Notes: a model not told the origin generated them from the sequence alone. A stretch of DNA of 64,000 bases from a virus (IMGVR_UViG_3300021958_000041:1-64000); one strand, 5' to 3'; shown: positions 1 to 64,000, counted from the first letter of the stretch. A program made the numbers and translations.

Positions 1-245
1 GCATTGTGGATTTTTGAATCGATAAAATATTTCATAAGTCGCTGTAAAAGAAGACTTTACGAAAAACTTTTTTGCTTTAACTTTTTTTATTGCAAATTAC
101 TTGCAATAAGAGCGAATTTTTTTTCTTTCATAAAGTACTGAAAAACAACAACTTAAGTTTTGTGTCAAATATTTTTCTCGTTTTTATTCAATTTTTTGAA
201 TAGTTTAAAGTCTCTTATTATTATTAATCTCAAATAAAAATTACA

Positions 246-1187
246 ATGAAAAATCAATCTCAACTTCTCAACGATTATGCCGACAAGATTATTAGCGGTA
301 AAACGTTAAACCGCTTCGAGTCTATAAGGGGAGCTATAGAATTGGAAGCCCGTTCGACTCTAGACTATAGAGAAGCAACTCGACAAGTTGCTAGTCTATC
401 CAATGGTAGCGCAGTTTGCGGTACAGACCCAAGCGTTGCAACTAATGTAGATTTCCCATATACTAATGAAATGCGCGTCAAATTTGATATGCAAAACATC
501 GAAACCGCTTTGCTAGTTGCCAATGAGATGAATCGATTTACTGAGACTGACGCAAGTTGCGGTTTGCATATACATATCAAAGCTAGTTCATTAGTTGGTT
601 CTAGCCTAGAGACCACGAACGGCGTTCGTAGATTGCAAAGAGTGTTGACCTGCCTTGCAAGCGCTTGCAAGCGGTATGAATTGGCTTTTTATGGCTTAAG
701 CGGTCAACGCAATAGAGTTAATAATTCAACCTATTCTAGACCTTTAGAAATCTCTACATTTGAACAATTAAAAAACTCAACTGCTACTAGATTAGAAAGG
801 TTAGCAATCGGACGCCGTACTAGTTTTTTAAACCTTACAAACTTATCTAATTATGATTATGCCCCGAATGAAAGGACGATTGAATTTAGGGGCTTTTCTG
901 CTAGCCCCTCACGTAATGGAGAGAATACACCGAATATTATAAAAGCAAAACACGTCGAAAGCGCATTATTTCTTATTCTCAATTTACTCTCAACCGCAAT
1001 GAGCGAAACCGCAGATTTAAACAAGTTAAGAACCGCAAGAAAGCATCCTTTAGCATCTAAGTCTTTTCAGTGGTTTTTACATCATTCTTGCAAACGTCCA
1101 TTAGTCAAACGATGGGAAAACAAAGACTTAATTTTACAAATGATTACTTATATCATGCAAAATTGTAAATCTGCAGATGCCATTTGA
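246..1187 (+). CDS. Putative amidoligase (COOH-NH2 ligase type 2 / Amidoligase_2-like)
   Basis: Motifs GAIELE, SCGLHIHI and TIEFRGF match the E-x-E, CGxHxH and TxEFR pattern of this family. Confidence 0.75.
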   Translation: MKNQSQLLNDYADKIISGKTLNRFESIRGAIELEARSTLDYREATRQVASLSNGSAVCGTDPSVATNVDFPYTNEMRVKFDMQNIETALLVANEMNRFTETDASCGLHIHIKASSLVGSSLETTNGVRRLQRVLTCLASACKRYELAFYGLSGQRNRVNNSTYSRPLEISTFEQLKNSTATRLERLAIGRRTSFLNLTNLSNYDYAPNERTIEFRGFSASPSRNGENTPNIIKAKHVESALFLILNLLSTAMSETADLNKLRTARKHPLASKSFQWFLHHSCKRPLVKRWENKDLILQMITYIMQNCKSADAI

Positions 1188-1206
1188 TAAAAAAAATAAT
1201 AATAAT

Positions 1207-1242
1207 AAAAAACCGCTAGTAAAAAAACTAGCGGTTTTTTTT
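1207..1242. terminator. Intrinsic terminator, probably bidirectional
   Basis: AAAAAACCGCTAGT-AAAAAA-ACTAGCGGTTTTTTTT: perfect 14-bp stem with A and T tracts, 20 nt after the amidoligase stop. Confidence 0.85.
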
Positions 1243-1460
1243 GCGTAAAAAATAAAAAAAAAAAATTCCAAAAATTTTTCCAAATATATAGAACTTACCC
1301 TAGCAAAATAAAAATGTGGTAAAATCGAATTGATGTCTATACATATAAAAGGGGGGCAAGAATAAGCTTATCTATACTATGTTTTCTAAAAATTTTGTAA
1401 TTGAAATAACCCAAATCAGCCCAAAAAAAAATTTTACCAAATAAAAAACCATTTTATGTA

Positions 1461-1489
1461 TTGACATATTGAAATATACAAAGCATATT
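1461..1489 (+). promoter_or_regulatory. Sigma70-like promoter
   Basis: TTGACA-N17-CATATT upstream of the 1654 ORF. Confidence 0.5.
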
Positions 1490-1517
1490 ACAATTATGTA
1501 TTACTCATACATGACTT

Positions 1518-1616
1518 ACTTGTAGGTTCCAAGGAGAGCCTCCGTCTTTCGCATCAACTAAAAGTCTGGTGTTAAGGGGGTAAGGGATAAAGCAATAGCA
1601 AAACCTGCTTACAAGT
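1518..1616 (+). ncRNA. Candidate structured leader RNA
   Basis: GC-richer intergenic island closed by ACTTGT/ACAAGT and AGGTT/AACCT stems, with internal hairpins. No known family recognised. Confidence 0.25.
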
Positions 1617-1653
1617 TTAACTTTACTAAAAATAACTAAATAAAAATAAAATC

Positions 1654-2142
1654 ATGAATATATTCGTCTTAGATAAATGCCCCGAAGTATCAGCAGAAAT
1701 GATGTGTGACAAACACATTCCAAAAATGGTCGTAGAGTCCTACCAAATGCTTGGAAGTGCTGTACGCAGACATGGAGCAGTAGACTCTGAAATGCCCCTT
1801 ACACAATCAGGAAACCCACTTAAAGGTGGATATAAAAATCATCCTTGTACGAGATGGACTGGAGAGAGTAGAGAGAATTTCAATTGGTTATCCATGCATG
1901 CTTTTTGTTTATGTTACGAATATAGTTTTAGGTATGGAAAAACCCATGCCTGTCAGGAAGGAATTATAAAATTAAATGACATGAGGAATAAGATTCCTAG
2001 TCTTTCATTAACACCCTTTGCCCTTGCAATGCCTGAGGAATTTAAGAGTATTGATGCTGTGGATTCGTATAGAAGTTATTATCGAACAAAAACATTTGCG
2101 AAGTGGGAAAAAACAAGAAACGCACCATTTTGGTGGAATTAA
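1654..2142 (+). CDS. Pyrimidine-dimer DNA glycosylase-like protein (T4 endonuclease V-related family)
   Basis: MNIFVLD...CDKHIPKMVVESYQML...NHPCTRW...YGKTHAC...FALAMP...SYRSYY is the characteristic pattern. Confidence 0.75.
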   Translation: MNIFVLDKCPEVSAEMMCDKHIPKMVVESYQMLGSAVRRHGAVDSEMPLTQSGNPLKGGYKNHPCTRWTGESRENFNWLSMHAFCLCYEYSFRYGKTHACQEGIIKLNDMRNKIPSLSLTPFALAMPEEFKSIDAVDSYRSYYRTKTFAKWEKTRNAPFWWN

Positions 2143-2143
2143 A

Positions 2144-2953
2144 ATGATAGGATTATTAGGAAGTTCAGGTTGGATTGGTTTAAATGTGAAAAAAGCACTT
2201 GATGATGCAAGTATTGCTCATGAATGTGTCGAGCGTACCGACATAAATTCAAAAAATGTCGGAAACATTTCAAAATATCGACAAATTATAAATTGTGCAG
2301 GATATTTCAACTCAATCATTTATGACCCTAAACCAATTGATGGAAAAGAAGCGCATGCAAACATTGCTCTCCTTAATGACTTGATATATTTCCATCCAAA
2401 ATCGGAAATTATCAGTTTTTTTTCAAATCAAGCATATATGGATGATATGAATGACGAAGATTCAGGCACACACCAACATAGGAGTGTATATAGCTCATCT
2501 TGGAATAATAGAATTTTCTGCCTTGAGCGTAATAATAATACAAGAATTGCTTTAGGTGCTGTATTTGATGATACCCTGACTGATAAAAACATCTTATATC
2601 AATTTTTACATCAAGAGGAATTACCAAGTAAGTTAAGCAGTTTTTGCAGCATGAAAGATTTATGCTCCAATCTAATTAATTATGTGAGTGTAGATTCTAG
2701 AGATATAAAATCCAAAAAATTTCATTTTTCTTCATCAGATTTAATATGTGGAGAGGATTTAAAACAAATGTTCTATAATAATTTTGAAATTAGAGAAAAA
2801 ACTCTTGTAAATATGTCTATCGGAGGTTCTCTTTTGACTGAAAAAACAAAACAAGCATTTTTAGATATGGGAGCTAAATTTGAATTTGGTTCAGCAAAAA
2901 AGCAAATCAAGGAATGCTTACTAAGTATGAAAGAAAAAATGTATGACAATTGA
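2144..2953 (+). CDS. NAD-dependent epimerase/dehydratase (extended SDR, RmlD-like), possibly degenerate
   Basis: N-terminal GxxGxxG (IGLLGSSGWIG) and INCAG. Start moved to ATG 2144, just after the upstream stop. The catalytic YxxxK reads YSSSW. Confidence 0.6.
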   Translation: MIGLLGSSGWIGLNVKKALDDASIAHECVERTDINSKNVGNISKYRQIINCAGYFNSIIYDPKPIDGKEAHANIALLNDLIYFHPKSEIISFFSNQAYMDDMNDEDSGTHQHRSVYSSSWNNRIFCLERNNNTRIALGAVFDDTLTDKNILYQFLHQEELPSKLSSFCSMKDLCSNLINYVSVDSRDIKSKKFHFSSSDLICGEDLKQMFYNNFEIREKTLVNMSIGGSLLTEKTKQAFLDMGAKFEFGSAKKQIKECLLSMKEKMYDN

Positions 2954-3200
2954 ACAATTACAAGAAAGATGTTTTTGGCAAAAACGAGCAGTTGATGAAA
3001 AGGCATGTGGTGAGAAATGCTTACGCTCCTATACACTTAGGGATAAATGTGGTACGCAATGGGGATATGGATGGATTTACGAAGATGGAGACATGTATCG
3101 AGTTGTTCGCTACTGCTACAAGGGTAGAACAACCTTTAATAAATATAAGACCGCATACCAAGCACTTAAGGCACTAATAAAATCAAAATTCGAAAAATGA
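2943..3200 (+). CDS. Hypothetical protein
   Basis: 85-aa ORF coupled to both neighbours. Confidence 0.55.
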   Translation: MTIEQLQERCFWQKRAVDEKACGEKCLRSYTLRDKCGTQWGYGWIYEDGDMYRVVRYCYKGRTTFNKYKTAYQALKALIKSKFEK

Positions 3201-3403
3201 CAGATAAAAATAAAAATAAAGAATTAAATGAAAGAAATTACGAACTAGCTTTAGAAAAAATCATGAATGTTTGCGATTTAGTAATGGAGAACTGCAAACC
3301 TGATTATCTGAGCAAGAAAATTATTTCGGAAGTTTTTGAAATTGCCAGCACCGCTCGAATGGGTGGAAATTGGCTTACATATAATAAACAAAATAAAAAA
3401 TAA
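3197..3403 (+). CDS. Hypothetical protein
   Basis: ATGA overlap with the upstream stop. Confidence 0.55.
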   Translation: MTDKNKNKELNERNYELALEKIMNVCDLVMENCKPDYLSKKIISEVFEIASTARMGGNWLTYNKQNKK

Positions 3404-3404
3404 A

Positions 3405-3791
3405 ATGATTGAACATATAACAGAGCATGTAGAGTACGAAAAAGGATACCTGAAAGGTTTTCATGATGGAAGAAAGTGGAAGCATGAAGAAACACATGAT
3501 GATTCAACAACCCTAAAGGTTATAGAGCGTTGGAATAAGTTCGTAGATGACTACGTTGACGATAAAGCACCCATTGCCGACCAATACAAACAAATGCAAA
3601 GTGCTTGGGCTGTATATAATGGTCTTCCATTCTCCGATATTGAATGGCGTAGGCTTGTTGCCAACAATCTAAATGAACTAGCAGATAAAATCATAGAAAA
3701 AGATTCATGCCATACAGAAGTAATCTCTTCTCTTCATGGTCTTGTTAACTGGATTTCCACTATACAACAAGGAAAGACCCCCAAAACATAA
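3405..3791 (+). CDS. Hypothetical protein
   Basis: Start reassigned to ATG 3405 (MIEHITEH), 1 nt after the upstream stop. Confidence 0.55.
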   Translation: MIEHITEHVEYEKGYLKGFHDGRKWKHEETHDDSTTLKVIERWNKFVDDYVDDKAPIADQYKQMQSAWAVYNGLPFSDIEWRRLVANNLNELADKIIEKDSCHTEVISSLHGLVNWISTIQQGKTPKT

Positions 3792-3832
3792 GGGGTCTTG
3801 ACAAAAAATAAAATCGTTGCGAGCAGGCTCGC
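3775..3832 (+). promoter_or_regulatory. Hairpin, TTGACA box and palindrome upstream of the RHH gene
   Basis: AGACCCC/GGGGTCT stem, TTGACA at 3798, then GCGAGC-AG-GCTCGC inverted repeat at 3819-3832. Confidence 0.4.
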
Positions 3833-3855
3833 TAATATTATTATAGACTTATAAA

Positions 3856-4092
3856 ATGACCCTCAAAAACAAATATAAAAATAAAGCCTATTACTTAGGT
3901 GAAAAACTGACGCATTCAGGTATACAAGGAAATCAATTGAGCGTAGCTCTACCATATTGGATGAAGGAAAGATTGAGGGAAATGAGCGCCGAACGAAAAG
4001 AAAGTATTTCGGGCATCGTAATAAAAATGCTTCTTGAAAAAAAAGAGTTTAATGAACAGGAAATGGAGAGAATAAAAAATGGAAAAAAATGA
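3856..4092 (+). CDS. Ribbon-helix-helix (Arc/CopG-like) DNA-binding protein
   Basis: QLSVALPYWMKERLREMSAERKESISGIVIKML: beta strand plus two helices, with the typical S-x-S-x-x-V turn. Confidence 0.65.
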   Translation: MTLKNKYKNKAYYLGEKLTHSGIQGNQLSVALPYWMKERLREMSAERKESISGIVIKMLLEKKEFNEQEMERIKNGKK

Positions 4093-4430
4093 ATATAGTT
4101 GGGGAGCAATTTTATTTGCTGTCTTTTTTGTCGTACTTGCATGTCATGTACTCTCAGGTTGCTCATCACGTATGTGTGATAGTTGCCCTGAGTTTGGTCA
4201 TGGTCCATGCCCTTTTAATCAGGAAAAATGCTGTAATAAACATGAAAAATAATATCGTAACTCAACAAAATGGATATTGGATTGTTGAAATGGCTAATGG
4301 TGAACTCTTTGAATGGTCAATGGAGAAAGCACTCAAGCGCATTCCAGTACTTAAACTTTTCGACAAAAATAGCCTTGCTAGAATAACCACAATAAGAATT
4401 CCTGATGCCACAAACCAAGCCAAAGCATAA
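4089..4430 (+). CDS. Hypothetical protein with hydrophobic N-terminus
   Basis: ATGA overlap and hydrophobic first ~45 aa. The true start may be later. Confidence 0.4.
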   Translation: MNIVGEQFYLLSFLSYLHVMYSQVAHHVCVIVALSLVMVHALLIRKNAVINMKNNIVTQQNGYWIVEMANGELFEWSMEKALKRIPVLKLFDKNSLARITTIRIPDATNQAKA

Positions 4431-4905
4431 TTTTGACATAGATTTAGACTTTGGTCAGATTTGGGAGCGTAGAATATGTAATATATTTGAAAATAATGGC
4501 TCTCTTGAGGTTAAGGCTGATAGGATGTGGTGGAATAGCGGAAACCTTGCATTTGAATTTCAATGTAATGGCAAGCCATCTGGAATTGCAGCATCAAAAG
4601 CTACTTGGTGGGTATCCGTCTTGACAAATCAAGACGACCCAAATAACACAGATTTAATTCTAATTTGGAAAACTGAAGAGCTTAAAGAATTACTACGTTC
4701 ATTAATACGTGAGAAGAAAGCAGAAGTGAAAAACGGAGGTGATGGAATGCGCGCGCAATTAGTCTTAGTGAAAATTGATGATTTACTACCCTCATGTATT
4801 CATGATAAACCTTGGTCAAACAGAAATGATGAATACGCAAGAGGATTTCAGGATGGAATCAAACAGCAAAATGAATTCTATTCAAACATGATGAAAAATG
4901 GGTAA
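4405..4905 (+). CDS. PD-(D/E)XK-fold nuclease-like phage protein
   Basis: FDIDLDFGQ..E, LEVKAD, SGNLAFEF, GKPSGI..SKATWW pattern. Confidence 0.55.
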   Translation: MPQTKPKHNFDIDLDFGQIWERRICNIFENNGSLEVKADRMWWNSGNLAFEFQCNGKPSGIAASKATWWVSVLTNQDDPNNTDLILIWKTEELKELLRSLIREKKAEVKNGGDGMRAQLVLVKIDDLLPSCIHDKPWSNRNDEYARGFQDGIKQQNEFYSNMMKNG

Positions 4906-5056
4906 ATCAGATATATTTGAATCTTTTGTTATGATTTCCATAATTGTTGTGGTTATGTGCTTAAGCTTTTGTTCATGCACCTCAAAAACTAGCTATTCAA
5001 GACCCATTGAAAACATCGATAAAATTGTATATGGAAATAAAAACATTATAAAATGA
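4898..5056 (+). CDS. Small putative lipoprotein/membrane peptide (52 aa, not in the ORF track)
   Basis: MGKSDIFESFVMISIIVVVMCLSFCSCTSK: hydrophobic stretch followed by Cys. Overlaps the upstream stop. Confidence 0.35.
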   Translation: MGKSDIFESFVMISIIVVVMCLSFCSCTSKTSYSRPIENIDKIVYGNKNIIK

Positions 5057-5274
5057 CAGACTTACTATCTAAATTTCTAGCCCACGCCCTTCTATTTGCG
5101 TTCGATTTGCTGTTCTTAATTGTTCGCGCTTTTTTTATACCCTATAGGTTGTACTCAATTTGGAAAAATAAGAAAGTTTATCATGAGCAAATGACAGACT
5201 ACAATGAGCGTGCTAGCACTAATTAACCTAATAATTATTTTTGGATTTTTTCTATATTTATTATATAAAAAGTA

Positions 5275-5310
5275 TTGACAAATAATAAAAACAAGCTGAT
5301 GATAATCAGC
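5275..5310 (+). promoter_or_regulatory. TTGACA promoter overlapped by an inverted repeat
   Basis: TTGACA at 5275. GCTGAT-GATA-ATCAGC palindrome (5295-5310) covers the expected -10 position. Confidence 0.45.
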
Positions 5311-5344
5311 ATTAATAATAAAACATAAAATGGAGATTAAATAA

Positions 5345-6028
5345 ATGAAAGTAAGTACAATCAACGAATTAGTAGATTCATCAGAAGAGTTCGTACCTGA
5401 GTCCTTTAGGGGGAAAATTAAAAAGGTATACGAAGCAAAAGAGGGTGAGGGAGAGCATGGTCCGTGGAGGATACAGCCTGCATTAGTGACTGACGGAACT
5501 AATGACATGAGGATAGTTTTTTCTGGAAGAAATGCATACAATCCTGCCGACATTGAAGGCACTGAGATTTATGCAAAAGCAAAAAAGACAAAGAAGGGTC
5601 ATTATTCTGGACTAAAGCTAAAGATTAGCACATGGCAGGAGAAAACTAAGAAAGAACTTTTTATCTACGAATATGCGGAAGTTTCATTCGGTGATGAAGA
5701 TGAAGGTTCAGCCATTATAGATAAAGGTGGAATTTCAACCGAAAAATCAGCAACATCTGTATCGGATACGTCTTCTCAATCCGATAGCTTTGATAAGTTT
5801 GAGGAAAAGGAAAGTGTAGTAGATGCGGTGCGCCAAAATGTGGCTCAATCTGCCAACATGATGCTAGTTTGCTTAGATGCCGCGATGTATGTAAAGCAAC
5901 AATTTGAAGGAAGGCACGACACTGAAATGTCACGTGAGCATTTTCAAGCAATAACATCTTCTCTTTTTATTAATGCTGATAAAAGAGGTTTAATTAGTAA
6001 CATGCCTAAAGGCTCATTGGAGGAATAA
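5345..6028 (+). CDS. Putative single-stranded DNA-binding protein (OB-fold-like)
   Basis: Beta-rich N-terminus (RGKIKKVYE...PWRIQPALVTDGT..MRIVF), acidic/Ser linker, and position at the head of the recombination operon. Confidence 0.5.
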   Translation: MKVSTINELVDSSEEFVPESFRGKIKKVYEAKEGEGEHGPWRIQPALVTDGTNDMRIVFSGRNAYNPADIEGTEIYAKAKKTKKGHYSGLKLKISTWQEKTKKELFIYEYAEVSFGDEDEGSAIIDKGGISTEKSATSVSDTSSQSDSFDKFEEKESVVDAVRQNVAQSANMMLVCLDAAMYVKQQFEGRHDTEMSREHFQAITSSLFINADKRGLISNMPKGSLEE

Positions 6029-6031
6029 TTT

Positions 6032-6334
6032 ATGATAGTGGAAGCAACAGAAGAATATAAAGGATACACATTACGTGTATCTTCAGAATCAACGCTAGGT
6101 AGTACTTTAATTGACTACAAGTTTGAAGCAGAAAAGGATTTAGAAAGTGTCCTTGTGAAAAATATTGAGCAAGAAAAAGAAAAAAATATTCCTGCGTTAT
6201 TTGAAGAATTTAAGCTATCAGTAGACGCTTTGACTGAAACAAACACAAACGAAGAATTAGTGCCTACATCATCGGAGGGTGAGTCTGAAGTTGAAGGTAC
6301 AAATGAAGGAGAGATTGACACTGAGGAATTTTAA
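6032..6334 (+). CDS. Acidic hypothetical protein
   Basis: 100 aa, Glu-rich, followed by a terminator. Confidence 0.6.
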   Translation: MIVEATEEYKGYTLRVSSESTLGSTLIDYKFEAEKDLESVLVKNIEQEKEKNIPALFEEFKLSVDALTETNTNEELVPTSSEGESEVEGTNEGEIDTEEF

Positions 6335-6359
6335 TCCACTCTCCATTCATCACAGCATG

Positions 6360-6390
6360 CCGTACACCCTTCGGGGTGTGCGGTTTTTTT
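6360..6390 (+). terminator. Intrinsic terminator with UUCG tetraloop
   Basis: CCGTACACCC-TTCG-GGGTGTGCGG-TTTTTTT. Confidence 0.9.
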
Positions 6391-6403
6391 ACCAATAATT
6401 AAA

Positions 6404-8266
6404 ATGAGAATAAAAAAAATAAAATTAAAAAACCTTAAGGGTGTAACTGGAGAATTTACGCTTACTGAAAGTAATGTAATAGTAGGAGAAAATGCATCGG
6501 GTAAGACAGCAATTTTAGACGCAATAAGGCTATGCTTTATTGGATACCACCCAAAGTTAGGGAAGAGCGCAAGGAGCTTATTTTCACTAGCTAGTGGCAA
6601 TGATATGTCCTGTCAAGTTGTTATGGATACTGGAGAATTTTGCAGTTTTAGCTTAGAGTTATCAGGAAATTCAGTTAAGAAAGATTGGCAGCCATTAAAT
6701 ATTTCTGATACCGCAAAAATACAGCTCGACCCATCTTTATTCTTCGAGTCAACAAAAGCCAATAAAAGAGATACTATATTTTCAATCCTTGGCAATTCCG
6801 ACCCGAATGATGTATTAACTAAACTAAACCACGCCTTGGAGTGCGAACCAAACTCAGGCACTACATTGGAGTCAGAAGTTATAAATAGCGTGAAGGAGAA
6901 AATTTCTGATATTTTTTCACAAACCCCAATGACTAATGACGCATTATCCCAAACCATTGATTTCTTTAAGGAAATTGTGTCTCAGGCAAGTTCTGCTAGC
7001 AAGCGAATGGATAAAACTCTTGAGGGACTTGCGCAAGTTTCCAGTCCATCACAGATAATGATTCAAAATGAATCCTTCTACGAATCTCAATTATCCCAAC
7101 TTAATGAGAAAAGAAAAAACTTAGAAGATAAGATTTACGCAAAAAAAGACATTCAGAATAAGATACTGGATTTACAGCAAGATTTATCTGAAGCCAAAAA
7201 GAAGAAAACCGAAGCACCTTCTTTTGAAAGAATAAATAAAATATCAGAAGAAATTTCAGAGTTAAATTCTTCATTTAATAAATATAAATCTCTTTATGAG
7301 ACTAACCTTGCGAAGATTGATAAGAAAATAAAAGAATCAGAGGAAGTTTCTAGTTCATTTAAAAACGAAAGTTTAGATAAAGTACTTAAGGAGTTGCCTG
7401 ACGGAACTTACATGGCAAGAGTTGAAATTGCCAAGAACTTAGAAGATGTGGCTACTGCCGTTTGGGAGATAAGCGACTTTGAGGCGGAAGAAAACAGAAA
7501 GACAAAAGAAGATTTAATGTCCAACTTCATGGATGCCGAGAAAGCCCACAATCAAGCAATATGGCCACTAGAGTCAGAGCTTAAGCAATTAACTGAAATG
7601 AAGTCAGATAAAGATGACGGAACAGCAACGGCATACATAGAGAAGTTATTAAGAGAAGAAAGAGATAAACTTCAGAAGCTAGATTACAAAGATATATACC
7701 AAAAAGAGCTTGATGCTATTGAAGGAGAATTAACTAGGGTCAATCAACTTTTAAGGAAGTCATCTAGGAATGCGATTGAAATTGAAAAAATAACTCAAGT
7801 CAGAGATGAAGCAAGTAAGGTTGAGCTAGAGTTAAAGTATGTAAAGCTTCTGCAAAAAGCACTTTTACAGTTCGCTGAAAATTTAAGTTATTCTACACTT
7901 AATAAGTTATTGGTTTCAATGAATAAATTTGCCACAGGCATAGGGTTAACACCATATTCAGTGCAAGATGGAGATTTAGGATATTACGAGAAAGGAATAT
8001 TTGTTTCTTATGAAACTTTTTCAGGTTCTGAAATGGCTATACTTCGTTGCGCACTTACTATCGCACTAGCAATGAATAGTGAATATAAATTAGCGGTAAT
8101 AGATGAACTTGGTCGATTCGATGAACATAGAAAGAGGATGTCATTTCTAACAATCCAAGAATTAATCAAAGATGGATTTATGAATCAATTCATAGGTGTA
8201 GATGTAGTCTCACCAATTTCAACATCTCACAATATAATAACTACATGTAAAGATGAATCTAAGTAA
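6404..8266 (+). CDS. Rad50/SbcC/SMC-like ABC ATPase
   Basis: Walker A GENASGKT, long coiled coil, signature FSGSE, Walker B VIDE. Confidence 0.85.
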   Translation: MRIKKIKLKNLKGVTGEFTLTESNVIVGENASGKTAILDAIRLCFIGYHPKLGKSARSLFSLASGNDMSCQVVMDTGEFCSFSLELSGNSVKKDWQPLNISDTAKIQLDPSLFFESTKANKRDTIFSILGNSDPNDVLTKLNHALECEPNSGTTLESEVINSVKEKISDIFSQTPMTNDALSQTIDFFKEIVSQASSASKRMDKTLEGLAQVSSPSQIMIQNESFYESQLSQLNEKRKNLEDKIYAKKDIQNKILDLQQDLSEAKKKKTEAPSFERINKISEEISELNSSFNKYKSLYETNLAKIDKKIKESEEVSSSFKNESLDKVLKELPDGTYMARVEIAKNLEDVATAVWEISDFEAEENRKTKEDLMSNFMDAEKAHNQAIWPLESELKQLTEMKSDKDDGTATAYIEKLLREERDKLQKLDYKDIYQKELDAIEGELTRVNQLLRKSSRNAIEIEKITQVRDEASKVELELKYVKLLQKALLQFAENLSYSTLNKLLVSMNKFATGIGLTPYSVQDGDLGYYEKGIFVSYETFSGSEMAILRCALTIALAMNSEYKLAVIDELGRFDEHRKRMSFLTIQELIKDGFMNQFIGVDVVSPISTSHNIITTCKDESK

Positions 8267-9875
8267 GCAACAGCAACAAGCGGTAGAGGATGAATCCAAT
8301 AATATCTGCGTAATTGCAGGCGCTGGTAGTGGTAAAACTAGAACGCTTTGCGCTAAGATAAACCATTTAGTTTCGCTAGGCGTAGACCCTAAGAGTATCT
8401 GTTGCATCACATTCACAACTTCAGCTGCTAAAACTATAAGAGAAAGAACAAATAAGGATATAGGATTCATAGGCACTCTTCATTCATATATGTTTTCAAT
8501 TTTAGTTAAGAATAATAATGAGCTTGTCCTATTTCCAGAAGAAGAGGTAGCTAATGTATTAAAAAAGTACGCAGGCAAACTAAATTTCAAAACCAAAAGT
8601 ACTAAAAAGCTTTTAGAGCTAAGAAGGAATTGGTGGAAAGTACAAGATGGACATGAGTTCTCAAGAGCAGAATCACAACTCGCACAGCAATATTCAATGC
8701 ACTTACGCTCTATGGGCTGTGTTGATTATGACGGAATACTTGAGTATGGATTATCTTTCGTCAGAGAATATCTAATGTGTGGTGAAATCAAACACTTACT
8801 TGTAGATGAATTCCAAGATTCAGCAGATATAGACATTGCGATTTACGAGTCACTTAATGTTGATAGTAGATTTTATGTAGGTGACCCTAGGCAAGCTATA
8901 TATGGATTCCGAGGTGGAAATAAAGAAAACCTAAATAAATACGCTAAATCTGATTTTAGTGTTCATTATTTAACTGATAATTACAGGTCATCTGAAAAAA
9001 TATGCTCAATTGCGAATAATATTCACAAGGATGAAAAGCCAATGAATGCATTCTTCGAATTTGATGATAATTCTGTGTATATTTGCGAAATGGAAGATAG
9101 TACGGATGAGTTGCATTTTATTACTAATTTTCTATTGCGTCCAGAATGGCAAAAAGATTCCGCAATATTGTGTAGGACTAATTTTTATGCTAAAAAAGTC
9201 AAAGAGTACCTAAAGAGTAGAGGTATTAATGTGCAGGAAACTAAAAGCTTAATAGATAGGAGCGATTTTTGGAAAATAGATTATTTGATAAATCTCAAAT
9301 CAAACCCAAATAGCAGAACCGCAGCCGAACTATACTTACGTAGGCTTCACCCCAACAAACCTGATGGTTTTTATTTAGAACAATTGAACTCAGGCATCTT
9401 CAATGTAAATCATTCACCTGACCAACCACTATCCTCTTTCCTTTCAGCAAATGGATTATCAATGGAAACAATAATGTTATTAAATCCAATAATTGAAAGC
9501 ATTGACTATATTGAAGACCCTAAGGAATTAAGTTTAGCAATTAAATCAGCAATGACTCAAGTAGGCAAAGATGAAGATGCAATATATGTAGGTACAATAC
9601 ATTCATCAAAATCAATGGAGTGGAACAATGTATTTATTCCTTTCTGCAATGAAGGCATACTCCCACTTGCTAGCGCACCAATGGAAGATGAGCGTAACTT
9701 AATGTATGTAGCCTGCACTAGAGCAAAGCATAATATAGTTTTCTCATGGTCAAAACTTATTGAAAGCCCAAATCCTTTTTCAGTTGACTTGCAACAAGGA
9801 GAAATTTCAAATTTCATTAAGAACGAAAAAATAGAAAAAGTAAGTAAGATAGAACATTTTCACGAAAGCTTATAA
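8253..9875 (+). CDS. uvrD: UvrD/Rep/PcrA-family SF1 helicase
   Basis: AGAGSGKT, LLVDEFQD, VGDPRQAIYGFRG, NYRS, ILCRTN, TIHSSKSMEW, ERNLMYVACTRAK. Confidence 0.92.
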   Translation: MNLSKQQQQAVEDESNNICVIAGAGSGKTRTLCAKINHLVSLGVDPKSICCITFTTSAAKTIRERTNKDIGFIGTLHSYMFSILVKNNNELVLFPEEEVANVLKKYAGKLNFKTKSTKKLLELRRNWWKVQDGHEFSRAESQLAQQYSMHLRSMGCVDYDGILEYGLSFVREYLMCGEIKHLLVDEFQDSADIDIAIYESLNVDSRFYVGDPRQAIYGFRGGNKENLNKYAKSDFSVHYLTDNYRSSEKICSIANNIHKDEKPMNAFFEFDDNSVYICEMEDSTDELHFITNFLLRPEWQKDSAILCRTNFYAKKVKEYLKSRGINVQETKSLIDRSDFWKIDYLINLKSNPNSRTAAELYLRRLHPNKPDGFYLEQLNSGIFNVNHSPDQPLSSFLSANGLSMETIMLLNPIIESIDYIEDPKELSLAIKSAMTQVGKDEDAIYVGTIHSSKSMEWNNVFIPFCNEGILPLASAPMEDERNLMYVACTRAKHNIVFSWSKLIESPNPFSVDLQQGEISNFIKNEKIEKVSKIEHFHESL

Positions 9876-9885
9876 CTTTCGCATA

Positions 9886-9922
9886 GGGAGCTAGTTTTGG
9901 GGTAGACTAGTTCCCTTTTTTT
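9886..9922 (+). terminator. Intrinsic terminator
   Basis: GGGAGCTAGTT...GACTAGTTCCC stem followed by T7. Confidence 0.8.
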
Positions 9923-9941
9923 GGAAAAAATAAAAAAAGAT

Positions 9942-9970
9942 TTGACGTCAACAATTTGTTGGGGTAATTT
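9942..9970 (+). promoter_or_regulatory. Sigma70-like promoter
   Basis: TTGACG-N17-TAATTT between the terminator and the 9994 ORF. Confidence 0.55.
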
Positions 9971-9993
9971 TCCTGTATAAACAATTAAATAAA

Positions 9994-11226
9994 ATGAATG
10001 ACGAATATAAAATAATTAGAAGTAACGGAAAATTAAGTGATATTGAATCTGGATACAAAAAAGAAATTGAGATAAAAAATCCAAAGTCAATTTCTCATGT
10101 TACTAAAAAATTAATGAAGATTGAGAGAATTAGAAATGAGTTTTTCCCAAAAATTTACAAGTCTACAAAAACTCATTACTGCCCTATGGAATGCTCAACC
10201 ACTTTATTTGGTGTATTAGCTAGTGATAAGGCTAGTCATAACAAAGAGGTATGCAGTAAAGTTCATTCAGAGCGCAAGAAATATAATTTCCCCACATTTT
10301 TTGTTGAGCCTGATTTACTTAAGATGATTCAAATGACTCAAATCAAAAAAGGTTTATCGCTTGAAGACGTTAAGTGGCCACTAAACTCCATGCTTTTCAC
10401 ATTCCCCAAGAGGCATTATTTAGCAGGAACTTACAACCAAAAGATGGTGTACGCTCAGGGCGTTTATGTTGCAAGAACATTTGATATACAGACACTAGAG
10501 TTTCAAATGAGAGCAAGTAAAGAGGGTAAAAACTCAGATGATTATAGACTTTATGATAGCGAGCTTTCGGATGATTTTTCAGCAATTTTAGATGCGTCAG
10601 AATTTAGCCAAAGTGATTACGATAAAGCCATAAAAAAATATGAACCAATTTATGGCAATGGACTTAAGGTAATAGAATCTATTGGCATGGTAGTTCCACT
10701 TTCAGATGGAAGTGTATGCACTATGAGTTACCCAATCAATGGAGACTTCATGGAAACCCTTAAGATTTACAAGAATATTTACACCTACGAAGATATAGAT
10801 GGGAATATCACTACGGAAGACCAATTCAAGCAAAGCCCTGATGAGTATACTCTTATGGGCAGACTTCCTGATGGCTCACTAATTGAGGATGAGACCACAA
10901 TGATGCAGGATATAGCTCTGAATGCAATAAAACTTGTGGTTTATATGGCTTCTAGGAAAACGGAGTGGACTGCAACTGAAACGAAATGCGGTATAGTAAA
11001 AGGCAGAAGGTTTGGTAAATCGCCTATGTGGACTCCTAATTTTTTAGGCAAACAATACTCAGGCTACATTGACCAGCAAGAAAGAAAATCAGAAAACAAA
11101 AATGGCAAAAAACTTAAGTTCCATTGGCGCTTAGGGTATCACGGAATTAGATGGCATGGTAAAGGCAGAACCCAAAAGAAGATTGTTTGGGTACTTCCTT
11201 ATAAAGTTAACGAAGATAATAAATAA
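9994..11226 (+). CDS. Hypothetical protein with a C-terminal basic H/W/R motif
   Basis: 410 aa ending KFHWRLGYHGIRWHGKGRTQKKIVWVLPYKV. Confidence 0.75.
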   Translation: MNDEYKIIRSNGKLSDIESGYKKEIEIKNPKSISHVTKKLMKIERIRNEFFPKIYKSTKTHYCPMECSTTLFGVLASDKASHNKEVCSKVHSERKKYNFPTFFVEPDLLKMIQMTQIKKGLSLEDVKWPLNSMLFTFPKRHYLAGTYNQKMVYAQGVYVARTFDIQTLEFQMRASKEGKNSDDYRLYDSELSDDFSAILDASEFSQSDYDKAIKKYEPIYGNGLKVIESIGMVVPLSDGSVCTMSYPINGDFMETLKIYKNIYTYEDIDGNITTEDQFKQSPDEYTLMGRLPDGSLIEDETTMMQDIALNAIKLVVYMASRKTEWTATETKCGIVKGRRFGKSPMWTPNFLGKQYSGYIDQQERKSENKNGKKLKFHWRLGYHGIRWHGKGRTQKKIVWVLPYKVNEDNK

Positions 11227-11227
11227 A

Positions 11228-11827
11228 ATGAAACACGAAAATTTTTTAAAGCTACTAACCCTTAGGGATAGAATAAAACTAGATTCTGCCCCTAAGATTA
11301 CAAATAAATCAATGCTGAAAGATGAGATTAAGAATACAATAGATGAAGCGTTAAAGTACCTAGATAGCAGAACTTCCTCATTGTGGACTAGCTATTACAT
11401 GGAGAAATTCCTTGAATGGTTTTGCTTGAATTGTCTTGGTGGACAGGTAGAGCCTAGCCAACTTTCACATAAGCAAAAAAATGAAATATTTAAAGATGTG
11501 TTTAATAAATCACAATATAATTACGACAGGAATGACTTAATTGTCGACGTGACAAGGTCTACACTTGAGGGGAACTTTAAAAAATTCAAAAGGATAATAT
11601 GTACGCAGATAGAAGAGTATTTTAAGCAGCCTATGGTAACCCCAGAGGACTTTAGTGAAAATCTATCACATTCACCCTCTAAGAATACATGCTCTCAAAT
11701 AGTTGCCGTCCTCATGGAGGTAATAGCGGATGAAGCTGGATGGAGAAGTAGGCAGTTATGCGATGAAGAAATCAACCCTGCCGTTCAAGCTAAAATCCAT
11801 GAATTAGGCGAACTTTTAACAAAATAA
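11228..11827 (+). CDS. Hypothetical protein
   Basis: Start reassigned to ATG 11228 (MKHENF), 1 nt after the upstream stop. Confidence 0.65.
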   Translation: MKHENFLKLLTLRDRIKLDSAPKITNKSMLKDEIKNTIDEALKYLDSRTSSLWTSYYMEKFLEWFCLNCLGGQVEPSQLSHKQKNEIFKDVFNKSQYNYDRNDLIVDVTRSTLEGNFKKFKRIICTQIEEYFKQPMVTPEDFSENLSHSPSKNTCSQIVAVLMEVIADEAGWRSRQLCDEEINPAVQAKIHELGELLTK

Positions 11828-11830
11828 ATT

Positions 11831-12343
11831 ATGAATAAAAAAATTGGATACAAAGAATTAATTAATCACCTTAATGATGACGATAAAGAATCATTACAGA
11901 AAGTTTTCTGTGAAGATAGCGTAAGTATATCTACATTAGCACAAGAATACGAAACATCATCTGCGGTAATGCGAAGAGTTATAATGGAAATATTTGGTGA
12001 GGTTGGATATGAAATTGCCAAGAACCAAAGAAAGGCAAAGCAAAAGAAGTTTAAGAACTTACGTTCTTATGCAAGCAAGCACCTTAATTCCAGAGTCTTA
12101 TACAAAGTATTATATTACTTGCAAGAAACCTCATTGAATTACTACCAAATTTCCAAAAATGTAAATTGCTCAAGAGAGAGAGTTGGTCAAATTGCTAAAG
12201 AGTGTCTTGAAAACAATATTTCTCTAAACATGGAGAGAGCGGAAAAAATGAACGATAGTAGATATTATAAAACGAGAATGGTAAGAGGTTATATCAAAAC
12301 AACCGAAGATAAAACTACATTTGTTAAGCCAAATGCTGTATAA
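11831..12343 (+). CDS. Helix-turn-helix protein, second HTH sigma70 region-4-like
   Basis: SISTLAQEYETSSAVMRRVI and NYYQISKNVNCSRERVGQI (SRERVxQI is the sigma 4.2-type recognition helix). Confidence 0.65.
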   Translation: MNKKIGYKELINHLNDDDKESLQKVFCEDSVSISTLAQEYETSSAVMRRVIMEIFGEVGYEIAKNQRKAKQKKFKNLRSYASKHLNSRVLYKVLYYLQETSLNYYQISKNVNCSRERVGQIAKECLENNISLNMERAEKMNDSRYYKTRMVRGYIKTTEDKTTFVKPNAV

Positions 12344-12390
12344 AATGAAAAATAAAATAAGAAATAAATATAAAATAGAAATATAAAAAA

Positions 12391-12666
12391 ATGATTGCAG
12401 AAAAAAGAAAAACAAAAAAAACAACTACATCAACTAAGCCAATTAGCGGTATATCTAAAACTACAATAGAATGGGGTTTATATAAAAAACAAAACCAAAA
12501 TTATATTTCATCAAGTGAAGAAAATTGCTTGCTTTCTGGTCGTACTTTTGAGAGTAATAACCCTGTCCAAGCACTAGAAGATGCATTTTCTTCTATTGCA
12601 CAAATTGTGACAGAATTAAATTTAGATAGAGGAACTGAAGTGAGAGTTTCAGTAAGAAAGAATTAA
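12391..12666 (+). CDS. Hypothetical protein
   Basis: 91-aa ORF in operon orientation. Confidence 0.55.
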   Translation: MIAEKRKTKKTTTSTKPISGISKTTIEWGLYKKQNQNYISSSEENCLLSGRTFESNNPVQALEDAFSSIAQIVTELNLDRGTEVRVSVRKN

Positions 12667-12722
12667 CATGAAATAAACATAAAAATATTTTAAACATTTT
12701 GGAAGGGCTTATAATCCTTCCT

Positions 12723-12901
12723 GTGGGTGACTGAATAATGGCCTCACAAGCGCCATAAAGTATCGCACTTCCCTGTGGTGGGGAAGGAAGGGTCCGAACG
12801 GATTAATCCTTGGATTACCAACTAAGTGCGAGTGCAAGTAGGAACACGAACTGCTGTTTGTGCCGAAAGTTGCGGGTATACAGTATTCCCGCCCCACACC
12901 A
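12723..12901 (+). ncRNA. Candidate ~180-nt structured ncRNA ending in CCA
   Basis: GC-rich intergenic island. TATAAT at 12710-12715, GTGGG/CCCAC closing stem then ACCA, GCGGG/CCCGC arm, two long-range helices, and a downstream terminator. Confidence 0.6.
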
Positions 12902-12911
12902 TTTTAAACTC

Positions 12912-12945
12912 AAGGGAAAGGGAGTAAATCTCCCTTCCCCTTTTT
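12912..12945 (+). terminator. Intrinsic terminator
   Basis: AAGGGAAAGGGAG-TAAAT-CTCCCTTCCCCTTTTT. Confidence 0.8.
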
Positions 12946-13013
12946 AACCTACACAAACAATCAAATAGACTTTAATTTTAAAATGACGTTCAATTTTTGA
13001 TTTTATCTACTTA

Positions 13014-13043
13014 TTGACATAATAGGACTTGAAATAATAAGTT
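13014..13043 (+). promoter_or_regulatory. Sigma70-like promoter, possibly giving a leaderless mRNA
   Basis: TTGACA-N18-TAAGTT ends 5 nt before the ATG at 13049. Confidence 0.45.
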
Positions 13044-13048
13044 GTACT

Positions 13049-13969
13049 ATGCCTGTGAAAAAAATTCCCGCTGGTACGACTGAAATAATTGAAAAAAGTC
13101 GTAATGTTCATTTCATTAAACATGCCCTAAAAAGCACAAAAGAAAAAGATGCATTTTGGGTTTTGTTAAGCTTTGATAGACATCACGATAACCCAAAGTC
13201 TGACAATGTAATGGAAAAAAGACATCTTGAGCAGGCGCGAGAAAAGAATGCAATTATTATTGATGGTGGAGATTTATTTTGTGCTATGCAAGGTAAGTAT
13301 GACCCAAGGTCTGACAAGAGAGACCTAAAGCCTGAACATCAAACTGGAGATTATCTAGATAAACTTGTATCAACTGCTGCAGATTTTTATGGCCCATACG
13401 CTGACCTTTTTGCAATAATAGCCCCAGGCAACCACGAAACTGCAATATCGAAAAGGCATGAAACAAATCTTACGGAAAGATTAGTTACCATGCTTAACGA
13501 CAGGACTGGTTCAAAAATAAAAGTTGGTGGATTTAGTGGTTGGGTTAAATTTCAAATATTGCTTTACGGACAAGCTATGAGTATAAATTTATGGTATCAT
13601 CATGGCTATGGTGGAGATGCGCCAGTGACTAAAGGTGTAATTCAAACCAATCGTCAGTCAGTATACCTTCCAGACGCTCACATTGTTGCAACGGGTCATA
13701 CTCATAATGAATGGCAATTTCCTATACCTAGGCTCAGGCTCTCAGGAAATGGTAAAGTTTACCATGATGAACAACTTCATTTAAAAGTTCCTTCATACAA
13801 AGAAGAGTATGTTGATGGTTATGGAGGATGGCATATTGAACGAGGTGGCCCGCCAAAACCCACAGGCGCAGTTTGGTTAAGAATTGGAGCTTTTAAGTCA
13901 TCTAAAGTTATAGACGGAAAAAAAACTGATATTTGCAATCCTGTAATAGATTGCTTTAGGGCAAAATAG
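13049..13969 (+). CDS. Calcineurin-like metallophosphoesterase
   Basis: DRHHD, GGD, PGNHE, HHG and GHTH metal-binding motifs in the canonical order. Confidence 0.85.
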   Translation: MPVKKIPAGTTEIIEKSRNVHFIKHALKSTKEKDAFWVLLSFDRHHDNPKSDNVMEKRHLEQAREKNAIIIDGGDLFCAMQGKYDPRSDKRDLKPEHQTGDYLDKLVSTAADFYGPYADLFAIIAPGNHETAISKRHETNLTERLVTMLNDRTGSKIKVGGFSGWVKFQILLYGQAMSINLWYHHGYGGDAPVTKGVIQTNRQSVYLPDAHIVATGHTHNEWQFPIPRLRLSGNGKVYHDEQLHLKVPSYKEEYVDGYGGWHIERGGPPKPTGAVWLRIGAFKSSKVIDGKKTDICNPVIDCFRAK

Positions 13970-13971
13970 AA

Positions 13972-14187
13972 GTGAGGTTAGATGAACAAATTGATACTTT
14001 TCAATTCAGATTAGAAAGTATTATAGATTATTTTGAAAGTGAATTTGATATTCCTTATCACGCAGTAATCGGTGTTCTAGAAGAAGTTAAAAAAGATTTT
14101 CTTGAAAAATCTAATGAAATGATATTTGAAATTGAAGATGAAGATGAAAATGAAAATGAAGATGATGGAGAAATGAATTATGCCTAG
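13972..14187 (+). CDS. Small acidic hypothetical protein
   Basis: GTG start, D/E-rich tail. Confidence 0.55.
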   Translation: MRLDEQIDTFQFRLESIIDYFESEFDIPYHAVIGVLEEVKKDFLEKSNEMIFEIEDEDENENEDDGEMNYA

Positions 14188-14452
14188 TTTGGGAAAAATG
14201 ATAAGAGATTTTGGTAGCGCAATGCTACGCTCTGCAAAAGAAGGATTTCCGCCAGTGCCAAAACTTATATATCTTTCACGCAGAAATAGATGCGAAAGGT
14301 GTACCGATAAAGGTAGATGCCCACATTGCGGTTGCGTGTTATGGCTTAAATGCTCTATGGCTACAGAAAAATGCCCACTAGGACATTGGGATGAATATAA
14401 AAATGAACCTCATGGAGAATATGACCAGAAAATTAGAGAAAGGGAAAAATAA
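14180..14452 (+). CDS. Cys-rich putative Zn-binding protein (DUF6171-like)
   Basis: RCERC...RCPHCGC..WLK......CPLGHW. Confidence 0.55.
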   Translation: MPSLGKMIRDFGSAMLRSAKEGFPPVPKLIYLSRRNRCERCTDKGRCPHCGCVLWLKCSMATEKCPLGHWDEYKNEPHGEYDQKIREREK

Positions 14453-14507
14453 TTGTATTGACAAAAACTAAAAAGTAAGAGAATTATATATTTAATAAAA
14501 TAAAATT

Positions 14508-15446
14508 ATGATAATAATAAAAAATAAAACAAAAGACGCTTTTGCGCGCATACCTTTATTGTTGTTGAGTGACAATAGGTTAAAATGGAAAGATAAAGGA
14601 TTGCTATGCTATTTATTGAGTAAGCCCGAAGGTTGGAAGCTTCAAATTAATGATGTAATCAATCGAGGAGCGGATGGTAAAGATTCTATTTATGCAAGTT
14701 TAAATGCATTAATAAAAGCTGGTTACTGCCTTAGAATGGAAAGCAGAGATGCAGATGGTAAAATAAGTGGAGTCGAATACTCCGTTGCCGATAACCCGCA
14801 CTTTTTAGATTTAGAGAATTTATTACTAGAATCATATGATTCTGATAAACCGCATACGGAAAACCCGTATACGGAAAATCCGACTATTAGTAAGAATGAA
14901 TATAGTAAGAATGAAGAAGTAGTAAATAATGAATTATTTACAATGAATGCTATCGCCAAACCAAAAAGGAAAAATGATTTTCCTTGGCCACAAGTTATGG
15001 CCATATTTTTAAATCATCGACCAAATAAAAAATATAGAACCAATCCAAAAGGCGTAACTGATAGAAATATTAAATCTTTTTGGAGAAGAAATGGGAAAAG
15101 CGTTGAGGTATTCAACTTATTGTGTGAAAAGCTGAAAGAGTCTAGCTACCTTATGGGGCTAAATAAGTTTAGTGGGATATTCCCATCACCAGACCCAAAT
15201 TGGTCTTGGATTTTTAGCAAGACATCAAGTGGTGAATGGAGATGTGAAAAAATACTTAACGGAGATTATAGTGATGAGCGTATGAAGTTCACACTTACTC
15301 AATCAAACACCATTACTGCTATAGTGGTCGGTAAGGGTACGATGGAAATTGACTTGTCTGAAATATTAAGTGACGGAACAAGTAGATACGAAAAAATTGG
15401 TGTAGATGAATACACTTCAACTGATAAATATTTAGATAGGAAATAA
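14508..15446 (+). CDS. Phage replication initiator (N-terminal winged HTH)
   Basis: FARIP...DNRLKWKDKGLLCYLLSKPEGW...GKDSIYASLNALIKAGY, then a PxTENP repeat linker. Lies directly upstream of the primase-helicase. Confidence 0.75.
   Translation: MIIIKNKTKDAFARIPLLLLSDNRLKWKDKGLLCYLLSKPEGWKLQINDVINRGADGKDSIYASLNALIKAGYCLRMESRDADGKISGVEYSVADNPHFLDLENLLLESYDSDKPHTENPYTENPTISKNEYSKNEEVVNNELFTMNAIAKPKRKNDFPWPQVMAIFLNHRPNKKYRTNPKGVTDRNIKSFWRRNGKSVEVFNLLCEKLKESSYLMGLNKFSGIFPSPDPNWSWIFSKTSSGEWRCEKILNGDYSDERMKFTLTQSNTITAIVVGKGTMEIDLSEILSDGTSRYEKIGVDEYTSTDKYLDRK
14850..14915 (+). repeat. Tandem 15-bp-period repeats inside the initiator gene (putative origin iterons)
   Basis: CCGCATACGGAAAAC / CCGTATACGGAAAAT / CCG, then TAGTAAGAATGAA twice (14888 and 14903). 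Confidence 0.65.
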
Positions 15447-15447
15447 A

Positions 15448-17349
15448 ATGAACGCAGAAGAATTAAAAAGAGAATTAGCGAATCAATCTGAAAGCGTATG
15501 CCAGCATCTATTTCCGAATGGTAAACTTAAAGGAAAAGAATGGTTAGTTGGCTCAATTGACGGAGAGAGTGGAAGAACACTACAGATTTGTGTTTCGGGT
15601 TCAAAGTCAGGAGTTTGGGCTGATTTTAATGCAGGAATTAAGGGTAATAATTTATTAGAATTATGGATACAAAGTAGGAAGCTAAACTTTCTTGAAGCTT
15701 TTAATGAAGCAAAGGAGTTTTTGGGGGTCAAAGAGGAAAAATCCATATCAAGCCCTTCTCCAAAAGTTGAGTATACAATTCCAGAAAAACCTAAAGAAGA
15801 ACTTTCCGATGCATGTGAATCATACCTAGTTTCACGTGGAATATCTAAAGACACTTGTAGTGATTTTAAGGTGAGTTCAAACGAATATGGAACAGAAATT
15901 GTATTTCCCTACATAAGCTCATCAGGAGAAATGGAAATGATTAAGTATTTGGCGCTTGAACGAAAAGACGGAAAGAAAAAGGTCAGGTGTTCAAGTAATA
16001 GTAAAAAAACATTATTTGGTAAGCAATCAATAGGAGATGATGTATCAACTATTGTTATAACTGAAGGTGAAATAGACGCCATGAGTTACTACGAATGCGG
16101 AATACCAGCTTTATCAGTTCCATTTGGAGCCAAATGGGAAAATGACAGAGGTACAGACCCAAACTCTGAGTGGATTGCTAATGATTGGGATTTCCTAGAA
16201 AGGTTTGAAGTAATTTACCTATCAATGGATATGGATGAAGCAGGTCAAAAAGCATTGCAGTCAATCGCTAAAAGGCTTGGCATAGAAAGATGCGCGATAG
16301 TTAACTTGAAAAATAAAGATGCTAATGAAGAGCTTCAGAAAATAGGCAAAGAAGCAATCGTTGAGGCTATAAATAATGCATCCTTTGTTGAGCCAGAAAA
16401 ATTAAAAAATGTATCAGAATTCGGTGAGCGAATGCAGGAAAAATTCTTCGGTGATGAAGAGGTGCAGCTAGGAATACCTACGCCTTGGAGTATTCCTTTT
16501 CATTGGAGAATGAATGAGCTTACTGTACTGACAGGATTTAATGGCAGTGGTAAAAGTATGTTTCTAAATTGGGTTGTCATTAATTTAAGAGCGTTAGGTA
16601 AATCTACATGCATAGCTTCGCTAGAAATAAGACCTGAGGAGACCATAAGAGCCTTAGTAAGGCAGTCAGTAGGCGCTGATAGCCCTAAAGACCCATCGCA
16701 TCTTGAAGAATCCCTTAAGTGGCTCAGTGAAGGTTTTTGGTTCTATGACCATCATGGAGGAGTTGAAGTTGAGGAAATGCTTAAATCATTTAAATATGCC
16801 CATAGGAGATATAATGTTCAATTTTTCATAATAGACAGCTTAATGAAATGCGGATTGCGATTTGACGACTATAACGCGCAGAAAAAAACTATGGACATGC
16901 TAACCGAGTTTGTTGATAAGTTTGATGTGCATGTTTTTTTAGTCGCACACTCCAGAAAGAAGGACGGAGAAGGGGAGCGAGCAGGGAAAATGGATGTAAA
17001 AGGAATAAGCGAAATAACAGACAATGCTCACAATGTACTATCAATATGGAGAAATAAAAACAAAGAAGAGACTATAAACACCTTAAAGCAAAGCAAGAAC
17101 CCGCAAGACAAAATAAAAGAAGTAGAAGTTATGCGTTCAGTGCATGATGCGGTTTTTAGCGTGGAAAAGCAACGTGGTGATAAAGGAGAAGAACCAAAAT
17201 TGAAATTGTTTTACAACTTAAACACTAGGCAATATCATCAAGAACATGGGCAGAAAGAAATATTTGTTGAACCAAAAATTCCAAAACCAAAAATAAATCA
17301 AAAAATAGAAATAAAAGAATCATATGAAGATGAAGAGGACATATACTAA
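15448..17349 (+). CDS. Primase-helicase, T7 gp4/Twinkle type (TOPRIM plus SF4 helicase)
   Basis: VITEGEIDAMS, MDMDEAG, KDANE, TGFNGSGKS, FIIDSL, LVAHSRK. Confidence 0.9.
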   Translation: MNAEELKRELANQSESVCQHLFPNGKLKGKEWLVGSIDGESGRTLQICVSGSKSGVWADFNAGIKGNNLLELWIQSRKLNFLEAFNEAKEFLGVKEEKSISSPSPKVEYTIPEKPKEELSDACESYLVSRGISKDTCSDFKVSSNEYGTEIVFPYISSSGEMEMIKYLALERKDGKKKVRCSSNSKKTLFGKQSIGDDVSTIVITEGEIDAMSYYECGIPALSVPFGAKWENDRGTDPNSEWIANDWDFLERFEVIYLSMDMDEAGQKALQSIAKRLGIERCAIVNLKNKDANEELQKIGKEAIVEAINNASFVEPEKLKNVSEFGERMQEKFFGDEEVQLGIPTPWSIPFHWRMNELTVLTGFNGSGKSMFLNWVVINLRALGKSTCIASLEIRPEETIRALVRQSVGADSPKDPSHLEESLKWLSEGFWFYDHHGGVEVEEMLKSFKYAHRRYNVQFFIIDSLMKCGLRFDDYNAQKKTMDMLTEFVDKFDVHVFLVAHSRKKDGEGERAGKMDVKGISEITDNAHNVLSIWRNKNKEETINTLKQSKNPQDKIKEVEVMRSVHDAVFSVEKQRGDKGEEPKLKLFYNLNTRQYHQEHGQKEIFVEPKIPKPKINQKIEIKESYEDEEDIY

Positions 17350-17864
17350 TGAAACCAGAAGAACTTAAAAAAATAATAAACAGAGTTATTACGGGATTGT
17401 GTAAGAAAAAAGACAACATAGAAATTGGCATGGCCGAGCTTAACCATAGCGTTTCATACTCTATCCTTGTTGACTCCCAAGACCAAGCAAAGGTAGTCGG
17501 AGCAAGAGGAGCTAATATAAACGCAATTAAGAACTTATTTGAAGGAGTTAAGGTCACAGACCCAGTAGATTACAAACTTAAAAAAGTAAGAGTATTCTTG
17601 GATTCACCTGACGGCGCACGTTCAAAATTGGAAAAATTTGAAAGAAACCCAAATTGGAGCGGTGACGAATATGTCGAGTTAGCCGAAGATTTGGTAGCTT
17701 TGTATGTGGATGCAAAAATATCTCACTCAACTATGGGTGGAATAACTTTTTTCGAATGCGAATTACTGGAGGATTTTAACTCCCAGTTGAGGGATGATGT
17801 ATCTTTATTGGTTTCCGCTATAGGTAAGTGTAATGGTGGAACCATAGAGCTATCATATGTATGA
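17349..17864 (+). CDS. KH-domain RNA-binding protein (KhpA/YlqC-like N-terminus)
   Basis: SILVDSQDQAKVVGARGANINAIKNL contains the KH GxxG loop in a KhpA-like context. Confidence 0.7.
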   Translation: MKPEELKKIINRVITGLCKKKDNIEIGMAELNHSVSYSILVDSQDQAKVVGARGANINAIKNLFEGVKVTDPVDYKLKKVRVFLDSPDGARSKLEKFERNPNWSGDEYVELAEDLVALYVDAKISHSTMGGITFFECELLEDFNSQLRDDVSLLVSAIGKCNGGTIELSYV

Positions 17865-18147
17865 GGAAGAGATTGCTTATTTAAGGGAAAATGTCGTAGC
17901 AGAATCAGCCACTAGATATTTATTTGAATCCAAGCGACAAGAAGGATGCGTTCATCTTGTAGACTTAGAAGCAAACGATTTAAATGGGGAATGTAGCTGT
18001 CAGCATTATCAGTACAGGGTAGCTCCAATGATTAAGCAAGGCTTACTTAAACATGATTCCGAGAAAGCAAGATGCAAGCATATTAGAGTAGCTAGACAAT
18101 TGTTTTATGAAATTACAATTAAGGCAATTTCGGATAATACTAAGTGA
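17857..18147 (+). CDS. SWIM zinc-finger protein
   Basis: ECSCQHY...CKH (CxC...CxH). Confidence 0.7.
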   Translation: MYEEEIAYLRENVVAESATRYLFESKRQEGCVHLVDLEANDLNGECSCQHYQYRVAPMIKQGLLKHDSEKARCKHIRVARQLFYEITIKAISDNTK

Positions 18148-18368
18148 AAAAAGTAATACATATTAATCAACACGTAATTAGAAAAAATTCTAAAAGCGGA
18201 GAAAGGAATCACCCGATTTCCTGCAAGACTTACAAGAGTAATCAATATTGCAGTGAAGTTATTATTAATAAACATACAAAAGTAGTATATAGTCCAGATA
18301 AGCCATTGAGTTGTGGAGCTAAAGTATGGATAGAAACAACAGAAGATATTAAATGTAATGAAACGTAA
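18144..18368 (+). CDS. Conserved phage hypothetical protein
   Basis: IHINQHVIRKN...VVYSPDKPLSCGAKVWIET, a pattern I recall from aquatic phages. GTG start. Confidence 0.6.
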   Translation: MKKVIHINQHVIRKNSKSGERNHPISCKTYKSNQYCSEVIINKHTKVVYSPDKPLSCGAKVWIETTEDIKCNET

Positions 18369-18738
18369 GCCATTAAAAAGAAAGACTCCAATGAAGCGGA
18401 GTCAAAAGCCAATGAAAAGAACACCTTTGAAACGGCAAAGCTCAAGCAAGTCTGCAAAAGAAAAGAGAGCATCATACTCAAAAGCAAAAAAAGAATACAT
18501 GGAGTTTGATAGATTAAATGGAGTTAAGCATTGTTGCGAAGCGTGTGGAAAACATCTTGGTATAGAAAATCTAGACTTACATCATAAAGCAGGCAGGAAA
18601 GGTTCATCCATAAACCAACATGGAGAAATGGAAAGAAACCTAACAAATAAAGCAACATTTATGGCAGTATGTAGAACTTGCCATGACTGGATTCATAAAA
18701 ACCCAATTGAGAGCAGAGAGAAAGGATGGTTGATATGA
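18358..18738 (+). CDS. HNH endonuclease with a basic repetitive N-terminus
   Basis: CEAC...DLHH...N...VCRTCHDWIH, with N-terminal (M/L)KR-x-P repeats. Confidence 0.75.
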   Translation: MKRKPLKRKTPMKRSQKPMKRTPLKRQSSSKSAKEKRASYSKAKKEYMEFDRLNGVKHCCEACGKHLGIENLDLHHKAGRKGSSINQHGEMERNLTNKATFMAVCRTCHDWIHKNPIESREKGWLI

Positions 18739-18853
18739 GTGATTTTTTGCAAGTATGGAATAATTTGAGTTATTTAGATGGACTTCTTTTTTCCACTTGG
18801 ATACTAATTATGTATTACATAAAGTGTTCCATAGATAATTCCTTTAAATAAAT

Positions 18854-19600
18854 ATGAATGATAAACTTTTGATAGCCGTACCATCCCTAGGCAGGGCATA
18901 TGACATAGAAAAACATGCTGGGTTTTGGCTTAAGCAGCTAGAAAGATATGAATATAAATTGTTTTGTGAACCTAGGGAAAAAATATACTACTCACAAACT
19001 ATGCCGATGAGTAATATTGTTTTTACGGAAAACAATTGCGGTTTAAAAGGGCAAATAGGTCATATAAGGAAATACGCACAAGAAAATAATTTCAAATATG
19101 TCATGAAGTGTGACGATGACATGTGGTTTTTGAAGAAAAAAACCAGCAAGAAGAGGAGTGCGGAAACACTTGAGGATGCGCTCGATGAAATTGTTTCTGA
19201 AATGGAAATAGATAAAAGCATTGGAGGGGTAACAATAACCAAGGCGGCTGGATATATGAGAAATCCGAATAATGAATTGTGGTTATATAAGAAAAATAAA
19301 CCCTTTTACTCTAATAGTATTTCTAGGACAGAGTTATTTAAAGTCCCTGATTGCGCTGATATTTTTGTGGATTTAAGCCTAGCCTTAGAATGCGTGACTA
19401 AAGGTTTTAGTACAAAAACATACGGACGAATATATGAATCTTGTATAACATTTAAAAACAAAGGTGGATTTCAAAGCACAAATAGGGATGAGCTTTCAAG
19501 AAAAGTATATCCATTACTCAGGGAAGTTTACCCCGAAATAAGAGAAAGACCAGACACCAAGAACCCCTGCTTTGATATAGATGTATCTTATTACTTCTAG
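18854..19600 (+). CDS. GT-A glycosyltransferase, TET/JBP-associated (TAGT)/GREB1-like
   Basis: IAVPSLGRA, MKCDDD, DLSLALEC, NKGGFQ pattern. Confidence 0.65.
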   Translation: MNDKLLIAVPSLGRAYDIEKHAGFWLKQLERYEYKLFCEPREKIYYSQTMPMSNIVFTENNCGLKGQIGHIRKYAQENNFKYVMKCDDDMWFLKKKTSKKRSAETLEDALDEIVSEMEIDKSIGGVTITKAAGYMRNPNNELWLYKKNKPFYSNSISRTELFKVPDCADIFVDLSLALECVTKGFSTKTYGRIYESCITFKNKGGFQSTNRDELSRKVYPLLREVYPEIRERPDTKNPCFDIDVSYYF

Positions 19601-20070
19601 TGAAAAAGAAAAACACAGGAAAAGCCTTAGAGAACCTTATAGAGCATCAATCTGAACTCTACCACTCGAAAGGACTTTTGTATTTATTAAAAGTAGACCC
19701 GCCTACAAGAACAATAAATGCAAAGTGGGGGAAAATAACAACTTTGTTACCAAATCCATTTCCAGATTTTGTTGGATGCCTTCCATGCGGACAATTTGTA
19801 TGTATTGAGGCAAAATCAAATCATAAAAAAAGTCTAGGCATAGGCGCAGGAGGATTAAGGCCAAAGCAATTAGATGATTTATATAAATGGGAAAAATCGG
19901 GAGCAAAAGTTGGAATTATTTGGCAGAATGAAAGTGGTTTTTATTGGGTTACATTAGATGATATTAGGAAAAGTATTGCGATGGGGAGAAAAAGTGTTCC
20001 AATAGATATGCCAAAACAAATAAAAGAAGGTGGCGCTGCCATATTAAATTTTATAGAATTTTTAAATTAA
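19600..20070 (+). CDS. recU: RecU-like Holliday junction resolvase
   Basis: GKALENLI...KVDPP...PDFVG....GQFVCIEAKS...QLDDL. Confidence 0.75.
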   Translation: MKKKNTGKALENLIEHQSELYHSKGLLYLLKVDPPTRTINAKWGKITTLLPNPFPDFVGCLPCGQFVCIEAKSNHKKSLGIGAGGLRPKQLDDLYKWEKSGAKVGIIWQNESGFYWVTLDDIRKSIAMGRKSVPIDMPKQIKEGGAAILNFIEFLN

Positions 20071-20075
20071 ATATT

Positions 20076-20804
20076 ATGACTGAAAAATTAGATAAAAACG
20101 AAGAGCTAAAAGTTTACCAAGTAGCGATAGATAGTGTGCAACCTGCGGAGTATAACCCTAGAGCTTTATCACAAAAGAAATTTGAGGACATAAAAGACTC
20201 ATTAAATAAATTTGGATTTGTAGACCCAGTGATAGTAAATAAACACCCAGAACGAGAAAATATTTTAGTAGGTGGTCACCAAAGAGTTAAGGTAGCAAAA
20301 GACTTAGGCTATGAAAAAATTCCTGCTGTTTTTGTTAGCTTAACATTAGATGAGGAAAAAGAATTAAATGTTCGATTAAATAAAAATCAAGGAGATTGGG
20401 ATTTTGCAGCACTGAAAGATAATTTTTCTGAAGACAGCCTTATAGATTGGGGTTTTGCTGAAAAAGAATTATCGCAACAATGGAGTGAAATTGAAGATAT
20501 AAGTGATACCGCTGAAAGTATTTCAAACGAAGTTAATGAAAAAAAATACCCAATTGTTCCAAAGTATAACGAGCGCTATTCTACGTTTATGATTTTTTGC
20601 AATAATGAGCTAGATGTTCATTGGATGAAAAATTTTCTAGGTCTTACTAAATCAAGAATTGACTACAAGAGTAATGCCGTTGCTCCATCCTTTGTTATTA
20701 CAGCGGAACAATTTCAAGAAATTGTGTTAAATGAAAATAAACCCCCAGTAGAAGATGATAATAATAAAGAAATTACTGAACAAGATATTCCCGATGAGAA
20801 TTGA
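20076..20804 (+). CDS. ParB/Srx N-terminal domain protein
   Basis: PAEYNPR...SLNKFGFVDPVIVN...ILVGGHQRVK...LNVRLNKNQGDWD. Confidence 0.85.
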   Translation: MTEKLDKNEELKVYQVAIDSVQPAEYNPRALSQKKFEDIKDSLNKFGFVDPVIVNKHPERENILVGGHQRVKVAKDLGYEKIPAVFVSLTLDEEKELNVRLNKNQGDWDFAALKDNFSEDSLIDWGFAEKELSQQWSEIEDISDTAESISNEVNEKKYPIVPKYNERYSTFMIFCNNELDVHWMKNFLGLTKSRIDYKSNAVAPSFVITAEQFQEIVLNENKPPVEDDNNKEITEQDIPDEN

Positions 20805-21120
20805 TACATATCAAAAAGAGGCAACGAAAACTGCCATTTACCCAGAAGAGTCAAAATTAATTTACCCAGCTTTAGGTTTATGTGGAGAAGCTGGTGAAGT
20901 AGCAGAAAAAGTTAAAAAAGTATTTCGTGACGATAAGGGAAAATTGTCGGAAGTAAAGCGTCAGCAAATTGGAAAAGAATTGGGAGATGTTCTTTGGTAT
21001 CTGTCTGCGCTTGCCGACAATCTAGATATGAAATTGTCAACAATTGCCAAAAAAAATATAGAAAAGCTGAAAGATAGAAAAAAGCGCGGTGTCATTAAAG
21101 GCAGTGGAGATAATAGATGA
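20794..21120 (+). CDS. mazG: MazG-like nucleotide pyrophosphohydrolase
   Basis: YQKEA..TA...ALGLCGEAGEVAEKVKK...KELGDVLWYL. Start reassigned to ATG 20794. Confidence 0.85.
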   Translation: MRIDTYQKEATKTAIYPEESKLIYPALGLCGEAGEVAEKVKKVFRDDKGKLSEVKRQQIGKELGDVLWYLSALADNLDMKLSTIAKKNIEKLKDRKKRGVIKGSGDNR

Positions 21121-21305
21121 CAAGCGAAGACGAAAGAGTTAATGCTATTGAGCAAGGCAGAAGACTGCTTATTGATTTAACCGAACCAAAGCTTACACCG
21201 CGCGTTCCTAAGAGCATAAGAGTGAGAGCGAAGGAAATAATAGAAAACTACCCAAGTGGTTTCGATTTTGTCTTAATAGAGAAAGGGTTAAAAGAAAATG
21301 GGTGA
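21117..21305 (+). CDS. Small conserved protein (BPSL0761-like)
   Basis: RRLLIDL...TPRVPKSIRVRA.....YP pattern. Confidence 0.5.
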   Translation: MTSEDERVNAIEQGRRLLIDLTEPKLTPRVPKSIRVRAKEIIENYPSGFDFVLIEKGLKENG

Positions 21306-22053
21306 TTACATAGTAGATGTGGTAAGTCCAAGCATGGGAAGAGCAGGAAAAACTATAGTTCAAGAACTAATAGCAAATGTTAAATTTGTTGTGCCCGAAA
21401 AAGAGGTCGATGATTACAAAGAACATTTACCCAATAATGAAGTTTATGGATGCCCTGACTCTATAAAAGGCATAACAGCAACAAGGCAATGGATGCTAGA
21501 CAAGTGGGCTAATGTATTCATGGTCGATGATGATATATATCAAGTGCGCAGGCAATTTGCAGAATCACAAAAAGCAGACACAAATATTAAAGACCCTCAA
21601 TTTTCTTGGGAATTAATTCAGAACCTAGCAAGTATAACGAAGCAATGCGGAGGTTATCATTTTGGGTTCTCCAACGCAAGAGAGCCTGTGCAATACGAAT
21701 CAGGAAAGCCTATTGTTCATACTAAGTACATTAATAATAGTTTCATGGGCTTCCTTGAGGGTCATGGATTAAAATACGATTTATCTTTTGATGAAGCGGA
21801 AGATTATTATATTTGCTGTATGAATATATTTAAAAATAGATTTTCGGTTCTAGACCAAAGGTATGTATTTAAAACTAAACAAAATTTCACAAGCGATGGT
21901 GGTTGTGCATTGTACAGAACTCAAGAATCAATGATACGTAATACAGAAAGATTGAAAGCTTTGTTTGGTACTGATGTAGTTCACGACAAAGGTCAGAGTA
22001 AGTTAAAAAAGAACGTAAACAAAGGTGAAAGAATATTAATATTTCCTTATTAG
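21298..22053 (+). CDS. GT-A glycosyltransferase, TAGT/GREB1-like
   Basis: VSPSMGRA, GITATRQWML, FMVDDDI, EDYYIC, DGGC..YRT. Confidence 0.7.
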   Translation: MGDYIVDVVSPSMGRAGKTIVQELIANVKFVVPEKEVDDYKEHLPNNEVYGCPDSIKGITATRQWMLDKWANVFMVDDDIYQVRRQFAESQKADTNIKDPQFSWELIQNLASITKQCGGYHFGFSNAREPVQYESGKPIVHTKYINNSFMGFLEGHGLKYDLSFDEAEDYYICCMNIFKNRFSVLDQRYVFKTKQNFTSDGGCALYRTQESMIRNTERLKALFGTDVVHDKGQSKLKKNVNKGERILIFPY

Positions 22054-22054
22054 A

Positions 22055-22237
22055 ATGAAAGCTAAAGATAATTTTGTTAAAATTAGTGAAGAGCTTCGAA
22101 GATTAAAAAATGTAAAAAATAAAACTGAATCCGATGAATCATTAATTTTATTACTGAAATACAAAATGAAATTAATGAAACAAATTAAAAGTAAAGAGAC
22201 AAAAATTGGAATACTTAAAAAAATATTCAAAATCTAA
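22055..22237 (+). CDS. Small basic hypothetical protein
   Basis: 60-aa ORF in operon orientation. Confidence 0.35.
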   Translation: MKAKDNFVKISEELRRLKNVKNKTESDESLILLLKYKMKLMKQIKSKETKIGILKKIFKI

Positions 22238-22502
22238 ATTTCTTAAATCAAGTGATAAGTTGGGTAGTAGAATCTATTTTATACCTTTCAGAAAAAGCTT
22301 TAAATTATTTGGATTTAGATTGTTCTCGAAAATGCACCTAGTAGAAATCATGGCATATTCAGAATCTCACGCTGAAATTTTATTTGCTAAAAATAACAAA
22401 CAAAAACAAAAAAGGTTTTGGGAAATTGAATGTTTGCCACCCATAATTGATATTGAGTTTATCTCTTATATGGCCAACACTAACAAGTGTAACAATATTT
22501 AG
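22206..22502 (+). CDS. Hypothetical protein
   Basis: Ends 2 nt before the portal gene. Start uncertain. Confidence 0.4.
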   Translation: MEYLKKYSKSKFLKSSDKLGSRIYFIPFRKSFKLFGFRLFSKMHLVEIMAYSESHAEILFAKNNKQKQKRFWEIECLPPIIDIEFISYMANTNKCNNI

Positions 22503-22504
22503 TC

Positions 22505-24307
22505 ATGGCATTCTTAGATTATATTCCTTTTTTAAAATCAAAAAATACAGGCATTCCTGCACCCGCTCCGCTGCCAAATTACAGCGAGAAAGAAATGCGC
22601 TTCATTGAGAAGCTAACTAGTTTTCAACTACATGAGCTTGCTGATTATGATTCTTACTTAAAGGCTGCAACGGAAAAAGTGTGGGCTAGCTTTAAGGCTT
22701 GTGATATAACCTCTACAACAGTCTTGCAAACTCAATATGATGTTATTGGAAAAAATGGTAATGTTATAGAAAATAAGGAATTAGATAGTCTAATTGAAAA
22801 CCCAAATCCTTACGACACTTTTGAGGAAATTTTATACTTAACAACATTTCACCTCAAAACTACAGGTAATGCATTTTGGTTAAAAGATGAAATGGATAGT
22901 CTTGGAAGACCGAAATCTTTATATCCATTACTACCTCAACATATTAAGATTCGAGCGCATGAAAAAAGTAAAATTGCTGATTACGAATACAATATAAATG
23001 GAAAGAAAATAGTTTTTAAACCAGAAGAAATAATTCATTTCAAAAGACCACACGCAAATGATTCAATATTTGGTCTTGGAGACATTGGCGCAGCAGAGCC
23101 ATTGTTTAATAAATTCATGAATAATGATTCATACTCGCAGTCATTTTTCAAAAATGGAGCATTCCCATCAGGAGTTCTTGTGCGAGAAGAGTACGATGGA
23201 GATGAGGTTGATTTTCAAAGGTTTAAAAGAAAATGGGCTTCCGAATATACAGGTACAGGCTCACAAGGAAAAACAGCATGGCTCAATGGAAAATGGTCAT
23301 ATATCCAACTAGGATTATCAAATAAAGAGCTACAAACTATTGAGCAATCAGAACTAAATACGGAGCAAATTTTCCTAGCGCACGGAGTTCCATTATCAGT
23401 TGCTGGAATAAAAGAAGCATCGAATTACGCAACTGCTCGTCAAGAATATATAAACTTCAGGAGACATACTGTCCTACCAATGGTGAAGCTAATATTCAGC
23501 AGAATAAACCACAATTCAGGTTTTATTAGAAATTTCAATAAAGATTGGACTTTAAGCTATAAACTTTCTGGGTTAATTGATGTAGAGCAAGCAGCTAAAG
23601 ATTATGAGCTTTTAGTCAAATATGGCGCAATGACTTTAAACGAATATAGAGTTGCTTGCGGTATGGATGAATCTAATGATGAAAATCATGGCAGATACTA
23701 TACTGAAAGCACAAGAGTACCACTTGAAATCGCAGGCGCTGAGTCAATATTAATGTCCGAGAGATTTAGACTGCCAAGCGACCAAGAACTTGATAATGAG
23801 TTGCAAGATAACGAGATACAGCTACCTGATGACCCAGAGCTTAAAGAAGACAGGGAGGAAGAAGATAAAGGATTTGGAGGAGACCCAGACAGCGTATACT
23901 TCGAGAATAAAAGCGTAGTAATAATAGACCCCACTAAAGAAATTTACAAAGGTTATGAGAAATCGGCTAAAAAGAATGCAAAACGAGCATTAGCTTATAA
24001 GAAATCTGGATTCACTGGTGGCACGCTAAAAATGTGGGCTATATCAAGGAGAATTGCAGATGGTAAAGATTTGTCCTTGGAGCAAGTTAAATTAATTGCA
24101 TCTAAAGTTGGATTAATTAGGGAAAAAACAAAATCTTATGAAGATAGCAAATTTGCAGTTCATTTAGATGCTTTTGGTGGAACTTCAGGAATTAAATGGG
24201 CTAAAAACTTAATTGATGAAATAACAAATAAATCTATAAATTGGAACAAGCTAAAAGAGAAGCAATACTACGAAGAAGTTCAAATAGATGATGATGAATT
24301 AGAATAA
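22505..24307 (+). CDS. Portal protein (HK97 family) with a C-terminal extension
   Basis: LKTTGNAFW, LYPLLP, EIIHFK, FFKNGAFPSGVL, MTLNEYR. Confidence 0.88.
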   Translation: MAFLDYIPFLKSKNTGIPAPAPLPNYSEKEMRFIEKLTSFQLHELADYDSYLKAATEKVWASFKACDITSTTVLQTQYDVIGKNGNVIENKELDSLIENPNPYDTFEEILYLTTFHLKTTGNAFWLKDEMDSLGRPKSLYPLLPQHIKIRAHEKSKIADYEYNINGKKIVFKPEEIIHFKRPHANDSIFGLGDIGAAEPLFNKFMNNDSYSQSFFKNGAFPSGVLVREEYDGDEVDFQRFKRKWASEYTGTGSQGKTAWLNGKWSYIQLGLSNKELQTIEQSELNTEQIFLAHGVPLSVAGIKEASNYATARQEYINFRRHTVLPMVKLIFSRINHNSGFIRNFNKDWTLSYKLSGLIDVEQAAKDYELLVKYGAMTLNEYRVACGMDESNDENHGRYYTESTRVPLEIAGAESILMSERFRLPSDQELDNELQDNEIQLPDDPELKEDREEEDKGFGGDPDSVYFENKSVVIIDPTKEIYKGYEKSAKKNAKRALAYKKSGFTGGTLKMWAISRRIADGKDLSLEQVKLIASKVGLIREKTKSYEDSKFAVHLDAFGGTSGIKWAKNLIDEITNKSINWNKLKEKQYYEEVQIDDDELE

Positions 24308-24352
24308 GAAATTTATTTGACTTGTATTGTAAGTTATTGATTTTTTCAATAA

Positions 24353-24574
24353 ATGAGGAGTCATTCGCAACTCCCCGAATCTATTAGAAAAAAAAATAAC
24401 AATAAAAACGAGTCATTCGAAGATTTAAAAAAATTAATAGATGAAGGGTATGAGAGATTTTGGGCAGCCCCGCACAGGCGAGGTTTGAGACCAGACAAAT
24501 TTAATTTTGGATATATTGATTTTTCTAATCCAAAAGAAATAACAGAAGATGAATTCCCTGATGACTTGACTTGA
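24353..24574 (+). CDS. Hypothetical protein between portal and protease
   Basis: 73-aa ORF with an upstream TTGACT box at 24317. Confidence 0.45.
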   Translation: MRSHSQLPESIRKKNNNKNESFEDLKKLIDEGYERFWAAPHRRGLRPDKFNFGYIDFSNPKEITEDEFPDDLT

Positions 24575-24614
24575 CTTAAATTGTGATATTAGAAAATAAT
24601 AAAAAGTTACTGCT

Positions 24615-26585
24615 ATGAGTATAAAAATTTCAAAAACTATAAATGTTAAGTTTGATAAGCAAAATCCAGACTTAAGGCACTCTAAATTTACTACTCCATC
24701 AATTGGTTGGGTTGACGGAATAAGAAAAAAGTTTCCCGAAATATGGGAATCTGGAGAAAGTTCTATTTCTGATGATGCTTTTTATTCATGGGTGGAATAC
24801 TCAAAAGGCATTAGAAGCGAAGCCACAGATAAATGGCTCATCAGGAGAGAGCGCTGGGCTGAGTTACATAAAAGTGATGGATTGTCATTAATTGCATCAG
24901 AAACTTCCCCTACATTAGCAAAGCAAGTAGTTAACATGCTAAAGTGGGGTGTAGTCGGAGAAATCGGTCTAGACAACATGATAGACGTCATTAGTGATAT
25001 AATTGACGGAAAGGTGGAAAGTAAATCATTCTTTCTTGAAAAAACTTATGGAGAGTATCCAGATACAGCGGTCGAAAATGCGAAAAAAGCTTTAGTTTGG
25101 AAAGGTGAGCATTCAGAAAGAAACAAAGAATCTATTTGGGCAATAGCTGAAAAATTTGCATCTGGCGAAAAATTTAATTCTCATGAATTAAGGACTATTG
25201 CTAAATTTGAATCACAAAAAGAACACGCAGGCAAAAAATACAAATCAATTGAACCTGTATTATATGATGCGGTAGGTGGAACCAATGGAATTATTTGGGC
25301 TAAAAGATTAGTCCAAGAAATTGATTCTTCTAAAAAAAAAGTTTATAAGCAAAGGTCTGAAAGCTTAAAGTCTTCAATTGAGCAGACTAAGCATGTACGG
25401 AATGTCGAAGAGACCGAAGACTCTTATATAATTGAATTTGGTAAATCAGATGAAATAGACGCTAAGGATGAAGATGATTACATTGAAGCTGAAAAAATAG
25501 ATTCTGTACCATCTTATATCAAGAGAAACGCAAAGAGAGGATTAAGCTTACTTAAATTTGCAGGTGGTGGACTAACTGACGGAACTAAGAGCGAAGCTAG
25601 AGATATGGCTAGAGGTTTTATTTCTGATGGAAAAGTAAAAAGAATGAATGCATGGTTTCTCAGGCACGCAGATGATTTAAATTCTGCTGACGCTAGTGCT
25701 TATCTTAGGGGAGAAAAAGAAAACCCGACCGCTGGTCAAGTAGCTTGGTTGCTGTGGGGTGGTGATTTGTCAGCAAGTTCAAGAATGAGAGCGCAGAAGT
25801 GGGCAAAAAGTCAGGTTTCTAAATTAGAAAGAGAAACTGAATCGGAAAGTAGTTACCACAAAGAAGATGAAGAAAAGCGTTCTGTAATATCTTTCGACCT
25901 CAAAGGCAAAAAAACTTTTGGCATACAAGTTGATTCAGATGAGGTTGAGTTATTATATGAAAGTGAATCTGGAGAGTTTTATAAAACAGGAGCAAAAATA
26001 AATATTCCTGAAGAAGAAGTATTACAGGAAGAAATTGATTGCCCAACAAAATACGTCAGAAACTGGAACGCTCAAGCACCTATCGGAGACACCAAATCTT
26101 TTAAAGAAGTCACAAATGAAAATGGTTCAGTAGTTGATTATCTAGATGTTACTTTTAAGGGGTATGCATCTACTAATGAAAAAACAACTAAAGAAGATAG
26201 AATTGGAGATTATTTAAAAAAAGGAGCTTTTAAGAAAACAATAAATAATTTCATGCGCAATCCAGTTATGCTAATTGACCATCAAAATAGCGTAAAAGAA
26301 ATTGCAGGCACATACACCAAGATGTATGAAGATAAAAATGGATTGTATGTTGAGGGTAAAATATCAAATTCCCCAGACCTCAAGAATGTAAGGTTTCTTG
26401 TAGCTGAAGGACATCTCAAGTCAATGAGTATTGGCGGAATGTTTCTTTACGGAGAAGACGGAAAAGCCATTGAAGAAGTAAATTTATACGAGATTTCACT
26501 TGTTGCAATACCTATGAATCCAGATGCGCTATTCTCCGTCAGGGGAGTGGACGAGGAATTGTTTTTGAAAAAATTACAAAAATAG
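24615..26585 (+). CDS. Prohead protease (HK97 family, C-terminal) fused to N-terminal repeat modules
   Basis: FKGYAS...DRIGD...GAF...PVMLIDH...IAG...GLYVEG...GHLKSMSIGG...LYEISLVAIPMNPDA. Confidence 0.88.
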   Translation: MSIKISKTINVKFDKQNPDLRHSKFTTPSIGWVDGIRKKFPEIWESGESSISDDAFYSWVEYSKGIRSEATDKWLIRRERWAELHKSDGLSLIASETSPTLAKQVVNMLKWGVVGEIGLDNMIDVISDIIDGKVESKSFFLEKTYGEYPDTAVENAKKALVWKGEHSERNKESIWAIAEKFASGEKFNSHELRTIAKFESQKEHAGKKYKSIEPVLYDAVGGTNGIIWAKRLVQEIDSSKKKVYKQRSESLKSSIEQTKHVRNVEETEDSYIIEFGKSDEIDAKDEDDYIEAEKIDSVPSYIKRNAKRGLSLLKFAGGGLTDGTKSEARDMARGFISDGKVKRMNAWFLRHADDLNSADASAYLRGEKENPTAGQVAWLLWGGDLSASSRMRAQKWAKSQVSKLERETESESSYHKEDEEKRSVISFDLKGKKTFGIQVDSDEVELLYESESGEFYKTGAKINIPEEEVLQEEIDCPTKYVRNWNAQAPIGDTKSFKEVTNENGSVVDYLDVTFKGYASTNEKTTKEDRIGDYLKKGAFKKTINNFMRNPVMLIDHQNSVKEIAGTYTKMYEDKNGLYVEGKISNSPDLKNVRFLVAEGHLKSMSIGGMFLYGEDGKAIEEVNLYEISLVAIPMNPDALFSVRGVDEELFLKKLQK

Positions 26586-26615
26586 TTGACGCGCATTGTT
26601 AAAACACAAGATATT
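26586..26615 (+). promoter_or_regulatory. Putative promoter for the major capsid gene
   Basis: TTGACG-N18-GATATT. Confidence 0.4.
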
Positions 26616-26666
26616 TGCAAATAGATTTTCACTAATAGTTATATAAACAATCAAATACTGAAAAAT

Positions 26667-28331
26667 ATGAACGAGAAACAGAAGCAACGATTCTGGGAAC
26701 TCAAGGGCAAAAAGTCCCTTACTGCTTCACAGCGTGAAGAGTTGGTTCAACTTGAGGAAAAAGCCCTTAAAAGCGGTTTAGACCTTGAGAACCTTGAACC
26801 TGTCTCTTCTGATTCCCAACTAACTGAAAATGAACTAGCAGAGATTGTCAAGTCTGCCGTAGAAGACCAAGTATTTGGTTTGCGCGAAGAAATACTTGAT
26901 GAAGTCAAAAAAGCTGGTAATACTGAAGAAGTAGAAGAAATTGTAAAAAAGTACGCTACCGAAATCGACCAAGAAGAATTAATTGAAAAACTTGGCGAAA
27001 AGTTCGCTGGCAACCAAGTTAGTCAAGAAGGTCTTGTTGATGCTTTCAAGAGCGCTATTTCAGAATTTAAAACGGAGTCCAAAATGACGCACGAAGAAAA
27101 ATCCTTAGACAGCACTCCATTAATTGAAATGCCATATGGTGATTCAGTTGAGACATTGACTGTTGCACAAAAACAACTTCACAACTTGCTTTGCCGTAAG
27201 CATGTGAATCAAGATATTCCTGAGTCATCACTTAAGAGTGCTGAAGCAAGAGGTCGTCAACGCATGTCTAGGCTTGAGAGCAAAGCTCTTGAAACTCAAG
27301 GTGGTCCAACTGGTACTGTTGGTACTACTGCTGGTCTTGAGTTGTCACGTGTTAATGTTGACCTTTCTAGCCAACTGCAAGAGCGCTTGTATGCAGAATC
27401 TGCTGTAGCAAATCGCTTGATTGGTTCCGAAATCAACATGCCAACAAATCCATTTAAGCTTCCAGTCGTGACTTCACGTCCTGAGTTCAAGCTTCAAAAG
27501 GAAGCAACTGCTGGTGGATATACTAACCCAGCAGATACAGGCACGCAGAATGTAGGTACTGCAAATGTAACTCTTGATACTTTCAAGCTTGTTGGAGTTT
27601 CTGAGTATTCATACGAAGTTGATGAGGATAGCGTTCTTGCAATCCTTCCTATCATCACTAATCAGCTTGCATCTGGCGCAGCAGCTTCTTTTGAGGAAGC
27701 AATTATCAATGGTGATACGTCTGTAACACACATGGATACAGCAATTGCAAACGCTGCTGGCGCACTAGTTGGACCTCCAGTTGTTCCTGCTGTTAATAAT
27801 GCAAATATTGCACAACGTGCGGTAGACGGCATGGTTCACTATGCTCTGGTTACTAACACTGCACAAGATGTTGCTGTTGGTGGCGTATTATCCGCTGCAG
27901 CAATTGGTACACTTAGGTCTGCACTTGGGCCTTATGGATTAAATCCAAGAGACCTTGCACTAATTGTCAGCATTGAGGATTACAATACTTTGTTAATTCA
28001 AGATGAAGTAATGCATAGTGAGAAGTATGGCGCTCAAGGAACTATCCAGAATGGCGTTCTTCCACAAATCTTCGGAATTGATATTGTTCCATCTGCGGCA
28101 ATGAGAACTACTTGTGATGCAACTGGTGTTGATACTGGTGCTGGAGGTAAGTCTCGTTGCTCATTAATTCATGTTCCATCATGGGTTGTTGGAGTACGTC
28201 GTGAGTTTACCGTTGAGGTAGACCAAGACAAAATCGCTCAAGTTAATCAAGTTATTGCTTCCTTCCGCAGGGACTTCAAGCCAATTGGCTCGAATTTCCC
28301 ACACACTGTGTTAGGAACTAACATCGGTTAA
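26667..28331 (+). CDS. Major capsid protein (HK97 fold) with an N-terminal scaffold/delta region
   Basis: Acidic coiled N-terminus, then SYEVDEDSVLAILP...LASGAAASFEEAIINGD...IFGIDIVPS. Follows the protease and is followed by a terminator. Confidence 0.85.
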   Translation: MNEKQKQRFWELKGKKSLTASQREELVQLEEKALKSGLDLENLEPVSSDSQLTENELAEIVKSAVEDQVFGLREEILDEVKKAGNTEEVEEIVKKYATEIDQEELIEKLGEKFAGNQVSQEGLVDAFKSAISEFKTESKMTHEEKSLDSTPLIEMPYGDSVETLTVAQKQLHNLLCRKHVNQDIPESSLKSAEARGRQRMSRLESKALETQGGPTGTVGTTAGLELSRVNVDLSSQLQERLYAESAVANRLIGSEINMPTNPFKLPVVTSRPEFKLQKEATAGGYTNPADTGTQNVGTANVTLDTFKLVGVSEYSYEVDEDSVLAILPIITNQLASGAAASFEEAIINGDTSVTHMDTAIANAAGALVGPPVVPAVNNANIAQRAVDGMVHYALVTNTAQDVAVGGVLSAAAIGTLRSALGPYGLNPRDLALIVSIEDYNTLLIQDEVMHSEKYGAQGTIQNGVLPQIFGIDIVPSAAMRTTCDATGVDTGAGGKSRCSLIHVPSWVVGVRREFTVEVDQDKIAQVNQVIASFRRDFKPIGSNFPHTVLGTNIG

Positions 28332-28355
28332 TAAGACTGATATTCCTTTAAAAAT

Positions 28356-28391
28356 GAGCGCGGTCTTGACAAAACAGACCGCGCTCTTTTT
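28356..28391 (+). terminator. Intrinsic terminator after the capsid gene
   Basis: GAGCGCGGTCT-TGACAAAAC-AGACCGCGCTC-TTTTT. Confidence 0.88.
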
Positions 28392-28403
28392 ATTTATAAA
28401 ATA

Positions 28404-28904
28404 ATGAGATTAGTAAAAAATACAGAATTAAATAATAATGAATTAATTGAGTACAAAGAGTATGACATATTATTAAACTGGAAAAATAGGCATAAAGTAT
28501 TAATTCAATATTGTGATTTACCAACGCCTGCCGTAAGGAAAGACACAGTTTGGTATAATAGAATTTTCGAATTAGATTGGAATAATCCAATTATATTAAA
28601 TTCGCTAGTATCGTTCCCAAGAAGAGTTAGGGATAAAGTAGTTAGAGAACTATTGCATCAATCAGGAATCAAAGATGATGGTAGCTGGAGAATCAAGAAG
28701 AAAAATAACTTAGTTGCATATATATTTGAACTAGCATACAATTTAGGCTTAATGAATGGCATGCCAATTAAACAGGCAAGAAAAACTAAAAATGTTATCA
28801 ACGATGAAGATTCCAAAAAAAATAAACAAAGTATCAGCAAGAAGGTTAGTAAAGGAGAGCGACCTAGGGCCAGAAAAAAAGAAAAACCTATTGCATCTGA
28901 TTAA
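28404..28904 (+). CDS. Hypothetical protein
   Basis: 166 aa with a basic C-terminus. Confidence 0.55.
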   Translation: MRLVKNTELNNNELIEYKEYDILLNWKNRHKVLIQYCDLPTPAVRKDTVWYNRIFELDWNNPIILNSLVSFPRRVRDKVVRELLHQSGIKDDGSWRIKKKNNLVAYIFELAYNLGLMNGMPIKQARKTKNVINDEDSKKNKQSISKKVSKGERPRARKKEKPIASD

Positions 28905-29045
28905 TAACTTTAAAGGTGGAGATACCGCCAATGTATCCGATGTTTTGAGTTCACATTTTCAAGCAAATAAAAATAGAGAAAATAGTGAGTCATTCAAGCA
29001 GAAGAAAATGCTTGATACTCAAAAAATGGACAAAGCTTAATTTGT

Positions 29046-29672
29046 ATGGCTGTATACAATCCATATTGTACTACGGAAGATGTACAGCTACATATAAAAA
29101 ATAACGACATTGCACCTTCCTTAGTAGAAAATTCTATATCTGAAGCATCTAGATATGTGGAGGAATACACAGGAAGATTTTTCCATAAGTATGATTACAC
29201 TACAGATGGCTATCAGGTTCCAGCTCTTGATTTTATAGAAGGTAAGCATATATATTTACCTTTTCCCGTAATAAGCGTCACTGAGCTATTCATTGATGGA
29301 AATTTAATAACCTCCGATGTATATGATTTCCCACAGAAGCCAGTAAAATACAATCACAGAAGTGTAATAGAAATCACAGTAGAAAAAACCTCAGATTTCT
29401 TGGGACAGGTTTCGCAAATCAAAACATCAAATGCGTTAGTAAAAGGAATTTTTGGATTTACTGCGACTTCATCCGTAGACATTCCAGACGATATACAATT
29501 TCCCTCAGGCATAAGAAGAGCCACTACTTTAATTGCAAGTACATTTACGGAAAACAATAGGAAAGAGCAAGTCACACTAGATGGCTCTAGAACTAGCCTA
29601 GCTACTTTTACGATACCCGATGAGGCGCATAGTATACTAAATATGCACAAACGAAATGTAGTAGTCTGCTGA
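29046..29672 (+). CDS. Head-tail connector/adaptor (gp6/gp15-like)
   Basis: YCTTEDV...SEASRYVEEYTGRFF...VKGIFG...IRRATTLIAS, in the expected position. Confidence 0.7.
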   Translation: MAVYNPYCTTEDVQLHIKNNDIAPSLVENSISEASRYVEEYTGRFFHKYDYTTDGYQVPALDFIEGKHIYLPFPVISVTELFIDGNLITSDVYDFPQKPVKYNHRSVIEITVEKTSDFLGQVSQIKTSNALVKGIFGFTATSSVDIPDDIQFPSGIRRATTLIASTFTENNRKEQVTLDGSRTSLATFTIPDEAHSILNMHKRNVVVC

Positions 29673-30181
29673 TGGCCTTAACAATAATCAGTCCAGGCAG
29701 TGCAAGGACAGAGAAACAGTTCCTTAGAGCATCAACAAAAGCTACAACTAGAAAAATTGGTTATGCTACAAAGCTAGCCATGAATGCCGCCAAGAAAGAT
29801 ATTAAGCAAAAAACCAAAAAAAGATACACTGGAAGCTTAAGAGAATCTTATGATGTTCAAAGAGTTGGCGAAGCTGAATATGCACTTCGGGTAGTAGGTT
29901 CAGAAAATTTAATAAAATGGATTGTTCACGAAGAAGGAAGAGGTCCAGTCAATGGAACAAAGGAAAGAAGATTGTATATACCGCTAAGAAAAAAAGGTTA
30001 TGATGCGTATGTACGTGGTAGTTTCGAGGGATTGAAGTGGGGTAAAGATTATGTTTTTGCAATGAAAGCAAAATCAGTAAAAGGTCATAGGCTTCTATAT
30101 AATGCCACAAATGTTGCGAAAGCTAGATTTAAAGCAAGATTTGAACTTCTTTTTGGAACTAAAAGGTTTTTAAGGGGATAA
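29672..30181 (+). CDS. Neck/tail-completion protein (HK97 gp10-like)
   Basis: TGSLRESY...WIVHEEGRG motif, basic, in the expected position. Confidence 0.55.
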   Translation: MALTIISPGSARTEKQFLRASTKATTRKIGYATKLAMNAAKKDIKQKTKKRYTGSLRESYDVQRVGEAEYALRVVGSENLIKWIVHEEGRGPVNGTKERRLYIPLRKKGYDAYVRGSFEGLKWGKDYVFAMKAKSVKGHRLLYNATNVAKARFKARFELLFGTKRFLRG

Positions 30182-30182
30182 T

Positions 30183-30704
30183 ATGCCTATTCCACATATA
30201 TCAGACCCGCTTAGGGAAATAATAAGCCGAATAAAAAGAGAAACGGGAGCTAGTGGCAAACTCTACCCGTGTACTTTTAGTAGAGTCCCATTCAAAAGAG
30301 TTGAAGGCGACCAGCAGCTACCAAACATTACTTTGCAGAATTTTTCCGATGAGGATGAGCCATTCATGGCAGGAAGCAAGCAGAACACAGCATTGTCGGC
30401 AAATGTAGTTAAAACAACACAAACTCTTACTTTTTTGCTTTGTTTTAATATGGATAATGGAATTTATTCTGAAGACGGTGATTCGCAGTTAGGTCTGATG
30501 GATTGGGTCGCTAGATTTAAGGATACGATAGAAATAAATGATGAAGGCTGTCAGGACTTAACTTTGAATGGAACTTGCTTGGAACCGCTTTATACATCCT
30601 TACAAAATACAGAACTAGAAGAATTAAGTTGGGTTCTAGAATTTATAGTAACACTTTATCCTAAACCATTAGCTCGCGGCAGTAGAAGCTTGCCAAGCAG
30701 TTAG
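30183..30704 (+). CDS. Putative tail terminator protein
   Basis: Position and size, with LPNITL...LTFLL...LSWVLEFIV strands. Confidence 0.45.
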   Translation: MPIPHISDPLREIISRIKRETGASGKLYPCTFSRVPFKRVEGDQQLPNITLQNFSDEDEPFMAGSKQNTALSANVVKTTQTLTFLLCFNMDNGIYSEDGDSQLGLMDWVARFKDTIEINDEGCQDLTLNGTCLEPLYTSLQNTELEELSWVLEFIVTLYPKPLARGSRSLPSS

Positions 30705-30723
30705 TAAAATTTTCTAATAAGAG

Positions 30724-30752
30724 TTGACACAAATAGTGCAGACAAGAGAACA
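30724..30752 (+). promoter_or_regulatory. TTGACA box upstream of the tail operon
   Basis: TTGACA at 30724 in the intergenic gap. The -10 is poor. Confidence 0.35.
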
Positions 30753-30776
30753 TTAACAAGTAACAATTGAAAAATC

Positions 30777-31313
30777 ATGGCAACTACAAAAAATATTACA
30801 ATTACTGATTTATTCCCAAGCGCGACAGTTGACGCTACTAGTGGTAGCGAATCTATAACTATCCCGCTTGCTGATTTAAGTTCAGCTACTACTGGTGGTC
30901 TCTCCGCAGCAGAGCTAACTACAGCTAACTCTAATAATGGAGATGGTCGTAAAGTTGGATTTGCATTGATTAGAACAATGGGTAAAGCTCTTGCTGACAT
31001 TAAGTCAACATTTGATGCAATTGATAATGCAGTAAAAGCATGGGCTACGGGAACAGATTTTCTAGTAAATGACTACGTAAAAGACTCTAATAAAATTTTT
31101 AAATGTATAACTAACCACACCGCAGGCAGTACATTTGCTTTAGATGCAGCTTATTGGCAGGAGCAAAATTTAACGCAAGAGCCTGATAATTTCACGATTA
31201 CAGAAAATGCGGCAAGATATGCGTCAGGTAGTTTTGGTACATCAACAATTACTCAAATATTTTCAGTTGGTGTTACTTACGAAGGAACTAACGATATTAA
31301 AAACGAATCTTAA
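30777..31313 (+). CDS. Virion protein with an inserted CBM5/12-like carbohydrate-binding module
   Basis: AWATGTDFLVNDYVKDSNKIFKCITNHTAG.......YW matches the W-x3-G-x2-Y-x2-GD-x-V...Y-x-C...H...W pattern. Confidence 0.55.
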   Translation: MATTKNITITDLFPSATVDATSGSESITIPLADLSSATTGGLSAAELTTANSNNGDGRKVGFALIRTMGKALADIKSTFDAIDNAVKAWATGTDFLVNDYVKDSNKIFKCITNHTAGSTFALDAAYWQEQNLTQEPDNFTITENAARYASGSFGTSTITQIFSVGVTYEGTNDIKNES

Positions 31314-31333
31314 AAAAATAGAGGAAATCAATC

Positions 31334-31690
31334 ATGGCATGTACAATTAATGTAATTTCAAATTTATTCGGAAATGATGACTGGGGTATCGGTGCTGACG
31401 AAGCTGGCTTCAAGGCAATGACCTCTGTTAGTGTTACTGAAAGAGCAGAGAAAGCTGAAGGTAAAGATTCAAAAGGATGTGTGGTAGCTATAGCTTACTA
31501 CAACAAAACATCTGAAGTAAGTCTCGAAGGAATTGGAGACAATAGAAAGTCGGCAGGAGATGTTCTTTCATTAACTTCTGTTAATGTTGATAACGGAACA
31601 GTATACTGCGAAGAAAGCTCTATTGAGTACTCAAATGAGGATTGGGTAAAAACCACCCTTAAGGGAGTAGCTTACGAAAATATAGCTTAA
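31334..31690 (+). CDS. Putative tail tube (major tail) protein
   Basis: 118 aa, beta-rich, lies before the chaperone and tape measure genes. Confidence 0.5.
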   Translation: MACTINVISNLFGNDDWGIGADEAGFKAMTSVSVTERAEKAEGKDSKGCVVAIAYYNKTSEVSLEGIGDNRKSAGDVLSLTSVNVDNGTVYCEESSIEYSNEDWVKTTLKGVAYENIA

Positions 31691-31736
31691 CTTTAAATTA
31701 AACAGCACCCTTTCGTGGTGCATATGAACCTTCTTT

Positions 31737-32186
31737 ATGGAGCAAGAAAATATTTCAAATTTAGATGAAAGAGTCATTCGCAAGGGTGACTCTTTCTTTC
31801 GTACAAAGAACACAGACTTAGCGGTATTGCTTTTAACTATAGGCGTAAAGCCATTCAAGAGTAACCCAATAGTTAGGTCTGTAGATGCAGATGGTAAGGA
31901 AGACTTGTTCTTCAACCTTGAGACGCACAATAACGATGGGACAATAAATTGCCAGCAAGTATTAAGTGATTGGAAAAGAGGGACTGCATATATAGAGGAG
32001 AACCCTAATGACCCAATAGCCGTTGCAATGGCTACAATATTGAACAGGAAGCATTTCATGGAAGTCATTAAGACCAAGAAGAGAACTTTTGAATACAAGT
32101 TAGATGATGGCCCGACAGTTTTTGTAACAGAAGGAACAAAAAAACAAAAAATATTAGAAAAAAAATACGGAAAAAATAAAAAATGA
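31737..32186 (+). CDS. Hypothetical protein
   Basis: 149-aa ORF in the tail operon. Confidence 0.6.
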   Translation: MEQENISNLDERVIRKGDSFFRTKNTDLAVLLLTIGVKPFKSNPIVRSVDADGKEDLFFNLETHNNDGTINCQQVLSDWKRGTAYIEENPNDPIAVAMATILNRKHFMEVIKTKKRTFEYKLDDGPTVFVTEGTKKQKILEKKYGKNKK

Positions 32187-32668
32187 GCGAAGATAAAAAT
32201 ACAAATAGCGAAGAAGAAGAACTAGAGGAAATTCTTGAGATTGCATCAGCAGGAGCTAAAAAGAATGACAAGAATGTAAAGGATGCATTATTGGGCGGTG
32301 GCACTGTTTTTAAAGGTGTAAAACTTAGACCAGTAACGCTATCAAGTTTAGCCATATTGGAAAAACTAGGCTCATCTTTAATTACTGGAGAGGAAAACGG
32401 TAATCATGTAATGGAAGCATTGATATTCCTTTGGGTTCAATCCGAAGACCAAGCAATTGTTAGGGCGGCTACGTTAACTTCTGAATTGGATGATAAGGCA
32501 AATGTGACAGCAAAAGCCTTAGAGCTTGGAGAGCGCCTAGGAATAAGTGATATGCAGGAGTTAGTAGACTGCATGACAACAATGATGTCAGATGCCACAT
32601 CTACTAAGGTGGAAGCTATACCAAGTGAAGAAGCAAAAAAACATAACGCTAAATCAAAAAACAAGTAG
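32183..32668 (+). CDS. Tail assembly chaperone (gpG-like)
   Basis: Upstream of the tape measure gene and ends in an in-frame A AAA AAC slippery site. Confidence 0.7.
   Translation: MSEDKNTNSEEEELEEILEIASAGAKKNDKNVKDALLGGGTVFKGVKLRPVTLSSLAILEKLGSSLITGEENGNHVMEALIFLWVQSEDQAIVRAATLTSELDDKANVTAKALELGERLGISDMQELVDCMTTMMSDATSTKVEAIPSEEAKKHNAKSKNK
32656..32662 (+). other. Programmed -1 ribosomal frameshift site
   Basis: TCA AAA AAC AAG TAG. The -1 frame is open (CAA GTA GAG CCT CCA TTT ATG) into ORF 32680-32889. Confidence 0.75.
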
Positions 32669-32679
32669 AGCCTCCATTT

Positions 32680-32889
32680 ATGATTTCGCTACTCGGCACT
32701 GTGGCGAAAGAAAGTGGAATAAAGGCTCAGGAAATATTTTGGGAGATGCCATTAATCGTAGTTTATGCGTGGGAACATTATTCCTATCGTGTCAACGGAA
32801 TTGACACTAAATCAATATATGAAGATAATAATATGGGGATTGCAGGCTCAGGGGGAGCAATGCTAGACGCACTTTCAAAAATGGATTAA
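32680..32889 (+). CDS. Tail assembly chaperone, frameshifted part (gpT-like)
   Basis: In the -1 frame relative to 32183 and ends 1 nt before the tape measure gene. Confidence 0.65.
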   Translation: MISLLGTVAKESGIKAQEIFWEMPLIVVYAWEHYSYRVNGIDTKSIYEDNNMGIAGSGGAMLDALSKMD

Positions 32890-32890
32890 A

Positions 32891-35800
32891 ATGGCAAGCA
32901 CTAAACATGTAGTACAGTTCAAGGGCGAGGACGCTAACCTGAGGTCTGTATTCAGGAAGATTTCCAATGACCTTCGGGGAATAAGAAGAGATAGTGGTAC
33001 ATCTCTTGACCCGTGGAACAGGAAGTCTTTAATTGCCGCGCAAAATGCCAGAAGAGTATCTAGGCAATTGCAAGCCATGAGGAATAGGGCGATTTCCCTC
33101 AGGTCAACATTTAGTAGATTAGTAACCGCAATGGCTGGAGTCGGAACTACTATTGTCCTGATGAGAACTGCCGCTCATACTGTAGTAAGATTCGAAAAAG
33201 CTATGGGTGAAGTTCTGGCAATTACTAGAGCCACAACTTCTCAATTTGCAATAATGCGAGCAGAAGCTCAAAAGCTTGGTGCTACCACTATGTTTACAGC
33301 ATCACAAGCGGCTGAAGGATTGAAATTCCTTGCAATGGCAGGATTCTCTGCTGGGCAAGCAACGAAATCCTTAAGAGCAACTTTAAATTTGGCGCAAGCT
33401 GGAGCTATGGATTTAGGAACGGCTGCAGACATTGCATCTAATATTTTAACTGCATTCAGAATAAACGCAGAAGGCTTAAATGATGTAGTTGATGATTTAG
33501 CCACAGTAGCATCTAGGTCAAATACAAGCGTTGTGCAGTTAGGCGATGCAATGAAATATGTTTCTGCATCTGCAAGTTCTTATGGAATATCCTTACAGGA
33601 GACATCCGCTGCTATTGGTGTGCTATCTGACGCAGGCATGCAAGCAAGTATGGCTGGTACGGGATTGAGGCAAGTATTTATTAGAATTGCTGGTCAATCA
33701 GCGGCTATGAGACAGGGAATGGCAGCCCTAGGCATAACTTTTGCGGAAATAAATCCTGAGGTTAATTCTTTACAGCAAATATTAGAGCGATTCGCACAGA
33801 CTAGCGTGACTGCCACGCAAGTAAGTGCCATGTTTGGGGCTAGAGCTGCAAATGCATTCAATATTTTGATGCAAGGCAGAGAAAAAGTAAGGTCTCTAAC
33901 AAACGAGATGGCTAACAACTCAGGCAGAGCGCAGGAAATGGCTGATGTAATGGGCAATACATTGTATGGTCAATTAAAGAAAGTTCAGTCTGCGTATGAG
34001 GATTTCTTTCAAACTTTATTTCAAACTGGAGAAGTATCAAATACAATAAGGGAAGCCCTTGAGCTAGTTTCGGGAGTTTTAAACCAAGTATCTGGAAAAC
34101 TTGCAATATTTGAAGATGATTCAGTAACTGGGTGGGGTGAACAAGTATCTGAAACTTATCAAAAAGTTCAGACTTTTATAGAGTCTGCTACTAGACTAGC
34201 AGAAACTTTAGCAAAAGTGGCTATTGCTTTCATAAGCATAAAACTCATTTCTTTTTCCGCTGGAATAATTGGAATGTTAAAGCCAATAGGAGCATTCTCA
34301 CTGCAAATACTAACAGCGGTTGGTCAATTAGGTGTATTTTCGGCAAGAGCGGCAACTGCTGGTTTATCTTCAAAAAAGCTCTCAGGCTCTATAGCAGTAA
34401 CTACTGCTACAATCAAAAAGAATGTTAGCGCTGTTGCTACTTCTCGTATGTCACTTCTTAAGTTAAGAATATCAAAAACTCAACTGAGAATAGCTAACAC
34501 TTTACTTGGTGGTTCATTTACAAAATTAAGAAGTAGTATCCAAAGAGGCAATATGTCTCTTGGAACGAATCGAATTCAAACTACTTTAGCTAGCTTAGGA
34601 ATGAAATCATTTAGCATTGCCACCAGAGGTGCGGCAATAGCTGTCACAGGATTAAGAACAGCAATACAGGCCTTGAAGTATATTATTGGTTCAATACTAG
34701 GCCCATTGGTAGTCCTAATGGTAATAATAGACATGATTGTATTAGCATGGGATTTCTTTGGTTCATCCGCAGAAGATGGAGCGATGGCAGCTCAAAGAGC
34801 AGTTCAGCAACTAACTGATGAAGTAGAAGCATTAAAAAGAAATCTAGATAAAGCGGAATTTGCCATAGACATAGAAAAAAATGAAAGAGGTAAATACACA
34901 GAAAAGTCAGATGATGGAGTAAAAAGGTTTCAAGGCGTAGAAATTAAAGCAATCAAAGATGTAAGCAACTTGATGGAATATCATGCTTTGCTTGGTTTAG
35001 TTGATGAAGAGCTACATAAAGCCGCGCGTACCGCAGAAAATTTGGAAGATGCAATAAGCCTTGCTAATTCGCAAGGAGACGATGGTGCGGTATCAGCCCT
35101 ACAAGCTCAAAAAGTAGAAATAAATGAAGTTATTTCAAAACTGGAGGAGAAGAAATCCACTCTAGAAGGAATGGAAGGTTACGTTAAACAACAAGTAGCT
35201 GCCGTAAAATTAAAAAGTGCAGTTGATGCTTTAGCGGAAGCAACAAGAAAATATAATTCCATAGCCGAAGGTGAAGAAACTATAAATAATTACCTTAGGC
35301 AGAAAAATATTGTAGACCAATTACGCCTATCCATAGCCGACTTAAATGACGAAGAAAGAAAAAGAGAAACTAGAGAGGCTGACCAAGAAGTAGCGAAAGC
35401 TAAATCTGATTTACGAAAAACCCTTGATGACCCAGACGCAGATGACAAAACAAAGCAAAGAGCAAGAAATGCATTAAATAGAGCAGAAGGGAAAAGGCGT
35501 TTGCTCAATTTTTCCGATAATGTAACAGGGGTGGATAGAGGAGATAGAGAAACTAGAGCTAGAGCAGAATTATCATCAGACCAACTTGGGCTATTAGCAG
35601 GAAAAAGTGAAGAGCTGCAGGAGTTAAGAATGAAAATAGCTCTAGATAAACCAGAAGATGCGATTGATGTATTAGAGCGCGTAAAGAAACTGCGAGAAGA
35701 GTTAAGCGAAGCTGGCATTACAACAATAACAAAAGAAGATACTGACACTAGTGAGGGAATGCTTAAGGCTATTAAAACAACTCAAAATTTACTAGACCTT

Positions 35801-37918
35801 CAGGTTGAACTTAATGAAGCATTAAGGGCTGAAGAAATAGCGAGAAAGGCAAACGATGCAGCCGCTGCAGGCGAATCAACAGACAATTTTGATTCTCAAC
35901 TAGAAAATATGGGTAAACAAAAAGAGTTGCGTGAACGTGCAAGGGCAAGACGTGACTTGAACTCAAATTTTGCGGAAGAGTCTAGAGTTGGGACTGATAT
36001 TCTTGGAAATAGATTGCAATCAGATAAAGGCGACCAAAGGAATATAAATGCTTTAGCTGAATTTTCTGGAGGTTTCCTAGGTGAAAATTTCTCCATAAGC
36101 TCAGGAGGATTTGACCAAAATATAGATAAAATATCAGAAGCCTTTAAGAAAATTTCAATGGAATATACTAACCGACTTAATGAAAAGTTGGGTAATATTG
36201 ATGCCGAAATAACAGGCTTGGAGCAAAAAAGACTTGAACTGCAAGACCAAAAAATAAACACCCAAGACCCAGAAACCATAGAAGGGCTTGAAGCTACAAT
36301 ATCTGGTTTATCACGTGATATAGAAAATGCATTAGAAAGAAGAAAAGGTGTATCTGGTATAAAAGTAGGTGGTAATGCGGATGGTGAGAGCGAAAGAAGT
36401 ACTGTTCGGTTATTTGCAGCATTTCAACAAATGTTTCAAGGCACTGGAATAATGAATACTGAAATCCAAGGAGAGAATAAAATAGGAGGTAGAAGAACAT
36501 TAAAGGATATTACTCCTGAGGATATAGCAAATTCTACTGACGCGCAAAGAGTACAGCTTGAAATTCAATTAATGGAAGCAGGCAAGGCAATATTTAGAAA
36601 AAGAAGAGAAGATTTAGAAGCAGATAAAAATGCTGAAGAGTTTCAGGAAACAGCAGAAAAAGCAACTGTTTCCAAAAATGCTGAACAAATTGTAAAAGAA
36701 ATTGCATATCAAGTAGAACTTCAAAAAACAAATGAGCTAGAAGCTCAAAAATTAGAAATCCAAAAACAGCAAGTAGCTTTAAATCAATTAAACGAAGAGA
36801 AAGCAGACCTTATATCTGTACAACCATTTTTAACTACTGATGAGGAGAAGACTGAGAACAAAGCAAGGATAGCAGATGTAGATGCGCGAGCAGGGGTAAT
36901 AAAAGGTGACATTTCCGAAATGCAAGCAAACAAAAGTGCTAGAGACGCATCTAGGGATAATAGCCTAAAGGAAATGGCGGAAAGAATTACTGACGCCATA
37001 TTAGCAATTAGAGGAAAAAATATTACTGAGCAAGATAAGCAAACACAAATAAATGCAGTTATTGCACAGGAAAAAGAGACAATGCAAAACAATGCATTGG
37101 AAGCTGGTGGTCGAGCAGAGGAAGCAAAGGAATCAGAAAATGCAGTTGCTGAAGCAAAAGCTGGTCAAAAAGGTGATAAAATGCGAAGCGACTTTGAAAA
37201 GAAGGAGAGAGACGCGCGCGCACAAGAAGCCGTAAAATTGGCAAAAGATGCCGAAAAGGATAAAACCACAGGTAAGGCAGGTGTCTCTAGTTTGGCAGCT
37301 ATTGGCGGAGGCGGTGGAGTTGGAGGAGGAAGCGTGCAAGACCAGCAATTAGCTGTTCAACAAAAAACAAGAGATGTTTTAGTTAGCATGCTTAAAGTCT
37401 TAGAAACACCTGAGGGATTTGAAGGAAAAAAAGATGCTTTAGCTCAAATGGAAAAAAAGCTTACGAAGGACGAAAAGCAGGCAATGAATGCTGAGTTCAC
37501 TAAGTTAGTTCAAGCCGCAAGAGCAACAAAAGACCCGCAGAAAAAAGCCGAACTCAGGCAACAAGCTCAAGGCGTATTAGATGGTTTTGGAAAAATAGCT
37601 GAAAAAAGAAATTTTGCACCAGAAGGACAGGAAGCAGGAGGTGCTGGCGGAGCGATGGCTGGTGCAGTAGGAGTTAGAGCAAATATGTTCGGAGGTGACC
37701 CTATGGCAAAGCAAGCCATAATTGCAGCTAGAGGAAAGATTGGATTTAATCAAGGTGGAGCAATTGGAGTTGCGCCTGCTATATTAGCTCAAGCACAGCA
37801 ACAAGGTGTAAAAACTAAAACAATGGAAAAAATGCTTGATATTATAGCCACAAACACAAGCTCATTAAAAAATGCAGGAGGTGTAGTAGTAGTACCCGCA
37901 GGCGGAGGCGTAGCTTAA
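32891..37918 (+). CDS. Tape measure protein (TP901-type core)
   Basis: FEKAMGEV.AIT...LGATTMFTASQAAEGLKFLAMAGF...LNLAQAG.MDLGTAADI, then long helical coiled segments. 1675 aa. Confidence 0.92.
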   Translation: MASTKHVVQFKGEDANLRSVFRKISNDLRGIRRDSGTSLDPWNRKSLIAAQNARRVSRQLQAMRNRAISLRSTFSRLVTAMAGVGTTIVLMRTAAHTVVRFEKAMGEVLAITRATTSQFAIMRAEAQKLGATTMFTASQAAEGLKFLAMAGFSAGQATKSLRATLNLAQAGAMDLGTAADIASNILTAFRINAEGLNDVVDDLATVASRSNTSVVQLGDAMKYVSASASSYGISLQETSAAIGVLSDAGMQASMAGTGLRQVFIRIAGQSAAMRQGMAALGITFAEINPEVNSLQQILERFAQTSVTATQVSAMFGARAANAFNILMQGREKVRSLTNEMANNSGRAQEMADVMGNTLYGQLKKVQSAYEDFFQTLFQTGEVSNTIREALELVSGVLNQVSGKLAIFEDDSVTGWGEQVSETYQKVQTFIESATRLAETLAKVAIAFISIKLISFSAGIIGMLKPIGAFSLQILTAVGQLGVFSARAATAGLSSKKLSGSIAVTTATIKKNVSAVATSRMSLLKLRISKTQLRIANTLLGGSFTKLRSSIQRGNMSLGTNRIQTTLASLGMKSFSIATRGAAIAVTGLRTAIQALKYIIGSILGPLVVLMVIIDMIVLAWDFFGSSAEDGAMAAQRAVQQLTDEVEALKRNLDKAEFAIDIEKNERGKYTEKSDDGVKRFQGVEIKAIKDVSNLMEYHALLGLVDEELHKAARTAENLEDAISLANSQGDDGAVSALQAQKVEINEVISKLEEKKSTLEGMEGYVKQQVAAVKLKSAVDALAEATRKYNSIAEGEETINNYLRQKNIVDQLRLSIADLNDEERKRETREADQEVAKAKSDLRKTLDDPDADDKTKQRARNALNRAEGKRRLLNFSDNVTGVDRGDRETRARAELSSDQLGLLAGKSEELQELRMKIALDKPEDAIDVLERVKKLREELSEAGITTITKEDTDTSEGMLKAIKTTQNLLDLQVELNEALRAEEIARKANDAAAAGESTDNFDSQLENMGKQKELRERARARRDLNSNFAEESRVGTDILGNRLQSDKGDQRNINALAEFSGGFLGENFSISSGGFDQNIDKISEAFKKISMEYTNRLNEKLGNIDAEITGLEQKRLELQDQKINTQDPETIEGLEATISGLSRDIENALERRKGVSGIKVGGNADGESERSTVRLFAAFQQMFQGTGIMNTEIQGENKIGGRRTLKDITPEDIANSTDAQRVQLEIQLMEAGKAIFRKRREDLEADKNAEEFQETAEKATVSKNAEQIVKEIAYQVELQKTNELEAQKLEIQKQQVALNQLNEEKADLISVQPFLTTDEEKTENKARIADVDARAGVIKGDISEMQANKSARDASRDNSLKEMAERITDAILAIRGKNITEQDKQTQINAVIAQEKETMQNNALEAGGRAEEAKESENAVAEAKAGQKGDKMRSDFEKKERDARAQEAVKLAKDAEKDKTTGKAGVSSLAAIGGGGGVGGGSVQDQQLAVQQKTRDVLVSMLKVLETPEGFEGKKDALAQMEKKLTKDEKQAMNAEFTKLVQAARATKDPQKKAELRQQAQGVLDGFGKIAEKRNFAPEGQEAGGAGGAMAGAVGVRANMFGGDPMAKQAIIAARGKIGFNQGGAIGVAPAILAQAQQQGVKTKTMEKMLDIIATNTSSLKNAGGVVVVPAGGGVA

Positions 37919-37919
37919 T

Positions 37920-38651
37920 ATGACATCAGTAATAAAACATATAGGTGAAACTAATTTTGAAACTGTAGGAAGCACTACAAAGTTAAACAATACTGGTGTC
38001 ATTTATGCTCAGTATAAATATTTATTATCAGGAGAATCTTATAGTATTAATGAAGCTCAAGATTGGGCAACTGGTCATTTTGGTGGAGATGACGATAATC
38101 ATTCTCACCTAAAATGCGTAAATGCTTCTTGTAATACTAACGGCCCCTTCCATGAAGTTACGCTTGTTTACCAAGGAATACCAAGAAATGCTAAAAATAA
38201 AATAGCAAAAGTAAGCGCATCCACAACAACCGAGCCAATTGATACGCATCCAGAATTTGAAAAATTTGCAGGAGATAAAGATGAACCTAAAAACGAAGCA
38301 ATATTTAATGATGATGGGACATTTAAAGCATTTAAGGTTCATCCTTCTTGCCCTAGACCAAGAAATAATAATAAAGCTGGAATTAAGTCTTATTTAGCTC
38401 CAAGTATGACATATGAACTAGTTGCAGAATTAGGCTCCCCAAGTAATAACACTGAGGAAATAGGCACAATATCAATTTCCCCAGACCCACACGCGCCAGC
38501 AGGTCTTAATAGTTTAAGACCTCCCAAAATAGGCAAAAGAAATTGGCTTGTTATTGGTGTTGATGAGCAACCATTCGGAAATGGTGTAAGAGAGACAACA
38601 AAATGGAGACTCAGTGGTAGGCGAGAGTGGAATAAGGATATTTACGATTAA
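37920..38651 (+). CDS. Distal tail (Dit)-position protein
   Basis: Immediately after the tape measure gene. The TEPIDTHPEF...WRLSG..W..DIY domain is shared with the next gene. Confidence 0.5.
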   Translation: MTSVIKHIGETNFETVGSTTKLNNTGVIYAQYKYLLSGESYSINEAQDWATGHFGGDDDNHSHLKCVNASCNTNGPFHEVTLVYQGIPRNAKNKIAKVSASTTTEPIDTHPEFEKFAGDKDEPKNEAIFNDDGTFKAFKVHPSCPRPRNNNKAGIKSYLAPSMTYELVAELGSPSNNTEEIGTISISPDPHAPAGLNSLRPPKIGKRNWLVIGVDEQPFGNGVRETTKWRLSGRREWNKDIYD

Positions 38652-40303
38652 TGAGTGAGGAAGAAGACTATGGAGGAGGTGGAGGAGGAACTACTACAAC
38701 AACTACTACCACTACATTACCTCCATTCAATCCAGAGGATGAGTTTCCTGCGGTAATTGAGCGAACATCTGATGTAAGTCAGCCATGTACGCAGTTAGCA
38801 GAAGATTATTCTGGCCCAGAAAAATGTCACTTAATTGGAATTAGCCATTTCCAGACAACTTTTACATCAAAAACACCAAATGGTGGAACATATAAATTAA
38901 ATGGTCGGTTAGCTTATAGAAATGCATCTTGGTCAACGAAGCAGATAAGTCACTTATGGATTTATTATGATAGCCTTAGTTGCTGTTGGAGACTAACACA
39001 TAAAGGCACTATAGACTCTCCAATAGCGGAGCAAAAACAAATACAACAGTATAGTGACAATGAAGGTAATTCACTTGGTTTTTATATACCGAATTTATTA
39101 ATAGATTACACAAGAAGGGGAGTATATCTTCAGGGAGAATATGTAAACCCAAATGCAGGCTCTAGTAGCCCAGTTGGAGATTGGTTATGTAGTGCTGGTG
39201 GTAGTATTAGCGAGCAAGAAGTAAATCCCGTATTAACATGCAACGCAGGGGAAGCTCCAGATAATACATATGAGCAGATTACTGGCAGTAAAGATTTTAC
39301 TAGCTTTAGTAGTGCGCAAGGTCAGTTTAAAATAGTAGGTGATGAGAACGGAGAATGCGTAATATCTTTTTTTGAGCCAACACACAATGAAGTTACATTT
39401 GCTAAACGCAGATATGTTAAAATAATAATAAACAAAGATAATTCAGTAATATTTGACGCAGACGGCCCTCAGAAAAAAATATTAAAAGTTGGTGATACAA
39501 TTAAATTCAATATGGTTAACGGCAAAGATTTCTTTCTAGTTAATTTTACATATATTGAAATTGGTAGTTTTATTGCTGGTATTAGTGTAGCTGGAGGTGC
39601 AGGAGGCATACAGATTCTTGGTCAGTTAAGTAATGACAGAACTATAGGAAGTAGTTTTTCGATGTCGGACAATAAAGTACAGCCCAAGGATAAATATATA
39701 GTAAATGCAGGCGAAGGTGTATCATTTGCTCAAGGATTCACTGGTGGCACGCACAGTCCATACGATTATTGCTTTTTTGACTCAGCGGAAGTAACAACTC
39801 TAGAAGGAGGCTTTGAAAGTGTTAGCATTAATTATAAAGGATTTTGGAATAATGAATATTCCACTATAACAATTCAATCATCTACAAACACAGACCCGAT
39901 TGACTCACATCCAGAATTTTGCGACTTTGGAGGAGATAAAGATGAACCCAAAAATGGAGCAATATTTAGAGATGATGAAACCTTTGATAAATTTGAGTTA
40001 TACGTAGGAGATTTACTAAATGAATTTGCTGGTGTTAAAAGTTATCTTAGCCCAAATTATGTAGTTACGGAAAAAATAGAATATGCATTTGCTACATTTG
40101 ACGATTTAAAATCAATCGGAAAAGTGCAATCACCGCGCGGCTCAAGTGGGGGAGCGCAAAAAGCACGTAATTTAGCAAGAGGACAAAGAGATTTCCTTGT
40201 CACATCAGTATCATGGCAAGCATATGGCCAAGGTTGTATAGTAACCAAAAATTATAGATTAAGCGGTAAAAACGGCTGGGACTCAGATATATATGAGAAA
40301 TGA
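38651..40303 (+). CDS. Tail-tip protein with a Gly6-Thr9 N-terminus and a C-terminal paralog of the preceding gene
   Basis: TDPIDSHPEF..FGGDKDEPKNGAIF...AGVKSYLSP...YRLSG..GW..DIY. Confidence 0.55.
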   Translation: MSEEEDYGGGGGGTTTTTTTTTLPPFNPEDEFPAVIERTSDVSQPCTQLAEDYSGPEKCHLIGISHFQTTFTSKTPNGGTYKLNGRLAYRNASWSTKQISHLWIYYDSLSCCWRLTHKGTIDSPIAEQKQIQQYSDNEGNSLGFYIPNLLIDYTRRGVYLQGEYVNPNAGSSSPVGDWLCSAGGSISEQEVNPVLTCNAGEAPDNTYEQITGSKDFTSFSSAQGQFKIVGDENGECVISFFEPTHNEVTFAKRRYVKIIINKDNSVIFDADGPQKKILKVGDTIKFNMVNGKDFFLVNFTYIEIGSFIAGISVAGGAGGIQILGQLSNDRTIGSSFSMSDNKVQPKDKYIVNAGEGVSFAQGFTGGTHSPYDYCFFDSAEVTTLEGGFESVSINYKGFWNNEYSTITIQSSTNTDPIDSHPEFCDFGGDKDEPKNGAIFRDDETFDKFELYVGDLLNEFAGVKSYLSPNYVVTEKIEYAFATFDDLKSIGKVQSPRGSSGGAQKARNLARGQRDFLVTSVSWQAYGQGCIVTKNYRLSGKNGWDSDIYEK

Positions 40304-40899
40304 AATCGAAAGGTCCTAAATTTAATATTCCAGCTTTTCCTGAAATTGGTGAAGCTATAAATTCTGTAGTTGATTGGGTTGAGTCTCTTCCGACAGTTCC
40401 TGAATTTGTCGCAGGTCCTAATGTTTTAGTTTCATCCGATGAAAACACAGTAACAATTGAGGCAGCGGCAGTTCCTGAATCCACAGAAGGAATAGGAGAA
40501 TGTACATTTAAATTTGGAACTAAAGATTGTACGGATGATGATGAACCCTTATGTACATTATACGCAAAAGGTGGTTCAGTAAATGGATTATTCCCAACAA
40601 ATTTTGATAACATAGGTAAAATTAAAGCCGATGATGAAAAATTTCTTTACCTAGATATAACAACTGGAAATACAGGTATTCTAACAATGGAATATACGTT
40701 AGCAGACAGCGTTAAGCCATTAACAGCACAATACGCAGAAGGAGCGCCCCCAACCACAGTGGAAATTTTTATAGGTCGCTTAATTGCAAAAGAAATTAAT
40801 TCCAATTACTGCGATGGTATATCAATGAGACCAGAAATTGCATACGTTGAAAGTAGTTCTGCCGATTCAAGAACCTTTTATTATTGGAGCATACAGTAG
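40300..40899 (+). CDS. Putative minor tail protein
   Basis: ATGA overlap, beta-rich, within the tail-tip block. Confidence 0.5.
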   Translation: MKSKGPKFNIPAFPEIGEAINSVVDWVESLPTVPEFVAGPNVLVSSDENTVTIEAAAVPESTEGIGECTFKFGTKDCTDDDEPLCTLYAKGGSVNGLFPTNFDNIGKIKADDEKFLYLDITTGNTGILTMEYTLADSVKPLTAQYAEGAPPTTVEIFIGRLIAKEINSNYCDGISMRPEIAYVESSSADSRTFYYWSIQ

Positions 40900-43800
40900 T
40901 GGGTGTAAAATTATCATGCGTTGGTGAAAGAAACCAGACTTACACCGTCACAGCAAGTGAAACCTATTCATTCTCCTCGCATTTCGCTGAGACAAGAAAC
41001 ATAGACGATTGTGTTGCACAGGTGGCTAATAACTTTCTCGGCAATCCATATACATTTTGTTCATGTACAGACAAGCAAACTACTGATAATGCTGCGACCT
41101 ATAAGAGTTTCCTCACTGTGAAAGCAACTAGTACTCTTGGTGGACATCCTGACGAACATGCCGTAAGTGTTGAGAGTGAAGATAAGTATTCCGATGGATT
41201 TGGAGACCGATTTCATTCTCCGAGAAATACTGCAAACGGTTGTAAAACGTTTAAATACGAGTTAGAAGGTGGTGGTGCAGGTTCAACCACAGAATTATGG
41301 AACATAAAAGGTCATCATAGTACAGACAAGTGGTCTGACTCATGGCATACTGTTAGTGAAGATAGTAATGGATACACGAAAGGGAAGGAAGTAAATAATT
41401 ATCCTCCTTATATTACTTATTATCCTGCCCACGAAGATAATTTCGTTCCTTGGTTTTCTAAAAGAATTACATCAAAAGCGGAAACTTTCACAGTTCCAGA
41501 AATTATATATAGCACAGATTTATCAGGAAAAGTTTCAGACTTAAGTACATTTTTAAATACATCAACAAGGCCATTCACTACATTTAATCGAATATTAACG
41601 CATGAAGAAATGTATACGAGCGTTAGTAATCATTATACAGAAATCAGTGATGATGCCCCTCGCATCTATTACAATGATACCCGAACTTTCAAGACAGCTA
41701 GATTCCCCTTCGAAAATATCCTGACCACAATAATATGTGATGATAAAGATTTTGTCATATTTAATACAGCCGCGGCTTCTTATGCAGGAAATCACTCTTT
41801 CACTAAAGCTAAAACAGTTGTAATAAATGAAATACCGCCAAGTCAGAATTGGCTTGGTAGGGCTTACCATGTACCAAATAAATCTAAAACTCTATCTTGG
41901 TCAACTTTTGGTAAAGATTACAGGTTGCCGTATAATTTTGGCGAAACTGAATACCCATTATTTAAAAAGAAAACTTTAAATGTTAAAAATTGGGATGTTG
42001 GGAAATGGAGTGGTGCAAATTTTAAGCGCTATCAAATAATTGAACCTGTTAATCAAAAAGCCAATCTCAGTTATCTTTATCAGGAATCACAAGAAATAGT
42101 AGAAGCTCCTTATACATTTTCTTCCGATTGGCATGCTAGATTTAGTTTGTATAAAACTAAACAAGTTACAGTTAATTGGTTAATCCCATCCCCAGCCAAA
42201 ATAAATATAGGAAATTCATATGGAGCTATACAATATCCACAAGTCGAAAACCATCTTTCCTACACAAAACTTAACATAGAAGGCTGGACACCCCTTGGTG
42301 GAGGATTCAGAAATCAATCTGCGACCTATCCAGTAAATGCTGGATACACGGCATTTGAGGTAGGAAGTAAAACTACATACACAGAACTTGGAGACAAATC
42401 CAGGCGCAGCTCATTTAAGCATGGTGTTAGCGCTTCACCATCTAGGGATTGGGCGTATTATCAACCAAACGAAGTTACTGTTCTAGGTGACATTTACTTA
42501 CAAGCTACTAATATAGGTAAAGTCTTGCCTAGGAAATTTGGAAGTAATTTCATTCAAGGTTCCAATAGGGGTACAAATGCGGATTATTTTAAGGCAGTGC
42601 AAGGAGAGCGATGGCCCGTACATAATATATTTGGTGACACTAGGGTAGATAATAACATAGGAGCGCAAGCCTATAGGGACAATCAGGCTTTAGCTATTGG
42701 AGACATTGATGTTAGTGTCCGAAATTACAAATTTGTGACAACACGCACCAAATATCTCACAATTGCTGGCAGGAGAAAAAGGACTACAGAAACCCATCAT
42801 TTACAAAGTTTTGGTTTACCAGTAGCTAATTTCACTAACCCCGAAACTGCTAAGGAATTTTGGAGTTTTTCATATACCGATATTGTCAAGACATCCGACC
42901 CTGAGGACTCCAATAAAACTAGTTATGTAAGTAGTCATAATAGAATAATTGAACATAATTTAGGACTTGATTACAATAGACCCCCAAATGCATCAACTTA
43001 TGCAATAACTGATTATGACGACTCAAATTGGAAAGAAGCCAAAAAACCTAAAGCTATAGAAGTATTAGATAGCTCTTGGTATGGCCCGTTAACACAAAAT
43101 GGTGCATACCATTCTGGAAGCGGTGTAAATTCCCACGGCCATGAATCATTTAATATAGCTGATTATAGACATATTGGTAATATAAATAATTACGATTGGA
43201 GGTATCATTCAACAAATTCTTCATCATGGCTAGAAGTTGATGATGTAGACAGAGGTGCGTATCATGGTCTAAAAGTTGCAGATTATCACTATAAAGGTAT
43301 TCTTGATGCCCCCCGTGAATACCTCAAATCCCTTAAATTACAGAGAGTCGATTGGTGGGGAGGCGGAATTATTAATTATCATGCACCACCAGACCACGGA
43401 AATTCTTTCTACTACAATAAATGGCATGATGATTATAATTATAGATTTAACGCAAAAGATGCTCTTCTAGTAGCACCTATTGGAGTTGGTGGAATTGGTT
43501 ACGATGGAAGCCCTTTTTCTGGATATATAGGTAATTATTATAAAAGTGACTTAGATATTACATCTTATGTAGAAAACTCCAATGGTTCATTTGATTCCTC
43601 AAAAACAAAACTCTCCTTAGGCTTACATACGTATATTGGTACAGCCCAAACTTTTTTCGCAGCAAATCCATTTAGTTCTATAAATGAACCACTAGGCAGT
43701 ACAAAATTAGGAGCTGGTACACCTTTTTCTGTAATTTATAACCCTTTCCAGAAAAAAAGAAATACCTTTACAGATTCTAATATATTATCTAATAATCCTG

Positions 43801-44006
43801 AGTATTTTATAGAAGGAATGAGATTTCAAGACGGAGTAATAACAAAAAGAGGAAAGCCAGCCCAAACAGAAACAAAGGAGAATGAAGACGGAGAAAGAGT
43901 CACCTTTGTAGTGTCGATGGCCGAGATGCCCCAAACGGGAAATATCAGCGCTTACTATGAATCTTTATTCAATGTAGTTTCAAAAGCCACATGGAATGGG
44001 CAATAA
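40899..44006 (+). CDS. Large putative tail-tip protein
   Basis: ~1035 aa, S/T/Y/N/G-rich. GTG start at 40899 overlapping the upstream TAG is preferred to TTG 40884. Confidence 0.55.
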   Translation: MGVKLSCVGERNQTYTVTASETYSFSSHFAETRNIDDCVAQVANNFLGNPYTFCSCTDKQTTDNAATYKSFLTVKATSTLGGHPDEHAVSVESEDKYSDGFGDRFHSPRNTANGCKTFKYELEGGGAGSTTELWNIKGHHSTDKWSDSWHTVSEDSNGYTKGKEVNNYPPYITYYPAHEDNFVPWFSKRITSKAETFTVPEIIYSTDLSGKVSDLSTFLNTSTRPFTTFNRILTHEEMYTSVSNHYTEISDDAPRIYYNDTRTFKTARFPFENILTTIICDDKDFVIFNTAAASYAGNHSFTKAKTVVINEIPPSQNWLGRAYHVPNKSKTLSWSTFGKDYRLPYNFGETEYPLFKKKTLNVKNWDVGKWSGANFKRYQIIEPVNQKANLSYLYQESQEIVEAPYTFSSDWHARFSLYKTKQVTVNWLIPSPAKINIGNSYGAIQYPQVENHLSYTKLNIEGWTPLGGGFRNQSATYPVNAGYTAFEVGSKTTYTELGDKSRRSSFKHGVSASPSRDWAYYQPNEVTVLGDIYLQATNIGKVLPRKFGSNFIQGSNRGTNADYFKAVQGERWPVHNIFGDTRVDNNIGAQAYRDNQALAIGDIDVSVRNYKFVTTRTKYLTIAGRRKRTTETHHLQSFGLPVANFTNPETAKEFWSFSYTDIVKTSDPEDSNKTSYVSSHNRIIEHNLGLDYNRPPNASTYAITDYDDSNWKEAKKPKAIEVLDSSWYGPLTQNGAYHSGSGVNSHGHESFNIADYRHIGNINNYDWRYHSTNSSSWLEVDDVDRGAYHGLKVADYHYKGILDAPREYLKSLKLQRVDWWGGGIINYHAPPDHGNSFYYNKWHDDYNYRFNAKDALLVAPIGVGGIGYDGSPFSGYIGNYYKSDLDITSYVENSNGSFDSSKTKLSLGLHTYIGTAQTFFAANPFSSINEPLGSTKLGAGTPFSVIYNPFQKKRNTFTDSNILSNNPEYFIEGMRFQDGVITKRGKPAQTETKENEDGERVTFVVSMAEMPQTGNISAYYESLFNVVSKATWNGQ

Positions 44007-45144
44007 ACACTATATAGCTACATATGCAACAGAGCGTTATACATACGCGCTCCCAAATTTCGGAAGAAGAATCGCAGCCTCTATCGTAGATTCAGGCATA
44101 AAGAAAGGTGTCTTCCTCTTTGTTTGCGATGAAGAAGAAAACACAAAAGATTGTGCGCGAAAATATATAGAAAGTGTATTACCAAAAGGATGGATTTTCA
44201 AGCTTATGCCGATTGCGGTAAATGATAAAGAAGTAAAAAATTACAAAGAAGATGCTCAATTATTAATAGCTCAACTTCAGTCATGTGCGTTTACTGAAGC
44301 AAGAAAGAATAACGCTAAATCTTTTTTTAGCGTAGAGTCAGATGTCCTAGTTCAGCCAAATTCATATAGAGTAGCTATGGACTGCATTAAATTTGATAAT
44401 GGATATTATGATATAGCAATGTGTTCTTATCCATCACAAGGAGGTGGACCGTTCTTAGGCGGAAGGGGGACAAAGCAATCTCAAATAGCAAATGACGTAT
44501 ATGAAGATGAAAAAGATATACCAAAAGAACTTTTAAAGAAGAAAAAAACCTTAGACGATAAAATAAACAAAATTGAAAAAAAATGGCAAACTGACAAAGA
44601 CCACATTGCGGCTCAAAAATCAAGAGATGAATTAAGGGAAGAAGAGGAAGAAATTCAAAAAAAAATCAAAGATTGTCCACCTAAAGGCAATGTGTATGAG
44701 TTAAATGCCAAAAGATGGCGCAAGAGAGGATGGATGGAACATGCATATCCAGCAATAGGGAAAGGTGCTATAGTTCCTACCGACTGGGTCGGGTTAGGAT
44801 GTACCTTGTTGTCTAGGAAAGCATTATCCTTATCTCACTTTGACGGATACATGGGCTTTGGTACGCAAGATTTATACCTAGGCTGGAATAGATGGAAGCA
44901 GGCAAATTTAAACATGTGCGTAACAACGCATAGTATATGTGACCATGTAATTAGAAAAAGGGGAGAAAATGGAGACCAGATTTGGGAAGATTTTGTTATT
45001 GTTAACAGCTTCCACGAGGAAGACGGAGAATACGAAGGACATCTTAGGCAAAATCATTCCAAAATGTACAATTTTACAGCAGGAGAAAAACCAAAAATCT
45101 TTCAAGATGAGAAACCTGAAAAAACCGAAGATGAAAAAGGTTAA
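43996..45144 (+). CDS. GT-A glycosyltransferase (GT2/Anp1-like) with a coiled-coil insertion
   Basis: FFSVESDVLV (ExD in the DxD position), DWVGLGCTLLSRKAL, QDLY, CDHV. Confidence 0.65.
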   Translation: MGNKHYIATYATERYTYALPNFGRRIAASIVDSGIKKGVFLFVCDEEENTKDCARKYIESVLPKGWIFKLMPIAVNDKEVKNYKEDAQLLIAQLQSCAFTEARKNNAKSFFSVESDVLVQPNSYRVAMDCIKFDNGYYDIAMCSYPSQGGGPFLGGRGTKQSQIANDVYEDEKDIPKELLKKKKTLDDKINKIEKKWQTDKDHIAAQKSRDELREEEEEIQKKIKDCPPKGNVYELNAKRWRKRGWMEHAYPAIGKGAIVPTDWVGLGCTLLSRKALSLSHFDGYMGFGTQDLYLGWNRWKQANLNMCVTTHSICDHVIRKRGENGDQIWEDFVIVNSFHEEDGEYEGHLRQNHSKMYNFTAGEKPKIFQDEKPEKTEDEKG

Positions 45145-45153
45145 ATATACAAA

Positions 45154-45180
45154 TTGACTATTGCGTCAATATGTTATGAT
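45154..45180 (+). promoter_or_regulatory. Promoter with extended -10
   Basis: TTGACT...TGTTATGAT. Also contains the palindrome TTGAC-TATTGC-GTCAA. Confidence 0.5.
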
Positions 45181-45188
45181 TTATATGT

Positions 45189-48100
45189 ATGGCTTTGCAG
45201 GACCGTACATTACACTTCAATCTTTCAGAACAGCTTCATAAGACATTAATTAAGTCACCAATAAACATTGCTAGACTCTCTACGGCAATGTTTGTGCAAG
45301 GTGATAAAACTCCAATTACTCTAAAATTTTACGAATTTAGTATTAATGGTTTAGTTGACACCTTTATAGATGAGGAAATTATAGAAGTCTGTGCGAGATG
45401 GGAATCAACAAACGCTGAGTTATTTACGCCAGCAGCCGTCACAGTCAATATTAATGGCATAGGATTAAGTGAAGATGGTGAGCTGCAAGGAGGAGTAGAC
45501 TTTACTGGAAACCCCAAAGGTGGAAATTTCACCAAAGGTCAAGTTTACCCAATAACTCAAAAAGGTATAGATTTAGGCGGCAAAATAACAGCAACTAATG
45601 TTGATAGTTCAGGTAAATTAATTACAGGCATTATAACAAGTGCTGGAACTGGATATGAACAAGCCGAGACTATTACAATTGAAAATCCTATTGGTGACCC
45701 TAAGCCAGAAAATGGGCAAACATTAACAAATACATTTTCCGCAGGCTCTAATATTGGGCATTCTGATGTAGATACGAGTGAATCTGCTTTATTTGCCATA
45801 GATTTAAATATTCAAAGTAACGCAGATGGACTAATTGCATTCACGGGTCAAGGGACGGCACAAATTGCTGCAGGCAATGAACTAGGTGACTATAATAATT
45901 ACGAAAAGAAATACTATGTAGCTAATAACATTCTTGCTTGGCAACAGACGACACTTCCTAGTTCAGGAAGTACAATAGATTCTTTAAATGGGTGGTCCAT
46001 CCCTAGCGGACAGCCAACTACGCCTAGAGTAGGTACTACTACTTCTTGGGGTGGTAATGGAGTTCTTATATATGCGGATGATACCTCTTCTGGGCTTGAC
46101 TCTCTGATAAATACACTAAGTGAACCATTAACCCCAGGCGTATATGATATAGATTTTGGCCTTTTTGATTATTACGACGTGGGGAGCGGTTATCCGTCTC
46201 TAGATATTAGTGGAAGTACTGATGGAATTAATTTTAATAGTTTAGTTTCAGTGGACTTGACATTCAATATGTACTCCACATCCCCATCCAAAAAAGAGAG
46301 ATTTGAAGTTCCTCATACATCCGATGCAATAACACACATTAAAATAGCATATAACCCATCAGCGACTCCTCCAGACCAATATGACTATGTGGATTTCGAA
46401 AAGTTTTCAATTACCAAAAGAGAACCTTCTACGGGATGGAATCAAGAAAGATATGTGCTTAGAAATCCAAAATTCGAACATACCGCAGCTAGCATACTTA
46501 CAACTACCACAAACGCACGAGTTTACAACAATGTAACTTTATCTGATGAGGGTAATTATCATTTCAAAATTACAGCAAAGGCATTATCACATGATAGGCT
46601 AAAAGCTTCGTCTTTGGATTTTCCAAAATTACAGATACACATTAGTTCTCCGCTACTGAACTCAAATCCTATTCTTGATGCACAAATTGATATGGAAGAT
46701 GGAGCGGTAGATATTCAAAGTGGTACTGCGTCTACTACTGCTACAAAAAATACATACGAAGAAGTTGAAATAGAAATAATTATTCCAGTATCTAGCTCAA
46801 ATACAGGGGATTACTATTTTATAACAAAAAGTATTAATGATTCATCTCTTCAATCTGATAATAAAATAACCTTAAGGAATGCTTCAGTAAAAAAAGACAA
46901 CTTAGGTGCGGAATTATTATCAAATAATAACTCTATAGAAAATTGGTCTACTGCTAGTCCAACTGATGTAGAAGTTGCAGCACACCCAATAAATTGGGAA
47001 ATCAAAGCTGGAGCAATTGATGAGTCCAGCTTGAATAATGGAATAATAAAAGCACAAAGTGCTAACACAAGATTAGTTCAACAATCATACATGGATAGTT
47101 ATGATAGAACATTTAACCCTTTTATAAAATCAACACAAGTCTACAAGGTTTGTATAAGTTTTGGTACATTAAGTAGTTCAAACACAGACGAAGTAAGTAT
47201 ATTAATTTACGGAGGAAGCACTGTAACATGGGCAGACGGCAACCAGAATAACACCTTTACAATAAATACCGCAGATATACCATCATCTGGATATTTTGAA
47301 ACGTATGTTAAAACAGGTAGCTCAATGCCTGACATTGTTGAATTAAAACTTATAAATACGGATGTAGAGGTAAAAGATTTCCAAATAAAAGAAGTTTACG
47401 ATACATCAATTGGATTTTCTACGCATATGGAGGAGACGCTTGGAGTGCCTGACCCAATGTATGAGGAAAGCCTAACAGATAATACCTTAAGAATAATTAA
47501 TGATTCAGCCTTTCAGGCATCCATTACGCAAGATTTAAGCTTATTAAAGAATAATCAGTATCGTATTAGAGCAAAAACAAATTCAATATATAATACAGCG
47601 TATAGTACTTCACCATATGAAAAAGCCAATATTTATGGTTATTCCGAGATTCACGGTTGGAAGAAACTTGGGAACATGGAAATTGGTCAACAGATTACAT
47701 TTAATGATACTAGTACGGGATTTATGGGGCATAAATTTGATATTGTTCCAGAAGTAGATTTCACCGCATTATCTATAAGTTTCCCGCAAAGTCATATAAG
47801 ACTTGATGAAATGTCGGTCGATGGCAACAGGAATGCTATGGCTTTAGAATTTCAGGCAGGCAGCTTATTACTGCGAGTTGGAAATCAATATAGTACATCA
47901 AGTGCATATATTAACGTACCTATATCATCCAAGCCAGTACTCAATGGTGATGTTACGCTGTCAGTATTAATAGATAATGTAGCTAATAAAATTGAACTAT
48001 ATTGCAACAGTACATTACTTGCAGAACAAGTCATTCCATCTGGATTCTCAAATAACTCATGGTCCGCAACAGGTGGTAAAATTACAGAATTATCACTTGA

Positions 48101-48440
48101 TTCAGGATTGCATGCTTCAACATCAGTATTTAATGGTCAATTAAACTCTGGATTGAGATACTATAAAAATCCACAATCTTTATCTCTATCTGATGACGAC
48201 ATAGAAGAAATAGAGTTGGAGTCAGATTATGTAGCACCTAATTATGAAGTCCTCATCAACTTAGATGGCCCAGAAGTCCACGCATTATTTGACCTTGGAT
48301 TTGGTGACGCACTTGCTAAATTTGATGTCCAGTGTAGAGATACAGCTAATACAAAAATACGGACATTAGCTAGGTTTGATGGCTTAATATTCCGTGATGT
48401 CAATTTCAATGGTAGTAGTGGAACACCATTCACTCCTTAA
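45189..48440 (+). CDS. Tail fibre/baseplate protein, BppU-like termini with inserted beta-sandwich domains
   Basis: N-terminal FVQGDKTPITLKF, C-terminal YEVLINLDGPEV...AKFDV...TLARFDGLIFRDV, and internal galactose-binding-like and LamG-like beta-rich segments. Confidence 0.5.
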   Translation: MALQDRTLHFNLSEQLHKTLIKSPINIARLSTAMFVQGDKTPITLKFYEFSINGLVDTFIDEEIIEVCARWESTNAELFTPAAVTVNINGIGLSEDGELQGGVDFTGNPKGGNFTKGQVYPITQKGIDLGGKITATNVDSSGKLITGIITSAGTGYEQAETITIENPIGDPKPENGQTLTNTFSAGSNIGHSDVDTSESALFAIDLNIQSNADGLIAFTGQGTAQIAAGNELGDYNNYEKKYYVANNILAWQQTTLPSSGSTIDSLNGWSIPSGQPTTPRVGTTTSWGGNGVLIYADDTSSGLDSLINTLSEPLTPGVYDIDFGLFDYYDVGSGYPSLDISGSTDGINFNSLVSVDLTFNMYSTSPSKKERFEVPHTSDAITHIKIAYNPSATPPDQYDYVDFEKFSITKREPSTGWNQERYVLRNPKFEHTAASILTTTTNARVYNNVTLSDEGNYHFKITAKALSHDRLKASSLDFPKLQIHISSPLLNSNPILDAQIDMEDGAVDIQSGTASTTATKNTYEEVEIEIIIPVSSSNTGDYYFITKSINDSSLQSDNKITLRNASVKKDNLGAELLSNNNSIENWSTASPTDVEVAAHPINWEIKAGAIDESSLNNGIIKAQSANTRLVQQSYMDSYDRTFNPFIKSTQVYKVCISFGTLSSSNTDEVSILIYGGSTVTWADGNQNNTFTINTADIPSSGYFETYVKTGSSMPDIVELKLINTDVEVKDFQIKEVYDTSIGFSTHMEETLGVPDPMYEESLTDNTLRIINDSAFQASITQDLSLLKNNQYRIRAKTNSIYNTAYSTSPYEKANIYGYSEIHGWKKLGNMEIGQQITFNDTSTGFMGHKFDIVPEVDFTALSISFPQSHIRLDEMSVDGNRNAMALEFQAGSLLLRVGNQYSTSSAYINVPISSKPVLNGDVTLSVLIDNVANKIELYCNSTLLAEQVIPSGFSNNSWSATGGKITELSLDSGLHASTSVFNGQLNSGLRYYKNPQSLSLSDDDIEEIELESDYVAPNYEVLINLDGPEVHALFDLGFGDALAKFDVQCRDTANTKIRTLARFDGLIFRDVNFNGSSGTPFTP

Positions 48441-48480
48441 TTTTGTTGTAAATATTTCAAGTTAAACAAATAATAATATT

Positions 48481-48762
48481 ATGAGAAAAGCAGTATCAGT
48501 AACCAACAGTATTGTAGAAATTTGCCCCGCATCAGAAATGAGAGGCGATTTTAAGGCAAAAATTAACAATTTAGTAATAAAAAATACTTCAGCAACTGTA
48601 GTCTATCTGCAATGGACGGTTGAACCTGACATTCTCACTATCTCAAATGGATACCCATTGGGTCAAAATGAGGTAGCGATTATCGAAAGAACGAAAACAA
48701 GTGCCCCAGTCCTAGGAATAACTAATGGTGGTACTGCGAACCTTAGAGTAAGCGGAGACTAA
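48481..48762 (+). CDS. Small beta-rich virion-associated protein
   Basis: 93 aa between the fibre genes. Confidence 0.55.
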   Translation: MRKAVSVTNSIVEICPASEMRGDFKAKINNLVIKNTSATVVYLQWTVEPDILTISNGYPLGQNEVAIIERTKTSAPVLGITNGGTANLRVSGD

Positions 48763-48764
48763 AG

Positions 48765-51700
48765 ATGAGTTATTTAATATTCCCCTCTGGAGGTGGTGGT
48801 ACAGGCGCAACAGGTGCGGCAGGAGCTGATGGTGACACTATAGAAGCAGGAGCATCCGCTCCTAACACCGCAGGAGGAGCAGTAGGCAACAGGAGATACT
48901 GGCTTGATACATCCACAAATGAATTTTATTTCCTAGCGGCTAATGTTAGCCCTTCTCCTATTGGTAATTGGACAAAAATCGCAGACTTTAGTGGACCAAC
49001 TGGAGCCGCAGGCTCTAATGGGCTAAACGGAATTGACGGCGCTAGCGGAGACCAATGGACACATGCTCAATTGAACAATATAGCACCAAGTGATAAGGGT
49101 ACTGCGGATGTTTTTGATGAGTATCAATTAGATACAGATACTGGGAAGGTTTACCATTGTGCCGCTAACGGAAAAACATGGGCTTTGGTTGCTAATTTCA
49201 CAGGCCCTCAAGGTATACAAGGAACACAAGGTATTACTGGAAATGTTGGGCCAACTGGTTCGGCTGGAGCATCTGGAAGTCAATGGTCATCTGGAACAAA
49301 TGCTCCAAGTAACTCAAATGGTAACCATAATGATTTTTATTTTAAATCAGATGATAGGGGGATATATAAGAAAACTGATATATATGCTACCATAGCTGTA
49401 ACAATACCTACTTTTGCCGTAGGTGATGTAGTTGAATTTAATTATTTTGATGGAACATCTCAGCAAACAGCTACAATAACTATAGGCACTTCTGTAGTGT
49501 CAACAAATACAACATTTACCGCAGGAGCAGCTACAATTGCTCGCTCAGGCTCACAAAATACAGATGCCGCTGCAATAGTTGTACTTATTAATACTATATC
49601 TGGGTATTCCGCTACTAGAAATAATGCAGATATTACAATAACCGCAGATACCGCAGGAAATGCATATAATTCATTACTAGATATTACGTTATCAGGAACT
49701 ACTACGTCCACAAATGGCGTAGGCTCAATTTCTTGGGATTTACTAGCAACTATTAGTGATGGGCCTCAAGGAGCACAAGGCTTGACAGGAAATACTGGAT
49801 TAACTGGAGCTACTGGAGCTACTGGAAATACTGGAAATGACGGGGAAGACGGCTCATTATGGACTTCAGGCGTTACAGATAAATTGCCAAGCGAGGGAAA
49901 ATTAGGTGATTTTCATTTCAATACCCTAACATTTGACCTTTTTGAAAAAAGAGAAGTTCCACACATAAGTAAAATCACTATATCAAATCAAGAAGATGGC
50001 GTACTAGGTGTAGATTTTGATGCAAATGGAGAAATGCTTTTCGACTCTTTCGATGCAAATGAAAAAGCAACATACAAAAGAGATGTAAGTCCAGACCCAG
50101 ATTACATAGTTGTTTTCAATGATGATGATTCGCAATGGGAACTAAGATTGGATGATAAAGATGTAGATGGAAATTATCAATCATCTCATTTTGCATTTAA
50201 CCCTCTTAGCTCTTCGGACGATGGGTATTACCCAAACCCCTTGACATGGCTAGTAAACGCAACAAATTGGCCATCCTCTTCCGCTGCAGTTGGATTATTT
50301 GAAAATACCACTGCATCTTCTCAAAAAACAAATTGGTATACTGTTGTTAACCTAGAAGTTGGTGGAGCTGCAGGAGAAGGTGTTCCATCAGGTGGTACTG
50401 CTGGTCAGGTATTATCTAAAGCAACGGCAACTGACTTTGACACTACATGGGTAGATGCTGGTGGCGCTGGTACTAAATTAGAAGGATGGGAAACTGACAC
50501 TGACGGGAATTTAGTTCCTGAGAATGACCAAGCGCAAAATATTGGAAGTCCAACAAGACAGCTTCATAGCTTGTATGTCTCAGGCAAAAGTATTTATATA
50601 GATAATAAAAAATTAAGTGTAGACTCAGATAGTAATCTTTTTTACCAAACTGACGGAGGGTCAAAAGTATTACTAACTCAAGCCAATGGTACGGAGAGTA
50701 AAAGTGGAACTGCAAACATAACTGTAGGAACAGTTACCACAGGCGCTGCAGGAACGGATGCATCGGTATCGAATTCAGGGAATGCAACTGATGCAGTTTT
50801 TGATTTTACCATACCAAAAGGTGATGTCGGCCCAGCAGGCCCACAGGGAACGGCAGGATACAACGGTTCAATAAGCATAGAAGCAAGCGTATCAAATGCA
50901 AGCGCACTTCCGTCATCATTAGGTGCGGGGGACGCAGGAAAAGGATACATAACACAGAACGATGGAGCTTTACACTTATGGGATGGAACTAAATTCGTTA
51001 ATTTAGGAGCTGTTAGGGGAGAAAAAGGAGACACTGGTGACACAGGAGCTAGTTCTACTTTCATTCAGGGCACTACTGACCCTCAGGCATCGGATGGTAA
51101 TGATGGTGATTTATACATAAACACCAATTCTGGTGATTTATTCGGCCCAAAGAATACAACTTGGGGTAGTGCAATATCAAACTTGAAAGGTCCTGCGGGA
51201 ACGCGCGGAACTGATGGATTGAAGGGAAACGATGGAACCGCTGGTCAAGTAACAATTGGTACAGTAGCACATGGGTCTACTGCGGCAGTCACCAATACAG
51301 GAACTTCTTCGGTAGCTGTTTTAGATTTCGTATTACCCAAAGGTGATAAAGGAGAAAAGGGTGACCAAGGAAATACAAATGCTGTTACTATTACAGGAAA
51401 TGTAGCATCAAGCGCTAACCTACCATCAGGGTTAGGACTATCAGATACAGGTAATGGATATATTAGTAATGATACTAAAGAATTGCATGTATGGGTAGGT
51501 ACAGAATTTATAAATGTGGGAGGTGTACACGGCCCTGCTGGTGAAGACGGGAAAGGATGGACTTCAGGAGCATACGACCCATCTACTGGAATAACTTCAT
51601 TTGAGTCAGATGATGGATTAGGTTTTCAAACCACCGACATAAGAGGTTCAGGATGGACAAGCTCCAATCAAGCTCCTACGGGAGGAAAAAATGGAGACTT

Positions 51701-52478
51701 TCATTTTAATACTGCTACTAATAAATTCTACAAAAAAGTTTCTAATGTTTGGGAAGTTATAACAGATTTGCCTAAAAATTCAGGTACACCCGTAACAGCA
51801 ATCCTTCCTTTTGCGTTAGGCAAAATTACTGGCTCAATAGCAAATAGCCAAGTTGCATGTACTATAACGCAAAGCAGTAGTGGTGTATATGATGTCGCTT
51901 TTGCCACAGAGCAAGCTAATACTAACTACACCATATTTACTGACTCAGAGGGAATAAGCGTAGGTAGGGAGAAAATTTCAAATAAAACAACTAATGGATT
52001 CAGAATAGAGCATCTTGATAGTAGTAATGCTGTAATAAATGAAGATTGTTCTTTCATTTGCTTTGGCGAAAGTCCCCAAACGCATATTGGAACAACTGTA
52101 GAAGAAAACATTATTCTTGAACTGACAGAAGAATTTGGTCAGCCTCAAGCGGGAACAGTGATAAATGTAAAATCATTAAGACTACCTTATAACTTCAGAA
52201 TAACTGGCATGACTGCATGGTGTAATGCACCATTTGAGGACGCCCCTCAGGTCACGCTTTCAAATGAAATTAATGAAGATATTTTAACTCAGAACTTAAC
52301 TCTTCCAAGTAGTCATTTATCTTCAAATACCGCAGGCTCAAGCAATCAAGCAGTTGTTGATACTAGTAAAAGAGATATAGATGCATATAGCTTGATTCAA
52401 GTTGGAACAATTTGGTCTGATGGAAAATCTGGTCATGGCTTGAAAGTGGTTATCCAAGGAATAAGAACTTCTTTCTAA
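48765..52478 (+). CDS. Collagen-like tail fibre protein
   Basis: Multiple Gly-X-Y runs (for example GPQGIQGTQGITGNVGPTGSAGASG) separated by repeated small globular modules. Confidence 0.85.
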   Translation: MSYLIFPSGGGGTGATGAAGADGDTIEAGASAPNTAGGAVGNRRYWLDTSTNEFYFLAANVSPSPIGNWTKIADFSGPTGAAGSNGLNGIDGASGDQWTHAQLNNIAPSDKGTADVFDEYQLDTDTGKVYHCAANGKTWALVANFTGPQGIQGTQGITGNVGPTGSAGASGSQWSSGTNAPSNSNGNHNDFYFKSDDRGIYKKTDIYATIAVTIPTFAVGDVVEFNYFDGTSQQTATITIGTSVVSTNTTFTAGAATIARSGSQNTDAAAIVVLINTISGYSATRNNADITITADTAGNAYNSLLDITLSGTTTSTNGVGSISWDLLATISDGPQGAQGLTGNTGLTGATGATGNTGNDGEDGSLWTSGVTDKLPSEGKLGDFHFNTLTFDLFEKREVPHISKITISNQEDGVLGVDFDANGEMLFDSFDANEKATYKRDVSPDPDYIVVFNDDDSQWELRLDDKDVDGNYQSSHFAFNPLSSSDDGYYPNPLTWLVNATNWPSSSAAVGLFENTTASSQKTNWYTVVNLEVGGAAGEGVPSGGTAGQVLSKATATDFDTTWVDAGGAGTKLEGWETDTDGNLVPENDQAQNIGSPTRQLHSLYVSGKSIYIDNKKLSVDSDSNLFYQTDGGSKVLLTQANGTESKSGTANITVGTVTTGAAGTDASVSNSGNATDAVFDFTIPKGDVGPAGPQGTAGYNGSISIEASVSNASALPSSLGAGDAGKGYITQNDGALHLWDGTKFVNLGAVRGEKGDTGDTGASSTFIQGTTDPQASDGNDGDLYINTNSGDLFGPKNTTWGSAISNLKGPAGTRGTDGLKGNDGTAGQVTIGTVAHGSTAAVTNTGTSSVAVLDFVLPKGDKGEKGDQGNTNAVTITGNVASSANLPSGLGLSDTGNGYISNDTKELHVWVGTEFINVGGVHGPAGEDGKGWTSGAYDPSTGITSFESDDGLGFQTTDIRGSGWTSSNQAPTGGKNGDFHFNTATNKFYKKVSNVWEVITDLPKNSGTPVTAILPFALGKITGSIANSQVACTITQSSSGVYDVAFATEQANTNYTIFTDSEGISVGREKISNKTTNGFRIEHLDSSNAVINEDCSFICFGESPQTHIGTTVEENIILELTEEFGQPQAGTVINVKSLRLPYNFRITGMTAWCNAPFEDAPQVTLSNEINEDILTQNLTLPSSHLSSNTAGSSNQAVVDTSKRDIDAYSLIQVGTIWSDGKSGHGLKVVIQGIRTSF

Positions 52479-52479
52479 A

Positions 52480-55400
52480 ATGAGTACAAATTACCTCCAA
52501 GCACCACCTACGTCGGATGGTACTGTTTTAAGTACAACAACCCCTCTAGTATTCGGTAAGGAAAACTGCTTTCCTTATATAAAACTTTTTGCTACTGACT
52601 GGAGTGGATTAAAAGAAGAAGAAGTAGAAGCGTTAGGTGGACACCTTATGCAAATGAATCGTTTTGTAACAAAACATACGCAGGGTTTATCAAAAGAACA
52701 TTGGTCTCCAGAATGCATTAAAACTGTAAATAAGTTTTGGTATGACTCCAACCAATGGATGTATAATGTCCCAGAGGAATATAGAAAAATACTAGACCGA
52801 AGATATGAAAACTACGGACAGTATATAGGAAACTGGGAAAAAATTAATTTCACAACACCCGAAGAGCGAGTTGCGTGGGAAAATATAAATAATGCTGGCT
52901 TCCTAGACCCTGATGTTAATTTTAGTGCATTACCTCCGTGGGAAGACAATTCCTTGGAAGCAGTACTAGATAGAGGTGAGCTTCAAATTCAATCGGATAG
53001 AACTCAAAATAATTCTATTACTGGTAGTTTTTATCATGGTTTTGGGGATAATAAAAGGTTTGACTCAATGCTTATTGCATCCGCCAACAAGCCCGAATTA
53101 ACTGAGTTTGTCAGGCAGATTTCCTTTCACTTCAAGCACCATACTGATAAGTGGAATAAAGAGGGTCATAAATTTGACCCTAATAATTTACCTTATTATT
53201 CATCCTTTGCACATCAAATGAGTAGTGCGAGCGGTGGGGCTGAAAAAATATCTCATAATTTACTTGGTGATTTTGAGTGGGATGGAGTAGAGACAGAAGA
53301 TTTTGTGGAATCGGAAGGACTATTAAATGTAGCATTTGAACCCAAGAAAGTATTTAGAAACACATCAACAACTGGTGATTATAAGGATTATAGAATAGTT
53401 TGGCATTCACAAGGAATACCTGATTCAAATAATGCCCCAACTTGGGTTATAGCTACTGATAAAGTTGAAAGTAAGACTCATACTCTAGCAGGAGATATGG
53501 TTGTGGAGTTTCTTTCTGGAACACACAACATTAATGCAAGAAATTTGGGTTATCCAAGTGATGCTATTTCTTCAATAAAGGTAACACAGAATGGAATAAC
53601 TCATACCTATAGCTATACACAAGGGCCAAGAAGATTGGATAAAGATGGAAATCTACCAACAAAAGGTTTTCAAACAGACGAATACTTCTTTGCATCTAGC
53701 GTATATGACCAAGGTAACCTTACAGAAGTAGTTTATGACAACAATAAGGCCCCATCCAATAATTACCAAGGTAATTATTTGTACACCATTTGGCGAGAAG
53801 AAAGATTACAAATTATTCATAAAGATGGAGTTTTCCAAGGTATAGTCATTTCATACCTGAAAGATATGGAGACAACCTCTATTCAATTTAACAATAAAAC
53901 AAACCCTGACCCCTTAGACCCAAATAATCAAACTTGGTACAAGGAGTCATATACTTTTGATAATAATTCATTAATATCACGTGGTGATAAGTATATTTTA
54001 ACCTCCGACTATACTACGAAAACTCAACATACTGTTATTGATGACTTTTCGGGTGGCGTAGATAACTTAACAAACGGAAGCTCAAAGCATCCACCAAGTG
54101 TTTTTACTTACCAAGCAACAAGAACTCCTGCTTATTTTTACAACCAAAAAGAGCTTTATGACCCAAGTTGGTCTATATGTGCCGAACTACCTGATGTACT
54201 AGAAACTAAAGAATACTGCTTAATAGATACATATGACTATCACACTGAAGCTGGAGGTAGTCATACATGGAGAGGTATAAAGATTAGCTACTATCATGAT
54301 ACTGTCACATCTGGTAATTGTAATTTTTCAGTTCAAACTACCGATGTGAGCGGAGGGACAGCAACTAGACCAGCATTTACACAAGAAATTAAACATCAAA
54401 TAGATTTCAGTAATACAACTGCTCAAGGCGTAAGCATGAAAAGGTTCATTGCTTGCGTAAAATGCGATGGAGCCAACTCGCAGGTGGATTTGGTTTACAA
54501 TAGAGGAAGTGAAACAATAACAGGTACACTTGACTTCAATAAGACCGACCAACTGAAAGGCATAGTTGTCGGTATGCCTACAGACACAAGCCTAAATTAC
54601 TTACAAGGTGGATGGGAAGGCAAAATAGCAGAGCTATTTAATTCTGCAGCCACCTCAGGTGAAGATATTGATTCTATTGTTGGGTATTTATCGCATAAAA
54701 ATGGAATAGAACTTCCAGACACCCATCCATATTATGATTCCTGCCCATCAGGGTGTAAAATAATATGTGACCCATGTATGTATATAGATGAAGAAACATG
54801 CATAAGTATACCAGATGTGAATCCTACAATTAGGTATAGTGTAGACCAACCTTTTTTTAATCAAATAAACAAAAGTGGTGATTTTGGATTTGGGGTAACA
54901 TCAATTCCTTATTCTTCAAGGGAAGATGAAATCTATGATGGTGTTGCTGGCGAACGTATTGAGCAAAATGATGACAGGGTTGTTAGAGATAAACCTTACA
55001 CTGGCGAGAAAACAGTTGAAATAAAAAATTTAACACTAGACGGAAGACCCTGTGATATAACACATATATTAAGTTTATCAGGAATGATATATAGGAGTGA
55101 CGAGGATTGTCCAACTGGTTCTCCTACATTTTCCGCAAAGAAAGCAGTATGCTGTGAAGTTGATGATGTTGGTACAACTAAATTGATGGATTTTAATCAA
55201 GACTTCGACCAGACCCCTGGCGACTTCATGACAGATGAGGAAAAAACTAAGCTAGAAGAGCGTTGTAAAGCGTTAGGTAAGTCAGAGCAATATGACCATA
55301 TAGTTAATGGCGGAATAAGTGTTTTAAGCACAGGCGAGGTACCAATAAATGCAACTTATAACCCTGCAACAAAGAGGGTGATTCACTATATTAGTAGCCA

Positions 55401-56058
55401 CAATCCTGCATATCATAATCCAGAGCGTTACGATTTTGATAAAGAAGCTATGAATGAGCAATTTGATTGGCATACTGAAGCTAATTTTGGGGAATGCTTA
55501 GGTGAAGCATGCTGCCCAACAACTACAACTACCACGACTCGCCCGCCAATTCACCCAGTAGAATGCTTCGTAGACCCGAAGAAGGATGCAAATTGCAGAC
55601 CCTATCTTCAGGTAAAAGTAAAAATGACAGCACAAGGATTAGCTTCAGTAGGTCTAGCGAGTGATGGATGGGCTAGAGGTTTAGCAATATATGCAAACAC
55701 TACAGGTGATTGTGAGCTTGACCCTGACCCTAGTCCTTCTGGGAATAACGTTGAAGAATCTTTTACTAAATCTACATCCACTGAAGAAGAATTAGAACAA
55801 GGAAGTTCTAATTCAGTTATATCTGGAGGTATGGTAAGTAATTCAAGAACTTTCACAGTAGCTGCATCGTGTGGATGTAATACTCGATGGGTAGTAAAGT
55901 CATTAGGGTTGAACCCAGATGGTGCTAATCAACAACAAATACTATCAGGAAATGTCATTTGCGGTGGTGATTACTTTGTTTCAGAAGAAGAATGCGATGC
56001 GCTAGAATGCGAAACGACCACGACAACATCTACTACAACTCCTATTTATGGAGCATAG
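52480..56058 (+). CDS. Large virion protein with a LamG-like domain and a Cys-rich, poly-Thr C-terminus
   Basis: WEGKIAELF...IVGYLSHKNGIELPDTHPY is a LamG-type terminus. Many Cys and two Thr tracts follow. Confidence 0.6.
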   Translation: MSTNYLQAPPTSDGTVLSTTTPLVFGKENCFPYIKLFATDWSGLKEEEVEALGGHLMQMNRFVTKHTQGLSKEHWSPECIKTVNKFWYDSNQWMYNVPEEYRKILDRRYENYGQYIGNWEKINFTTPEERVAWENINNAGFLDPDVNFSALPPWEDNSLEAVLDRGELQIQSDRTQNNSITGSFYHGFGDNKRFDSMLIASANKPELTEFVRQISFHFKHHTDKWNKEGHKFDPNNLPYYSSFAHQMSSASGGAEKISHNLLGDFEWDGVETEDFVESEGLLNVAFEPKKVFRNTSTTGDYKDYRIVWHSQGIPDSNNAPTWVIATDKVESKTHTLAGDMVVEFLSGTHNINARNLGYPSDAISSIKVTQNGITHTYSYTQGPRRLDKDGNLPTKGFQTDEYFFASSVYDQGNLTEVVYDNNKAPSNNYQGNYLYTIWREERLQIIHKDGVFQGIVISYLKDMETTSIQFNNKTNPDPLDPNNQTWYKESYTFDNNSLISRGDKYILTSDYTTKTQHTVIDDFSGGVDNLTNGSSKHPPSVFTYQATRTPAYFYNQKELYDPSWSICAELPDVLETKEYCLIDTYDYHTEAGGSHTWRGIKISYYHDTVTSGNCNFSVQTTDVSGGTATRPAFTQEIKHQIDFSNTTAQGVSMKRFIACVKCDGANSQVDLVYNRGSETITGTLDFNKTDQLKGIVVGMPTDTSLNYLQGGWEGKIAELFNSAATSGEDIDSIVGYLSHKNGIELPDTHPYYDSCPSGCKIICDPCMYIDEETCISIPDVNPTIRYSVDQPFFNQINKSGDFGFGVTSIPYSSREDEIYDGVAGERIEQNDDRVVRDKPYTGEKTVEIKNLTLDGRPCDITHILSLSGMIYRSDEDCPTGSPTFSAKKAVCCEVDDVGTTKLMDFNQDFDQTPGDFMTDEEKTKLEERCKALGKSEQYDHIVNGGISVLSTGEVPINATYNPATKRVIHYISSHNPAYHNPERYDFDKEAMNEQFDWHTEANFGECLGEACCPTTTTTTTRPPIHPVECFVDPKKDANCRPYLQVKVKMTAQGLASVGLASDGWARGLAIYANTTGDCELDPDPSPSGNNVEESFTKSTSTEEELEQGSSNSVISGGMVSNSRTFTVAASCGCNTRWVVKSLGLNPDGANQQQILSGNVICGGDYFVSEEECDALECETTTTTSTTTPIYGA

Positions 56059-56060
56059 TT

Positions 56061-56870
56061 ATGTCACTGAATTCATTTTGTGCTGTCGCAAATAGTAAGT
56101 ACAAAAAAGAAGCTGCTTTTTTAATATATTCAATACGAGCATTTTACGAACACCCGATACTGCTGTATTGCGATGTTGACACGAGACAATATTTAAAAGG
56201 TTTTGGATTTAAGAATATATTCTATCGTGACCATTTAAATCAGACAAAACTTGGTGAGATAAACCAAAAAGTAGTTCACGTAAAACGTCACAATGAGTTC
56301 CATTCTCCTGAGTATATATACTTAAAGATGGACGCTATGGAGGAAGCCATATCAAACTTTGGAAATACATTGTTTGTTGATTCTGATATATGCATAGTAA
56401 GACCAATTGCTAATGAAATGCCAATTGATGATTTGGGACTATCGCCCCATTATAGCGAGCGTAATTATGTTAAGAGTACAATTGCGTTTGGAATCTTTAA
56501 TGCAGGCTATGTATACGCACAGAACAAAGAAGTACCACAAGAATGGAAGCATATATATTTAAATGAATCTAAGTTTTACGAGCAAGAAGGTATGTATAAA
56601 CTTATGAATAAATTTAAATTTTCTATTTTTGATAAAACACACAATGTAGGATTTTGGAGATTCAATCAGCAATGGACGAATGGCAGTTTAGTTAAGTCAA
56701 GCTTGCAAGGTGTAGATAAATCCAATGTAAAATCTTGGCATTTTCACATAGATATGGACACATACAAAAGTGCTGATAAAGTGTTAAGAGATGGATATAA
56801 ACAAATATACGATGAAATTATATTATCTTTGCCACAACATATGAAATGGTTTTTAAAGAAACTGACATGA
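56061..56870 (+). CDS. GT-A nucleotide-diphospho-sugar transferase
   Basis: YLKMDAM...TLFVDSDI (DxD), FNAGYV, YEQ, NVGFWR, HFH. Start reassigned to ATG 56061. Confidence 0.75.
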   Translation: MSLNSFCAVANSKYKKEAAFLIYSIRAFYEHPILLYCDVDTRQYLKGFGFKNIFYRDHLNQTKLGEINQKVVHVKRHNEFHSPEYIYLKMDAMEEAISNFGNTLFVDSDICIVRPIANEMPIDDLGLSPHYSERNYVKSTIAFGIFNAGYVYAQNKEVPQEWKHIYLNESKFYEQEGMYKLMNKFKFSIFDKTHNVGFWRFNQQWTNGSLVKSSLQGVDKSNVKSWHFHIDMDTYKSADKVLRDGYKQIYDEIILSLPQHMKWFLKKLT

Positions 56871-58435
56871 TTAATTATGTTTATTGCAGTACTAATCCCG
56901 ACCAAAAGAAATTAGCACAAGGTATAATTAATTATTCATTTGTAAGTGGATGTCCTATATATGACCAATATTCATCAGGAGATTACGGGGCAGAAATTGT
57001 AAGCAAATTAACAGGTAAAATTTTTGTGCAATGGATGATTGCAATTTCAGATTTAGAGAAAATAGCTAAACCAGATTGGTACTTTTGGGTTGGTGTAGAT
57101 TATTTAAATTATTTAAAAAGCGGAAAACAGCCAGCTAATGTTAAGTACATAGCAAATTGTTACCATGTACAGCAGAAATTACTCGAAGATTATGGAATAA
57201 AATCGCGCGTAATATCAAGAATTGGTAAAGCTGTAGAGATTAAGAAAACTTTTCTCGATTTTAAAAAAATAAGAATCGGTATACTCGATGTATGGCATGA
57301 ATCATATAAACATAAAGAAATATATGATAATTTAAATACTTCCTTAATAAAAGACTTTGAGCTTTTTGGCACAGGGCAAGGAGAATATAAATTACACGAC
57401 AACACTTTATTAGATTCAGAAATTAAAGAAAAATGTCCATATATAAGATTATGCGAATTTAATACACTTGATATGGATGTGTTACTCGTAAGTAATTTTG
57501 GTAATGAAAGTAATATTAATAAATGTTTAAATGATGGAGTTCCAGTTGTTTCTGTACCAAGCATATATGCGCTAGATTTAGAAAAGAAATACAGTTGCAT
57601 AAGTATTGCACGAGGTGGTAACTGGGGGGATGCGGTAATTAAGTCCTTAAGCCCACAAATAGTAAACGGGAGAAAGCAAATAGCTAGTCTAACATCAGAT
57701 GAGCAGATGCAAAATATTTTTCATAGCTATAGCGCGAAGCTCGATTTAAGGCATAGAAAATTAAATAAAATAAATATCTTTGGTATGTTTAGAAATAATG
57801 AAGATACTATTGGCAAAACGCTTTCATATCTTAAAATAAATGAGAGAAAAATAAACGTGCCATGCTCTTACTATCTATATGAAAATGATAGTGATGATGA
57901 TACTCCCGAACAAATTAAGGAATTTTATAGACATACGAACGGAAAATATAAAAGTGAAATACTTGGGAATAAAATGCATGCAGGAACCTCACGCCCTGAA
58001 AGATTGAGAGACTTAGCAATATATAGAAATAAGATGAAAGAGCTATGCGATGATTGGTCAAGTGAGTATAGTTTCATAATTGACAGTGAGATAGACTTTC
58101 CTTCTGATATATTTATAAAAATGATTACAACCTTAGAGTCTCATAAGGATTGTGTTATGGTAACACCTTTCGGGACTCATGAATATAACAATGAATATTA
58201 TGATATTTTTGCATACCTTAATAAGCAAGGGGAGAAGACGCCCCCTTCACCCCAGCGTATATCGGAAGCTAATTCCGCTTTTTCAGGGTTTGCGTGCATT
58301 AAAACCAGCGTATTTGAGAAGTGTCATTGGAACGCTCTTGCTGATGTTAGCGAACATATCTTCTTTTGCGATATGGTGCGTCAGTACGGAAAAATAATCA
58401 TAGACCCATCAATTAAGGTAACTTGGAAAAAGTGA
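56867..58435 (+). CDS. Two-domain glycosyltransferase (GT-B-like N-terminus, GT-A/Anp1-like C-terminus)
   Basis: N-terminal KCLNDGVPVVS (GT-B-like). C-terminal YLYENDSDDDT, LAIYRN, FIIDSEI, YYDIFAY, NSAFSGFA, SEHIFFC. Start at 56867 (ATGA overlap). Confidence 0.65.
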   Translation: MINYVYCSTNPDQKKLAQGIINYSFVSGCPIYDQYSSGDYGAEIVSKLTGKIFVQWMIAISDLEKIAKPDWYFWVGVDYLNYLKSGKQPANVKYIANCYHVQQKLLEDYGIKSRVISRIGKAVEIKKTFLDFKKIRIGILDVWHESYKHKEIYDNLNTSLIKDFELFGTGQGEYKLHDNTLLDSEIKEKCPYIRLCEFNTLDMDVLLVSNFGNESNINKCLNDGVPVVSVPSIYALDLEKKYSCISIARGGNWGDAVIKSLSPQIVNGRKQIASLTSDEQMQNIFHSYSAKLDLRHRKLNKINIFGMFRNNEDTIGKTLSYLKINERKINVPCSYYLYENDSDDDTPEQIKEFYRHTNGKYKSEILGNKMHAGTSRPERLRDLAIYRNKMKELCDDWSSEYSFIIDSEIDFPSDIFIKMITTLESHKDCVMVTPFGTHEYNNEYYDIFAYLNKQGEKTPPSPQRISEANSAFSGFACIKTSVFEKCHWNALADVSEHIFFCDMVRQYGKIIIDPSIKVTWKK

Positions 58436-58960
58436 ATGAAAGAAAGGATAATACAAGCAAGTCCTGGCCACACAGGAAGTACTATTCTAGTAAATTTACT
58501 ATATGGTTTATTAGAACCAAATTCCGATGTGAACTTTCAAGGTAAAACTGAGAACCTTGGAAAAAAATTTATTACCAAAACGCATAAACTGAACCTTGAT
58601 TCCATCATCAATAATTTAAAAGATAATGAAATATATTTTGTAATGTCAGAAAGGAACGACAAGAAAGTAAAAAAACTGATAAATCAAAAATACAGAAACT
58701 ATAAAAATGTATTAATATTCAATTTTTTTGAATTACTTGAAACTGAAAATAATACTATCTCCCAGATATGCATAAATGCAGAAAAGAAGCTAAGAAAGTT
58801 TTTACCTACGACAGCATTGAAATATGCAAAAGGTGATTTGCAAACAATGAAAAATAGAATAATTGCCATGAATGCGACTTATGAAAAAATTAAAAACGAA
58901 CCTTTTTCATATGTAAATAAGTTTTATCATATTCATGGCTCACATAGAAACAGGAAGTAA
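58436..58960 (+). CDS. Sulfotransferase-like protein
   Basis: ASPGHTGSTILVNLL (5'-PSB-like loop), FITKTH, SER. Confidence 0.55.
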   Translation: MKERIIQASPGHTGSTILVNLLYGLLEPNSDVNFQGKTENLGKKFITKTHKLNLDSIINNLKDNEIYFVMSERNDKKVKKLINQKYRNYKNVLIFNFFELLETENNTISQICINAEKKLRKFLPTTALKYAKGDLQTMKNRIIAMNATYEKIKNEPFSYVNKFYHIHGSHRNRK

Positions 58961-58964
58961 AGCT

Positions 58965-59636
58965 ATGATAGACACTAAAAATAAAATAATTTTCATTCAC
59001 ATACCTAGAACTGGAGGTTCTCAATTTAGTAATCATTATTATAATGATGTTCTCTCAGAGCATTTGCCCGTTGAAATATATAGCAATTATTGCAGTTACG
59101 GAGACTTTGACGCAAAGCATTTTAGGTATAAAGATTACAAGCATTTTATTGGTCCTAAAATAAATGAATATAAGATTGTTACTGTTGTAAGAAATTCATA
59201 TGACCTAGCAGTATCTAATTGGATGATGCATTACAATTCGCTAGAAACAAAGAGTGAGGCGTCAAAAGAATTTTGTAAAGATTTTACTTCTTTTGTTGGG
59301 TGGTTAGAGCATCAGAAAAAAGCAGGGAATAAGCACCCCAACTGGACTTTTCTAAGTCCTTATAATTCAATGAAGCAATTAGAATACATAGAGGGTGCAG
59401 AGAATTGCGAAATCATTAGATACGAAAATTACAACCAAGACGTTCGTAAGTTTTTCCTCAACAATTTTGGTATAGAAACTAAATTAAAAAGATACACCAA
59501 TGATGAGTTGAGGAAAAGAGAATCTTATAAAAACAGAAAAATGAACTATTCAATTTATTATGATTCTGACTTAAAAAAAAGAATAGAAAATTTGTATAGA
59601 AAAGAAATAGATTATTTTGATTATAAAATAGAGTGA
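58965..59636 (+). CDS. Sulfotransferase family 2 (carbohydrate sulfotransferase-like)
   Basis: IIFIHIPRTGGS (5'-PSB), VRNSYDLAVS (3'-PB), IIRYEN, YRKEIDYFDY. Start reassigned to ATG 58965. Confidence 0.82.
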   Translation: MIDTKNKIIFIHIPRTGGSQFSNHYYNDVLSEHLPVEIYSNYCSYGDFDAKHFRYKDYKHFIGPKINEYKIVTVVRNSYDLAVSNWMMHYNSLETKSEASKEFCKDFTSFVGWLEHQKKAGNKHPNWTFLSPYNSMKQLEYIEGAENCEIIRYENYNQDVRKFFLNNFGIETKLKRYTNDELRKRESYKNRKMNYSIYYDSDLKKRIENLYRKEIDYFDYKIE

Positions 59637-60454
59637 TGAAGAATTATATTTTATATAGACTAGGAGATGACGGAATAGGTTGTACTTTATTAAGGTTTGC
59701 ATATTTGAATAAGGTATTTCCAGACAAGAAAATAATAATCAGTCCTGAAAGTTGGTGTTATTTTGACAATAATTATGATTATGATGAAATTGCAAAAGTA
59801 TTTAATTTCCACCCTAAAGCAATTTTAGCACCGCAAGTAATAAGCAAAATTAAAAAGGAACAAATTTTAAATCCAAGAGCAAAAACAAAAAAGGATTCAT
59901 ATTATGAATTAATTCAAAGCTATAATACAAAAGGATTAACAGCTATAGAAATCATTAATTCTACTGAGATTAATGAAGGTAATTTATTATTTTCACTTAA
60001 AGAACAGCCATCAATGCCATTAAATGCTTCTAATTTAGTAGGTGTACATGCAAGACTTGGTAATGGTGAACTCAGAGTGGATGGAACTTTGATTCCGAGA
60101 ATGAATGTATTAATGGAAACTTTCATAAAAAACATGAAAAAGTTTGAAACAAATAATTTTTATGTATGCTCAGATACAGAAAGTTTTATTGATTTGTGTA
60201 AAAAAGAATTTGGCAAAAGAATTATAACGCAATCAAGATTTTATGCGCCAAGAGGTCAAGGGCCAGGACATAAACGTAAATTAAGGAAACAACACATGAA
60301 TCCAGTTGAGCAAATAAAGGAAGCCTTAATAGACATAACTCTATTATCAAAATGCACACATTTAATATGCAACGGAAGCGCCTTTGTTAAATTTGCTAAA
60401 AGTAAAATTAAAAAAGAAAATATTAAAGATGTCAGATGTAAAAAATTTTTATAA
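59633..60454 (+). CDS. Fucosyltransferase-like GT-B enzyme (NodZ/GT23/O-FucT-like)
   Basis: VGVHARLGN, FYVCSD, EALIDITLLSKCTHLI..GSAF. Confidence 0.72.
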   Translation: MMKNYILYRLGDDGIGCTLLRFAYLNKVFPDKKIIISPESWCYFDNNYDYDEIAKVFNFHPKAILAPQVISKIKKEQILNPRAKTKKDSYYELIQSYNTKGLTAIEIINSTEINEGNLLFSLKEQPSMPLNASNLVGVHARLGNGELRVDGTLIPRMNVLMETFIKNMKKFETNNFYVCSDTESFIDLCKKEFGKRIITQSRFYAPRGQGPGHKRKLRKQHMNPVEQIKEALIDITLLSKCTHLICNGSAFVKFAKSKIKKENIKDVRCKKFL

Positions 60455-61343
60455 AATAAAAAAGCACTTTGAAAGGTGCGAACACCCTGAAAAGTTTTTC
60501 CAAAAAAGGAAAAAACAGTTCAATAGTATAGATGTATCAGAAAGTAGAAACATACAGGGTGGAAGCTTTATAATAGATAATATAGTATATATTAATTTAG
60601 ATTCAGCAGTAGAGCGCAGAAAAGAAACAGAAAAAGCTTTCAAGTCAGCAAACATTAAAAGCTTCGATAGATTTTCTGCGATAGCGGGAATAGATTACCC
60701 TACGATGAGCGCACTAACTCTTGTCGCAGAAAATAAAACCACAAATTTATTGGATGTAGGTGACAGACTAACTTGGGACAATGCAACAATATGGGATGAG
60801 GGGAAAACAGAACGTATCCTAAATAGATTAAAGTTCAGAAATAAGGCAGCTGCTGTTATTTCCCATTCAAAGTTATTGGATTTGTGTGTAAATAAATATA
60901 ATAATTGGGTACTAGCATTTGAGGATGATTTTACTTTGAACTATAATTTTGAAGAATTTTTAGAAAAAGTAAGACCATTAACGGAAAAATATGACTTCAT
61001 AGTAACAGAGTCACGACAAGGTCTATCACAAAGAAACGGAACAGGAATTGGAGCTTGCGGATATATGTATAATTGCTCGAAAATTCCAAAAGATTTCAAA
61101 AAATATTATTGTGTATCAGATTCAAAATATTTTTCAGATTACACGGCAAAGCCAGTATATATGACAATGAGTGCGGACTTACGTCTCCATAATTCGTTAA
61201 GGCGCGCAAATATCAGAGTCACACATATGGAGGAGCCATTTGTAAATAGTTATGGACTGCATGGATTTTCGCAGTCTGATAGTAGTTACCGAGCAAGCAC
61301 AATAGCGGTAAATCCAAAGCTGAATTGTTTCAATGAAGGGTAA
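60429..61343 (+). CDS. Glycosyltransferase family 25-like
   Basis: VYINLDSAVERR...RFSAIAG...SHSKL...LAFEDDF...GACGY. Start reassigned to ATG 60429. Confidence 0.8.
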   Translation: MSDVKNFYKIKKHFERCEHPEKFFQKRKKQFNSIDVSESRNIQGGSFIIDNIVYINLDSAVERRKETEKAFKSANIKSFDRFSAIAGIDYPTMSALTLVAENKTTNLLDVGDRLTWDNATIWDEGKTERILNRLKFRNKAAAVISHSKLLDLCVNKYNNWVLAFEDDFTLNYNFEEFLEKVRPLTEKYDFIVTESRQGLSQRNGTGIGACGYMYNCSKIPKDFKKYYCVSDSKYFSDYTAKPVYMTMSADLRLHNSLRRANIRVTHMEEPFVNSYGLHGFSQSDSSYRASTIAVNPKLNCFNEG

Positions 61344-61357
61344 GTAGAGCGGTAGCT

Positions 61358-61858
61358 ATGGAGAAAACATTAATAAATCACGTATGCTCTTTAGGCTTTA
61401 ATTGCATGCCATCCTTTTTCCTACAAGCACAATCTTTAAAAATAAAAAGCTACCCAATTGATTGGTGTTTTAGTAGTCAGAAAGCAATAAGATATTGTAT
61501 AAAAAATAAGTTCAAGGATTTTTTAAATACAGATTTGCATAAACGTTATCCGAAAAACAAAAACTATATATATAATATTAAAACTAAAATAATTTACCCA
61601 CATGGTCGTCATCCACTCAACGATATGCCATATTATGAAAGGTGCGTTGCGAGATTTAATAAAATGATTGAAAGTGGGGAGCCAATCCTTTTCGTTACAA
61701 GTTTCAAAAAAAGAAATCTACTCGAAGCTGAACTCAGGAAATTGAATGAAAACATTTATTTTATTGAAATTCATGGAAGGAGAAAAGAAGTTGAAAGCTT
61801 GCATTTGATTAACAAAGAATACGATTTAAGAAAAAAATACGAAATAAAATTAAAATGA
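61358..61858 (+). CDS. DUF1796-like putative papain-fold cysteine peptidase
   Basis: SLGFNC...SYPIDW...YPH...YERCVARF. Confidence 0.65.
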   Translation: MEKTLINHVCSLGFNCMPSFFLQAQSLKIKSYPIDWCFSSQKAIRYCIKNKFKDFLNTDLHKRYPKNKNYIYNIKTKIIYPHGRHPLNDMPYYERCVARFNKMIESGEPILFVTSFKKRNLLEAELRKLNENIYFIEIHGRRKEVESLHLINKEYDLRKKYEIKLK

Positions 61859-63126
61859 AAAAATTAACAATAGGTTCCGCAGTATACGATGACCCTGAAG
61901 GTGTGTGGTACACATATCAATCATTGCGATTGAATAATAAAGATATATTAGACCAAATAGATTTTATAGTAGTCGATAACCACCCAACAGGATTGCCATC
62001 TAAAGATACAAGAGCAATATGTAGAGACTTATCAATAAATTACATCCCTAGTGGAGAGCGCAGGACAACGGCTATAAGGAATAAGATATTTGAAAATTCT
62101 AAAACTCCTTGGACTATGTGCATTGATAGCCATGTATTATTCGAACCTGAAACAATTAAAAACCTAATAAACTGGTTGGATAAAAATCCTGATTGTGAAG
62201 ACTTAATACAAGGTCCACTCCTATATGATTTTTTCGATAAAGAAAAATCCATATCAACTCACATGAACCCGACTTGGCGCTCATATATGTATGGAATTTG
62301 GGCAAGAGATGAAAGAGGAGAAGATATTAATGGTGAGCCTTTTGAGATACCAATGCAAGGATTAGGTGTATTTGCCTGTAAGACAGACAAATGGCTACCA
62401 TTTCACCCCTTATTTAAAGGATTTGGTGGCGAGGAAGGATATATACATGAGAAGTTCAGGAAAGCAGGAAGAAAAACATTATGCCTACCTTTCTTGAGGT
62501 GGTTGCATAAATTCAGGAAATCTGAGCCAGTACCTTATCCAAATATAGTAGAGGAAAGAATTCACAATTATACAATTGGTCATTTGGATAATGGAAAGAA
62601 TTTAGACTCAATGAGAAAACATTTTGAAGAAAATTTAGGAGCGTTGAAAACAAGAAACTCAATTGAGTCAGCGGAAGAAATATTTAAAGCTCACAAAGAA
62701 GACCCAGAGATGATAGAGCAGATGTTTTTTGAGAACGACAGCATAGAGGTAGCGCCCAAGCCTCCAAAAGAAGATGTCGAACCTAGAGATTTAGCTTGGT
62801 CAGGAGTTATTATTACCCGACCAAAGAATGCAGACAAAATTAAGAAAGTCCGTGTAATACCTAAAAAATCGTTATTAGATAAAGTCTACCTAACTCCCTT
62901 AAGTGTATATAATAAAGAGAAAGGCAAGTACCAACCCAAAGCGAATAAGGAGTTTACAAAAGAAGGATTCGTACTTGATGTAGGAGAAGCTATAGATTTT
63001 GAATTTGACGAAAAATTCGAGACTAATTCATTTGAAATATATCCCGCCAAAGACCCTTTACATATAAGGCATATGGAGGTCTTTTACACTCTAGATAATA
63101 AAGAGTGGACTCAATTCGTATTTTAG
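61855..63126 (+). CDS. Glycosyltransferase family 2 with an extra C-terminal domain
   Basis: LTIGSAVYDD, FIVVDN, RNKIF, CIDSHV, GFGGEEGYIH. Confidence 0.78.
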   Translation: MKKLTIGSAVYDDPEGVWYTYQSLRLNNKDILDQIDFIVVDNHPTGLPSKDTRAICRDLSINYIPSGERRTTAIRNKIFENSKTPWTMCIDSHVLFEPETIKNLINWLDKNPDCEDLIQGPLLYDFFDKEKSISTHMNPTWRSYMYGIWARDERGEDINGEPFEIPMQGLGVFACKTDKWLPFHPLFKGFGGEEGYIHEKFRKAGRKTLCLPFLRWLHKFRKSEPVPYPNIVEERIHNYTIGHLDNGKNLDSMRKHFEENLGALKTRNSIESAEEIFKAHKEDPEMIEQMFFENDSIEVAPKPPKEDVEPRDLAWSGVIITRPKNADKIKKVRVIPKKSLLDKVYLTPLSVYNKEKGKYQPKANKEFTKEGFVLDVGEAIDFEFDEKFETNSFEIYPAKDPLHIRHMEVFYTLDNKEWTQFVF

Positions 63127-63129
63127 TTA

Positions 63130-64000
63130 ATGGATAACGAATTAGCTCATGAAGGCAGGCTAGCGCTAACAAAGCAGGCTCGCTCAGATTTAATGGCTTA
63201 TGTATTAGCCAATGACCCTCTGTATATACCCTCAAAAGTTCATGTATATTTATGTGATAAGTTGCAAAAGCTAATCGAATCTAAAGGTGAACGTAGGCTC
63301 ATTATAAATATGCCCCCACAGCATGGTAAGAGTAGACTTGTTGCTGAAGAGTTTGCTTCCTATCTACTTGGAATAGACCCGTCTCAAAATATTGTAATTG
63401 CTGGATACAACACTGAGCTGCCATTAAAAAACTCAAAATCTATTCGCAGGCGCTTTGATAGTGATACATACAGAGCTATTTTCCCAAAATCAAAAATGTC
63501 TGCTGACACTAGAACTGCAAACAATTGGATGACTACCGAATTAGGTGGAATTAGAGCAGTTGGTCTAGGCGCAGGATTGACGGGAAATCGAGCGTCATGT
63601 CTTATTATTGATGACCCGCACAAGGATAGAGCCGCAGCGGAATCTCTTACATCCAGAGAACATGTTTGGGATTGGTATCAATCAGTTGCTATGACACGAC
63701 TAACTCCTGATAGTATAGTTATAATAATTATGACTAGATGGCATGAAGATGATTTAGTAGGAAGATTGAGTGATGAAAAATACATCGAGCAATTAACATC
63801 TCAAGGTTTTGAAAATCAAGTATATGAAATCATTAACTTTCCAGCAATTTGCGAAGACGAAGATAATGATATGCTAGGCAGGAAAAATGGTGAAGCATTA
63901 TGGCCTGAAAATAAAGATACAAACTTTATAGAAGCGAGAAAAGTTATGCTTACTCCGTATGAATATAATGCACTATACAGAGGTAATCCAGTATCCAAAG
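63130..64000 (+). CDS. terL: Terminase large subunit (5' part, runs off the window, not in the ORF track)
   Basis: My translation from ATG 63130: RLIINMPPQHGKS (Walker A), GAGLTG, LIIDDPHKD (Walker B), IIIMTRWHEDDL. Confidence 0.92.
   Translation, partial: MDNELAHEGRLALTKQARSDLMAYVLANDPLYIPSKVHVYLCDKLQKLIESKGERRLIINMPPQHGKSRLVAEEFASYLLGIDPSQNIVIAGYNTELPLKNSKSIRRRFDSDTYRAIFPKSKMSADTRTANNWMTTELGGIRAVGLGAGLTGNRASCLIIDDPHKDRAAAESLTSREHVWDWYQSVAMTRLTPDSIVIIIMTRWHEDDLVGRLSDEKYIEQLTSQGFENQVYEIINFPAICEDEDNDMLGRKNGEALWPENKDTNFIEARKVMLTPYEYNALYRGNPVSK

What the first reader, a model, noticed from the sequence alone, without database searches (positions are those of the whole stretch)
56061..63126. Seven-kb glycan-building island (five GT-type genes, a fucosyltransferase-like gene among them, plus two sulfotransferases and a peptidase) between tail fibres and terminase
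Seen: eight tightly coupled ORFs encoding GT-A, a GT-B/GT-A fusion, two sulfotransferases, a NodZ/GT23-like FucT, GT25, a DUF1796-like protein and GT2. They follow the last fibre gene by 2 nt, with no terminator seen between. Established: some mycobacteriophages glycosylate their virions using phage-encoded GTs, and giant viruses build fibril glycans. Inference: this is a late-expressed, complete pathway for a sulfated, fucosylated oligosaccharide on virion proteins. Such a coat could shield the particle or mimic the sulfated fucan-type glycans that aquatic bacteria bind. I know of no sulfated virion glycan described for a tailed phage. The alternative is host-surface (receptor) modification.
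Basis: partly seen in the sequence, partly recalled or inferred. Interest (0 to 1): 0.85.

Follow-up and report, generated by a model that had tools for sequence, protein, structure and literature searches.

The report
Phage glycan-building island beside poly-threonine fibres
An uncultured estuarine tailed phage carries eight tightly packed genes for sugar-adding and sulfate-adding enzymes right after a tail-fibre gene that ends in a threonine run, and one of these enzymes belongs to a family that in many other phages sits directly behind poly-threonine proteins, so the phage probably sugar-coats its own tail, though no sugar has been measured.

Summary
At 56061-63126 there are eight co-oriented genes, abutting or overlapping (gaps -26 to +14 nt). 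They lie 2 nt after the last fibre-like gene and 3 nt before the large terminase gene. All eight products lack a hydrophobic stretch long enough for a membrane helix.

Tested identities:
- O1: GT8-like GT-A fold.
- O2: GT-B plus GT-A fusion.
- O4: Sulfotransfer_2.
- O5: NodZ/FUT8-type GT23 fucosyltransferase (family profile against NodZ, E 2e-29).
- O6: GT25.
- O7: DUF1796.
- O8: GT2-type enzyme with an invariant DxH motif.
- O3: only sulfotransferase-like, from language-model and structure look-alikes.

New evidence for a protein target concerns O8. In 80 IMG/VR loci with an O8 relative, the gene directly upstream carries a poly-Thr or (Thr/Ser)n tract in 42 of 78 cases, against 3% at distant positions (p = 1e-29). 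This phage has such tracts only in tail proteins, one at the C-terminus of the adjacent fibre.

The "complete pathway" claim fails, because no Pfam match to APS kinase or to the NAD-dependent epimerase/dehydratase family was found. The link of O1-O7 to the same glycan rests on operon context alone.

Rival readings are host-surface remodelling, a split function and a DNA glycan. This scan has flagged similar cassettes on other DNA before.

The parts
38651..40303 (+). Tail-module protein (550 aa) with an N-terminal Gly6-Thr9 tract (Thr codons 38690-38716). Candidate glycan acceptor.
   Evidence: Second gene after the tape-measure gene. The tract and its mixed Thr codons are shown.
48765..52478 (+). 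Collagen-like tail fibre protein (1237 aa)
   Evidence: PHROG tail fibre families, best E 1.5e-42
52480..56058 (+). Last fibre-like protein (1192 aa, Cys-rich). It has an internal CCP-T7-RPP tract (55519-55539) and a C-terminal T5-S-T3 tract (56014-56040). Candidate glycan acceptor.
   Evidence: Translation; tracts and mixed codons; no PHROG or PDB sequence match
56061..56870 (+). O1: GT8-like retaining-type GT-A glycosyltransferase (269 aa) with an invariant DxD (D107, D109)
   Evidence: No Pfam hit; 28 homologues; invariant columns; model pLDDT 90; Foldseek to glycogenin, LARGE1, LgtC and XXYLT1 at E about 1e-8; Atlas look-alikes GT8/Nucleotid_trans
56867..58435 (+). O2: two-domain enzyme with an N-terminal compact GT-B fold and a C-terminal GT-A (conserved YENDSxDDTP, DSEI, SEH)
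   Evidence: Alignment A2; model pLDDT 82; VIA-align gives res 3-294 against PimA Z 15.2 and BshA Z 15.0, and res 299-529 against Mnn9 Z 19.4 and COLGALT1 Z 17.1
58436..58960 (+). O3: small P-loop protein (174 aa), sulfotransferase-like. Weak assignment.
   Evidence: No HMM support. Atlas feature score 0.95-0.97 and structural TM 0.60 to viral sulfotransferase clusters. Missing from relative L210.
58935..59636 (+). O4: Sulfotransfer_2-family sulfotransferase (233 aa)
   Evidence: Pfam PF03567 23.9 bits (cut-off 22); phrog_3347 E 3e-8. A gene of this kind follows the full-length O2 homologue in L164, L210, L212, L213 and L216.
59636..60454 (+). O5: GT23 (NodZ/FUT8-type) alpha-1,6-fucosyltransferase-like enzyme
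   Evidence: Only 66 relatives among 1.84 billion representatives. Profile A3 hits NodZ 2HHC at E 2.3e-29 over the full length and FUT8 at E about 7e-8. H139, R141 and D181 are invariant. 16 of 30 family members match Pfam NodZ at E <= 0.01.
60429..61343 (+). O6: GT25-family glycosyltransferase
   Evidence: Pfam PF01755 39.6 bits (cut-off 24); 95% identical in relative L002/L163. GT25 domains are fused to O8-family domains in P0070, P0080 and L082.
61358..61858 (+). O7: DUF1796 protein (166 aa); role unknown
   Evidence: Pfam PF08795 37.9 bits (cut-off 23); no PDB match
61855..63126 (+). O8: GT2-type GT-A enzyme with invariant D41-N42, D91-x-H93 and GFGGEEGYIH, plus a C-terminal ~130-aa domain that is weakly discoidin-like. 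Proposed initiating protein O-glycosyltransferase.
   Evidence: Pfam PF00535 34.8 bits; family of at least 3788 proteins; alignment A1; the C-terminal domain of relatives matches CBM32 modules; poly-Thr neighbours
63130..64000 (+). Large terminase subunit (runs on to 64545 of the genome)
   Evidence: Pfam Terminase_6N; phrog_38 E 6e-62; full length 471 aa

Best explanation
The island is a set of soluble, phage-encoded transferases made together with the tail and packaging proteins. It most likely builds an O-linked glycan on the phage's own tail proteins in the host cytoplasm before assembly.

Proposed steps:
1. O8 puts the first sugar on the poly-threonine tracts of the 550-aa tail protein and the last fibre-like protein.
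2. O6 (GT25), O1 (GT8-like), O2 (GT-B plus GT-A) and O5 (GT23 fucosyltransferase-like) extend and branch the glycan.
3. O4, and perhaps O3, add sulfate.
4. All donors (UDP-sugars, GDP-fucose, PAPS) come from the host.

What is shown: the gene arrangement, the enzyme classes, and the statistical link between the O8 family and poly-Thr proteins.

What is inferred: the acceptor, the order of steps, the sugar identities, sulfation, and the claim that all eight enzymes act on one glycan.
For: 1. Arrangement. Eight genes are abutting or overlapping and sit 2 nt after the fibre gene and 3 nt before TerL. None has a membrane-helix-length hydrophobic stretch, and GC3 matches the rest of the genome, so this is a resident gene set and not a fresh import.

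2. O8 family and poly-Thr neighbours. In 80 IMG/VR loci the ORF directly upstream (same strand, usually 11-14 nt away) has a poly-Thr/(TS)n tract in 42 of 78 cases. The figures are 13 of 69 at -2, 2 of 78 at +1 and 14 of 483 at positions +/-3 to 6 (Fisher p = 1e-29). After dereplication at 90% identity, 28 of 54 clusters keep the tract at -1.

3. Controls. Tract density is 60 per 100,000 residues in these loci. It is 0 in 243,000 residues of viral loci found with the O2 domain and 0.5 per 100,000 in loci found with O1.

4. Nature of the neighbours. Where those poly-Thr proteins match a PHROG with a stated function, it is a virion part: tail, head, Hoc-like decoration (twice) or major tail protein.

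5. This genome. Runs of seven or more Thr/Ser-only residues occur only in two tail-module proteins, and one ends the gene that abuts the island. About 8e-5 runs of seven or more threonines are expected by chance, and the codons are mixed.

6. Bacterial relatives. The O8 domain is fused to PqqD (a peptide-recognition domain), to HPr-kinase-like domains and to GT25 domains. It lies beside an NTP_transf_5 nucleotidyltransferase-like gene in 29 of 80 loci, and beside ~200-aa proteins with C-terminal poly-Thr tails. HPr-kinase homologues and nucleotidyltransferases are known peptide-tailoring enzymes (PMC8498205).

7. Synteny. O5-O6-O7-O8-TerL is kept in relative L163, and O2-O4-O6 in L210. In the unrelated phage L164 an O2-like gene, a sulfotransferase-like gene, a GT32 and a GT90 sit between terminase and portal.

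8. Lifestyle. No integrase or resolvase was found.
Against: - There is no chemistry. Nothing shows that any virion protein is modified.
- In this phage O8 is seven genes away from the poly-Thr gene, not directly behind it as in the common two-gene module.
- The O1 and O2 families are not linked to poly-Thr elsewhere. The L164 phage, which has the O2-sulfotransferase cassette, has no Thr6 tract in the 79% of its genome that is held.
- O3 has no HMM support.
- O5 itself scores below Pfam's NodZ cut-off (21.3 against 28.3 bits).
- Similar GT clusters in cyanophages are usually read as host cell-wall modifiers (PMC12801897).
- Late expression is inferred from gene order only.
Confidence: 0.5

Rival explanations
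1. Split function. O8 (perhaps with O6) glycosylates the poly-Thr tail proteins. O1-O5 and O7 act on a different acceptor, such as a host envelope glycan or another virion protein without Thr runs.
For: Only the O8 family tracks poly-Thr. O1-family and O2-domain loci show 0.5 and 0 tracts per 100,000 residues. The O2-sulfotransferase pair recurs as its own unit in L164, L210, L212, L213 and L216. L164 lacks Thr6 tracts. O8 is only 44% identical in relative L163 while O6 is 95% identical, so the parts have different histories.
Against: All eight genes sit in one unbroken, overlapping string in this lineage. O1 and O2 homologues occur together on 13-kb and 81-kb contigs. L331 has O1-like and O8-like genes 1.5 kb apart.
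Confidence: 0.2
2. Host-surface remodelling. The enzymes alter LPS, capsule or another envelope glycan of the infected cell, for example to stop progeny or competing phages from adsorbing.
For: GT25, GT2, GT8 and GT4-like folds are typical of LPS and capsule synthesis. In one bacterium the O8 domain is fused to Stealth, LicD and cytidylyltransferase domains, a capsule or teichoic-acid type context (L121). Cyanophage GT clusters are read this way in PMC12801897.
Against: None of the eight island products has a membrane-helix-length hydrophobic stretch, so the island encodes no membrane-bound priming transferase, flippase or polymerase. No integrase was found, so classic lysogenic conversion is unlikely. 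The position is at the very end of the late string. This reading does not explain the O8-poly-Thr link.
Confidence: 0.17
3. DNA glycan. The island extends a sugar modification on the phage DNA before packaging.
For: The genome has two TAGT-type glycosyltransferases, three ParB_N proteins and a C5 cytosine methyltransferase. Phage GTs related to LPS enzymes put mono- to trisaccharides on 5hmC, and such clusters can lie near terminase genes (bioRxiv 10.1101/2023.12.21.572611). The island abuts TerL.
Against: No Tet/JBP dioxygenase or thymidylate-synthase-like enzyme was detected in the genome. The TAGT genes lie 35 kb away in the replication module. The cited paper names no sulfotransferase or fucosyltransferase. 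This reading does not explain the poly-Thr link.
Confidence: 0.06

Closest known systems
Mycobacteriophage virion glycosylation (Che8, Corndog, Myrna; Freeman et al. 2023, Cell Host Microbe 31:1216). I know it only through citing papers PMC12619734 and PMC12801897; the paper itself is not held.
   Same: Phage-encoded glycosyltransferases, and glycans at the C-termini of virion subunits.
   Different: The acceptors there are the capsid and tail-tube proteins of actinobacteriophages. Here the candidate acceptors are tail and fibre proteins with pure Thr runs. This island also has different enzyme families, a GT23 fucosyltransferase-like enzyme and sulfotransferase(s). Nothing here has been measured.
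Mucin-type O-glycosylation started by polypeptide GalNAc-transferases (CAZy GT27) and protist GT60 polypeptide alpha-GlcNAc-transferases
   Same: A GT-A enzyme with a DxH metal motif joined to a carbohydrate-binding type module, paired with dense Thr tracts.
   Different: O8 matches only Pfam GT2. The GT60 model PF11397 finds nothing in the genome. The appended module is discoidin/CBM32-like, not a ricin-type lectin. The enzyme is cytoplasmic and not Golgi-resident. The resemblance is in how it would work, not in family membership.
NodZ (rhizobial Nod-factor alpha-1,6-fucosyltransferase) and FUT8, CAZy GT23
   Same: The O5 family profile aligns over the full length of NodZ (E 2e-29) and keeps the GVHxRxGNGE, CxD and ALxDxxLLxxC motifs.
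   Different: O5 is shorter (272 aa) and its family is rare (66 relatives in 1.84 billion representatives). Donor and acceptor are untested.
Giant-virus glycan machineries (chlorovirus capsid glycans, mimivirus fibril glycans; PMC9614988, PMC10117803)
   Same: A virus-encoded multi-enzyme set proposed to decorate virion surface proteins. O1 and O3 look-alike clusters are commonest in Nucleocytoviricota, and the O2 GT-A half resembles mimivirus R699.
   Different: The host here is a bacterium and the virus is a tailed phage. This phage has no detected sugar-nucleotide synthesis genes of its own.
Phage DNA sugar hypermodification clusters (Pyle et al., bioRxiv 10.1101/2023.12.21.572611)
   Same: Several phage GTs derived from LPS or teichoic-acid enzymes, sometimes near terminase genes.
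   Different: Those clusters lie beside 5mYOX or ThyS enzymes. None was detected here, and the island lies apart from the genome's TAGT genes.

Membership tests
CAZy GT23 / Pfam NodZ (O5) | Sequence match to the family over the catalytic region | tested here: met
   Profile of 30 relatives hits NodZ 2HHC at E 2.3e-29 (positions 3-275 against 4-298) and FUT8 at E about 7e-8. 16 of 30 relatives match Pfam NodZ at E <= 0.01. O5 alone scores 21.3 bits, below the 28.3 cut-off.
CAZy GT23 / Pfam NodZ (O5) | Conserved motif I (HxRxGNGE, with the essential Arg) and the two following motifs | tested here: met
   H139, R141 and D181 are invariant. G143, N144, G145 and E146 are nearly invariant. These columns align with the NodZ motifs.
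CAZy GT23 / Pfam NodZ (O5) | Transfer of fucose from GDP-fucose to O-6 of GlcNAc | not testable with these tools
   Needs an enzyme assay.
Pfam Glyco_transf_25 (O6) | HMM score above the curated cut-off | tested here: met
   39.6 bits against a cut-off of 24.
Pfam Glycos_transf_2 (O8) | HMM score above the curated cut-off, and an acidic metal-binding motif | tested here: met
   34.8 bits against 23.3. D91-x-H93 and D41 are invariant in 22 sequences.
CAZy GT60 polypeptide GlcNAc-transferases (Pfam PF11397) (O8) | Match to the family model | tested here: not met
   No match to PF11397 at E <= 10 anywhere in the genome. Only PF00535 was found for O8 at E <= 1.
CAZy GT27 polypeptide GalNAc-transferases (O8) | GT-A catalytic domain with DxH plus a C-terminal ricin-type lectin domain | tested here: not met
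   DxH is present, but the C-terminal domain of relatives is F5/8 type C (CBM32-like). The A1 profile finds no PDB chain for the catalytic part.
CAZy GT8 (O1) | Retaining GT-A fold of the glycogenin/LgtC type with a DxD motif | tested here: inconclusive
   Fold match at Foldseek E about 1e-8, TM 0.54-0.61. D107 and D109 are invariant. There is no Pfam GT8 hit and no PDB hit by profile.
Pfam Sulfotransfer_2 (O4) | HMM score above the curated cut-off | tested here: met
   23.9 bits against 22; phrog_3347 E 3e-8. The PAPS-binding motifs were seen by eye only (IPRTGGS, VRNSYDLAVS).
Sulfotransferases (O3) | Match to any sulfotransferase model | tested here: not met
   No Pfam or NCBIfam hit. PF13469 finds nothing in the genome. 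No similarity to O4. Only Atlas look-alikes support it, at TM 0.60.
Pfam DUF1796 (O7) | HMM score above the curated cut-off | tested here: met
   37.9 bits against 23. Peptidase activity is only a name and was not tested.
Phage virion glycosylation systems (mycobacteriophage type) | Phage GT genes within or next to the virion structural genes | tested here: met
   The island abuts the fibre gene and TerL.
Phage virion glycosylation systems (mycobacteriophage type) | Glycan demonstrated on virion proteins | not testable with these tools
   Needs mass spectrometry of virions. The phage is uncultured.
Phage DNA sugar hypermodification clusters | A GT next to an enzyme that makes a hydroxymethyl-pyrimidine (5mYOX/TET or ThyS-like) | tested here: not met
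   PF12851 and PF00303 find nothing in the genome. The TAGT genes are at 18.8-22 kb, far from the island.

The most novel reading that the evidence does not exclude
A tailed phage builds a fucosylated, sulfated, mucin-like O-glycan on the poly-threonine tracts of its tail fibres, using only its own cytoplasmic transferases. The initiating enzyme would belong to a large undescribed family (at least 3788 proteins, 402 viral contigs, 361 bacterial species) that serves as a general poly-Thr protein glycosylation system in phages and bacteria.
Probability: 0.3. Interest if true: 0.85.

Novelty: new variant of a known kind. Interest (0 to 1): 0.7.

Why it matters
Virion glycosylation by phage-encoded enzymes has been shown experimentally only for mycobacteriophages. 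I found no report of a sulfated glycan on a tailed phage, and one paper states that the function of phage sulfotransferases 'remains unclear' (PMC10580990).

If the reading holds, three things follow:
- Many aquatic phages would carry sugar-coated tails or heads. That bears on adsorption, stickiness to marine polysaccharide gels, protection from proteases or grazers, and how phage particles are counted and captured.
- The pairing of poly-Thr tags with the O8 family gives a concrete, cheap test: one enzyme plus one peptide in E. coli.
- A soluble cytoplasmic enzyme that glycosylates simple Thr tags could become a tool for protein engineering.

Tried and rejected
The 52-87 kb contigs that hold the closest O1 and O2 homologues (P0143, P0144, P0146, P0223, P0225) could therefore not be fetched. 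I could not test whether the island and the Thr tracts are gained and lost together in close relatives.
- blastn of the island against GenBank phages found no match. tblastn of O8 and of P0068 also found none.
- Scans with single proteins O8, TerL and O5 found only the one relative L002/L163, or nothing.
- The promoter and terminator scans were uninformative.
- No RNA holder was listed among the sequencing runs.
- Laid contigs show the island in estuary and marine runs, but they cannot show transcripts.
- PDB sequence searches gave nothing significant for O1 (profile), O2 (profile), O4, O6, O7, the fibre or the bacterial poly-Thr protein.
- The GT60 model, Sulfotransfer_3, APS kinase, Epimerase, integrase, resolvase, Tet_JBP and thymidylate synthase models all found nothing in the genome.
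- O3 against O4 showed no similarity.
- O6 against the GT25 parts of P0070 and L082 showed only weak pairwise similarity. The fusion argument therefore holds at family level only.
- Complex prediction was not used, since an enzyme-substrate pair is a poor case for it.
- The idea that the island's low GC marks a recent import was rejected. GC3 is the same as in the rest of the genome.

Full report
**Setting.** The window is the first 64 kb of an 85,196-bp IMG/VR virus record. The two ends of the record are identical over 127 bp, and CheckV rates it complete. Almost all genes lie on the + strand. The order is replication genes, portal, protease, capsid, tape measure (32891-37918), tail and fibre genes up to 56058, the island, the large terminase (63130-64545), then small and DNA-metabolism genes. 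It is a siphovirus-type phage of about 35% GC. Near-identical DNA occurs in estuary and marine metagenomes from 2016-2025, in 17 studies. No tyrosine or serine integrase is detectable.

**The observation.** Eight + strand genes fill 56061-63126.
- With starts refined from alignments, neighbouring genes overlap by 4 to 26 nt, share a single base (O4/O5), abut, or are at most 14 nt apart.
- The first gene starts 2 nt after the fibre-like gene, and TerL starts 3 nt after the last.
- Terminator-like sites are no more common than in shuffled sequence.
- No product has a hydrophobic stretch long enough for a membrane helix.
- The island's lower GC (0.30-0.32 against 0.36-0.41) comes from amino-acid composition. 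Third-position GC (0.19-0.30) equals that of the capsid, portal and fibre genes (0.23-0.29). The island is therefore resident, not freshly imported.

**What the enzymes are.**
- O1 has no Pfam hit. With 26 homologues it folds confidently (pLDDT 90) into a GT-A fold. That fold is closest to the GT8 enzymes glycogenin, LARGE1, LgtC and XXYLT1, and it has an invariant DxD.
- O2 is a fusion. Residues 3-294 form a compact GT-B fold (PimA Z 15.2, BshA Z 15.0). Residues 299-529 form a GT-A fold (Mnn9 Z 19.4, COLGALT1 Z 17.1). Conservation is strong only in the GT-A half.
- O4 passes Pfam's Sulfotransfer_2 cut-off and matches a PHROG named galactose-3-O-sulfotransferase.
- O3 is a small P-loop protein. 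Only the language-model and structure look-alikes are sulfotransferases. No HMM agrees.
- O5 belongs to a rare family, with 66 relatives among 1.84 billion representatives. The family profile aligns with the whole of NodZ at E 2e-29 and with FUT8 at E 7e-8, and the GT23 motifs are conserved.
- O6 (GT25), O7 (DUF1796) and O8 (GT2) pass their Pfam cut-offs.
- The genome has no match to Pfam's APS kinase or NAD-dependent epimerase/dehydratase models. The island therefore holds transferases only, not a complete pathway.

**The new evidence.**
- *Size of the O8 family.* O8 belongs to a large family. It has at least 3788 proteins in the metagenome collection, 402 IMG/VR contigs and 361 bacterial species. 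None of it appears in the GenBank phage collection.
- *Architecture.* The catalytic part has invariant D41-N42, D91-x-H93 and GFGGEEGYIH. Many members carry a C-terminal F5/8 type C domain that matches CBM32 sugar-binding modules.
- *Poly-Thr neighbours.* I called ORFs in the 80 fetched viral loci and searched for threonine runs. The gene directly upstream of the O8 relative, on the same strand and usually 11-14 nt away, carries a poly-Thr or (Thr/Ser)n tract in 42 of 78 loci. The rate is 19% two genes upstream, 3% directly downstream and 3% at positions 3-6 on either side. The Fisher p-value is 1e-29.
- *Dereplication.* At 90% identity, 28 of 54 clusters keep the pattern.
- *Controls.* Viral loci fetched with other island enzymes have almost no such tracts: 0 in 243,000 residues for the O2 domain and 0.5 per 100,000 for O1, against 60 per 100,000 for O8.
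- *Nature of the neighbours.* The few poly-Thr neighbours that match a PHROG with a stated function are virion parts: tail, head, Hoc-like decoration and major tail protein.
- *Bacterial relatives.* In bacteria the same catalytic domain sits in multidomain proteins with PqqD, HPr-kinase-like or GT25 domains. It lies next to NTP_transf_5 genes and next to ~200-aa proteins with a twin-arginine-type signal and a C-terminal poly-Thr tail. HPr-kinase homologues and nucleotidyltransferases are known to tailor the C-terminal serine of lasso peptides (PMC8498205).

Together these results point to a protein or peptide substrate, namely threonine runs.

**Back to this phage.** Runs of seven or more Thr/Ser-only residues occur only in two tail-module proteins:
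- G6-T9 near the N-terminus of the 550-aa protein;
- CCP-T7-RPP inside the last fibre-like protein;
- T5-S-T3 eleven residues from the end of that same protein, just before the island.

About 8e-5 runs of seven or more threonines are expected by chance, and the codons are mixed, so replication slippage does not explain them. The common two-gene module elsewhere is a poly-Thr protein followed directly by the O8 enzyme. Here it appears with seven further enzyme genes between the two partners.

**How far the rest of the island is tied in.**
- O5-O6-O7-O8-TerL is kept in the one close relative in IMG/VR, at 80, 95, 73, 44 and 84% identity.
- A Tara contig has O2-O4-O6 without O3 and O5.
- O1 and O2 homologues share contigs of 13 and 81 kb.
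- The full-length O2 homologue is followed at once by a Sulfotransfer_2-like gene in five other contigs. One is an unrelated lambda-type phage where the cassette (O2-like, sulfotransferase-like, GT32, GT90) sits between terminase and portal. That phage has no Thr6 tract in the part held.
- GT25 domains are fused to O8-family domains in three proteins.

The O2-sulfotransferase pair is thus a unit of its own that repeatedly lands in virion or packaging modules. Its acceptor is not shown to be the Thr tracts.

**Rivals.**
- A split function (O8 on the tail proteins, the rest elsewhere) fits the family-level data and is the main alternative.
- Host-envelope remodelling fits the enzyme families and the usual reading of cyanophage GT clusters (PMC12801897). 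It does not explain the poly-Thr link, the soluble-only enzyme set or the position in a phage without an integrase.
- A DNA glycan is conceivable because the genome has TAGT-type enzymes, ParB-like proteins and a cytosine methyltransferase, and because phages can put oligosaccharides on 5hmC (10.1101/2023.12.21.572611). However, no TET/JBP or ThyS-like enzyme is detectable, and the TAGT genes lie 35 kb away.

**Standing.** Phage sulfotransferases are known as genes of unclear function (PMC10580990). Virion glycosylation is known from mycobacteriophages (cited in PMC12619734). My literature searches found no description of poly-Thr-directed glycosylation or of sulfated glycans on tailed phages. 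Earlier notes of this same scan report similar pairings on many other genomes. This is therefore a further, unusually elaborate case of a recurring theme, not a lone oddity. Everything beyond gene content and association statistics remains inference.

Noticed in passing
L121:4423-5025 (also L132, L142, L118, L104, L115 and L133 among the bacterial loci): Next to multidomain O8-family glycosyltransferases, bacteria encode ~200-aa proteins with a twin-arginine-type signal (RRLLAGGAAITAGLG) and a C-terminal poly-Thr/Ser tail. This suggests glycosylation in the cytoplasm followed by Tat export. L101 has four such paralogues in a row.
   Followed up: partly
L086:4243-6846, L101:5020-6864, L121:5047-7824, P0070, P0080: The O8-type catalytic domain appears in very different fusions: DUF6065 plus an HPr-kinase-like domain; GT25 plus PqqD; and Stealth plus LicD plus a cytidylyltransferase. 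An NTP_transf_5 gene is a neighbour in 29 of 80 bacterial loci.
   Followed up: partly
window 63130-64000 and genome 64545 onwards: The large terminase gene sits at the end of the tail-fibre and island string, about 44 kb (going round the circle) from the portal gene at 22505. This is an unusual order for a siphovirus-type genome.
   Followed up: no
window 55735-60425 (run X5): In one estuary run, a strain whose fibre-like gene is almost identical (0-2 differences in 3.2 kb) differs by 2-5% in O1-O2 and by 7-20% in O4-O5. The island thus diverges or recombines faster than the fibre gene.
   Followed up: no
genome 76840-78818 (L162:14841-16819): An Amidoligase_2 gene is followed by a GATase_6-like gene, a pair often seen in phages and of unknown role here.
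   Followed up: no
window 18854-19600 and 21298-22053: There are two TAGT-type (TET-associated) glycosyltransferases with ParB_N neighbours, but no Tet/JBP or ThyS-like enzyme is detectable anywhere in the genome.
   Followed up: partly
L331:9809-12954: Another viral contig has an O1-like domain inside a 564-aa protein, followed by a 197-aa gene and an O8-like gene, after a 1461-aa protein. No strict poly-Thr tract lies nearby.
   Followed up: no
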